Shown piece by piece: positions 1 to 32,180 of a DNA stretch of 32,180 bases (the stretch's first letter is position 1; every line of letters starts with the position of its first letter). The notes beneath the pieces are model-generated. The model did not search any database, was not told where the DNA came from, and was given only the letters and a program-made list of their open reading frames with translations. The translations under genes and the position numbers were made by a program. Source of the DNA: Nanobdellota archaeon (GTDB lineage Archaea; Nanobdellota; Nanobdellia; SCGC-AAA011-G17; GW2011-AR20); contig JBBSXG010000025.1 in NCBI GenBank assembly GCA_038045885.1, forward strand, positions 1-32,180. The letters run 5' to 3'.

Positions 1-1850
1 TTAATGCAATTAATTTGGTTATTGAAAATAAAGAAACTAATTTTGAAGAATTAATCAAAGTTATTCATGGTCCTGATTTTCCTACTGGGGGAATTATTTC
101 AGGAAAACAAGGAATTATAGAGGCATATAAAACAGGAAGGGGAAAAATTATTGTAAGAGCTAAAACAAAAATAGAACCAAGAAAAATTATTGTAGAAGAA
201 ATTCCTTATCAAGTTAATAAAACATTTTTAATTGAGAGTATAGCAGATTTAGTCAAAGATAAAAAAGTAGAGGGGATAAGCGATATAAGAGATGAAAGTG
301 ACAGGAAAGGAATGAGGCTAGTTATTGAATTAAAAAAAGATGTTAATGCTGAGATAATTTTAAATCAATTATATCAATATACTCAATTACAGGAAACTTT
401 TGGAATAATAATGTTGGCATTAGATGAAAATAAGCCTAAAATATTAAATTTAAAAGAATTAATTAATATTTTTATCAAGCATAGATTTAATGTTGTCACA
501 AAAAGAACTGAATTTGATTTAAATAAAGCTAGTAAAAGAGCTCATATCTTAGAAGGATTAAAGATTGCATTGCAAGATATAGATAATGTAATTACATTAA
601 TAAAACAAAGTAAAAATGCTGAAATTGCAAGATTTAGTTTAATTAATAATTATAATTTAACAGATGAGCAAGCTATCGCAATATTAGATACTAAATTACA
701 AAGATTAACTTCATTAGAACAGGATAAGATACAGCAAGAGTATAAAGATTTACTTGAATTAATAAAAAACTTAAATGAAATATTAGCAGATGATAAAAAA
801 ATATATCAAGTTATTAAAGATGAATTAAGTGAGATAAGATCTAAATACAAAGATGAAAGAAAAACATTAATTGAGGATGCAAGAGATGAAGTTTTATCAG
901 AGGATTTAATACAAAAAGAAGATGTTGTTGTTACAATGACTTATTCAGGATATATTAAACAAACATCTTTAACAGAATACAGACAGCAAAAACGCGGTGG
1001 CAAAGGAATTATAGCCACAAATATGAAAGATGAGGATATTGTAAGAGATTTATTTATTACAAACAATTTAAACACATTATTATTCTTTACAAATAAAGGA
1101 AAATGCTTCCAGTTAAAGACATATGAACTTCCATTAGAAGGAAGATATTCAAAAGGAAAAGCCATTGTTAACTTATTAAGATTAGAACAAGATGAAAAAG
1201 TAACTGCAATATTGCCAATAACAAAATTTGATGATAGTTATTTAATATTTGTTACTAAAAGAGGTGTTGCAAAGAAAACCTCATTAAAGGAATATGAAAA
1301 TCCTAGAAGTTCTGGATTAAACGCCATTAAATTATTAGACAAGGATGAATTAGTAAATGTTGTATTAACTTCTGGAAAAGATAATATAATTATTGCCACA
1401 AAACAGGGAAGTGCTTCAAGATTTAATGAAGCAGATGTTACAAGCGTTGGAAGAAATTCTTCTGGAGTTAGGGGCATTAAATTAGAACAGGGAGATGAAG
1501 TAATTGGAATGGAAAAAGCATTAGATAATTTAACATTATTAACAATCACAAGCAATGGTTATGGTAAGAGAACCAAGGTTGATGAATACAGGTTGATTAA
1601 AAGAGGCGGAAAGGGAGTTATTAATATATTAACAAAGTATTTGAAAAAAGACTCAAGAAATGAGGATGTTGTAACAATAAAAACTGTTTCTGATGAAGAT
1701 GAAATAATGTTGATAACAGAAAAAGGAATTACAATAAGAATGCCTGTCAAGCAAATTAATACAATAGGAAGAAATACTTCTGGAGTAAGAATAATTAAGT
1801 TAGAGAATAATGATAAAGTAAGTTCAGTAGCTAAAATAAGCAAAGATTAA
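1..1850 (+). CDS. gyrA: DNA gyrase subunit A, 5'-truncated by the window edge (end of the N-terminal domain plus the beta-pinwheel C-terminal domain)
   Basis: The frame is open back to nt 3 (..NAINLVIENKE..), and the tracked start at 15 is only a TTG. HGPDFPTGG and EAYKTGRGK motifs are present. Repeated C-terminal blades have basic/Gly turns (QQKRGGKG, GRNSSGVRG, RLIKRGGKG, GRNTSGVR). Confidence 0.93.
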   Translation, partial: NAINLVIENKETNFEELIKVIHGPDFPTGGIISGKQGIIEAYKTGRGKIIVRAKTKIEPRKIIVEEIPYQVNKTFLIESIADLVKDKKVEGISDIRDESDRKGMRLVIELKKDVNAEIILNQLYQYTQLQETFGIIMLALDENKPKILNLKELINIFIKHRFNVVTKRTEFDLNKASKRAHILEGLKIALQDIDNVITLIKQSKNAEIARFSLINNYNLTDEQAIAILDTKLQRLTSLEQDKIQQEYKDLLELIKNLNEILADDKKIYQVIKDELSEIRSKYKDERKTLIEDARDEVLSEDLIQKEDVVVTMTYSGYIKQTSLTEYRQQKRGGKGIIATNMKDEDIVRDLFITNNLNTLLFFTNKGKCFQLKTYELPLEGRYSKGKAIVNLLRLEQDEKVTAILPITKFDDSYLIFVTKRGVAKKTSLKEYENPRSSGLNAIKLLDKDELVNVVLTSGKDNIIIATKQGSASRFNEADVTSVGRNSSGVRGIKLEQGDEVIGMEKALDNLTLLTITSNGYGKRTKVDEYRLIKRGGKGVINILTKYLKKDSRNEDVVTIKTVSDEDEIMLITEKGITIRMPVKQINTIGRNTSGVRIIKLENNDKVSSVAKISKD

Positions 1851-2434
1851 TTTAAATATTTTAAAGCTAATTTTTTAAATCTTTTAGGATAAGATTTTAA
1901 ATAAGAATTAAGTTTATTTTTATTTATCTTTTTTTTAATATTATTTAAAACTTTTTTATCAACCTTTTCTTTAAAATAAATTATATCGATAAGAGTTTTT
2001 TCTAAATCAGAGTAAGGTAAATAAAAATTTCCTTGTTTATTATAATTAAATCCAAAAAGATATTTTTTATTTAATCTTCTAATTAAAACGTTTCCATCGA
2101 GTATTTCTCTTACTCCAGACCTAACTTTTCTAGAAGTTATTATTATAGGAATAGTTTCTTGCTCCCATAGATTATAAAAGCTTAAAGCATCCTGTAATCC
2201 CAAGTAAGAGGGTTTAAACGCGAAAACACTTATGGAATTATCATTATATCTGGTGTAATAACCCTTAGTTAATCTTTTAATTTTTCCTTTTAAAATTAAA
2301 TTTTTTATAAGATGTTTTGTATACTGTTTAACATTTTTTTTATATTTTACTATTAATTCTATAGAGTTATAATCAACAACAGGGCTTTTTGTAAATAATT
2401 CCTTTACTTTAATGAGATATTTTTGCTTTCCCAT
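1847..2434 (-). CDS. AbiEi-like winged-helix protein (putative type IV antitoxin / transcriptional regulator)
   Basis: The N-terminal region resembles an AbiEi wHTH ending in the ..G.I.RLTKGYYTR motif (family pattern: l.rv.rG.Y). Its start lies 1 nt after the stop of the upstream AbiEii-like gene. 195 aa. Confidence 0.5.
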   Translation of the reverse strand: MGKQKYLIKVKELFTKSPVVDYNSIELIVKYKKNVKQYTKHLIKNLILKGKIKRLTKGYYTRYNDNSISVFAFKPSYLGLQDALSFYNLWEQETIPIIITSRKVRSGVREILDGNVLIRRLNKKYLFGFNYNKQGNFYLPYSDLEKTLIDIIYFKEKVDKKVLNNIKKKINKNKLNSYLKSYPKRFKKLALKYLN

Positions 2435-2435
2435 T

Positions 2436-3071
2436 TTAAATATAATTTTTAATATAATCCAACATCTTTTCCACTCTAGGGATTAAACCTTCTAAAATTA
2501 AAATTTTTAATTCATTTTCATCTACAGGTTTTTTAAAATCTTTTACAAATTTTTGAAGATTGCTTTTTATTTTGCTATTGTCTTCTGCATATTTTAGCAA
2601 AAAAAAGATATCATATAAATCCCTAATCTTCAGCCTGTTTAAGTAAGCATTAATCTTCTCATTTACCAGTTCTTCTGCTGTTAAGGTATAAACACTAATA
2701 AAATTTCCTTCACTCGTTTCATAATCCTTTAATCTTCCATCTTTGTATTTAAAAATAGCTTCAAATCTAATATAGTTTCTATTTAATTCTAATTCAGAAT
2801 ATAGGCTATTTTCAGCTATTTTCTTTTTTACAATGGTAAATCCTTTTTTCTCTAAGTTCGAGAATAATATTTGTAGTTTATTAATATCTTTTTTCAGATA
2901 AACATCCAAATCTTCGCTGAATCTATTGCCTTTATAGCATCTCCATATAGCCGTACCACCATGAATTACTGCATTATTAAAAACTTTATAGAGTTCCTGA
3001 ACTAACAAATCCTGGGCTAAAGCTATATTCTTATGCAGTTCCTTCTTCAATTTTAGTATTATAGGGATCAT
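2436..3071 (-). CDS. AbiEii/AbiGii-family nucleotidyltransferase (putative type IV toxin)
   Basis: HGGTAIWRCYKGNRFSEDLDVY matches the hGG(T/S)Al...R.S.DlD signature of DUF1814/AbiEii NTases. I prefer the ATG at 3071 (MIPIILK..) over the tracked TTG at 3083. Confidence 0.68.
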   Translation of the reverse strand: MIPIILKLKKELHKNIALAQDLLVQELYKVFNNAVIHGGTAIWRCYKGNRFSEDLDVYLKKDINKLQILFSNLEKKGFTIVKKKIAENSLYSELELNRNYIRFEAIFKYKDGRLKDYETSEGNFISVYTLTAEELVNEKINAYLNRLKIRDLYDIFFLLKYAEDNSKIKSNLQKFVKDFKKPVDENELKILILEGLIPRVEKMLDYIKNYI

Positions 3072-3085
3072 TTTAATAATCAACC

Positions 3086-3109
3086 AAAGTTATAGATATA
3101 TATAACTTT
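3086..3109. promoter_or_regulatory. 24-nt near-perfect palindrome overlapping a TATA-like box, directly upstream of the AbiEii-like gene (candidate operator)
   Basis: AAAGTTATAGATATATATAACTTT, with 11 of 12 positions self-complementary. Its centre is ~26 nt upstream of the ATG at 3071. Confidence 0.5.
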
Positions 3110-3173
3110 CGTTTATTTATAAATTTATCGGTTTTATGTAGTTTCTTCAATAGTTAAAATAAGTAAAGAATAA

Positions 3174-3476
3174 TTAATCCATAATTTTTCTTAGGAATGC
3201 TGGTTTTCCATTTTGAAGGCTTGGCATTTCATATGCTGCAATTACATTTTCTAAATTTAAATGGGCAAACCGATCTCCATAAAAGATATGTGGGTGTAAA
3301 GTAATACTGGTTTCTGTAATACCAGCTATACGCCCTTCTAAATAATTTAATTCATTTTCTTCTTCATCAAAAATGAATAACATTGCATCATCTAAACATT
3401 TTTTTAATCTTTTATATTTAAAAGAAGAATCAATATCTAAATTTTCTCTTTCATCAAAGATTTCTCTTAATTCCAT
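3174..3476 (-). CDS. hypothetical protein (100 aa)
   Basis: A clean ORF with its own AT-rich upstream region, divergent from the 3579 gene. No motif recognised. Confidence 0.5.
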   Translation of the reverse strand: MELREIFDERENLDIDSSFKYKRLKKCLDDAMLFIFDEEENELNYLEGRIAGITETSITLHPHIFYGDRFAHLNLENVIAAYEMPSLQNGKPAFLRKIMD

Positions 3477-3578
3477 AAAATTATAGAAAGATATAATTTT
3501 AAAAAGCTATCGTTTAATAACTTCAAAGTAACTTAAAGTCTAAAAAGTATTTATATACTAGTTTATTTTACTGTTTTT

Positions 3579-5738
3579 ATGGCAAAATCACAGAATATCA
3601 TAATGCTTGTAGGAATTTTAGTTATCCTCTTGTTAATGATAACTATCTTTCCATTGACTCAACCTAAATTAACTAATCAATATGGAGAGTTAAAGAAGTT
3701 TTCATCTTTGGAAGAATTAAATGAATTTTTAAAACAAACCCAAACACAGCCTAATTATATAAATACTTTAGATAGCATAACTCCAATGGCCGATGTTCAA
3801 AAATCAATTACAAGCGCAGAATCAAGTGGAAGTTCTAGTGGTTCAGTAGATTATTCACAAACTAATATACAAGTTCAAGGAGTTGATGAGGCAGATATAG
3901 TAAAAAATGATGACAAGTATATTTATGTTGCTTCAAGCGGAAAAATAAGTATAATTGAGGCTTATCCTGCAAATACTGCAAAGGTATCAACTGAATTAGA
4001 TATAAATGGAACTGCACATGAAATCTTTATTAATGAAAATAAGTTAGTTGTATTTGGATCTGAAAATTATTATGGGGGATCTGGCGGAGTAATGCCTTTA
4101 GAAAGAAAAGTAGCTTCTATTGCAATATTTCCTCCAATTTATTATGCTCCTCAATCTTTTATTAAAGTCTATGATATACAAGATAAAGAAAACCCAAAAT
4201 TAGAAAAAGAAGTTGTTTATGATGGAGATTATTATGATTCAAGAATGATTGATGATTATGTGTATGTAATTGCTAATCAGCCAATTAATTACAATAACGA
4301 GGTTGTAATGCCTATAATAAAAAATGATGATAATGAAGTTAAAATTGCTGCAGAAGATATTTACTATTTTAACGTGCCTTATTATGATTACAGATTAACA
4401 ACAATTTTTGCAGTTAACTTAGACAATTTAGAGTTAAATAAAAATAGTTTTTTAACAGGTTACTCACAAAATATATTTGTTTCAAGAGATAATATTTACT
4501 TAACAACACAAAAATATATTCCTCAAACAGAATATGAAGATTTAGAAGAAGAGATAATAAAACAGGGATTAATTCCTTTGGTGGATGAAAGCACGGCACA
4601 AAAAATAAGAAGTATATTAAATAAGAATGATAATATTTATGAAAAACAGCAAGAGATTCAAGAAGTACTTGCATCTTATTATAATAAATTAGGTTCAAAT
4701 GAGAAAGAAGATTTGTTAAAAGATTATGATAAAAGAGCTTTAGAAATAAGAGCTGAATTCCAAAAAAACTCTGAAAAAACCATAATCCATAAGATTTCTG
4801 TAAGTAATGATCAAATAGAATACAAAGCAAAAGGAGAAGTTTCAGGAAGAACATTAAATCAATTTTCAATGGACGAGTATCAAGGTAATTTCAGAATAGC
4901 CACAACAACAGGAGATACTTGGTCAGGAAATTCATTGAATCATGTTTATGTTTTAGATGAAGGAATGAGTATCATAGGAAAATTAGAAGATTTAGCAAGA
5001 ACAGAACAAATATTTTCAGTAAGATTTATTGAAGACAGAGCTTATCTTGTTACTTTCAAGAATATAGATCCTTTATTTGTTATTGATTTAAGCAATCCAG
5101 AAAATCCTGAAGTACTTGGAGAATTAAAAATTCCAGGATATTCAAATTATTTGCATCCTTATGATAGTACTCATATTATTGGAATAGGAAAAGAAGCTAT
5201 TGATTCAGGTGAAAATAGCAATTTTGCATTATATCAAGGAGTTAAACTAGCTTTGTTTGATGTTTCAGATGTTTCAAATCCTAAAGAAATAAGCAAATTT
5301 AACATTGGAGACAGAGGAACTGATTCACGAGCATTATACGAACATAAAGCATTTTTATTTAATAAAGAAAAAGAATTATTAGTTATTCCTATATCATTAA
5401 ATGAAGTAAATGCTGCAGATTACCCTAATGGAATTCCTGCTAATGCTTATGGTGAATTAACATTCCAAGGAGCTTATGTATTATCATTAAATTTAGAAGA
5501 TGGTTTTGAATTAAAAGGTAAGATAACCCATTTAACTGATGAAGAACTTGCTAAATTTGGCAAAGAAAGATATTATTATCCTAGTTATGGAAGCGAGATA
5601 ACAAGAAGTTTGTTTATAGATAATGTTCTTTATACAATCTCGAGTAAATATATTAAAGCTAATAGCTTAGATAATTTACAGGAACTTAATAAACTTAAGT
5701 TGCCTTTTGAAGAAAATATTTATTCTATACTTTATTAA
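3579..5738 (+). CDS. secreted/anchored beta-propeller domain protein (PF09826-like)
   Basis: N-terminal hydrophobic anchor IIMLVGILVILLLMITIFPL. Motifs VQGVDEADIVKNDDKYIYV, NQFSMDEYQGNFRIATT, FSVRFIEDRAYLVTFKNIDPLFVIDLSNPENP and GYSNYLHPYD match my recollection of the 'Beta propeller domain' family. Confidence 0.72.
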   Translation: MAKSQNIIMLVGILVILLLMITIFPLTQPKLTNQYGELKKFSSLEELNEFLKQTQTQPNYINTLDSITPMADVQKSITSAESSGSSSGSVDYSQTNIQVQGVDEADIVKNDDKYIYVASSGKISIIEAYPANTAKVSTELDINGTAHEIFINENKLVVFGSENYYGGSGGVMPLERKVASIAIFPPIYYAPQSFIKVYDIQDKENPKLEKEVVYDGDYYDSRMIDDYVYVIANQPINYNNEVVMPIIKNDDNEVKIAAEDIYYFNVPYYDYRLTTIFAVNLDNLELNKNSFLTGYSQNIFVSRDNIYLTTQKYIPQTEYEDLEEEIIKQGLIPLVDESTAQKIRSILNKNDNIYEKQQEIQEVLASYYNKLGSNEKEDLLKDYDKRALEIRAEFQKNSEKTIIHKISVSNDQIEYKAKGEVSGRTLNQFSMDEYQGNFRIATTTGDTWSGNSLNHVYVLDEGMSIIGKLEDLARTEQIFSVRFIEDRAYLVTFKNIDPLFVIDLSNPENPEVLGELKIPGYSNYLHPYDSTHIIGIGKEAIDSGENSNFALYQGVKLALFDVSDVSNPKEISKFNIGDRGTDSRALYEHKAFLFNKEKELLVIPISLNEVNAADYPNGIPANAYGELTFQGAYVLSLNLEDGFELKGKITHLTDEELAKFGKERYYYPSYGSEITRSLFIDNVLYTISSKYIKANSLDNLQELNKLKLPFEENIYSILY

Positions 5739-5741
5739 ATT

Positions 5742-5849
5742 TTAGTTTATATCTTTATCAAACCAAGGAGATTTTCTACCAGGTAATTGCTCATACCATT
5801 TCTAAACATATAACGCTAAATCCCAACCATCAAAAGGAAATTCTAATTC
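5742..5849 (-). pseudogene. decayed coding fragment with an in-frame TAG (ELEFPFDGWDLALYV*KWYEQLPGRKSPWFDKDIN*)
   Basis: Manual translation of the minus strand gives protein-like sequence that is interrupted by a stop. It is in a different frame from the adjacent 5843-6157 ORF. Confidence 0.35.
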
Positions 5850-6157
5850 TTAGTTCTCTTGTAATAAATCTGTAAGTCCTCCCAATTTCTTTCATGAAAT
5901 AAATTTTGAAAACTATTCTCATTTTGTCGCATCCAGCTTTGTATAAAACCAATGATATTTTTTATATCCATTTTATACATAATGGTCATAATGCTTCCCC
6001 ATCTGCAACTATCAATACAATCTCCAAGATAATACCCTTTCATATGGTTACTTCCCATCAGAAACTCAGCTTCTGCTTTTGGATTCCTAGTTGATTCTTT
6101 CAAGAAAGAAGTTTCCTTACCTTCAAGTACTCTTCTCATCTTATAAGGAATTCTCAT
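5843..6157 (-). CDS. hypothetical protein (104 aa), possibly part of the same decayed gene as 5742-5849
   Basis: ORF only. It lies 35 nt downstream of the M50 protease gene, and no motif is recognised. Confidence 0.3.
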   Translation of the reverse strand: MRIPYKMRRVLEGKETSFLKESTRNPKAEAEFLMGSNHMKGYYLGDCIDSCRWGSIMTIMYKMDIKNIIGFIQSWMRQNENSFQNLFHERNWEDLQIYYKRTKN

Positions 6158-6192
6158 TTTGTCTGGATTAATCTAAAAGCTTAAAAAGATAT

Positions 6193-6780
6193 TTAAAGAA
6201 CAAATAAGAATACTACAGCAACTGCGACTATTGCTATCCAGACTCCTTTGCTCCATTGAAATATTTTTCTGCCATCAAATTCCCATATCGGAATCATGTT
6301 GAATAATGCTAACCAGGAATTTATAAAAAACCCATATTCTCCGATTAAATTTATATTAGCATTAATATCTAAATACTTTATTATTAAAAAGATTATAGCT
6401 AAAAATAGATTCATTAAAGGACCAACAGCTGATATTTTTCCATATCTTTGAATATTAATATTCCCTCCAGCAATCATTACAGCACCTGGAGCGGCAAATA
6501 TAGCTCCTAAGAAAAAACTCATTGCCAAAGCAAGTACTAACATTATATCAAAACTTCTAAACTCTGCTATCGCCCCATATTTTTGTGCGACTACCTTATG
6601 ACTTAACTCATGAAGTAAAAATCCAACTCCAACAGTTACTGCAGACAAGAATAGATTAAATAAAAATTTATCAGTAAAACTCCTATTGCTGATAATTACC
6701 GCAAAAGCTACTGAAATGACTACCCATGCTTTTAATATATCAACAATTTCTCTTTTTGATGTTTCAATCTTTCCTTTCAT
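6193..6780 (-). CDS. site-2 protease family zinc metalloprotease (peptidase M50)
   Basis: HELSHK (HExxH) lies inside a multi-TM protein, followed later by NMIPIWEFDGRK (the second conserved ..DG motif of M50). Confidence 0.8.
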   Translation of the reverse strand: MKGKIETSKREIVDILKAWVVISVAFAVIISNRSFTDKFLFNLFLSAVTVGVGFLLHELSHKVVAQKYGAIAEFRSFDIMLVLALAMSFFLGAIFAAPGAVMIAGGNINIQRYGKISAVGPLMNLFLAIIFLIIKYLDINANINLIGEYGFFINSWLALFNMIPIWEFDGRKIFQWSKGVWIAIVAVAVVFLFVL

Positions 6781-6836
6781 GAGGATATTTAATAATTAAT
6801 CATTATTAAATTTAACTATTTATTGTAATGTAAACT

Positions 6837-7109
6837 CTACGGGGCATGATTTTTAATAATAGTTGCTATTTCTATGAGCTTTTTCCACTTATTCTTGCCT
6901 AAATCTAGAGAAAACCCTGCTTCCTCTACTGGTGTTTTGCCTAATGTCATGTGATTTCTAACAAAGTTATACCAAATAACATAACCATCCAGAATAGCAT
7001 TAGCACTTCTGAAATTCTTAAACCAATACATTAATTGAGTTCTTTCTTTAATATTTCTAAAGAATCTCTCAATCTTAACATTGTGTTTTCCTGTTTTGCT
7101 TGTATTCAA
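6837..7109 (-). pseudogene. C-terminal fragment of a DDE-type (integrase-core) transposase; IS remnant
   Basis: NVKIERFFRNIKERT (the N..(I/V)ER..r.lK.r block that carries the catalytic Glu) and WYNFVRNHMTLGKTPVEEAG (YN..RPH..L.g.TP). The N-terminal DD part is missing, and the upstream 96 nt gives only a 22-aa out-of-frame piece. Confidence 0.65.
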
Positions 7110-7205
7110 AATAATATGCTAACCGTTAATCCTCCGACTTTACTTGCTTTAAAGCCTCTTTCAAGTATACCCATAATGAATAAATAATAGAAATGATTAT
7201 AAAGA

Positions 7206-8435
7206 TTACTTTATGATATTAGCGTATCCTATTAATCTCCATCTAGTTCCTAATCTTCTTGATATTGTAATCCTATCAATAGTATTGCATGTTACGGGAA
7301 CTTTCAATTTAATATGAACCAAATCTTTTTTAAGTTCAACTACAGTACCAACAGTAGCTGCAGAATTAACATTCAACATTAAAAATTCGCTTTTCTTTAT
7401 AGCCTCAACTAGTATCTCATCTTTGATTCCAATTATTCTTTTTAGTAAATGGGGCTCTAATGTAAATTCATAATAAGTTTGAGGGAGTTTTCCCTTTAAT
7501 CCCACTAAAGACCCAGTTAAAGAATCTGCTTTTACTAATCTAGGGTCTAATTTAGTTAATATCCCAGCAGAACCTCCAGGATGTAATTCATTTATAGAAG
7601 AACTTCCAGAAACTAAACTTTCTATTTTAGTTGTTAAAGGCTCCCATGTTGTTCTTCCTTGAAATTCTTTTTTTATTCCTGGCTTAATCTCAATTTCATC
7701 ATTCACATTTAATTTTCCTTGTTTTAGGCTTCCGCCAAGAACCCCGCCTTTCAAATTTTGTATATTTGTTCCAGGCCTGTTAATATCAAAACTTCTTGCT
7801 ACATAAAATAAAGGATCTTTGTCCTCATCTCTTTTTGGTGTTTTAATATGTTCTTCTATAGTTTTTAATAAAGAATCAATATTAACATTATGATGTGCAC
7901 TTATAGGAATTATTGGAGAATCTTCAGCTATTGTTCCTTTAATAAAAACTTTAATTTGTTTATAATTTTCAATAGCTTGTTCATTAGTAACTAAATCAAC
8001 TTTATTTTGTACAATAATAATATTCTTTACTCCAATAATTTCTAAGGCAATTAAATGCTCTTTAGTTTGAGGTTGAGGGCATTGTTCATTTGCAGCAACT
8101 AACAACAAAGCGCCATCCATTATAGCTGCACCAGATAACATTGTAACCATTAAGGTTTCGTGCCCAGGAGCATCAACTAAGGATATTTTTCTCTTTAATT
8201 CGCATTTTTCGCATAATTTCTTTGAGCTATAACCATGTTCCTTGCATTCGTATATAGAAAAATCAGCGTATCCTAATCTTATTGTTATTCCACGTTTTAA
8301 TTCTTCTGAATGAGTATCTGTCCATCTTCCAGAGAGTCTTTCAACTAAAGTAGTTTTCCCGTGATCTACATGCCCAACTAATCCTAAATTAATTTCAGGT
8401 TGTACAAATTCTTTCTTAGACTTAGATTTTACCAT
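7206..8435 (-). CDS. eif2g: translation initiation factor aIF2 gamma subunit
   Basis: GHVDHGKTT, DAPGHE and NKVDL GTPase motifs, a Cys knuckle CKEHGYSSKKLCEKC, and 409 aa. Confidence 0.95.
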   Translation of the reverse strand: MVKSKSKKEFVQPEINLGLVGHVDHGKTTLVERLSGRWTDTHSEELKRGITIRLGYADFSIYECKEHGYSSKKLCEKCELKRKISLVDAPGHETLMVTMLSGAAIMDGALLLVAANEQCPQPQTKEHLIALEIIGVKNIIIVQNKVDLVTNEQAIENYKQIKVFIKGTIAEDSPIIPISAHHNVNIDSLLKTIEEHIKTPKRDEDKDPLFYVARSFDINRPGTNIQNLKGGVLGGSLKQGKLNVNDEIEIKPGIKKEFQGRTTWEPLTTKIESLVSGSSSINELHPGGSAGILTKLDPRLVKADSLTGSLVGLKGKLPQTYYEFTLEPHLLKRIIGIKDEILVEAIKKSEFLMLNVNSAATVGTVVELKKDLVHIKLKVPVTCNTIDRITISRRLGTRWRLIGYANIIK

Positions 8436-8467
8436 TAATATAGTTTTTAGAAAAAGTATTTATAAAC

Positions 8468-8890
8468 TTATTCTTTAGTTTCTTCGGCTTTAACTTCTGA
8501 GTTTTCTTTAGAAGTTTTGCCAAATGCTTCTTCTAATGATTTACTTCCTTCTTTAACAACTTTTAAATTTACTTGAGAAGTTAATTGTGAGATGGTGTTT
8601 CCTGCAATTGATTTTTTTATTCTCAATCCTTTTTTATTAATCTTAGTTCCAATGTTTCCTTTAGTCATAAAAACTCTCTTTCTTCCTATGCCTTCAACAT
8701 CTCTTCTCATTGGAAATCCTTCTTTATCTGATCCACCAGTAATTTCGAATTCATATCCTTTAAATCCAAGATGTCCTCCTTCAATTTTATCTCTAATCTT
8801 CTTTCCAACTAGATTAGAACTTTCCTCAGTACTTAACTGTTTAGAATAACTTTTTCCTTTTTCTCCAATAACAATTTTAAATTCTGGCAT
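8468..8890 (-). CDS. rps6e: 30S ribosomal protein S6e
   Basis: N-terminus MPEFKIVIGEKGKSY and ..GGSDKEGFPMRRDV.. are typical of eS6. Confidence 0.92.
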   Translation of the reverse strand: MPEFKIVIGEKGKSYSKQLSTEESSNLVGKKIRDKIEGGHLGFKGYEFEITGGSDKEGFPMRRDVEGIGRKRVFMTKGNIGTKINKKGLRIKKSIAGNTISQLTSQVNLKVVKEGSKSLEEAFGKTSKENSEVKAEETKE

Positions 8891-8901
8891 TTTTAATTAA
8901 C

Positions 8902-9270
8902 CTATCCAAAAAGGAGAGATTCTATTGCTGGTCTTTTATCATAAATTTTAACATTTTCAAAGCCTTCTTTATTAAGAGTATAAAAAAACTGTTGAATATT
9001 ATCATCAAAATGTTCTGTACATGATAAGTTTATATCTTTTATTTCATAAGATTGATGATTTGGTATAATAACTATATTTCTCTTTTTATCCTCTTCTTTA
9101 ACAGAAAAATAAGCAAAAATTTTATCTTCTCCATTAAATAATCCGTAAGGAAGTTCCTGTAATAATGAAAACAAAAAGTGTTTTCTTAGTCCTGTTTCAC
9201 GGGTTAAAGTTCTATCTATTAAACTTCTTTGTTTTACTCCAGTCATAATACCTTGTGGAAATCCATCCAT
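8902..9270 (-). CDS. hypothetical protein (122 aa) between aIF5B and S6e
   Basis: The ORF is tightly packed in a co-directional operon (6 nt after the infB stop, 11 nt before the S6e start). No motif recognised. Confidence 0.5.
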   Translation of the reverse strand: MDGFPQGIMTGVKQRSLIDRTLTRETGLRKHFLFSLLQELPYGLFNGEDKIFAYFSVKEEDKKRNIVIIPNHQSYEIKDINLSCTEHFDDNIQQFFYTLNKEGFENVKIYDKRPAIESLLFG

Positions 9271-9276
9271 ATTAGT

Positions 9277-10989
9277 TTAAACTCCCCATAATGAATTATT
9301 TCTTCTTTTGATCTCAGCTATCTCCTTTAAACACTCGATTTCGTCATGCTTTAAAAACTTTTTCATTTCTTTTAATTTTCTAAAGTTATCTTCTGTCATA
9401 TCAGAGTATAAAATTTCGCCTTCATGAATTTGCCTTCCTACAATTACCCCTTGCAAAGACATAGCAACTTGCTTTCCTGTTTCAACCTCATTAACATTTT
9501 TCCCTTCATGCTGTATTCCCTTTACTTCAACTAAGCTCAATCCATTATCTTTCATTAAATTTACTCCAGTTTTTAATTTTCCAAATAAAATTTCAACACC
9601 AACAACTGCAGGATTGCTTTGTCTGAATATATAACCTGTTAAAATCTTAACTTTAAATGGTTTAACAATTCTTGATAAGCTCTTTGACTCAATTTCTTTT
9701 CTCTTGTATTCTCTAAACTTATTCAACTCATCTAATAAAGTATAAATAATTTCTCCTGTAATAACTTTTACTTCAGAACTTTTAACTTGCTTAACATTAA
9801 ATCCAAGAATAACTTTATTTAATTCATCTTTATCATTCTCAGCCTTAACTAAATCATCTTTTGTTATTTCTCCAATATTTGCTTTTTTAATTCTAATATT
9901 ATTTTCTTTTAATAAAAAGACTAATCCCTCTAAACTTCCAAGTGAATCTGCTTTAATTACTATTCCAGATTTATCAGTTTCAAATAAAACTTCTTCAACT
10001 TCTTTTTGAACTTCTTCTTTTAATTTTTCTGTATTAGTATTTGCAACTCTTAATGGCATTCCAGCATAAACATTATCTAAATTTGGTGAACTTATTTGTA
10101 TAGCGGCAGCTGCATCAATTTCTTTAGCTTTTTCAAATTTATTCTCTATTAAAACAAGTAATCCTCTAACCTTAGTTTCAATAGCTTCATTTACCCCTCC
10201 AATAATAATTCTATCTCCTTCTCTAATATTTCCATCATATAATATAACATCTAAAACTTTTCCAATTCCTTTAACATCCTTTACTTCTAATATAGTTCCT
10301 TTGCCTTGTTTTTCAACATCAATTTCTAAATTCTTTTCTAGAAACTTATGAGATAATCCAGAAAGTACAAGTAATAATTCTCCAATTCCTTCTCCTGTCT
10401 TAGCACTTATGGGAATTATTGCAATTTGTTTAGTATAATCTTCTATTCTATCAAATCTTTCAGAACTAAATCCTGCGTTATATAATTTTCCAACAATATT
10501 GTATAATTTCTCATCTAATATTTTTCTAGTATTTTCATTTTGTAAACTAATATTTTTAATTAATATTTTATCTTTAACATTCCATCCAGAGATTAAATCT
10601 AATTTATTTAATGCTACAACAAAAGGGGTTTTATAATGTTTTAATATCTCTAAAGCTTCAATTGTTTGCGGTTTAAATCCTTCATTAATATCAATAACTA
10701 AAACAGCTATATCTGCTAAACTTCCCCCCCTTTTTCTTAAATTTGTAAAAGCAGCATGCCCTGGACTGTCTATAGCCAATATCCCGAAAATCTTTAGTTT
10801 ATCTTTAATTAAATTAGAAGCAAATTTCTCAATCATCTTAGAACTAAGGTTATATGCATTTATAGATTGAGTAATTAATCCTGGCTCGTGTTTAGCTACA
10901 TTACTTCCTCTAATTCTATCTAGCAAGCTTGTCTTTCCATGGTCAACATGGCCTACAAATACACAGTTTAAGCTCCTAATAGATTTCAT
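9277..10989 (-). CDS. infB: translation initiation factor aIF5B (IF2-like GTPase)
   Basis: GHVDHGKTSLLD, DSPGHAAF and NKLDL motifs. I chose the start at ATG 10989 (MKSIRSL..) because the tracked start at 11064 adds a hydrophobic 25-aa leader and overlaps the upstream gene. Confidence 0.93.
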   Translation of the reverse strand: MKSIRSLNCVFVGHVDHGKTSLLDRIRGSNVAKHEPGLITQSINAYNLSSKMIEKFASNLIKDKLKIFGILAIDSPGHAAFTNLRKRGGSLADIAVLVIDINEGFKPQTIEALEILKHYKTPFVVALNKLDLISGWNVKDKILIKNISLQNENTRKILDEKLYNIVGKLYNAGFSSERFDRIEDYTKQIAIIPISAKTGEGIGELLLVLSGLSHKFLEKNLEIDVEKQGKGTILEVKDVKGIGKVLDVILYDGNIREGDRIIIGGVNEAIETKVRGLLVLIENKFEKAKEIDAAAAIQISSPNLDNVYAGMPLRVANTNTEKLKEEVQKEVEEVLFETDKSGIVIKADSLGSLEGLVFLLKENNIRIKKANIGEITKDDLVKAENDKDELNKVILGFNVKQVKSSEVKVITGEIIYTLLDELNKFREYKRKEIESKSLSRIVKPFKVKILTGYIFRQSNPAVVGVEILFGKLKTGVNLMKDNGLSLVEVKGIQHEGKNVNEVETGKQVAMSLQGVIVGRQIHEGEILYSDMTEDNFRKLKEMKKFLKHDEIECLKEIAEIKRRNNSLWGV

Positions 10990-11020
10990 TTTTTTCCCCA
11001 ATAAGTAGCGAAAAATTACG

Positions 11021-11030
11021 TTTATAAATA
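11021..11030 (-). promoter_or_regulatory. TATA-like box for aIF5B
   Basis: The minus strand reads ..ATATTTATAAACG.. 32-41 nt upstream of the ATG at 10989. Confidence 0.35.
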
Positions 11031-11041
11031 TTGTGGAAAAA

Positions 11042-12451
11042 TTAAGAATTTTGATAATTAACAATCTGTCTCGAGATTTTTATTGAGTCTTCTTCTACTT
11101 CACCGATATAATTAGCAATCGTCTCATAGAATTTTAATATTAAATCTTGAGTAATTGGAGCCTTTAAAATTCTTTCAAATTTATTTGTAGTTAAATATTT
11201 TAAAGTTTCTCCCAAATCAGCAGAGTACCACGAGCTATAAAGATCATATTTGGGATTGTATTTTTTATAACTTTCATATATTTGTTTATTTTCTTCTTTT
11301 GATCTTAAAAGAATACCTTTTGCCATTGCTCTTAAATCTCTATAAACATTACATATCTTAAAAAAAGTTAGGAACTCTCTATTTCTTTTTAGTTCACGCT
11401 CTCCATTTTTAAATTCTGCGCCAAAACTATTTTCAATCCCTTCTAGTCTCTTTCCTCTATATAATTCGACTAAATCTTCTATAAAATCTCTTTGACTTGT
11501 TGATGTTGAAAATTCATCTGCATTTATTGCTACAGGATGTTTTATGGAATCTACTAAATCAAATAATTGTGGTCCGATAGAATATCCTGTTACATCAACA
11601 ACTTTAATTTTTGGTGTTTCTTTTCTCAAATCTTGTACATCCATTCTTAATATTTTTTCCAAATTTTTTCCAGGATATTTTAAAAAAACATGTCCTAAAT
11701 GCAAATCTGAATGTATTAACCTAATAAACATTTGTATATTCGGATTAAGCTCTTCATTAAGATAATTATCAATTCCTAAAAAGAATTTTCCAACAACTTC
11801 TTCCTCGCTTTTAGTTAATCTTTCGTCATGATAACTTAAAATGGCATCCAGATAATCATGCAATTTTTCTCTAAAATCAGTTTCTCTCCTAATGCCATAC
11901 AATTCATTTATTTTAGTTGGTAATTTAACGGCTAATCTAGAATGTTCATATGCTATAAGTTCTACTAGCCTCTTAATCAGATTTGTGTCTGGAGTTTTTT
12001 CCCTAAAAACAGCTTCTAGACTAATTCTACCTGCATCTTCTTCAATAACTTCTTTATTGTATCTTCCGTAAAACTTAACTAAGAATTTATCACCCCCCCC
12101 GTTATTTATGGGGCCGTGTACAAATTCATATAATCTACGTATATAGTCCACTAAATCTTCTCTCTCTTTATGCAATTTATTTTTTATATGGGAAAAATCT
12201 GTTCCAGGATAATCTGGTTTTAGATGTTTTACAATAACATCTAAGCTATCCTCTTTATCAGTATCATCTTTATAACGAACAACCATTCTAGCTATATTAA
12301 AATTCATGCTTAGTGCTGGAACGAGTTCTATATTAGAAATTTTTTGAATCTTTATCTCCCTGCGCATGCTTTTGCTAAGTAATGGTCCGAGTTTTCTCCT
12401 TAATATCTTCGGCCTTATCCCCAATTTTCTTAATTCTTTTGATGTAACCAT
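11042..12451 (-). CDS. APH/choline-kinase-fold phosphotransferase-like protein (maltokinase-like catalytic loop)
   Basis: LIHSDLHLGHVF resembles the HGDLHLGQ catalytic loop of maltokinase-type kinases. It is followed by KIKVVDVTG, a candidate metal-binding Asp. Confidence 0.5.
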   Translation of the reverse strand: MVTSKELRKLGIRPKILRRKLGPLLSKSMRREIKIQKISNIELVPALSMNFNIARMVVRYKDDTDKEDSLDVIVKHLKPDYPGTDFSHIKNKLHKEREDLVDYIRRLYEFVHGPINNGGGDKFLVKFYGRYNKEVIEEDAGRISLEAVFREKTPDTNLIKRLVELIAYEHSRLAVKLPTKINELYGIRRETDFREKLHDYLDAILSYHDERLTKSEEEVVGKFFLGIDNYLNEELNPNIQMFIRLIHSDLHLGHVFLKYPGKNLEKILRMDVQDLRKETPKIKVVDVTGYSIGPQLFDLVDSIKHPVAINADEFSTSTSQRDFIEDLVELYRGKRLEGIENSFGAEFKNGERELKRNREFLTFFKICNVYRDLRAMAKGILLRSKEENKQIYESYKKYNPKYDLYSSWYSADLGETLKYLTTNKFERILKAPITQDLILKFYETIANYIGEVEEDSIKISRQIVNYQNS

Positions 12452-12456
12452 TTTAA

Positions 12457-13419
12457 TTAGATTTTTTCAGAGTCTATAACAATCCTTGCGATATCTCTTA
12501 TGAAGCTCTCAATTCCTTTTAATTTTTCTAATATAACCCCCACACTTTTGTTATCACATATTTTATAAAGGTTTGTGCATGCATTTATTATCTCATCTTT
12601 TTTTGATGCTATATCATGCGCTAATTGTTTGTTATTTGAATAATAAGCTTTCATAACATTCAAATAACTTTTTTCTATGTCAAAGTATATTTTTTTTATT
12701 TCATTTTTTTCATTTTTCTTAATTTTTGCACTTCTTAAAAACCTAGAAATTCTTTTACATTCGTCTGCAATATCTTCTAAATTATTTATAACTAATCTAT
12801 AATACAATAACTCCATAAAAGAACGAACTCCCGGAAACATTTCTAATTTATTTGTTTTTAGAGATCTATTAATCGCACGATAGAGTAAGAATCTCACTTT
12901 ATTCACATTATTATCTGAGTAAGAGATATCCTCAAAATTATCTATCCCATCATTTATACTTTCTTTTAAGTCATTCATCATAGATCTCACAGTCAGATCA
13001 ATTCTCCTTATATTTTCAGGAATAGAAATTTCATTTAAATTAAGAAAATCTTTTGCAACAATTTTATTTGGAGTTTGCTCCATTACCTCTAAAACCAATA
13101 AATTCTTTAGAATTTCTTCAATATCTTTTCTATATCTTTTTAAATCCCCCATAATATTGATAATATCGATATCATTAATATAAGCATTCATTATCTCTCT
13201 TTGAATTGTAGAAGCTTCTTTATTGTTGACATTAATTGTTATTTCTTTCAATTGATGCTCTTCTTTTTTTAGCTCAGGATTTAAAATCAATTCTCCATTA
13301 CCATTTTCTTCAAAATAAATTAAATCTCCTTTTTTTAACTTATTTTTTTTAATCCAATTATTTGGAATTGAAATTACATGCGATGAATTCCCAAATTTTA
13401 TTAATTTTCTATATTCCAT
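12457..13419 (-). CDS. AbrB/SpoVT-domain plus PhoU-like regulator
   Basis: The N-terminus KFGNSSHVISIPNNWIKKNKLKKGDLIYF is a swapped-hairpin AbrB signature. LEDIADECKRISRF resembles the PhoU ERIgD...I helix motif. The 320-aa length fits archaeal AbrB-PhoU fusions. Confidence 0.62.
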   Translation of the reverse strand: MEYRKLIKFGNSSHVISIPNNWIKKNKLKKGDLIYFEENGNGELILNPELKKEEHQLKEITINVNNKEASTIQREIMNAYINDIDIINIMGDLKRYRKDIEEILKNLLVLEVMEQTPNKIVAKDFLNLNEISIPENIRRIDLTVRSMMNDLKESINDGIDNFEDISYSDNNVNKVRFLLYRAINRSLKTNKLEMFPGVRSFMELLYYRLVINNLEDIADECKRISRFLRSAKIKKNEKNEIKKIYFDIEKSYLNVMKAYYSNNKQLAHDIASKKDEIINACTNLYKICDNKSVGVILEKLKGIESFIRDIARIVIDSEKI

Positions 13420-13518
13420 TAATACATCCCCCCCTCTTTTTATGTTTAAGTATATACCTTATATATAGTATATCAAATAAGTATATATATCTAACCATTT
13501 TATCTATTCTTGATTAGT

Positions 13519-13656
13519 ATGACAGAAGAATGGGATGATTTAGAAATAGAAGAAGAGGATGAATTACATACCGAACATGGAAGGGAAAGGCAAGTCGATG
13601 ATGATGAATTAGAAGACTGGCAAGCTGCCTGGACCCAAGGTTACGATGAAGGTTAG
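13519..13656 (+). CDS. small acidic Trp-containing protein (45 aa), below the ORF-track cutoff
   Basis: Manual translation gives MTEEWDDLEIEEEDELHTEHGRERQVDDDELEDWQAAWTQGYDEG. Several TATA-like boxes lie 20-70 nt upstream, and there is no SD (possibly a leaderless or short-leader transcript). Confidence 0.4.
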   Translation: MTEEWDDLEIEEEDELHTEHGRERQVDDDELEDWQAAWTQGYDEG

Positions 13657-13721
13657 TAATAAGCTCGGCTAATTAGAGTCAACAATTTTTATAGTCATAC
13701 TTATCTTAAGAGGGGTTAAAA

Positions 13722-13961
13722 ATGGCATCAGCATTTGTTTTAATAGCAACTAAATATGGTAAGGCTGAAGAAGTCGCCTATAAATTGAATAGAATGCAGA
13801 ATATAAAGAACATAGAAGCTGTGGAAGGGGAGTATGACTTAATAGCAGAGATAGATGCAAAGAACGAGATTAAATTGACTAACATAATGCACGAGAACAT
13901 TAGAAAATTAAAGAATGTAGCATTAGTCTCTCCTTTGATGGTAAAGAATAATATGTTATAA
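13722..13961 (+). CDS. stand-alone Lrp/AsnC ligand-binding (RAM) domain protein
   Basis: 79 aa with the pattern AFVLI..kyG..EEV..KL......I...EAVEGEYDLIAEI. A GAGGGG SD-like element sits upstream of the ATG. Confidence 0.6.
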   Translation: MASAFVLIATKYGKAEEVAYKLNRMQNIKNIEAVEGEYDLIAEIDAKNEIKLTNIMHENIRKLKNVALVSPLMVKNNML

Positions 13962-14027
13962 GGTGATAACAATACTTACAAAAATTAAAAACAACTTCAT
14001 AAGCTAGCCTGTAAAAAGACATCGTAC

Positions 14028-14231
14028 TTATTTAGCAGAAGGTTTTTCTTCAACCAATTTCCCTTTTTCGTAAGAATTTGTCCATTTAACATTTTGAGGG
14101 GTTCTTTTTAATTTTAACATATTTTTTTCGCATTTCCCCGAGCAGAACCATAAAATTTTTCCAGTATTATAAACAAACATCTTTCCAGTTCCTTTTTCAA
14201 TTTGATCTCCGCAGAATGAACAAGTACTCAT
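14028..14231 (-). CDS. rpl24e: 50S ribosomal protein L24e
   Basis: [17 protein letters not shown]...FCSGKCEKN zinc-ribbon signature. A 4-nt ATGA overlap with S28e is present. Confidence 0.93.
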
Positions 14232-14539
14232 TTTCTTCCTCTCATTAATTTTCTAGCTTCAATTTCTGTTTCTCTTAGCATTAAAGTGTCCCCAATTCTT
14301 ATTGGTCCTTTGACATTTCTTCTTATTATTTTTCCGCGATCTCTTCCATCTAATACCTTGCAACGTACTTGAGTAACTTCTCCCCTTGTTCCCGTTCGTC
14401 CAACAATTTCCTCAACAGTTGCAGGCCATGCTAATGAAAACAATCCGCTTCCAGAAGTTTGACGGGTAACAACAACAGGTTTAGCACTCTCTTGTTTATC
14501 TTGTTTAACTTCCTTTACTTTCTTATTCTTCTCAGCCAT
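14228..14539 (-). CDS. rps28e: 30S ribosomal protein S28e with a Lys-rich N-terminal extension
   Basis: [59 protein letters not shown] is canonical eS28. The first ~38 aa are extra. Confidence 0.92.
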
Positions 14540-14548
14540 ATTTTAGAA

Positions 14549-14893
14549 TTACTTATTTCTAACAGCTTCTTTTAATTCCCTTACCAAATTTGTCGCATCC
14601 CCTTCATTTACTATAGCCACACTTGCAGTTGGTATGTTTAAACCAGCAGCATTCCCTAATTCTTCGCGACTTGAAACTTGTATACAAGGAGTTTCTTTTT
14701 CTTCGCATAAAACTGGCAAGTGCATTACAATTTCAGGAGGATTTACATCTTTAGCAATCAAAACTAATTTAGCTTGTCCTCTTTCAACAATTTTTGTAAC
14801 TTCATTAACCCCCTTCTTTAATTTGCCTGTTTTCCTAGCTATCTCAACAGCTTCATAGGCTTTCTCTTGCAATTCTTTTGATACCTCTGCCAT
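14549..14893 (-). CDS. rpl7ae: 50S ribosomal protein L7Ae (K-turn binding)
   Basis: [45 protein letters not shown] prefer the ATG at 14893 (MAEVSKE..) over the tracked TTG at 14908. A TATA-like TTTATAAA lies ~30 nt upstream. Confidence 0.92.
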
Positions 14894-14945
14894 TCTTGTT
14901 AACCTCAACTTAACTTCTAAAAAAAGCGTTTATAAAGCTTTTGAT

Positions 14946-14979
14946 AGTTTATTACTAAAAAGAGTTTATTACTAAAAAG
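14946..14979. repeat. perfect tandem duplication of a 17-nt unit (AGTTTATTACTAAAAAG x2, plus a partial third copy) in the L7Ae / 15025-ORF divergent intergenic region
   Basis: Read directly from the sequence. Confidence 0.85.
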
Positions 14980-15024
14980 TTTAAATAAGATAACTTTAAA
15001 TAATTGTTTTGTTTTTAAAGTCAT

Positions 15025-15330
15025 GTGTGGGATCCTTTTAAAAATTTGTTTAGTAAAGAAAAAGTTTTGAGTGTTAACGAAGAAGGAATTTTAGAAGAAA
15101 CTAGAACAACAAGTCAAAGAGATGAGAAAATAAACATTGAAAAAATAAGTTTAGAAAGGAAAAGAGAATTCAACCAAATAGTTGTTCGGGTCTGTAATGA
15201 TTTGAAGAAAAAAATCTTAAAATATCATGATGAAACCACTCTTAATTTGAGTGATAATTTCAAAAAAGATCTGATAGCCTACATTACCTTATTTAAAAGA
15301 ACTTCAAAGCTTCTTTCCATAAATTCATAA
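15025..15330 (+). CDS. hypothetical protein (101 aa, GTG start), weakly supported
   Basis: ORF only, with a non-ATG start. TATA-like TTTAAATAA boxes lie 20-45 nt upstream. Confidence 0.3.
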   Translation: MWDPFKNLFSKEKVLSVNEEGILEETRTTSQRDEKINIEKISLERKREFNQIVVRVCNDLKKKILKYHDETTLNLSDNFKKDLIAYITLFKRTSKLLSINS

Positions 15331-15501
15331 TTAGAAATAAAAAACAATAAAATAATTATTTATATTCAAGGCCGTAATTCAAATCAGATTATAAAAGAAA
15401 TAAGCTTAGACACCAACCCTAAAGGAATTACTAGAGGAATTAGTTTTTTAATCATGAATCTGGTCAAGAAAAAATTAGAAATTGAGATAGCTAATTATTA
15501 A

Positions 15502-17136
15502 TCATTTATGAGTAAAGTAGAATATTAACTTGTTTTTCTCATTTTTATCAAGTTTTGCGAAGAAATTTCTTTCAAACTGGATTACTTCATTAAGTTTAAC
15601 TTTGTTTAAATCTTTCTCTCCGATTCCCTTAATTATTTTTCCGTCGTCCATTACAACTTCGATATTAATTAAATCTTTGCTTACTGGAAGCCAATGTATC
15701 ATCTGTGCATCGATGTCCTTGTCGTATTCCTTAGAAATAAATTTATTATTCTTAAAATTAAATAAATGCATAAATCTATAAATTTTATTTTTCTCAATTT
15801 TATCTTGGACATAAAATTCATCATTTACATTAAAAATTCTAGAGCCGTGTTCGTGATCCGGATGCAAAGGAGCTTTTATAGTTAGATTAGAGGTATTCTG
15901 AATTTTAATTTTTTTAGCATTGAATACTGCAAAGTACCTTTTTGTGTTTTTATCGATTAATTTTTTATTTTCCGTATATAATGTTTCAATAGGAACTGTA
16001 ATTTCATTTTGATTTAATCCAAAACTTAATACAAATTTTCTAACAGCCTCTGGTAAAATCCCTCTTCTCTTTAGACTTTGCAAACTAAAGGTTCTAGGAT
16101 CATCCCAGCCAAAATATTTCCCGCTTTTAACTTCTCTTTGTGATTTTGATTTGCTTAATTTAATTCCTGAAATTTGCAATAATCCATTGTGAATAATTTC
16201 AGGCTCGTTCCAGTGAAATAAATTCCAGATGTATCTTTCCATATCACTTTCAATCATTAAATCTTTTCCTCTGATAATATGAGTTATTCCAAGTAAATGA
16301 TCATCTATTGCCCAGGAAAAATCCAATAAAGGCCATATCCTATATTTCTTTTTGGTTATAGGATGCCCTCTGTCAGAAATTCTAAAAATCACTCTGTCCC
16401 TAAAAGCCGGATTTGGATGCTGCAAACTTGTTTTAATTCTTAATGTAGCTTTTCCTTCAGGCATTTTAAACATTTTTTTCCAGTTGTCTAAATTTTCATC
16501 AACAGTTTTACCTCGACATCCACATTCAGTTTCATTTATTCTGTTCTCTCTTAATTTCTTAGGAGAACAAAAACAAACATATGCCTTATCCATTTTAATT
16601 AATTCTTCAGCATATTTGTAATAAATTTCTAATCTTGAGCTTTTATAGTAAATTTTAGAAAATTTTATTTTAAGCCATTTTAATCCATCTGGAATTAATT
16701 TGTAAGCTTCTTTTAAAATTGGTTTTTCAATGCTCCCAATAGTATCATCAATTACTAAAAACATATTTCCATTATAGATTTTAGCATATTCGTCATTTAA
16801 GATAGCAGGACGAGCATTTCCGATATGCAAAGGACCAGAAGGATAAGGCGCTAATCTTGTAACAACTTTACCATTAACATTTTTTAATTCAGGTAAAACT
16901 CTTTCTTCTTTTTCTCTTTCTTCAAATTTGTAATTCTTTAATCCTTTGTTTATATCATTTAATTTCATAGAATTAACTTTTTTAATTACAATATTAATTT
17001 CTTTAGCAACTTCCTTGATATTTTCTTTTAATTTTGGGTTTTCTGATAATATCTTTCCTAAAACAGAATTAAAACTTGCTTTTCCGTTGTATTCAGAAGC
17101 ATTCTTTAATGTGTACTTTAGAATCAAATCTTTCAT
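15502..17136 (-). CDS. gltX: glutamyl-tRNA synthetase (archaeal type)
   Basis: HIGH-class motif PSGPLHIGNARPA, KMSKS-class motif KLSKSKS, and 544 aa. Confidence 0.93.
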   Translation of the reverse strand: MKDLILKYTLKNASEYNGKASFNSVLGKILSENPKLKENIKEVAKEINIVIKKVNSMKLNDINKGLKNYKFEEREKEERVLPELKNVNGKVVTRLAPYPSGPLHIGNARPAILNDEYAKIYNGNMFLVIDDTIGSIEKPILKEAYKLIPDGLKWLKIKFSKIYYKSSRLEIYYKYAEELIKMDKAYVCFCSPKKLRENRINETECGCRGKTVDENLDNWKKMFKMPEGKATLRIKTSLQHPNPAFRDRVIFRISDRGHPITKKKYRIWPLLDFSWAIDDHLLGITHIIRGKDLMIESDMERYIWNLFHWNEPEIIHNGLLQISGIKLSKSKSQREVKSGKYFGWDDPRTFSLQSLKRRGILPEAVRKFVLSFGLNQNEITVPIETLYTENKKLIDKNTKRYFAVFNAKKIKIQNTSNLTIKAPLHPDHEHGSRIFNVNDEFYVQDKIEKNKIYRFMHLFNFKNNKFISKEYDKDIDAQMIHWLPVSKDLINIEVVMDDGKIIKGIGEKDLNKVKLNEVIQFERNFFAKLDKNEKNKLIFYFTHK

Positions 17137-17197
17137 ACAATTAAAGTATTTTTTTAGTATTTAAAGATTATCTCTTTAAGAATTTAGAATTAGATAT

Positions 17198-17446
17198 TTA
17201 CTTTTTTCTTCTGCTTACTTTTTTTACAGGAGCTTGTTGCGTGTTGATCCTTCTATTCATATTCTTTCTAAAGAACAACAAGTAAATTATTTCAAGAATT
17301 CCTGCCGTATTTACAATCGCAATAACAACAAACCATGCTAATTGATTATTTCTTCCAGCCTTCCATAGTGCAATATATTTCCAAATCGCACTCCAAATAA
17401 TTAAGGCGATTATCCATGGAGTAAATATTAATGCTTGGTATACCAT
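17198..17446 (-). CDS. small two-TM membrane protein with a basic tail
   Basis: Two hydrophobic spans (WIIALIIWSAIW.., AWFVVIAIVNTAGILEIIYLLFF) and a C-terminal KKVSRRKK. Its start is 2 nt after the upstream gene's stop. Confidence 0.55.
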   Translation of the reverse strand: MVYQALIFTPWIIALIIWSAIWKYIALWKAGRNNQLAWFVVIAIVNTAGILEIIYLLFFRKNMNRRINTQQAPVKKVSRRKK

Positions 17447-17447
17447 T

Positions 17448-17813
17448 TTACATCAAATAACTCTCATCAATGTTTTTAATCAAATCCTGTGCACTTTCTC
17501 TTCTTTGTACAGTATGTTCTTTGTTGCAATAAGGACATCCTTTATTTGGTGCTCCCAATGGTCGAGTAAAACTAAATTTACAGTTGCTACAATAATAAGA
17601 TACCCTTTCTTCCATCATGATAGGCTTTACATCTTTCTCAATTTCTGGTTTTTTAAATTTATCAGGAGTTAGATCTCTAATGTGGGGATTTAAGTAACCA
17701 TGACTAAAGCAAGTTGTACAGACATAAATTCCTTTGTCATTTCTTCTCAAATCTCCAACAGGTACTTTTGTTTTACATGATTTGCATGGTACCAAAACAT
17801 TTGTTGATATCAT
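17448..17813 (-). CDS. double zinc-ribbon protein
   Basis: Four Cys pairs: CKSC..CTTC and CSNC..CPYC. I prefer the ATG at 17813 over the tracked TTG at 17819. Confidence 0.6.
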   Translation of the reverse strand: MISTNVLVPCKSCKTKVPVGDLRRNDKGIYVCTTCFSHGYLNPHIRDLTPDKFKKPEIEKDVKPIMMEERVSYYCSNCKFSFTRPLGAPNKGCPYCNKEHTVQRRESAQDLIKNIDESYLM

Positions 17814-17909
17814 AATCAAATTTAGAACAAATAAATATAAATAACTTTCTTTTTTAGATAAAAGATAAACAATAAAAGAAGTAGACTTAATTAGTATGTC
17901 TAATTTTAA

Positions 17910-18011
17910 CTACCATTCCTCGACTTCCTCTTCCTCTTCTTCAGTATCTTCTTTGGGAGAATCCTCTTCATCTTCACGATCATCCCATTTTGCAAATTTT
18001 AATTCTACCAT
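17910..18011 (-). CDS. small acidic Trp-containing protein (33 aa)
   Basis: MVELKFAKWDDREDEEDSPKEDTEEEEEEVEEW. A perfect GGAGG sits 6 nt upstream of the ATG at 18011. The longer tracked ORF (to 18137) adds a hydrophobic, unlikely leader. Confidence 0.5.
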   Translation of the reverse strand: MVELKFAKWDDREDEEDSPKEDTEEEEEEVEEW

Positions 18012-18135
18012 CTTTTTTCCTCCAAAAGTTTTTTTACTCAAAATCAAGAAATAGTATATAAAGCTATCTATTCTTTGTAAAATGTAATTGACAAAAACAT
18101 AATATTTATATACAAGTTTAAATTTTCGTAATTCC

Positions 18136-18876
18136 ATGGTAGAAAATATAACAAAGAATATAAAAAAATTGGTAGACGAAAGTGAGCAGGAAAATCCTTA
18201 TGATAAGATTGTTCCCAGCATTGTAAAAAAAGGAATTGATAACGTCAATTTAAATATGTTTGATGATCAAAGCAGAGACGGATTATTAAACGCTGCTGGC
18301 GATGAATTTTTCAAGAGAGGAGATTTTACACAGTCTGTAAAAGCCTATGTTCTAACAAAAAATATTTCAAAGCTAAATCAAATAGGAGACGAGTTTTCTT
18401 CTCGCGGACAATTCTCGCAAGCTATTGAAATTTATAATTTATCTTATAATTTTTCACAGGATAAAAACAAATTAGTAAGTTGTGGGGAAAAATGTTTAAT
18501 TGAAAGTCATTTGTCAGATGCATTGAGAGCATTTTCAATATTAAAAGATGAGCAGAGATTAATTAAACTTGGAGAAATTTGTTTAGATAAAGAAAAGGTA
18601 GATGTTGCAATAGAAGTATTTGCTATTCTTAACCACCGTGATAAATTAATTAAGTTAGGGGATAAATGTTTAAACGAGAACAGATACGGATATGCTGCTC
18701 GCGCTTACGAGTTAGCAGGAGATAAAGACAAGTTGTCTCAATTAGGTGATGTTTTACTTAAATCTGGATTAATGGGGAGTGCATTAAGAATTTATGAACT
18801 AGCAGATAATAAGATGATGGTTCAATTTATCCGCGAGAATTTCTCAGAGGACCAGATAGGTAGATTCTACGCATAA
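18136..18876 (+). CDS. helical-repeat protein (six ~29-33-aa TPR/HEAT-like repeats)
   Basis: Repeats fit the pattern L..lGd..l..g....A...y.l..dkdk: LNQIGDEFSSRGQFSQAIEIY, LIKLGEICLDKEKVDVAIEVF, LIKLGDKCLNENRYGYAARAY and LSQLGDVLLKSGLMGSALRIY. Confidence 0.6.
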   Translation: MVENITKNIKKLVDESEQENPYDKIVPSIVKKGIDNVNLNMFDDQSRDGLLNAAGDEFFKRGDFTQSVKAYVLTKNISKLNQIGDEFSSRGQFSQAIEIYNLSYNFSQDKNKLVSCGEKCLIESHLSDALRAFSILKDEQRLIKLGEICLDKEKVDVAIEVFAILNHRDKLIKLGDKCLNENRYGYAARAYELAGDKDKLSQLGDVLLKSGLMGSALRIYELADNKMMVQFIRENFSEDQIGRFYA

Positions 18877-18889
18877 AAAGAGGATTAAA

Positions 18890-19249
18890 ATGTATGAGCG
18901 TGAAAAGACTATAGATGTTTTAAGAAGATTAAAATCACAAGAATCTAAACCAAATCCTGATATGTATAATAAGCCAAAGCAGGAAATAAAAAAAGAAGAA
19001 ATTAAGATTGTTAATCTTCCTCAAAGAAAAGTTGAGAGTTTAATACAGAGAATTGACGAAATAAGAAGAAAGATGAAAAATGGCTCAGGCGGAGGATATT
19101 TTAATTTATATTATGATCTAAAAAATGCAGAAGAAAATTTTGTTCGTGAAGCAAAAGTATTAAAAGAGAAAAAATTTGACATTCCTCAAACAACAATGAG
19201 GAGAGTAGATGAAATGTTAAATACGATTAAGACAGGTGATAGAAAATGA
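18890..19249 (+). CDS. hypothetical protein (119 aa, charged/helical)
   Basis: AGAGGA SD-like element upstream. A 4-nt ATGA overlap with the next gene is present. Confidence 0.55.
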   Translation: MYEREKTIDVLRRLKSQESKPNPDMYNKPKQEIKKEEIKIVNLPQRKVESLIQRIDEIRRKMKNGSGGGYFNLYYDLKNAEENFVREAKVLKEKKFDIPQTTMRRVDEMLNTIKTGDRK

Positions 19250-19611
19250 GCTTAGGATCATGGTTAAAGGGAGTATTCTTGGAAGAGGATAATAAAGTCG
19301 AAGATGTAAAAGAAGAAAAAGTTGAGGATAGTTTACAAAATTATGATTACAGTGTTAAAATATTCGACATAATAAAAAAAGACGATGTTAATAAGGTTAC
19401 AAACTATATTATTCAAGATAAAACTCTTGCTTTAATAAAAATGCATAAGTTCATTGGGAATAAAGATGACTTAAAGGATGTATTAAATGAGCTAAAAACA
19501 ACTTGTGACAATTGTAACTCGAAAGTTCTTGGTATAACAAACAACATGTACTTTGTTACAAAAAAGACAATTAATGTTGAAAAGGAAGAAGCTAGTTCTC
19601 TTGAGATTTGA
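19246..19611 (+). CDS. sepF: SepF-like cell-division protein (putative FtsZ membrane anchor)
   Basis: N-terminal amphipathic MSLGSWLKGVF. The core YSVKIFDIIKKDDVNKVTNYIIQDKTLALIKMHKFIGNKDDLKDVLNELKTTCDNCNSKVLGITNNMYFVTKKTINV follows the beta-alpha-beta-alpha-beta-beta pattern and spacing of bacterial and archaeal SepF (DUF552). ~120 aa, like archaeal SepF. Confidence 0.55.
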   Translation: MSLGSWLKGVFLEEDNKVEDVKEEKVEDSLQNYDYSVKIFDIIKKDDVNKVTNYIIQDKTLALIKMHKFIGNKDDLKDVLNELKTTCDNCNSKVLGITNNMYFVTKKTINVEKEEASSLEI

Positions 19612-19673
19612 AACAGAAAGGTTTATATATTATTGTTGCAACTTATTAGTAATTATAAGAGGTGCGAACTAAA

Positions 19674-19868
19674 ATGGCAAAAGAAGAACAGATAGGATTT
19701 CATAAAGGATCTTTAACTACATTGATTAAGGAAAAACAAGAACTTGAAAGAATATTGCAGATAGTAAATACCCTAGTCCAGGCTCATGTTAAAGCTTTAA
19801 AAGAATTGGGGATAGATTTGGAAAAAGAAGCTAAATCTAAAAGATCACTGGATGAAAAAATAAGATGA
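19674..19868 (+). CDS. small coiled-coil protein (64 aa)
   Basis: I prefer the ATG at 19674 (MAKEEQ..), which has GAGGTG 8-9 nt upstream, over the tracked GTG at 19662. The sequence has heptad-like Leu/Ile spacing. Confidence 0.5.
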   Translation: MAKEEQIGFHKGSLTTLIKEKQELERILQIVNTLVQAHVKALKELGIDLEKEAKSKRSLDEKIR

Positions 19869-20182
19869 AGATGTATTTTGGAATTACTTTTACGAGAGAT
19901 ATATTCAAAGAAAAAGAATTGGAAGCTATTTTTAATCAAATGGTTGAGGAAAGAAAAGGGGTTTGGGGCATTAGAGGTATAGATGCGGATGATCCCGAGC
20001 ACCTAATGCACATCCTATATGATTCAAATAACATTCCATATATAATTTTTATTAACCATAATACCAAAAAAGTTCAATCAGAGCTAGATAGGCTAAATCT
20101 AAAGCCGGTATCTATAAAGGCAAGCAATTTACTAGGAAGAGTTATGCAATATATAGAAGAAGGAAAGGTTGAACTTAACTAA
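19865..20182 (+). CDS. hypothetical protein (105 aa)
   Basis: ATGA overlap with the upstream gene. No motif recognised. Confidence 0.55.
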   Translation: MKMYFGITFTRDIFKEKELEAIFNQMVEERKGVWGIRGIDADDPEHLMHILYDSNNIPYIIFINHNTKKVQSELDRLNLKPVSIKASNLLGRVMQYIEEGKVELN

Positions 20183-20188
20183 AATTGA

Positions 20189-20629
20189 ATGGAAAGAAAA
20201 ATACTAAACAATAAAGAAATTAAAAGGGTTTTTGAAAAACTTGAAGAACAGTTTGGCATTAGTGTCAAAATTGATTTAGGAGTTCTAAAGGATAAACACG
20301 GAAAATTATTTTTAATTACTAAAGATATAAATAAAGTTGATTTTTCAAAGTTAAGAATAAATGAGTTAGGATTATATTTTGCCAAAGATGATTCTGAAAT
20401 AAGATTGACAATTGAAGGCACACAATTATTTGGAGAGCATGCAACAAAAAATGTTTATGAGATAGACAAATCAGATACCTATTTCTGGATGACAGGAGAA
20501 GATATTTCTTGTAGCAAAGATTATAATGGTTTTGTTATTATAAAACACAAAGATGATTATTTAGGATGTGGAAAATGCAAAGACAAAAAAATTATAAATT
20601 TTATTCCCAAAGAACGCAGGATCAAATAA
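20189..20629 (+). CDS. NIP7-like / pre-PUA plus PUA domain protein
   Basis: GLYFAKDDSEIRLTIEGTQLFG and the C-terminal GFVIIKHKDDYLGCGKCKDKKIINFIPKERR resemble archaeal NIP7/UPF0113-type proteins. Confidence 0.5.
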   Translation: MERKILNNKEIKRVFEKLEEQFGISVKIDLGVLKDKHGKLFLITKDINKVDFSKLRINELGLYFAKDDSEIRLTIEGTQLFGEHATKNVYEIDKSDTYFWMTGEDISCSKDYNGFVIIKHKDDYLGCGKCKDKKIINFIPKERRIK

Positions 20630-21402
20630 GGATATCAGCAAGATTAAATGAAAGTTATCGTAGATTGAATACTAATCATAACAGCTATTTTTCTAGTATA
20701 AGTGATTCAAGAAGAGGAAGTTTATTAGTTGATACAAATTTATTTTACCCGTTAAGGGGGGAAATTCTTACATTCCCATTAATAATAGATGACTTAGAGG
20801 AACATAGAATTTATAATTTATCGGAAAGAGAATTATTAGAAAGAGCAACTTCTTATAAAAGAACATTGAAAGAATTATTAGAGAAAACCCCAAATTTACA
20901 TGTTACAGAAGAAGTCTATCATGAAATATTAGCAGAAACAGGTTATTGGAAAGGCAGAGTCCAGGTTTTAGAATGTTTTAAATTTAACATAAAAGATCCT
21001 AAGAAAAGAAGTTTAATTGAAAGATTAATAAGTTTTGGCAGAAAATATTCTCAATATTTGGAAGAAAACCATATAGAAAATAGAAGTTTAATTAGAAATA
21101 GAATAGCAAAAATTCATCGAAATAGGAACAATGGATTTTTAAGTGAATTAGAAAAAAAATTAAGTAATTTAGGTATAAATTGCACAGATGTGGATAAAAA
21201 TTTGGTCCTTCATGCATTTGTAAACGGTTTTGAAGAAGATTTAACATTAGTATCTTCAGACCATCATATTCTAATGCTAATGGAAGGGCTAACTTATGAT
21301 AAAAAAGTTTTAGAGGATATGATGAATAAGAATGTAAGTATACATAGCAATAGGTTTTGGCATGGTTATATGACTTATATCTTTGATTTCATTAATAGTT
21401 AA
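20566..21402 (+). CDS. PIN-like domain protein with a long internal insertion; start uncertain
   Basis: SLLVDTNLF (first acidic strand) and LTLVSSDHHIL (last acidic strand) are ~170 aa apart. The tracked ATG overlaps the upstream gene by 64 nt. An in-frame TTG at ~20665 is an alternative start. Confidence 0.42.
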   Translation: MWKMQRQKNYKFYSQRTQDQIRISARLNESYRRLNTNHNSYFSSISDSRRGSLLVDTNLFYPLRGEILTFPLIIDDLEEHRIYNLSERELLERATSYKRTLKELLEKTPNLHVTEEVYHEILAETGYWKGRVQVLECFKFNIKDPKKRSLIERLISFGRKYSQYLEENHIENRSLIRNRIAKIHRNRNNGFLSELEKKLSNLGINCTDVDKNLVLHAFVNGFEEDLTLVSSDHHILMLMEGLTYDKKVLEDMMNKNVSIHSNRFWHGYMTYIFDFINS

Positions 21403-21406
21403 AGTT

Positions 21407-22438
21407 TTATTTTCCAAAGAATTTTGTGAATACTAATTTTCCAGGATTTCTCATATTTTTCTTCAAATCCAGATTATATAATAACAGATCCCCAAATAAA
21501 ACATTAATCTCCCCATTATTCAACATTCTTTTTTTTAATTTCCTTCCTTTTTTGCTATGATAAAATTCTTCTTTAACAACTTGAGTTCTCATTTTTCGCA
21601 TGATATTTAATCCATACTTAGTAAGATTAAAAAAAGGATCCTCTGTCAAATAAGCCCCGTAGTTTCCCCTATTAATTTCTTTTTTTAGTTTCTCAAAAGC
21701 AGATATAACATGAGCATCTGCAAACTTTTCATTTCCAGTTCTCAATTTTCCCCTGTCATGCCTTCCATAATGTAAAGGATAAAATTCTTGTTCTTTGCAA
21801 ACATGATCCCAATTCAAATTAAACCAATTATAACTTAATAAGTTTGTGCTCTTTACAAGTGGAATGTTATACAATCTAAATCCATAACTGCCAGTCTCAT
21901 TTACAGAAGGAACATTAACGTCTGCCTGTCCTCCACTCTTTAAAGCCATCTCCAATACAACCTTAAGTTCACCTAGATTTCCTATGTATGGATTAACATT
22001 TATTTTATGATTAAAATCTTGATCTGAATTCATCATTTGAGCCTGATAAATTTCTGTAAAAGGTACGACTCTATATTCCCTAGAAGTGTGCATTATCCCC
22101 TGCCAATCCCAACCTATTATGCTTCTAAAATCCAATTTATTTAATCCGTGAATAAAATTAGATTCTGGAGTGGCTTTATCTTTTATTGCATTTTCTAGAC
22201 TATCATATCTTTTAAGTTTTATAACTCCCAGTTTATGAATAGCATTTAGAGAAGTCCTTGGAATTATAGGATACTCTCTTCCAAATAATAAAATTTCGTT
22301 CGGTTTTAATCTGTCTAACAAATATGAGATGTAAAATCTAACTGTGTTTGAACCAGGATTAAAATATTCCTGAATAACCTTATGATCCTTAACTAGTTCA
22401 GATACTTTAGGTCTTGCTAATAGCTCTTCTAATCCCAT
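21407..22438 (-). CDS. hypothetical protein (343 aa)
   Basis: A long clean ORF with no recognisable motif, TM segment or P-loop. Confidence 0.6.
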   Translation of the reverse strand: MGLEELLARPKVSELVKDHKVIQEYFNPGSNTVRFYISYLLDRLKPNEILLFGREYPIIPRTSLNAIHKLGVIKLKRYDSLENAIKDKATPESNFIHGLNKLDFRSIIGWDWQGIMHTSREYRVVPFTEIYQAQMMNSDQDFNHKINVNPYIGNLGELKVVLEMALKSGGQADVNVPSVNETGSYGFRLYNIPLVKSTNLLSYNWFNLNWDHVCKEQEFYPLHYGRHDRGKLRTGNEKFADAHVISAFEKLKKEINRGNYGAYLTEDPFFNLTKYGLNIMRKMRTQVVKEEFYHSKKGRKLKKRMLNNGEINVLFGDLLLYNLDLKKNMRNPGKLVFTKFFGK

Positions 22439-22468
22439 ATTAAAGCAAAGATAGAAAATTATAAAAAC

Positions 22469-22777
22469 TTATGTCTTTAAGTTTTCATTTATCCATTCTA
22501 GTGTTAGTTTAGTTTTAGGGTTTTTCTTTAAGTATAAAAATAATGATTCAATATTATCCTTGTATTTTGCAATTTCGGGTTTTGAATCATAAGATAATAA
22601 AGCAGGCAATAGCCATCTTTCATAATCATAATTCATACAAGTAACATCTAATCCAAAGTTGTCCTTGCGTTCTAACATCAAGATTTGAATTCTTTCCTGA
22701 AAAGAATTTAATATATATAAAACAGTTTCAGGATTAGTTATTTTTTGTACGATCTCTTCTATATTATAATCATCCAT
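22469..22777 (-). CDS. hypothetical protein (102 aa)
   Basis: ORF co-directional with, and 30 nt upstream of, the 343-aa gene. Confidence 0.5.
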   Translation of the reverse strand: MDDYNIEEIVQKITNPETVLYILNSFQERIQILMLERKDNFGLDVTCMNYDYERWLLPALLSYDSKPEIAKYKDNIESLFLYLKKNPKTKLTLEWINENLKT

Positions 22778-22807
22778 TCTAATAGTTAATCAAACAATTT
22801 TATAAAA

Positions 22808-23158
22808 TTATTTTTTTCTAAAACTAAGATAAATTAATAAGATTGCCCCAATAACATTAAATGAATCAGCCAAATTAAATACAGGAAATATGCTAATCTC
22901 AATAAAATCTCTTACATATCCTAAAAATATTCTATCCATCAAATTTCCTATTATTCCTGCTATTAAAAAACTTAATCCTAATCTTAAGTTTTTATCTTTG
23001 TAATAATAGATACATATTATTAAAACAATTAAACTAACGATGATTAGTAATGTAGTGTAACCTTGAAATAGGCCAAAAGCAGCACCTTTATTAATCGTTG
23101 TTGTTAATAAGTGCTTAGATATCTGATCAAGCAATAACAAGATAATTATAAGTAGCAT
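22808..23158 (-). CDS. lspA: lipoprotein signal peptidase (signal peptidase II), unusually short
   Basis: All LspA blocks are present: [34 protein letters not shown] and [15 protein letters not shown]. Only 116 aa. Confidence 0.8.
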
Positions 23159-23202
23159 ATCAAAAAATTTATATAAACAAGTATTTATATCTTTTCATAA
23201 AA

Positions 23203-24708
23203 ATGCAGTCTATTTTAGATAATAAAAAAGAGGAAAGTTCAGCTGCTGAGAAAATCCAAAAAATAAGAGATAAAGCAGCTTCTAAGAACATTAGTTACAA
23301 TTTAGTTTATGATTCTATTGGAGAAGGTATTGAGCCTATATATTTCTGGTTGTTAGATTTTTTGCAGGATAAAGAGCCTAGTGGACTGGGAATGGATGAG
23401 GTAATAAAATATAAAGATGAATATGAGGCTGCTGTTGGTTCAGGTTATTTCTCTGATTTAGGAACAAAAGCAACAAGAATGCAAGAACAGGCAATGAAGA
23501 TAATGGGTACAATAAATACTGTTATTAGAAGCGTAATTAATTTAGTCTACGATTTAAGAGAATTTGATATTAGGCTAGAAACTTATGATGATTTGAGATC
23601 AACTAACCCGGATAAAAAAGATGCTGCAGAAATCTCGTTAAGAGTTATATGGATGGACCAGGTAGATGTTAAAAGAGGGAGAGGAAGCATAAATGGATTA
23701 GCACAGCAATTACAGTTTGTTACCCTAAGAGATGCTTTCTTGTATGCAAAAGATGAAGCAGAAGTAGAAAAAATAGATTTAAATGAAAGAGTAAAAAGAA
23801 TATTAAAATCAAGATTAAGTGAATATCTGAAATGGAAATCATATTCAGAAAAAGAATTAAGAAAACGTTATAATATTGAAAAAGCTTATCTAAAATCGCA
23901 ATTTAATTCGCTAAAATATTATACCTCTTGGGTCAAGCCATACTTATTGGCTGCTAAAAAGTTAAATATGACTAATTTCTTGACGCAGTCTGGTTTGCCA
24001 AATCCTAACATTGTGAATATATTTAATAACATGGAAATAAAATTAAGTTTATTTGGAAAACAGGAGTTTAAGATAGAAAGTATTGATCCTAGATTAGCAA
24101 ATATAAAGTTAAATAATAAATATTATTCTTGTTTAGAAGTTGAAATGGTTTTTAGAACTGTTCCGAGAGCAACTCAATCGCAGCAAGGCACAGTTTACAT
24201 ACATTCGGGAAGAACAGATATTAACATGAGGGCATATTCATTTACAGAAAGAGAATTAGAAGAAATTAAGAAATTACAATTTGAAGAAGATATGGAATTA
24301 ATTGAAAATATGACAGATGTTAGTTTAAAAGAAATTCAAGATGATATTGACAAGTATGTTTCAGGTAAAGAGCCAAGTGTAGAAGAAAAGTTAAATTATC
24401 TTAATTCTTTGCTAAAAAAAATAAATGACAGAAGTGCTGCCAAGGAGATTACAGCTGAAATAAAAAAACTTGAAAAAAATTTTTCTCAAAAAGTTGCCTG
24501 GGAAAATCCTTTCAGTGGATTATTGGGAGGATTTGGACAGGCTTTCAAAGCATTTGGAAATTTAAAGAGCTTTTTCAAATATAAAATTGCTGTAGATGAA
24601 GAATATTATGAAAAACTAGCGAGAGACTCGGCAAAAAAAAGGGCAGAAGAATTATGTTATGTATTATATGATGTGTATAAGAAGACACATGGAATGATGA
24701 CTTGGTAA
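23203..24708 (+). CDS. hypothetical 501-aa mostly helical protein with a C-terminal amphipathic Gly/Phe/Lys helix
   Basis: Long ORF with TATA-like boxes 15-35 nt upstream (leaderless-like). NPFSGLLGGFGQAFKAFGNLKSFFKYK lies near the C-terminus. No catalytic motif recognised. Confidence 0.7.
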   Translation: MQSILDNKKEESSAAEKIQKIRDKAASKNISYNLVYDSIGEGIEPIYFWLLDFLQDKEPSGLGMDEVIKYKDEYEAAVGSGYFSDLGTKATRMQEQAMKIMGTINTVIRSVINLVYDLREFDIRLETYDDLRSTNPDKKDAAEISLRVIWMDQVDVKRGRGSINGLAQQLQFVTLRDAFLYAKDEAEVEKIDLNERVKRILKSRLSEYLKWKSYSEKELRKRYNIEKAYLKSQFNSLKYYTSWVKPYLLAAKKLNMTNFLTQSGLPNPNIVNIFNNMEIKLSLFGKQEFKIESIDPRLANIKLNNKYYSCLEVEMVFRTVPRATQSQQGTVYIHSGRTDINMRAYSFTERELEEIKKLQFEEDMELIENMTDVSLKEIQDDIDKYVSGKEPSVEEKLNYLNSLLKKINDRSAAKEITAEIKKLEKNFSQKVAWENPFSGLLGGFGQAFKAFGNLKSFFKYKIAVDEEYYEKLARDSAKKRAEELCYVLYDVYKKTHGMMTW

Positions 24709-24739
24709 TGTTTATTAACCTTATAAATATAAAGTTTTT

Positions 24740-25369
24740 ATGGATGTTAAAGAAATATTAAAGAACTTAGAGAAATTAAAAGGCAATGAAGTTAAAATAA
24801 AGTATCTTAATGAAATATTAAAAAAAATAGAAGATAAAGATTTAATTGAGGAAATAAAAGAATTAATCCAGGAATTAGAAGATAATTTGGAGTCAAAAAT
24901 AGAAGATGTAATAATTCCTGCATCAAGAAGACGTAAAATGGAATTAGATGAAGTTGAGAGTGATATCGAAACTCAAGGAAGACAAGTTGTAAGACAGAGA
25001 CAATTGCCGAGGCAACAAATAATACTTCCAAGAGACGAGGAGGATAAAGAAACAAGATATAATATTGCTCCAAGATATGAAACAAAAACACAACAAACTT
25101 ATCAAACTGCACAATTATTTACAACCTATGAGAACATGTCCCAGCAGTCACAGACAAATGCTAGATTAATAGAAGAAGTATTAATAAAAGAAAGAGATTT
25201 TGATATTGGAAACGCAATAAGTGAAAATCAAAGAGAAGAAATTCGAGATACGATTGATAAGTTCATGCCAAATGCGTCTGTAGAAGAAAGAATAAAAACA
25301 GAGCAGCAAGTGTTTTATGACATGAAGTTAAAAGATAAAAACTTAAAATATATTGCGAAACTAAGATGA
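24740..25369 (+). CDS. hypothetical 209-aa charged, Gln-rich protein
   Basis: N-terminal coiled-coil-like region, a central Q/R/T-rich low-complexity stretch (QGRQVVRQRQLPRQQ..TKTQQTYQTAQ), and an ATGA overlap with the next gene. Confidence 0.6.
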   Translation: MDVKEILKNLEKLKGNEVKIKYLNEILKKIEDKDLIEEIKELIQELEDNLESKIEDVIIPASRRRKMELDEVESDIETQGRQVVRQRQLPRQQIILPRDEEDKETRYNIAPRYETKTQQTYQTAQLFTTYENMSQQSQTNARLIEEVLIKERDFDIGNAISENQREEIRDTIDKFMPNASVEERIKTEQQVFYDMKLKDKNLKYIAKLR

Positions 25370-27291
25370 TTAACCCGTTTAAATCAAAATATGAAGGAAG
25401 TCTAGACTCGAGTTCTGTTCCACAATATGCTCTAGGAGCTCCGACTAGTCCTCAGACAGCAAATCAGATAGCAGAAGCAACAGCAAGATTAAATGCAGGA
25501 GTTTTTGGAGTTGATTTAGCATTAATTGATGAAAGATTATTTGAACAAATTCCTAAACAGCATTTTAAGGAGATTGAAAGGTTAATGACATTAACTGGAG
25601 CAAAGGCAACTATCCACGGTCCTATTATAGATTTAGCAGGATTTTCACAGCAAGGATGGCAGGAAGAAAGCAGAAGAGAAAATGAAAGCAAAATGAAATA
25701 TTATATGGATATGGCTCATGAAGTTGATAGCAAAGGAAATACCCCTTTAAATTTTCATATTAATACGGCAATGATTGGAGAACAAAAAAGAAAATTAAGC
25801 AACGATGAATACAAAAGTTTAAGCGAAGAAGAAAGAGAAACTGTTAAAGAAATTTTTAACCCACTAACTCATAGAAAAGAGTATGAAGTTGTCGAGGTTG
25901 TAGGAGCAGTTGATAGAGAAACTGGACAGATAGCTCCACTAAAACGTGAGATAAAGCAATATCCTGGAAGAGTTAAAGTCTGGGAGCCTTATGAGAGATT
26001 AGACAATTTAAATCAGACACAATGGGATCAGGAAAGATTAAAAATATTTCAATTACAACAGCAAAAAGCAGAGATCATGGATAGAATTGTAAATTTAGAA
26101 AGACAAGCACATCCTCTAAGAGTTGGAGAAGAAAAAGGAGTTTTGTCTACAGATGAAACTAGAATGTTACAAAATATAGACAAAAATAAGAATTTATGGA
26201 TTTCTCACATTAATGAATTAAATCAACATATTTATACTGGACTAAATGAAGTTTATAATAATCTACAGTATTATACAGAAAAAGAAGATAAAGAAAAAGC
26301 TATAAAATTGAGAAAAAGTATAGATAAAGGTTATAAAGATTATGATAAAAGATTTAGTGAACTTGTTGATAAATCGCATAAACAAAAACTAACAGAGGCA
26401 GAGGGTTATGAAGCCAGTAATATGGGAGATTTACAATATAGAGAATTACAGCTTTCTTTAGATAAAGTTGGAAACCCTCAACACAAAAAAGACAAAGATT
26501 ATTTGCCTGCACCCCAAAAATATATTCCTACAAATCAACTTGCGTTAGAAAAAACAGCTGAAACAGTTGCGAATGTTGTTTTTGATTCTTATAATAAGTA
26601 TAAAAATAATTCTCCAATATTATTACTAGAGAATTTATCGCCTGAAGGAACCTTAGGAAGTGCACAGGATTTAGTTAACTCAGTTGAAGAATCAAGAAAG
26701 AAATTAATTCGTAAATTAATGAAAGAAAAAGGTTTAGATGAAGATAAAGCCAAAGATGTTGCAGAAAAATTAATTGGAGTAACATGGGATGTGGGTCATA
26801 TTAATTTCATGAGAAAACATGGATATTCAGAAGCAGATGTTTTACGAGAAACCGAAAAAATTTCTCCTTATGTTAAACAAGTTCACATTACAGATAACTT
26901 TGGATTTAATGATGCTCACTTGCCTCCTGGAATGGGAAATGCTCCTATCAAAGAAGAAATGGAATTAATTGCTAAGGAAATGAGAAAAAAGGGGTTAGAT
27001 TTTAAGAAAGGGAGTGTAATTGTAGAAGCTGGATCATTTGTAGGACAATTTAAAGAAAATCCTCATCCATATGCACTAGAATATTTTGAATCGCCATTAT
27101 ACACTTACAAAAACATGCCTGTGTGGAAGGATGTATGGGAAACAGAAGGAAGTTATGGATTAGGATATGGACAAATATTGCCAGAACAACATTTTGGAAT
27201 GTATGGAGCAGGATTTTCAAATCTTCCAACAGATCTTGGAGGGCCGATTAGTCAAGATAGATCGAGATTTGCAGGAACTCCAAACGCATAA
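25366..27291 (+). CDS. endonuclease IV / xylose-isomerase-like TIM-barrel protein interrupted by a ~250-aa charged insertion, with a Gly/Tyr-rich tail
   Basis: Ordered blocks are ATIHGPIIDLAG, LNFHINTA, [insertion aa ~140-390], ILLLENLS, GVTWDVGHINF, VKQVHITDN, NDAHLPPGMGN and VIVEAG. They parallel the metal-ligand strands of AP_endonuc_2-fold enzymes. Confidence 0.68.
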   Translation: MINPFKSKYEGSLDSSSVPQYALGAPTSPQTANQIAEATARLNAGVFGVDLALIDERLFEQIPKQHFKEIERLMTLTGAKATIHGPIIDLAGFSQQGWQEESRRENESKMKYYMDMAHEVDSKGNTPLNFHINTAMIGEQKRKLSNDEYKSLSEEERETVKEIFNPLTHRKEYEVVEVVGAVDRETGQIAPLKREIKQYPGRVKVWEPYERLDNLNQTQWDQERLKIFQLQQQKAEIMDRIVNLERQAHPLRVGEEKGVLSTDETRMLQNIDKNKNLWISHINELNQHIYTGLNEVYNNLQYYTEKEDKEKAIKLRKSIDKGYKDYDKRFSELVDKSHKQKLTEAEGYEASNMGDLQYRELQLSLDKVGNPQHKKDKDYLPAPQKYIPTNQLALEKTAETVANVVFDSYNKYKNNSPILLLENLSPEGTLGSAQDLVNSVEESRKKLIRKLMKEKGLDEDKAKDVAEKLIGVTWDVGHINFMRKHGYSEADVLRETEKISPYVKQVHITDNFGFNDAHLPPGMGNAPIKEEMELIAKEMRKKGLDFKKGSVIVEAGSFVGQFKENPHPYALEYFESPLYTYKNMPVWKDVWETEGSYGLGYGQILPEQHFGMYGAGFSNLPTDLGGPISQDRSRFAGTPNA

Positions 27292-27333
27292 TTTAAATAC
27301 TAAATAAAATTCGTAAAACAAAAGAGGTTGATA

Positions 27334-28131
27334 ATGTTGAAACAAGTTGTTAATAAAAAAGAGCTTACAAAAGATTATGATATTGCTTATGATTTCTCAA
27401 CTAAAGTTTATGAAAAATTTAAAGATGTTATCAAAAGCATAGTTCTATTTGGAAGCACTGCAAAAGAAACTCAGCAGCATAGATCAGATATTGACATTAT
27501 AATTATCGTAGATGATGCAACAATTCAATGGACTCAGGAGCTTGTAGCTTGGTACAGGCAGGAACTAGCAAGATTAACAGCTTCTTTAAGATATCCAAAA
27601 AAATTGCATGTTAATACAGTTACATTAACAACATTTTGGAATGAAGCTATTGTTGGGGAGCCTGTAGTAATTAATGTCTTAAGATATGGAATAGCTTTAA
27701 TTGATTTTGGCGGATTTTTTGAACCATTAAAAGTATTATTAGCTAGAGGAAGAATAAAGCCAACTCCAGAAGCGATCTATAACGCTTTAACTAGAAGTCC
27801 AATTCACCTGTCTAGAGCAAATATGTACTTATTAGGAGCAATAGATGCAGTATATTGGAGCATGGTTGATAGCGCACATGCAGCATTAATGTCAGCAAAA
27901 CAAGTTCCACCAAGTCCAGAGCATATTTCTTCGTTATTAAAACAATCTTTTGTAAAGAAAGGAATGTTAAATTCTAAATTTGTAGATTGGTATGAAGAAC
28001 TTTATGCATTAGCTCACCATATTACACATGGAGAAGTTAAACGAGTTACAGGAAGAAATATTGAATTGTATATGGACAGGGCAGATAAGTTTATCGGAGA
28101 AATGGCTAATATAATAAAACAATTAGAATAA
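27334..28131 (+). CDS. nucleotidyltransferase-domain protein with a C-terminal helical (degenerate HEPN-like) domain
   Basis: VLFGSTAKETQQHRSDIDIIIIVDD carries the GS...DxD minimal NTase motif. The C-terminal half is helical and lacks a clear Rx4-6H. I prefer the ATG at 27334, with AGAGGT ~8 nt upstream. Confidence 0.68.
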   Translation: MLKQVVNKKELTKDYDIAYDFSTKVYEKFKDVIKSIVLFGSTAKETQQHRSDIDIIIIVDDATIQWTQELVAWYRQELARLTASLRYPKKLHVNTVTLTTFWNEAIVGEPVVINVLRYGIALIDFGGFFEPLKVLLARGRIKPTPEAIYNALTRSPIHLSRANMYLLGAIDAVYWSMVDSAHAALMSAKQVPPSPEHISSLLKQSFVKKGMLNSKFVDWYEELYALAHHITHGEVKRVTGRNIELYMDRADKFIGEMANIIKQLE

Positions 28132-28407
28132 CTAGAAACCAGATTGATATTTTAAGTTTTCATATTCCGTATTTAATTTACGATAAATAACCTCATCTAT
28201 TTTTTTATTCACAAATTGATAGTGTAATTCTTTAAATAAGAAATCTAAATTGTCTAAAATATGGGGTATTTTTTCTACTTCTCCTAATTCAGTTTCATTA
28301 TCTCTATCCAAAACTGTATCTTCTAAGCTAGATAAATCATTTCTTATATCACCAATTAATTTAGAAGCTTTTACCTCTTCTATATCTGGAATTATTTGTT
28401 CTGTCAT
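28132..28407 (-). CDS. hypothetical acidic protein (91 aa)
   Basis: Last gene of a three-gene minus-strand operon. Its stop abuts the stop of the convergent NTase gene. Confidence 0.5.
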   Translation of the reverse strand: MTEQIIPDIEEVKASKLIGDIRNDLSSLEDTVLDRDNETELGEVEKIPHILDNLDFLFKELHYQFVNKKIDEVIYRKLNTEYENLKYQSGF

Positions 28408-28429
28408 TTTAGTTTAAAAAAATAAAAAA

Positions 28430-29164
28430 TTAAGAAGCTTTTTTCTCAGCTTCTTTTTGTTCTTTCTTGAATTCTTTTATCGCTTTTGTGTTTGAGTAGA
28501 TTACTGCAGCTTTGTCAATGTCCTTCATGAATTCTTTTACTTTCTTTTCATCAAGTTCGTAGCCTGTAACTTTCTTGTCTTTATCCTTGATTTCTTTCAT
28601 GAATTGACTTGCATACATTCTTGCATATAAGCTCTCATGTCTATTTCTGTAATCCCCAATGTTACCTCTAGCACTAAAGTTCATGCTTACGCCTAAGTCA
28701 TCTGCAGCATCTTCTTGAGCATATTCGTCTGCTTGTCCTTGACCTAGTTTAGGAGCATCATATAGTCCAGTTAAATAAGTTGCTAGTTTAGCAGCTGCTT
28801 CAGCACCATTTTTGACGCCTTTTAATTCTCCTTTCATTTCTGAAACAACTTCTTCTAGTATCTTTTCTTTATCTCCTCCATTATAGAGGGGTTGTGTTTC
28901 ATTGATTTTATCTTGCTTATTTTCTAAAGCATATCTAACTGCTTCTTCCGGACTTACCCTAATATCTCCATAAGCTTCCTTATATCGTCTATTACGCAAT
29001 GCAGGATCTTGAATTTCAGAGGCAGCTAATCCAGCTAAATTTTTATATAATTGATAACGTTCTGTATTACTACTAGATTTTTCTAAACCTCTAGATAAAC
29101 GAGTATAAGCTCCTATTTGTAATAATCTCTCCTCTAACTTTGGTTGATTTTGTTCTTGTATCAT
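28430..29164 (-). CDS. hypothetical 244-aa Ala/Gly/Lys/Glu-rich soluble protein
   Basis: GGAGG sits 9 nt upstream of the ATG. The composition is visibly different from neighbouring genes (more GC-rich codons). No TM segment or known motif. Confidence 0.65.
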   Translation of the reverse strand: MIQEQNQPKLEERLLQIGAYTRLSRGLEKSSSNTERYQLYKNLAGLAASEIQDPALRNRRYKEAYGDIRVSPEEAVRYALENKQDKINETQPLYNGGDKEKILEEVVSEMKGELKGVKNGAEAAAKLATYLTGLYDAPKLGQGQADEYAQEDAADDLGVSMNFSARGNIGDYRNRHESLYARMYASQFMKEIKDKDKKVTGYELDEKKVKEFMKDIDKAAVIYSNTKAIKEFKKEQKEAEKKAS

Positions 29165-29181
29165 TTTAATTTCCTCCTTTA

Positions 29182-29394
29182 TTAATCGTAAAAATCTTGT
29201 CTAAATACTTCAATAAAATCAGGGTTTATAACATCGGTTCTAAATGAATATGCGAAACCATCTGGTCCTATAATTGAAGTAAATTTTGTATTATCATCTC
29301 CAATAGCTTTTTCTAAGTTTTGGATTACTAGAAATTTTATTCTTTTGTCTAAGTCTCCAAATTTCTCTTGAATTTGATAAGTTGTGATTGTCAT
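29182..29394 (-). CDS. hypothetical protein (70 aa)
   Basis: First ORF of the operon, with TTTATATA ~60-70 nt upstream on the minus strand. Confidence 0.5.
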   Translation of the reverse strand: MTITTYQIQEKFGDLDKRIKFLVIQNLEKAIGDDNTKFTSIIGPDGFAYSFRTDVINPDFIEVFRQDFYD

Positions 29395-29544
29395 TTTATG
29401 ATCTTTAAATTCAACCTCCTCTATCTTAATTATTGTTACTTTTAAGTAGCTATATTAGTATATAAACCTTTCGTTTCAAGTTTTTTGATAAAATTTATAT
29501 ATTAATTAAGTTAAATAACCTAATAAATTCAAAGAGGTGAAAAA

Positions 29545-29685
29545 ATGGATCATAGTATAAAAATAAATACACAGTTAATGCAGGCTATTAAGGAAATTGT
29601 AGTAAAGACAAAGATGTTTCATGACGAGGAAGATTTCATTAATCAGGCTATATTAAAGCAAATTTCTAAATTCAGAGGAATATGA
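29545..29685 (+). CDS. small ribbon-helix-helix-like protein (46 aa), below the ORF-track cutoff
   Basis: Manual translation gives MDHSIKINTQLMQAIKEIVVKTKMFHDEEDFINQAILKQISKFRGI. AGAGGTG lies 7 nt upstream. The beta-strand (IKINTQL) plus two helices fits the RHH pattern. The stop overlaps the msrA start (ATATGA). Confidence 0.45.
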   Translation: MDHSIKINTQLMQAIKEIVVKTKMFHDEEDFINQAILKQISKFRGI

Positions 29686-30149
29686 AGCTGGAAAAAGCGT
29701 CATTTGCAGCAGGGTGTTTTTGGGGAGTGCAGGCTGCATTTGATAAAATTAAAGGAGTAATAAAAACAGTAGTTGGTTACACTGAAGGGGATTTTAAGAA
29801 TCCGAGTTATAAGAAAGTTTGTTCTGGCAAGACAGGACATGCTGAGGCTATTTTAATAGAGTTTAACCCAGAAATAGTTTCTTATGAAAAACTATTAGAA
29901 ATATTTTGGAAAATCCACGATCCTACAACGATAAATAGACAGGGTCCTGACGTAGGATCTCAGTATAGAAGTGCAATATTCTATTTTAACGACAAGCAAA
30001 GAATAAAAGCGTTAAATTCGAGAGATAAAGAAGCAAAAAAGTACAAGAATAAAATAGTTACTCAAATTGTCAAGACTAAAGAGTTTTACCCTGCAGAAGA
30101 TTATCATCAAAAATATTACCTAACCCATACGGTAGTTTGTCATATTTGA
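29682..30149 (+). CDS. msrA: peptide-methionine (S)-S-oxide reductase
   Basis: GCFWGVQ active-site motif, GHAEAI, QGPDVGSQYRS and DYHQKY. Confidence 0.93.
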   Translation: MKLEKASFAAGCFWGVQAAFDKIKGVIKTVVGYTEGDFKNPSYKKVCSGKTGHAEAILIEFNPEIVSYEKLLEIFWKIHDPTTINRQGPDVGSQYRSAIFYFNDKQRIKALNSRDKEAKKYKNKIVTQIVKTKEFYPAEDYHQKYYLTHTVVCHI

Positions 30150-30383
30150 GCTAAATTATAGTGTCAAAATAATATTTATTATCTCTCCTTTTTTATATAT
30201 ATGATATAGTTTCAAGAGTTAATTACATATCCTCGAATTCCAATGTAATCTATTCCATTTCTTTTAAACTCGTCAAGTTATATTCTTTTAGATCTTCAAC
30301 ACTATCTAAAACAGGATGCTTTTCAGCAATTTTCTCTAAATCTGATTTTCTTAAATGAGCTGATTTTTTCATGTTAATTAAAA

Positions 30384-30496
30384 CGCCAAGGCAGGGATTT
30401 GAACCCCGACATCCTTGCGGAAACAAGCTCTCTATATCTGGTTTCCAGGTTCGCATTCTAGGAATCTTGCGCGATACCAGATTACGCGACCTTGGC
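30384..30496 (-). tRNA. tRNA-Ser(GGA), type II (long variable arm), with two predicted introns (30450-30465 and 30430-30442); no encoded CCA
   Basis: Acceptor GCCAAGG/CCTTGGC with discriminator G; D-arm GCG-TAATCTGGTAT-CGC; T-arm CGGGG-TTCAAAT-CCCTG; variable arm TCC-GCAA-GGA. Removing the two inserts gives a perfect anticodon arm CAAGC-CTGGAAA-GCTTG. It lies downstream of tuf-rps10, where I recall a tRNA-Ser in other archaea. Confidence 0.8.
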
Positions 30497-30533
30497 TTGA
30501 AAAATAAATATTATTAACTGTATTTAAAATTAT

Positions 30534-30842
30534 TTATTCGACAACTTCTATAGAAATCATTATGCTTTCTGGTATTGGAACTCTCATTATTAATCTTAGA
30601 GCTCTTTCATTAGCATCTAAATCAATTAATCTTTTATGAACTCTCATCTCAAGCCTGTCCCAAGAAGCTTTTCCTCTTCCGCCAGGACTCTTTCTAGTAG
30701 TCAATTTTAATCTTCTAGTGGGCATTGGAATAGGCCCATAAATTTTAGTTTTTGTTTTATCAGCAATGTCCAATATAGATTTAGTTATTTCGTTAAGATC
30801 ATCTATAACATTTGTTGCTAATTTAATTCTTGTTTTTGGCAT
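30534..30842 (-). CDS. rps10: 30S ribosomal protein S10
   Basis: RIKL....DL......I......K....GPIPMPTRRLKLTTRKSPGGRGKASWDRLEMRVHKRLIDL. Confidence 0.93.
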   Translation of the reverse strand: MPKTRIKLATNVIDDLNEITKSILDIADKTKTKIYGPIPMPTRRLKLTTRKSPGGRGKASWDRLEMRVHKRLIDLDANERALRLIMRVPIPESIMISIEVVE

Positions 30843-31122
30843 AAAGTTCTAGTAAATTAAGGGTTTATAAAATTATTTAATTAATAGGCTTTGCACATCA
30901 ATTAGTCCTCTAATCGTGCAAAATACATCTCTGCACAATTTTTAAAGTCAATTTTTATTCCTAATTCAAAGCTTTCCTGAACAAGAACAGTTAAGTTATG
31001 ACACAAACATTTATATTATTAATAATGGGTAAAATTAAATTAGAGGTATATGTTTGTGAACGTTGTGGACATAAATGGATTCAAAGATAGAATAAAATTA
31101 TTGAAAATAAAAAGAATAAAAA

Positions 31123-32180
31123 TTACATTGATTTCTTTACGTAATCAATGCACATTCCAGCTGCTACAGTGCTCCCAGCATCTCTTATAGCAAATCTTGC
31201 CATATGGGGAATATCCGATTGCTTTTCAATTACTAATGGTTTTGCTGGTCTTACTTTAACTATTGCAGCGTCCCCATTCTTTAACATATCTGGTTTTTCT
31301 TGTAAAGTTTGTCCTGTTGCAGGATCTAATTTTCTTACTAACTCAGTTATCGCACATGCTACTTGTGCGGTGTGGATGTGGAATACTGGTGTATAACCAA
31401 CAGTCATAACAGTTGGGTGATTCAACACAACAATTTGAGCTGTAAATTCAGATACAACTGTAGGGGGATTTGATTCATGTCCTAAGACGTCTCCTCTTGC
31501 AATATCTTTCTTTTGGATTCCTCTTACTGAAAATCCAATGTTATCTCCTGGCTCTGCTTGCTGTATTTGCTCATGATGCATTTCGATGCTTCTTACTTCT
31601 CCAACTACTCCTTTACCTTCTCTTGCTGGAACAACTACAACTTTATCTCCAATCTTCATTATTCCAGTTTCAACTCTTCCTACAGGAACAGTTCCTATTC
31701 CAGTGATGTTGTAAACATCCTGTAATGGAAGTCTTAAAGGTAAGTTTGTTGGTTTTTCAGGTTCCTTGAATAAATCTAATTGCTCTAATAAGCAAGGTCC
31801 ATTATACCAGGGAATTTGTGCACTTTTCTTTATAATATTTTCTCCCTTTAATGAACTTAAAGGAATAAAATTAGTTTGATCTGGTTTGTATCCAACCATT
31901 TTCAAAACTTGTGAAACTTGAGCTTTAACTTCTTCAAATTTCTTTTGATCATAATTGACCATGTCCATTTTGTTAACTGCAACTGCTAATTGGCCTACTC
32001 CTAAAGTCTTGCATAACCAAATATGTTCTTTAGTCTGTGCCATAACCCCATCAGAAGCAGCAACAACTAAAATCCCACAATCAGCTTGTGAAGCACCTGT
32101 AATCATATTTTTAATAAAATCTTTGTGAGCAAGGGCATCAATAATAGTAAAATCATATTTTGGAGTTGTGAATTTCTTAT
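31123..32180 (-). CDS. tuf: translation elongation factor EF-1 alpha, 5'-truncated by the window edge
   Basis: The frame stays open upstream of the tracked Met to nt 32180 (..[27 protein letters not shown]). NKMD is present, and domains II/III are highly conserved ([16 protein letters not shown]). Confidence 0.95.

What the first reader, a model, noticed from the sequence alone, without database searches (positions are those of the whole stretch)
23203..28131. Co-directional four-gene cluster of orphan proteins around a split TIM barrel and an NTase
Four tightly packed plus-strand genes have no counterpart I can name as a system. They are a 501-aa protein, a 209-aa protein, a 641-aa protein and a 266-aa protein; the gaps are 31 nt and about 40 nt, with a 4-nt ATGA overlap between the 209- and 641-aa genes. 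Only two carry recognisable folds: an endonuclease-IV/xylose-isomerase-like metal-dependent TIM barrel, and a minimal nucleotidyltransferase with a helical C-terminal domain. The other two are a long helical protein ending in an amphipathic membrane-type helix and a Gln-rich, disorder-like protein. A metal-dependent barrel, an NTase, a possible membrane-associated scaffold and translational coupling resemble nucleic-acid-processing or defence-type modules, but that reading is inference. This is my top candidate for an undescribed system.
Basis: partly seen in the sequence, partly recalled or inferred. Interest (0 to 1): 0.75.

Follow-up and report, generated by a model that had tools for sequence, protein, structure and literature searches.

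The report
Conserved Nanoarchaeota operon, unknown function
The four genes are real and stay together across hundreds of species of tiny DPANN archaea, so this is a core, inherited gene set built around a metal-dependent phosphate-ester-cutting enzyme with a long coiled-coil insert and a protein of unknown fold, not a defence island, and its function is still undescribed.

Summary
There are four packed + strand genes: A (501 aa), B (209 aa), C (641 aa) and D (265-267 aa), with a 31-nt gap, an ATGA overlap and a roughly 40-nt gap.

The defence reading does not hold. A has relatives in at least 550 species genomes, all Woesearchaeota/Nanoarchaeota, including Ca. Nanopusillus. C follows A in 63 of 66 informative loci, and D follows C in 49 of 55. 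A, C and D are about as conserved as GluRS (A 45%, C 37%, D 56%, GluRS 43%). There are no PADLOC hits for A-C and no relative of A on viral contigs.

- **A-(B)-C** is the translationally coupled core. D is a looser but recurrent partner.
- **C** is a TIM barrel split by a ~250-aa beta plus coiled-coil insertion. Its nearest solved relative is MJ1311. Its nine invariant H/D/E residues map onto the nine Zn ligands of endonuclease IV, so it looks like a phosphoesterase, not a sugar isomerase. A canonical short Endo IV also occurs in the phylum, so C is a specialised paralogue.
- **D** is an intact MNT/KNTase-like nucleotidyltransferase.
- **A** has no Pfam, PDB or BFVD match.
- **B** evolves fast and is sometimes absent.

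Function is inferred only: a soluble complex doing phosphodiester chemistry on nucleic-acid ends or nucleotidylated substrates.

The parts
23159..23202 (.). 44-nt divergent intergenic spacer between lsp and gene A. It holds two TATA-like boxes (tttatata 23168-23175 for A; tatttatat 23183-23191, read on the minus strand for lsp). The spacing fits leaderless or short-leader archaeal transcripts.
   Evidence: Sequence read directly. Promoter function is inferred, not shown. The sigma-70 scan is uninformative for an archaeon.
23203..24708 (+). Gene A, 501 aa: an orphan family specific to Nanoarchaeota. The model shows a five-stranded antiparallel sheet (residues 26-38, 66-77, 276-289, 307-326, 329-348) with long helical hairpins. 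Segment 84-253 is consistently basic, region 349-465 is variable, and the C-terminal helix and end (YDxYKKAHGMxTW) are conserved.
   Evidence: 606 homologues and 801 representatives at 50% identity. No Pfam family in 77 members. No PDB or BFVD fold match. AF2 pLDDT 79, pTM 0.63. Invariant residues. Charge profile.
24740..25369 (+). Gene B, 209 aa: a fast-evolving adaptor-like protein with a conserved N-terminal helix, a variable low-complexity middle (Gln-rich here) and a few conserved Tyr. Its stop overlaps the C start (ATGA).
   Evidence: Iterated HMM search recovers 53 B-slot ORFs (51 distinct sequences) from the fetched loci. B is absent where A and C abut. The B-stop/C-start junction overlaps or lies within 2 nt in 41 of 47 loci.
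25366..27291 (+). Gene C, 641 aa: an MJ1311/Endo IV-type metal-dependent TIM barrel. Candidate metal ligands are H84, H131, E422, D475, H478, H507, D516, H518 and E554.
   Evidence: Pfam PF01261 partial match. PDB MJ1311 at 2.9e-12 with the family profile. AF2 pLDDT 85.7, pTM 0.82. Foldseek hits to Endo IV, D-psicose 3-epimerase and UlaE. Invariant residues. Ligand mapping onto E. coli Nfo.
25771..26523 (+). Insertion in C (about aa 136-386) between barrel strand beta4 and helix alpha4, on the catalytic face. It consists of a small beta subdomain (139-206) and four long helices (208-366). It is present in all homologues but variable in sequence.
   Evidence: Secondary structure and pLDDT of the model. 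The profile alignment to MJ1311 covers only the two barrel halves. Distant homologues of 601-685 aa all keep an insertion.
27103..27288 (+). C-terminal tail of C (aa 580-641). It is predicted disordered yet carries conserved residues (P606, G614, P621, L624, G625, G626, R634; consensus YGxGFSxLPxELGG...SRFAGTP). It is a candidate linear binding motif.
   Evidence: pLDDT below 50. Invariant and nearly invariant columns in 78 homologues. Partly kept in distant lineages. The binding role is inferred.
27334..28131 (+). Gene D, 265 aa (an alternative TTG start lies at 27328): a minimal Pol-beta-type nucleotidyltransferase fused to a helical UPF0332/HEPN-like domain, with KNTase-like architecture. 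Catalytic G40-S41...D52-x-D54 is intact, and E146, D179, H182 and PPSPxH are conserved. GAGG lies at 27324-27327.
   Evidence: PF01909/PF18765. Weak hits to KNTase and MntA in the PDB. JGI names it 'nucleotidyltransferase/UPF0332'. Invariant residues. D lies downstream of C in 49 of 55 loci (41 adjacent) and next to C in the distant loci L091-L093.
22808..23158 (-). Bacterial-type lipoprotein signal peptidase II (Lsp, 116 aa), the conserved divergent neighbour of gene A. Whether it belongs to the functional unit is uncertain.
   Evidence: PF01252 at 8e-26. It lies upstream of A in 64 of 71 loci and is adjacent and divergent in 49. In more distant lineages other genes take this position (DJ-1/PfpI, PheRS, CRS1_YhbY).

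Best explanation
This is a vertically inherited, phylum-wide core operon of Nanoarchaeota (Woesearchaeales, Pacearchaeales and Nanopusillus-type lineages). It is not a mobile or defence module.

Genes A, B (where present) and C are translated as a coupled unit and most likely assemble into a soluble cytoplasmic complex (inferred).

The catalytic subunit C is a TIM-barrel metallo-phosphoesterase of the MJ1311 / endonuclease IV type. Nine invariant His/Asp/Glu residues correspond to the trinuclear zinc site of Endo IV. A ~250-residue beta plus coiled-coil module inserted at the catalytic face probably builds the substrate or partner platform (inferred).

A is an orphan-fold protein with a conserved basic helical core. 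B is a flexible adaptor. Both are proposed to be targeting or scaffold subunits (inferred).

D is an active MNT/KNTase-like nucleotidyltransferase, usually encoded just downstream with its own ribosome-binding site. It supplies the complementary chemistry, transfer of a nucleotide onto a hydroxyl group.

The most likely job is housekeeping phosphodiester chemistry on nucleic-acid ends or lesions: cleaning or cutting by C, then nucleotide addition by D. A closely related possibility is a nucleotidylated substrate. The phyletic pattern, operon structure, folds and active-site residues are shown. The complex, the substrate and the division of labour are inferred.
For: Distribution and inheritance:
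- At least 550 GTDB species genomes encode A, and every record title is Woesearchaeota, Nanoarchaeota or an unclassified archaeon. One member is named Ca. Nanopusillus.
- It occurs in a complete 829-kb genome, AR20.
- C lies downstream of A in 63 of 66 loci, and D after C in 49 of 55.
- The A-C or A-C-D order persists in distant lineages with different flanks.
- Median identity to the window: A 45%, C 37%, D 56%, against GluRS 43%.
- GC matches the flanks. A has no relative in the viral contigs. A-C have no PADLOC hit.

Coupling: the B-stop/C-start junction overlaps or lies within 2 nt in 41 of 47 loci. A/B overlap by 7 nt in 20 of 45. A/C overlap where B is missing.

C:
- MJ1311 at 2.9e-12 with the family profile.
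- Confident barrel model with Foldseek hits to Endo IV and epimerases.
- The invariant set in 78 homologues, and again in 21-27% identical relatives, is exactly H84, H131, E422, D475, H478, H507, D516, H518 and E554 plus a few Gly/Pro and R103, A117 and Y579.
- An unsupervised alignment to E. coli Nfo (sequence verified against 1QTW) maps 8 of the 9 Zn ligands onto them.

D: the NTase motifs are invariant.

All four proteins lack TM segments. A residues 84-253 are basic in all 77 homologues.
Against: - No biochemical or expression evidence.
- Sequence similarity of C to bona fide Endo IV is not significant.
- From memory, not retrievable here: the MJ1311 structure paper (Uechi et al. 2014, Acta Cryst F70:890) reports that MJ1311p keeps the nine Endo IV ligands but lacks the DNA-binding groove.
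- C is acidic overall.
- A canonical short Endo IV exists in the phylum: L063 and N. equitans NEQ368 (PMC3149612). C is therefore not simply the cell's AP endonuclease.
- D is missing from the locus in Nanopusillus and in L085, and B is missing in about a dozen lineages. The four proteins therefore need not act as one machine.
- A gives no clue to substrate.
- The surrounding region is also fairly collinear: GluRS is nearby in 21 loci and the PUA gene in 33. Some of the linkage of D and lsp may be inherited gene order rather than function.
Confidence: 0.4

Rival explanations
1. A nucleotidylation writer/eraser module. D AMPylates (or otherwise NMPylates) a protein or small-molecule hydroxyl, possibly on A or on the conserved tyrosines of B. 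C, a trinuclear-metal phosphodiesterase, removes the nucleotide. A is the regulated target or scaffold.
For: - D is closest to MntA-type and KNTase-type transferases, which modify protein Tyr or small-molecule hydroxyls.
- D and C have chemically opposite activities and are neighbours in most lineages.
- The only well-conserved residues in B's disordered middle are tyrosines.
- From memory: MJ1311p lacks a DNA groove.
Against: - D persists next to C in lineages without B, and A-C persists without D in the locus.
- No Endo IV-fold de-AMPylase is known to me.
- There is no direct evidence for any modification.
Confidence: 0.15
2. C is an ordinary sugar or sugar-phosphate isomerase/epimerase, as public annotations say. 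The cluster would then be a small carbohydrate-metabolism operon with unrelated neighbours.
For: - Pfam PF01261 and source names such as 'sugar phosphate isomerase/epimerase'.
- The top Foldseek hits include D-psicose 3-epimerases and UlaE.
Against: - From my knowledge of DPEase and UlaE, epimerases of this fold use a four-ligand single-metal site (E, D, H, E). C keeps five additional invariant ligands that match Endo IV positions.
- The cluster is retained in Nanopusillus-type genomes, which I recall are very small, and sits among translation genes.
- The 250-aa coiled-coil insertion and the translational coupling to two non-enzymatic proteins are not features of sugar epimerases.
Confidence: 0.1
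3. An anti-phage defence or toxin-antitoxin-like module: an NTase effector or sensor with a nuclease-like barrel.
For: - D gives weak hits to PADLOC candidate systems PDC-S09 and PDC-M05A, to CBASS-type cyclases and to MntA.
- NTase plus nuclease-like pairs are common in defence.
Against: - The PADLOC hits cover only the generic NTase motif, and A, B and C have none.
- It is present in at least 550 species in the same chromosomal context next to housekeeping genes.
- Conservation equals that of GluRS.
- No GC anomaly and no relative of A on viral contigs.
- The R154/H158 pair is R-x3-H, not the HEPN Rx4-6H motif, and distant orthologues do not keep it.
Confidence: 0.03
4. An envelope, lipoprotein or lipid-handling function linked to the neighbouring signal peptidase II. 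A would act as a lipid- or hydrophobic-ligand-binding protein and C as a phospholipid head-group phosphodiesterase.
For: - lsp is the divergent neighbour in 49 of 71 loci.
- In the distant locus L091 an AliA_AliB (archaeal lipoprotein biogenesis) gene lies about 1 kb upstream instead.
- About a third of A's top-50 PDB hits are START/SRPBCC/TULIP lipid binders.
- From memory: DPANN archaea must scavenge lipids, and phospholipase C also uses a trinuclear Zn site.
Against: - Those Foldseek hits have probabilities of 0.25 or less and TM-scores below 0.2, so they are not meaningful.
- All four proteins are soluble, with no signal peptide or TM segment.
- lsp is replaced by unrelated genes in other lineages.
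Confidence: 0.07

Closest known systems
MJ1311p of Methanocaldococcus jannaschii (PDB 3WQO; 'D-tagatose 3-epimerase-like protein', function unknown)
   Same: It is the only solved structure that the C family profile finds with significance (2.9e-12). Both barrel halves align, and the aligned stretches show the same HAP, D-x-G-H, H-x-H-x-x-D-N and D-x-H motifs. From memory (Uechi et al. 2014, not retrievable here): MJ1311p keeps the nine Endo IV zinc ligands but has no DNA-binding groove.
   Different: MJ1311p is a plain 293-aa barrel. C carries a ~250-aa beta plus coiled-coil insertion after beta4 and a conserved disordered 60-aa tail. C is also translationally coupled to two orphan proteins. 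Neither protein has a known substrate.
Endonuclease IV (Nfo/Apn1) AP endonuclease family
   Same: TIM-barrel fold (Foldseek probability about 1.0 to S. aureus, B. anthracis and Geobacillus Endo IV). All nine Zn-ligand positions (H69, H109, E145, D179, H182, H216, D229, H231, E261 of E. coli Nfo) are matched by invariant residues of C. Local motifs are similar (NFH, EN, D-x-x-H, H-x-x-D, D-x-H-x-x-G-x-G-N).
   Different: There is no significant sequence similarity. C has the large insertion and is acidic. A canonical short Endo IV coexists in the phylum. DNA-recognition loops and activity are untested.
Ketose 3-epimerases / UlaE / xylose-isomerase-like enzymes (Pfam PF01261)
   Same: Same fold and same Pfam clan. 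They are among the best Foldseek hits, and most C homologues carry a PF01261 hit.
   Different: The window protein scores just below the Pfam gathering threshold (30.1 against 31.1 bits), and the match covers residues 461-535 only. C has nine conserved metal ligands rather than the four of the epimerases.
Kanamycin nucleotidyltransferase ANT(4') and MntA-type minimal nucleotidyltransferases (HEPN/MNT type VII TA)
   Same: D has the same two-domain layout and size as KNTase (an N-terminal Pol-beta NTase plus a helical domain). It has the GS...DxD motif, weak hits to KNTase, MntA and HalB, and is named NTase/UPF0332 by JGI.
   Different: Only the ~50-residue NTase motif aligns. D is a single fused, highly conserved (50-75% identity) phylum-wide gene, not a TA pair or a resistance gene. 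There is no conserved Rx4-6H.
Nuclease complexes with coiled-coil elements (Mre11-Rad50/SbcCD, ExoVII XseA-XseB). This is an analogy only.
   Same: A metal-dependent phosphoesterase combined with long antiparallel coiled coils and small partner subunits, encoded in one operon.
   Different: No homology. The only link is a coiled-coil-level hit to XseA at E = 0.044. There is no ATPase, and here the coiled coil is inserted inside the catalytic domain.

Membership tests
Endonuclease IV (Nfo) family | TIM-barrel (xylose-isomerase-like) fold | tested here: met
   The AF2 model has pLDDT 85.7 and pTM 0.82. Foldseek gives probability 0.97-1.00 to Endo IV chains and to epimerases, although E-values are only 0.01-0.1 because of the insertion.
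Endonuclease IV (Nfo) family | Nine residues that ligate the trinuclear Zn cluster | tested here: met
   A global alignment of the C core to E. coli Nfo maps H69, H109, E145, D179, H182, H216, D229 and H231 onto H84, H131, E422, D475, H478, H507, D516 and H518 (z = 3.7 against shuffles). The ninth ligand (E261) aligned to E572, but the invariant E554 in 'VIVEAG' is the likely equivalent. All nine are invariant in 78 homologues and in 21-27% identical relatives.
Endonuclease IV (Nfo) family | Significant sequence similarity to characterised Endo IV proteins | tested here: not met
   The family profile finds MJ1311 but no Endo IV chain at E <= 1. hhalign and hmmsearch against Nfo are not significant. 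By contrast, the short ORF in L063 hits S. aureus Endo IV at 1.9e-7.
Endonuclease IV (Nfo) family | DNA-binding groove / R-loops and AP-endonuclease or 3'-diesterase activity | not testable with these tools
From memory, the nearest relative MJ1311p lacks the groove.
MJ1311-like subfamily of PF01261 | Significant profile match over both barrel halves with shared metal motifs | tested here: met
   3wqo_A scores E = 2.9e-12. Domain 2 covers 448-525 against 180-253, and a weak domain 1 covers 71-130 against 61-117. The single-sequence search gives 5.4e-5.
Ketose 3-epimerase / sugar-phosphate isomerase (PF01261 sensu stricto) | Pfam gathering-threshold match and a mononuclear E-D-H-E site only | tested here: inconclusive
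   The window protein scores 30.1 bits against a cut-off of 31.1, over residues 461-535 only. Most homologues have a precomputed PF01261 hit. The E-D-H-E positions are present, but so are five further invariant ligands.
Known anti-phage defence systems (PADLOC-DB v2) | Match of the component proteins to defence-system models, and a patchy island-like distribution | tested here: not met
   No hit for A, B or C. D hits only generic NTase models. The cluster is phylum-wide with fixed synteny, and A is absent from IMG/VR.
HEPN/MNT type VII toxin-antitoxin | MNT-type nucleotidyltransferase with the GS...DxD motif | tested here: met
   PF01909/PF18765. NCBIfam MntA_antitoxin scores 31.4 bits, below its cut-off of 60. 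G40, S41, D52 and D54 are invariant.
HEPN/MNT type VII toxin-antitoxin | Separate HEPN toxin with a conserved Rx4-6H RNase motif | tested here: not met
   The helical domain is fused to the NTase. Pfam finds no HEPN domain. The only R...H pair (R154-x3-H158) has the wrong spacing and is lost in distant orthologues.
Kanamycin nucleotidyltransferase-like two-domain NTases | N-terminal NTase plus a C-terminal helical domain of about 125 aa that contributes a catalytic carboxylate | tested here: inconclusive
   Size and layout match, and KNTase is the best single-sequence PDB hit (E = 0.058, residues 18-71 only). E146 is invariant in the helical domain and may parallel KNTase E145 (from memory). 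No structure was predicted for D.

The most novel reading that the evidence does not exclude
A-(B)-C(-D) is a previously unrecognised molecular machine specific to the phylum Nanoarchaeota. An orphan-fold, basic protein (A) and a flexible adaptor (B) would dock onto the coiled-coil stalk or conserved tail of an Endo IV-type trinuclear-metal phosphodiesterase (C), with a dedicated nucleotidyltransferase (D). The machine would do an essential task with no counterpart in other archaea, for example processing or scavenging of host-derived nucleic acids, or a new RNA/DNA end-repair pathway in these genome-reduced symbionts.
Probability: 0.3. Interest if true: 0.75.

Novelty: new variant of a known kind. 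Interest (0 to 1): 0.55.

Why it matters
Nanoarchaeota (Woesearchaeales, Pacearchaeales, Nanopusillus and relatives) are abundant, uncultured, genome-reduced archaea, and much of their conserved proteome has no assigned function.

This cluster is as conserved as an aminoacyl-tRNA synthetase and occurs even in Nanopusillus. It pairs two recognisable chemistries (a trinuclear-metal phosphoesterase and a nucleotidyltransferase) with a protein that has no detectable relative in Pfam, the PDB or BFVD. That makes it a concrete, testable entry point into lineage-specific core biology:
- The active-site residues to mutate are known.
- The likely complex partners are defined by translational coupling.
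- The uncharacterised MJ1311 subfamily gains a genomic context that could reveal its substrate.

It also corrects database annotations ('sugar phosphate isomerase/epimerase', 'AP endonuclease family enzyme') that are probably too specific, and it removes a false defence-system candidate.

Tried and rejected
- Pfam, NCBIfam, PHROGs and PADLOC scans of all four proteins and their neighbours gave nothing for A and B.
- A Pfam scan of 77 A homologues at E <= 1 found no family shared by more than 4 members. Long A homologues carry no informative fused domain apart from one zinc-ribbon insert.
- PDB sequence searches with A and with the A profile gave nothing. The PDB search with B gave nothing.
- Foldseek of the A model against the PDB and BFVD gave no hit with E <= 0.001. 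The START/TULIP, CapZ and EmrA hits have TM-scores below 0.25 and were rejected as evidence.
- hhalign of the C profile against E. coli Nfo, and hmmsearch of the C profile against Nfo, were not significant. A core-only global alignment with a shuffle control was used instead.
- hhalign of A against C found no relationship.
- The test for B fused to C or A in B-less lineages found only weak, compositional matches of B's N-terminal helix to A's N-terminus. Rejected as a Rosetta-stone link.
- The HEPN RNase motif in D was rejected.
- The sigma-70 promoter and terminator scan is uninformative for an archaeon (27 found against 29.9 expected).
- Nine literature searches found no description of the cluster. 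The three DPANN/Nanobdellota or archaeal protein-family papers opened do not mention it.
- The MJ1311 structure paper could not be retrieved.
- 'C is the cell's only AP endonuclease' was rejected after finding a canonical Endo IV in L063 and NEQ368 in N. equitans.

Full report
**Observation.** The ORF list shows four adjacent + strand genes. A is 23203-24708 (501 aa), B is 24740-25369 (209 aa), C is 25366-27291 (641 aa) and D is 27328-28131 (267 aa from TTG). The A-B spacer is 31 nt. B and C share ATGA at 25366-25369. D most likely starts at ATG 27334, because GAGG lies 6 nt upstream and the homologues' N-termini agree, which gives 265 aa and a 42-nt spacer. The window comes from an AT-rich archaeon (GC 25-35%). 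It encodes aIF2-gamma, aIF5B, aEF1A, GluRS, ribosomal proteins and GyrA. GC across the cluster does not differ from the flanks.

**Distribution and synteny.**
- A has 606 and C has 587 homologues in the large protein collection. All named ones are from Nanoarchaeota or Woesearchaeota MAGs.
- A profile search of 1.84 billion representatives finds 801 A-family clusters.
- A scan of one genome per GTDB species finds at least 550 genomes with A. All record titles are Woesearchaeota, Nanoarchaeota or unclassified archaeon. They include the complete 829-kb genome AR20. One distant member is named Ca. Nanopusillus.
- In 82 non-redundant loci, C follows A on the same strand in 63 of 66 loci with enough sequence, and within 1.3 kb in 59.
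- D follows C in 49 of 55 loci and is adjacent in 41.
- A bacterial-type signal peptidase II lies upstream in 64 of 71 loci and is adjacent and divergent in 49.
- A ~200-aa ORF fills the slot between A and C in most loci. An iterated HMM unites 53 of these ORFs into one fast-evolving family. In about eleven loci A and C abut or overlap and B is absent.

**Junctions.** The B-stop/C-start junction overlaps or lies within 2 nt in 41 of 47 loci. A/B overlap by 7 nt in 20 of 45. C-D is usually separated by 21-100 nt. A-(B)-C is therefore a translationally coupled core, and D is a looser partner.

**Distant lineages.** The flanks change, but the core persists.
- L085/L086: CRS1_YhbY | A - 184-191-aa ORF - C.
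- Ca. Nanopusillus: DJ-1 | A-C | SecY.
- L091: AliA_AliB .. DJ-1 | A-C-D.
- L092: A, then an inserted block, then C-D.
- L093: PheRS | A-C-D.

**Conservation yardstick.** Median identity to the window proteins across the fetched loci is 45% for A, 37% for C and 56% for D, against 43% for GluRS. A has no relative in 2.9 million viral contigs. PADLOC has nothing for A, B or C, and only generic NTase hits for D. This is the signature of a vertically inherited core operon, not of a defence island.

**Protein C.**
- Pfam gives only a partial, just sub-threshold PF01261 match.
- The single sequence (5.4e-5) and the family profile (2.9e-12) both find MJ1311 (PDB 3WQO). The two barrel halves align to residues ~71-130 and ~448-525 of the profile.
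- The AF2 model is confident (pLDDT 85.7, pTM 0.82). It shows a TIM barrel interrupted after beta4 by a beta subdomain (139-206) and four long helices (208-366). Helix 389-415 then leads back into beta5.
- The last 60 residues are disordered but contain invariant residues.
- Foldseek finds D-psicose 3-epimerases, UlaE and endonuclease IV with probability ~1 but modest E-values.

**The active site of C.** The invariant polar residues of 78 homologues are H84, H131, E422, D475, H478, H507, D510, D516, H518 and E554. In an alignment with five relatives only 21-27% identical, the invariant set reduces to H84, H131, E422, D475, H478, H507, D516, H518 and E554 plus a few other residues. I took the E. 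coli Nfo sequence from memory and verified it as identical to 1QTW. An unsupervised global alignment of the C core to Nfo places eight of Nfo's nine Zn ligands on these residues (z = 3.7 against shuffles). The ninth (E261) most plausibly corresponds to the invariant E554. From my own knowledge, sugar epimerases of this fold use only four ligands. C is therefore best read as a multinuclear-metal phosphoesterase.

**Limits on the Endo IV reading.** Sequence similarity to real Endo IV proteins is not significant. I recall, but could not retrieve, that Uechi et al. 2014 found the nine ligands conserved in MJ1311p without a DNA-binding groove. A canonical short Endo IV exists in the phylum. One is a 274-aa ORF in L063 that hits S. 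aureus Endo IV at 1.9e-7. Another is NEQ368 in N. equitans (PMC3149612). C is therefore a specialised paralogue whose substrate is open.

**Protein D.** D has an MNT/Pol-beta NTase domain (PF01909/PF18765) with invariant G40-S41 and D52-x-D54. It also has a helical domain that JGI calls UPF0332. The layout resembles kanamycin nucleotidyltransferase. E146, D179, H182 and a PPSPxH motif are invariant even in 31-46% identical orthologues that sit next to C in distant lineages. The R154/H158 pair is not kept, so a HEPN RNase site is not supported.

**Protein A.**
- No Pfam family is shared among 77 members.
- There is no PDB sequence match and no PDB or BFVD fold match.
- The model (pLDDT 79, pTM 0.63) shows a five-stranded antiparallel sheet assembled from the N-terminus and residues 276-348, long helical hairpins (84-253), a variable acidic region, a low-confidence linker with a conserved PF motif, and a conserved C-terminal helix.
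- Residues 84-253 are basic (+6 to +10) in all homologues.
- Invariant residues across the whole phylum include E44, K69, R124, D152, D177, N194, E218 and K493.
- There is no TM segment and no outstanding amphipathic membrane helix.

**Protein B.** B keeps only an N-terminal helix and a few tyrosines.

**Interpretation.** Shown: the cluster is real, ancient within Nanoarchaeota, vertically inherited and housekeeping-like. A-(B)-C are translationally coupled. C has an Endo IV/MJ1311-type metal site and a unique insertion. D is an intact NTase. Inferred: the proteins form a soluble complex that does phosphodiester chemistry, most likely on nucleic-acid ends or lesions, with D adding nucleotides. 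An alternative is a nucleotidylated substrate in a writer/eraser arrangement. Sugar-isomerase, defence and envelope/lipid readings are less likely, for the reasons given under the rival explanations. No description of this cluster was found in the searchable literature.

**Verdict.** The defence and membrane readings are not supported. I file it as a new variant of a known kind: an Endo IV/MJ1311-type metallo-phosphoesterase elaborated with an insertion and lineage-specific partners. There is a real chance (about 0.3) that it is a new phylum-specific machine. Interest 0.55.

Noticed in passing
window 2436-3083 (-) and 1847-2434 (-): The 215-aa ORF is an AbiEii-type nucleotidyltransferase toxin (PF08843, 4e-16). 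The adjacent 195-aa ORF has no Pfam hit. They may form an AbiEi/AbiEii toxin-antitoxin pair just downstream of gyrA. This is the only defence-like element seen in the window.
   Followed up: partly
window 30384-30496 (-): Rfam finds a tRNA (37 bits) that ARAGORN misses. At 113 nt it is probably an intron-containing archaeal tRNA.
   Followed up: partly
window 22808-23158 (-); L091 5223-5945 (-): A bacterial-type lipoprotein signal peptidase II (only 116 aa) is the conserved divergent neighbour of gene A in Woesearchaeota. In a distant lineage an AliA_AliB (archaeal lipoprotein biogenesis) gene lies about 1 kb upstream of A instead. It is unclear whether this is coincidence or in-place replacement of analogous functions.
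   Followed up: partly
L063 10594-11415 (+): A canonical short (274-aa) endonuclease IV homologue lies in a Woesearchaeote locus that has gene A but no adjacent gene C. It hits S. aureus Endo IV at 1.9e-7 and Apn1 at 1.3e-6.
   Followed up: yes
L063 6353-8278 (+): A 642-aa ORF in an archaeal (Woesearchaeota) contig reads like a long RelA/SpoT homologue, with HD, synthetase, TGS and ACT-like regions judged from the sequence by eye. This is unusual for archaea and probably of bacterial origin.
   Followed up: no
window 28430-29164 (-) and 28132-28407 (-): Two convergent orphan genes abut the end of D with no spacer. The 244-aa one recurs downstream of D in about 11 related loci (24-53% identity) and has no family assignment.
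   Followed up: partly
window 20566-21402 (+), 21407-22438 (-), 22469-22777 (-): Three orphan ORFs lie between the PUA-domain gene and lsp. The 343-aa one has homologues in only 2 of the fetched loci, so this stretch is a variable region inside an otherwise collinear neighbourhood. The 278-aa one has a weak ScpA-like NCBIfam hit (E = 0.003).
   Followed up: no
L093 7340-8440 (+); L092 12672-13856 (-): RNA 3'-terminal phosphate cyclase (RtcA) in L093 and a CCA-adding enzyme in L092 lie within 1-2 genes of the A-C-D cluster in two distant lineages. This is suggestive of RNA-end chemistry, but the neighbourhoods are generally rich in translation genes.
   Followed up: no
window 3579-5738 (+): A 719-aa protein matches the Beta_propel domain (PF09826) over its full length (7e-158). 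It is typical of secreted or surface proteins of small-celled archaea and bacteria.
   Followed up: no

Follow-up and report, generated by a model that had tools for sequence, protein, structure and literature searches.

An endonuclease IV-like TIM barrel with a large insertion and a conserved tail, encoded in a gene cluster of Woese-, Pace- and Nanoarchaeota

The locus and its gene cluster

The window analysed is a 32,180-nt contig of a Nanobdellota archaeon (JBBSXG010000025.1). At 25366..27291 it carries a complete open reading frame with an ATG start, given as 641 aa in the ORF listing (this and all other features described here lie on the plus strand). The product is a xylose-isomerase-like TIM barrel of the Endo IV/MJ1311 type, equipped with an insertion and a C-terminal tail. 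It is encoded by the third of four clustered genes, in the order: a 501-aa protein, a fast-evolving ORF of ~200 aa, the barrel, and a fused MNT/HEPN-like nucleotidyltransferase. The frame is a real gene and not a chance ORF, because 587 full-length homologues were found (E<=1e-3, 90%-clustered database), the family occurs in at least 577 GTDB species representatives, and it falls into 534 clusters at 50% identity (E<=1e-30). All named members are labelled Woese-, Pace- or Nanoarchaeota, and a search of the representative library with the full-length profile returned only family members among the best 150 matches. Purifying selection appears to be strong across this very large family. The database names of its members include 'sugar phosphate isomerase/epimerase', used by JGI and NCBI for many of them, and no account of the family was found in the literature on MJ1311, 3WQO, DPANN endonuclease IV and DPANN TIM barrels. 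Archaea of the Woese-, Pace- and Nanoarchaeota are abundant and ultra-small, their genomes are very small and their metabolism is limited, and lineage-specific proteins without known function make up much of what distinguishes them (PMC8204110). The matches to the locus came from groundwater and drinking-water DNA metagenomes only, with no RNA runs among them. A sigma-70 promoter scan of the locus gave chance-level results and was set aside, the model being unsuited to an archaeon.

The 501-aa gene (23203..24708) is co-conserved with the barrel gene; among 70 evaluable loci, 63 have it upstream and in the same orientation. Its product belongs to a lineage-specific family of 606 homologues, none of which carries a Pfam domain, and the AlphaFold2 (AF2) model (pLDDT 75.5) is described as an orphan-fold coiled-coil/beta-sheet protein. 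No Foldseek match to PDB or BFVD was obtained for it at E<=0.001, the top target giving a TM-score of 0.32 over a partial alignment. Faint Foldseek matches of the START/Ups1/CoxG lipid-binding type (probability below 0.2) were discounted as evidence. The next ORF (24740..25369) is 209 aa long here; it evolves fast and is conserved in position, its slot being occupied in 65 loci by an ORF of 132–253 aa with almost no sequence conservation. It had no match in Pfam, NCBIfam or PADLOC, and its stop codon overlaps the ATG of the barrel gene by 4 nt (ATGA).

The nucleotidyltransferase gene (27328..28131, probable start ATG at 27334) is preceded by a 36-nt spacer containing a GAGG motif and encodes a minimal nucleotidyltransferase fused to a UPF0332/HEPN-like domain. 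The protein matches Pfam NTP_transf_2 and Polbeta, with a weak match to NCBIfam MntA, and JGI names it 'predicted nucleotidyltransferase/UPF0332 family'. Its best 120 homologues are ~194–364 aa long, and the named ones among these are labelled Woese-, Pace- or Nanoarchaeota or simply archaeon; identity is 52–79% in the 12 loci listed. Of 63 loci that could be evaluated, 57 have this gene on the strand of the barrel gene and downstream of it, in most cases at a distance below 350 nt. Because of the 4-nt start/stop overlap, the 36-nt spacer and the synteny on both sides of the barrel gene, the cluster appears to be an operon-like module. It occupies a conserved chromosomal position amid translation genes. 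A defence-island reading of the cluster was rejected: PADLOC had no match for the barrel or the two proteins encoded upstream, and only a generic MNT-type match for the nucleotidyltransferase.

MNT-type nucleotidyltransferases AMPylate partner proteins, as in MntA/HepT. The gene order could therefore be read as a nucleotidylylation switch, in which the nucleotidyltransferase would transfer an NMP to some target (the product of the 501-aa or the ~200-aa neighbour is a candidate), and the barrel protein would act as the 'eraser' that hydrolyses the phosphodiester. This would be a special case of the phosphoesterase function proposed below, with a non-nucleic-acid substrate; recognition of the modified protein would fall to the insertion and tail. 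The close same-strand adjacency of the two genes, the high conservation of the nucleotidyltransferase in the same lineage and its resemblance to MntA are consistent with such a switch, as is the composition of the barrel protein, which is acidic in each domain (pI 5.0–5.9) and has no obviously basic DNA-binding surface. However, the idea is drawn from gene order only, and the adjacency may partly be inherited, since synteny around the cluster reaches unrelated housekeeping genes such as GluRS. Moreover, in three loci (L001, L002 and L006) the barrel and nucleotidyltransferase genes are separated by further genes or additional DNA, and we know of no de-nucleotidylylase with the Endo IV fold. 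We regard the switch as quite unlikely.

A barrel divided by an insertion, and its C-terminal tail

The motif blocks that a sequence-only reading had quoted from this ORF are all present in its translation and follow the order of Endo IV. From the N-terminus they are ATIHGPI (H84), LNFHINT (H131), ILLLENL (E422), VTWDVGHI (D475 and H478), QVHITDNFG (H507 and D510), NDAHLPPGMGN (D516 and H518) and SVIVEAGS (E554), followed by GSYGLGYGQILPEQHFGMYGAGFSNLPTDLGGP. The AF2 model of the 641-aa protein (pLDDT 83.2, pTM 0.80) has eight strands in the canonical order. The N-terminal half of the barrel (25432..25770, residues 23–135) comprises, according to DSSP on this model, strands b1 (23–26), b2 (48–52), b3 (80–84, ending at H84) and b4 (127–131, ending at H131), and contains a conserved GAPTSPQTANQ motif at residues 24–34. 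The C-terminal half (26530..27108, residues 389–581) begins with helix a4 (389–415) and continues with b5 (418–422, with E422), b6 (470–475, with D475 and then H478), b7 (503–508, with H507 and then D510), the b7-a7 loop carrying D516, H518 and PPGMGN, and b8 (551–553, then E554). Here the pLDDT is mostly 90–98, dropping to 68–88 across residues 511–581.

The two halves are predicted to form one (beta/alpha)8 xylose-isomerase-like barrel, because of the strand order in the model, the Foldseek alignments that bridge the insertion, and a collinear match to MJ1311 (PDB 3wqo). In Foldseek, alignments of 539–577 columns cross the insertion onto ketose 3-epimerases of ~290 aa (target-normalised TM 0.63–0.67), and the matches also include chains of Endo IV and of the ASFV AP-endonuclease. 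The model thus upholds the earlier suggestion of a single endonuclease IV-like barrel split by an insertion, as opposed to two unrelated domains, with the Foldseek and MJ1311 matches covering both halves. Pfam PF01261 (AP_endonuc_2) scored 30.1 bits against a threshold of 31.1, over residues 461–535 only; most homologues carry a precomputed match to it.

The spacing between H131 and E422 is 291 residues; E. coli Nfo has 36 between its H109 and E145, so the excess is ~255. In the model the insertion takes up residues ~134–388. It exits the barrel on the catalytic face, right after H131, the residue that ends strand beta4. The insertion of ~250 aa placed from sequence at nt 25780–26535 (residues 139–390) agrees well with these limits. 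Its first part (25771..25986, residues 136–207, pLDDT 85–96) is a mostly beta-sheet subdomain with strands at 139–144, 161–165, 170–183, 189–193, 195–199 and 202–206 and short helices at 146–150 and 154–157. It holds a semi-conserved VNQETGQ motif (G187), and only one of its 72 positions is conserved at 90% or above. The second part (25987..26463, residues 208–366, pLDDT about 76–95) consists of four long antiparallel helices (208–256, 262–303, 306–338 and 344–366). N216 (81/81) and W220 (80/81) are kept at the base of the first of them, and otherwise the helices are least conserved. A return linker (26464..26529, residues 367–388), with P383 kept in 80 of 81 sequences, leads into barrel helix a4. 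The coiled-coil character that had been ascribed to the insertion does not describe all of it: residues 139–206 are modelled as beta-strands and residues 208–366 as the four helices.

An insertion is present in all 81 family sequences aligned, with a length of 189–275 aa, and conservation within the protein is lowest there. Its size and position are as first described, but it is a family-wide feature and not a trait of one gene. The impression that no described family member has an insertion of this kind was borne out by searches of Pfam, NCBIfam, the PDB and the literature, in which none was found.

The C-terminal tail (27109..27288, residues 582–641) is predicted to be disordered (AF2 pLDDT <50) and has the consensus PYW..G.Y..GYG..LPEQHF..YG.GFS.LP.ELGGQ..GD.SRFAGTP. 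Its earlier description as low-complexity Gly/Tyr/Pro sequence does not hold: its composition entropy of 4.06 bits equals that of the barrel, and it is the most conserved segment of the protein, with the highest share of conserved positions (16 of 60, 27%, at 90% or above). In 848 kb of flanking DNA from related loci the motif occurs once per locus, in the barrel gene alone. A shared C-terminal sorting signal was considered and discarded, given this confinement and given that no transmembrane segment follows the motif. The tail is probably a docking or fold-on-binding peptide.

Metal-ligand positions and proposed function

The nine ligand positions of the Endo IV type are occupied by H84, H131, E422, D475, H478, H507, D516, H518 and E554. 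Across 81 sequences (33–70% identity) none of the nine varies, with a single D516E as the sole exception, and D510 is invariant or nearly so alongside them. In the AF2 model each ligand is found at or just past the C-terminal end of a strand, or in the b7-a7 loop. By hhalign and MAFFT, Nfo residues H69, H109, E145, D179, H182, H216, D229 and H231 align to H84, H131, E422, D475, H478, H507, D516 and H518, respectively. E554 is the putative counterpart of Nfo E261, assigned by the order of strand b8 and by invariance, with no alignment behind the assignment; MAFFT put both E145 and E261 of Nfo on non-conserved Glu residues, and these two MAFFT assignments were discarded. With the full family alignment, hhalign against E. 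coli Nfo matched the LNFH strand alone, because the insertion breaks the alignment. When the insertion was cut in silico, the family was collinear with Nfo through seven ligands, at a weak and non-significant E=0.12. The sequence-only reading had posed nine or four conserved ligands as alternatives; all nine are kept, eight of them aligned to Nfo and E554 placed by strand, and the conservation among homologues on which that reading depended is seen throughout the family alignment. 'Endo IV-like' is used here for the active-site signature, as distinct from membership of the Nfo family or from AP-endonuclease activity.

In endonuclease IV this constellation of nine His, Asp and Glu residues binds three metal ions. 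We propose, with a probability of roughly 0.45, that the barrel protein is a multinuclear-metal phosphoesterase and the catalytic part of a module specific to Woese-, Pace- and Nanoarchaeota. Two or three divalent metal ions would bind at the C-terminal face of the barrel, and a phosphoester bond would be hydrolysed there, the likeliest substrate being a nucleic-acid phosphodiester or a 3'-blocking group. The insertion would provide a beta-sheet platform and a four-helix arm on the catalytic face, and the arm may cap, gate or extend the substrate site or hold a partner protein. The tail would most likely fold onto a partner, either another subunit or the 501-aa protein.

Sugar epimerases of the xylose-isomerase-like fold use only four of the nine Endo IV ligand positions, and the family could alternatively comprise sugar or sugar-phosphate isomerases/epimerases that bind one Mn/Co ion through E422, D475, H507 and E554, with the insertion as a lid or oligomerisation arm. 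All four of these residues are present and invariant; D-tagatose/D-psicose 3-epimerases, UlaE and YcjR head the Foldseek matches; and the JGI and NCBI names point the same way, as does the reported description of MJ1311p (3wqo) as a 'D-tagatose 3-epimerase-like protein'. The E-D-H-E site does not discriminate between the two functions, because each of its four residues also belongs to the Endo IV set. H84, H131, H478, D516 and H518, on the other hand, would be superfluous for enzymes that bind one metal ion, yet they are invariant apart from the one D516E. In addition, the NCBIfam fructoselysine 3-epimerase model scored only 18.1 bits for the barrel protein against a cutoff of 305, and in these small genomes with limited metabolism (PMC8204110) there is no evident pathway for a universal rare-sugar enzyme of 640 aa, placed beside a nucleotidyltransferase and two orphan proteins. 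We consider an epimerase unlikely.

The long helical arm, the conserved docking-type tail and the co-conserved 501-aa protein with its orphan fold would also suit a structural or scaffolding pseudo-enzyme, in which metal serves stability only and arm and tail assemble with the 501-aa protein. Pseudo-enzymes usually lose their catalytic residues, however, and in this family it is the nine ligands and D510 that are kept, while the arm is least conserved, which makes such a role very unlikely.

Returning to the phosphoesterase proposal, the insertion, as modelled over the catalytic face, could keep a DNA duplex from docking as it does on Endo IV. The four proteins may even constitute an undescribed molecular machine, universal in and specific to Woese-, Pace- and Nanoarchaeota, in which a trinuclear-metal phosphoesterase has been rebuilt with an arm and a docking tail for some substrate that is not duplex DNA, for which a nucleotidylylated protein, the end of an RNA, or a phosphodiester compound from the host would be candidates. 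This extended version is possible, if rather doubtful. If true, it would connect the module with the reduced and host-dependent way of life in this group.

The ketose 3-epimerases at the top of the Foldseek results, the acidic domains, the alignment of Nfo Tyr72 to Ile87 and the weakness of the Nfo match also speak against the phosphoesterase proposal.

An important function of the barrel protein is suggested, because at least 577 species retain it, its nine-residue site is intact, and its gene is clustered with those of three lineage-restricted proteins. It could prove to be a missing or alternative AP-endonuclease or end-cleaning enzyme of Woese-, Pace- and Nanoarchaeota. Should it be a phosphodiesterase, it would offer a first way into the function of the MJ1311-type branch of Endo IV-like enzymes; should its substrate be another, it would represent a DNA-repair active site repurposed by a large insertion at the catalytic face. 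In either case the protein is well defined and expressible, and lends itself to biochemical and structural work.

Comparison with known systems

The ketose 3-epimerases, represented by D-tagatose/D-psicose 3-epimerase, UlaE and YcjR, have the E-D-H-E metal positions in common with the barrel family and are its top matches in Foldseek. They share only 8–16% identity with the barrel protein, bind one metal ion, and lack both insertion and tail.

Endonuclease IV (Nfo, E. coli b2159; PDB 8axy, 1xp3 and 3aal) has the barrel fold in common with the family, as judged by Foldseek, together with the nine ligand positions, the strand order and the local motifs LNFH, (I/L)EN, D..H, H(L/I).D and D.H..G.GN. 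Nfo is a compact protein of 285 aa, in contrast to the 641 aa of the barrel protein with its insertion on the catalytic face. Its DNA-wedging Tyr72 aligns to Ile87 in a weak MAFFT alignment. In the sequence searches, the HMMER profile search of the PDB returned no Endo IV chain, and neither an Nfo nor any other nuclease model of NCBIfam matched the barrel protein.

MJ1311p of the methanogen Methanocaldococcus jannaschii is the sole PDB sequence reached by HMMER with the family profile (E=4.7e-12). A barrel-only profile likewise found MJ1311 alone, the other matches being noise from LRR and designed-repeat proteins. Residues 61–117 and 180–254 of MJ1311p match the two barrel halves collinearly, the N-terminal stretch being weak when taken alone (5.9–6.8 bits). 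The motifs HAP, (F/W)D(I/V)GH, VH..DN and D.(E/A)HL.(I/P)G.GN are common to MJ1311p and the barrel family, the forms found in MJ1311p itself including DIGH, VHAHDN and DDEHL. To our knowledge no activity of MJ1311p has been measured; it reportedly keeps the nine zinc ligands of Endo IV and lacks the DNA-binding groove. With 293 residues it is a single domain of ~290 aa, devoid of the ~250-aa insertion and of the conserved tail of ~60–90 aa. Between the matched blocks it has 63 residues, while the barrel protein has 87 even when 250 residues are subtracted. MJ1311p appears, from these alignments, to be the nearest insertion-less relative that we can name, and among solved structures it stands closest to the barrel protein, ahead of both Nfo and the sugar epimerases.

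The barrel gene, its family and its setting

The barrel gene, delimited with an ORF finder at 25366..27291 of the forward strand, encodes a protein of 641 aa from an ATG start. All the motif blocks quoted in the sequence-only reading are present in the translation and in the quoted order: IHGP (H84), FHIN (H131), LLLEN (E422), WDVGH (D475/H478), VHITDN (H507/D510), DAHLPPGMG (D516/H518) and VIVEAG (E554), followed by the GSYGLGYGQILPEQHFGMYGAGFSNLPTDLGGP tail. The distance from H131 to E422 is 291 residues, compared with 36 from H109 to E145 in E. coli endonuclease IV (Nfo, sequence from NC_000913.3), so that the excess of ~250 residues between FHIN and LLLEN claimed earlier amounts to about 255.

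The gene belongs to a real, strongly conserved gene family. A protein database search gave 587 homologues; nearly all of the best 120 are 580–670 aa long, with query coverage of 96–100% and identity down to 34%, and the few shorter entries among these 120 are fragments (some labelled partial). Names given to the homologues at source include "AP endonuclease family enzyme [archaeon GW2011_AR20]", "sugar phosphate isomerase/epimerase", "TIM barrel protein" and "hypothetical protein", and where an organism is named, it belongs to the Woesearchaeota or Nanoarchaeota or is given as Nanoarchaeum sp. In a scan of one genome per species, relatives were found in at least 577 GTDB species; each of the best 80 carries a Woese-, Pace- or Nanoarchaeota/Nanoarchaeia label, or just "archaeon", and the complete 829-kb genome CP010426.1 is among them. 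A profile search over 1.84 billion representatives yielded 534 clusters with E<=1e-30, rising to 743 for E<=1e-10 and 1,185 for E<=1e-3, the top 150 matches being either about 590–700 aa long or N-terminally truncated fragments. The literature search found no description of the barrel family or of its gene cluster. A 51-family module specific to Pace- and Woesearchaeota, of mostly unknown function, has been described, and the account of it does not name the barrel family (Castelle et al. 2021, PMC8204110).

The window (G+C ~29%) encodes aIF2-gamma, aIF5B, GluRS, EF-1alpha, ribosomal proteins S6e/S28e/L7Ae/S10 and a GyrA fragment, and is therefore archaeal chromosome. The public runs that contain its sequence are only groundwater and drinking-water DNA metagenomes. 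The C-terminal part of DNA gyrase A (DNA_topoisoIV and six GyrA C-terminal beta-propeller repeats; 15-1850, +) enters at the left end. Beside it, an AbiEii-type nucleotidyltransferase toxin of 215 aa (2436-3083, -) adjoins an ORF of 195 aa that lacks a Pfam match (1847-2434, -); the pair (1847-3083, -) is probably of the type IV toxin-antitoxin / abortive-infection kind. The Pfam Beta_propel domain (PF09826, E=7e-158) covers nearly the full length of a 719-aa protein (3579-5738, +). Further along, a 469-aa ORF without Pfam match (11042-12451, -) shares 23 nt with the 3' end of the aIF5B gene and adjoins a gene for a 320-aa protein in which an AbrB/MazE-type DNA-binding domain is fused to a PhoU domain (12457-13419, -).

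Barrel fold, insertion and tail

The AlphaFold2 model, calculated from an alignment of 41 sequences, has a mean pLDDT of 83.2 and a pTM of 0.80. DSSP assigns it eight strands in the canonical order: b1 (residues 23-26), b2 (48-52), b3 (80-84, with ligand H84), b4 (127-131, with H131), b5 (418-422, with E422), b6 (470-475, with D475 and then H478), b7 (503-508, with H507, and D516 and H518 in the next loop) and b8 (551-553, with E554 just after). In Foldseek comparisons with the PDB, alignments of 539–577 columns bridge the insertion onto D-tagatose/D-psicose 3-epimerases of ~290 aa (target-normalised TM 0.63–0.67); other matches are UlaE, YcjR, bacterial Endo IV (8axy, 8edd, 1xp3, 3aal) and the ASFV AP endonuclease. 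MJ1311 of M. jannaschii (PDB 3wqo) is collinear with both halves: its chain residues 61-117 lie on the N half and 180-254 on the C half, the N-terminal stretch being weak alone. The strand order, the Foldseek bridging and this collinearity indicate that the N- and C-terminal halves form one barrel and not two unrelated domains. By its predicted fold, the protein is a member of the xylose-isomerase-like TIM-barrel superfamily.

In the model, the insertion branches off immediately after H131, where b4 reaches its C-terminal end on the catalytic face, and the chain re-enters the barrel at helix a4 (389-415). The coiled-coil character proposed earlier is not the whole picture: residues 139-206 are mainly beta-strand (pLDDT 85–96), and residues 208-366 form four long helices. 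Every member examined has the insertion, with lengths of 188–275 aa in 41 proteins and 189–275 aa in 81, and it is therefore older than the divergence of the sampled lineages. It is also the least conserved region of the protein: the only positions conserved at 90% or more in the alignment of 41 sequences are G187, N216, W220 and P383, and G187 is conserved in 69/81 of the larger set. At the base of the first helix, close to the exit from the barrel, are N216 and W220, which may contribute to the active-site surroundings. Searches of Pfam, NCBIfam and PDB sequences returned only noise for the insertion, in agreement with the earlier failure to recognise it from described families.

The tail (residues 582-641) has pLDDT values below 50 and is the most conserved segment, with 16/60 positions conserved at >=90%, against 20% of the barrel-half positions. 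Its composition entropy (4.06 bits) is the same as that of the barrel, and with such conservation the label "low complexity" was wrong. Each locus has the core motif G[FWY][SAT]x[LMVI]Pxx[LMVF][GA][GA] once, always within the barrel gene, and nowhere outside it in 848 kb of related loci. Conserved yet predicted to be disordered in isolation, the tail is probably a peptide that folds onto a partner.

The conserved gene cluster

The stop codon (TGA) of the upstream 209-aa acidic ORF (24740-25369, +), which has a coiled-coil start and a Q-rich middle, overlaps the barrel ATG (ATGA). An antisense ORF of 101 aa inside it (24807-25112, -) is probably spurious. The fused minimal nucleotidyltransferase and UPF0332/HEPN-like protein (NTase; 27328-28131, +; probable start ATG 27334) begins 36 nt past the barrel stop, with a GAGG motif in front. 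Three distant homologues (36–56% identity) keep the gene order: a ~470-530-aa protein without Pfam domain, a ~170-200-aa protein likewise without, the barrel, and an NTP_transf_2 protein. Among 83 loci surveyed, a homologue of the 501-aa protein (23203-24708, +) lies upstream on the same strand in 63/70 evaluable cases, and the NTase downstream on the same strand in 57/63, mostly <350 nt away; a gap ORF of 132–253 aa, almost unconserved in sequence, takes the same position in 65 loci.

The 501-aa protein belongs to a family of 606 members, none with a Pfam domain and all confined to this archaeal lineage. Its AlphaFold2 model (pLDDT 75.5, pTM 0.55) shows long helical hairpins and a sheet of long strands, with no meaningful match in the PDB or BFVD. 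The NTase is more conserved than the barrel (54–96% identity among its top 120 homologues, all of the Woese-/Pace-/Nanoarchaeota lineage). Neither the barrel nor either upstream protein had a PADLOC hit. The barrel protein probably works together with these co-conserved neighbours; that it is a de-nucleotidylylase paired with the NTase is a long shot.

Wider synteny is also retained (GluRS in 14 of the 83 loci, a short signal-peptidase-II-like gene in 43), and so some of the gene order may reflect inheritance rather than function. In the window the latter gene (LspA, Peptidase_A8, E=8e-26; 116 aa; 22808-23158, -) is divergent from the cluster. Lipoprotein signal peptidases of the bacterial type are unusual in archaea, and typical LspA is longer than 116 aa. 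A palindromic hairpin with an 8-bp stem and T-runs flanking on both strands (28432-28455) sits ~300 nt downstream of the NTase gene, overlapping the 3' end of a convergent 244-aa gene and lying just past that of a 91-aa gene, and may serve as a bidirectional terminator for the cluster. In one GW2011_AR20-type locus (L001), an HhH-GPD DNA glycosylase gene (559-1164, -) lies ~5 kb upstream of the barrel; no such gene was recognised in the matching part of the window, hence the association is not conserved.

Metal-ligand positions and relation to known enzymes

The ligands of Nfo, reportedly H69/H109/E145/D179/H182/H216/D229/H231/E261 (Hosfield et al. 1999), agree with its translated gene, where these positions hold H/H/E/D/H/H/D/H/E. 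With the insertion removed in silico, hhalign aligned the barrel-only profile collinearly with Nfo, weakly overall (E=0.12, single-sequence template), pairing LNFH/LNFH (H109), LLEN/VIEN (E145), WDVGH/IDTCH (D179, H182), VHITDN/MHLNDA (H216) and DAHLPPGMGN/DRHHSLGEGN (D229, H231). MAFFT independently paired Nfo H69, H109, D179, H182, H216, D229 and H231 with H84, H131, D475, H478, H507, D516 and H518, and misplaced the two Glu ligands. Neither program aligned E261 with E554; E554 was assigned as its counterpart because it directly follows b8 and is invariant. Across 81 sequences (80 loci and the window), H84, H131, E422, D475, H478, H507, H518, E554 and also D510 are invariant, and D516 is conserved in 80/81 (one Glu). 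On the question of nine or four ligands, all nine positions are thus kept, apart from this single substitution.

Single-metal epimerases with the barrel fold have the E-D-H-E subset only. A sugar or sugar-phosphate epimerase, as annotated, is therefore an unlikely identity, and the protein fails the sequence-model and architecture tests of the ketose-epimerase family. A metal-stabilised scaffold is very unlikely. Our best-supported, still tentative reading, to which we give a probability of about 0.45, is that the protein is a phosphoesterase with a multinuclear metal site, of the Endo IV/MJ1311 type, in which a lineage-specific beta-platform and helical arm would stand on the catalytic face and the tail would dock on a partner. 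The analysis shows the fold, the place of the insertion, the conservation of the ligands, the distribution and the synteny; metal binding, hydrolysis, the substrate class and the roles of arm and tail we infer. The uncharacterised family is widespread, cleanly defined and amenable to experiment; its fold and active-site type are familiar.

Several features speak against the protein being a classical AP endonuclease: at the sequence level nothing links it to Nfo, the wedge residue Tyr72 of Nfo is not conserved and aligns with Ile87, every domain is acidic (pI 5.0–5.9), and the arm lies on the DNA-binding face. The protein also fails the sequence-model and architecture tests of the Nfo family, and its Endo IV likeness consists of the common ligand set only. 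The only solved sequence relative is MJ1311 (E=5e-5 for the single-sequence query, improving to 4.7e-12 when the family profile was used), and six of the nine ligands are visible in its HMMER alignments with the barrel family. In the structure of MJ1311p by Uechi et al. in 2014, the same nine residues are reportedly present and there is no DNA-binding groove. This uncharacterised protein is the nearest relative of the barrel protein, from which it differs in having neither the insertion nor the tail.
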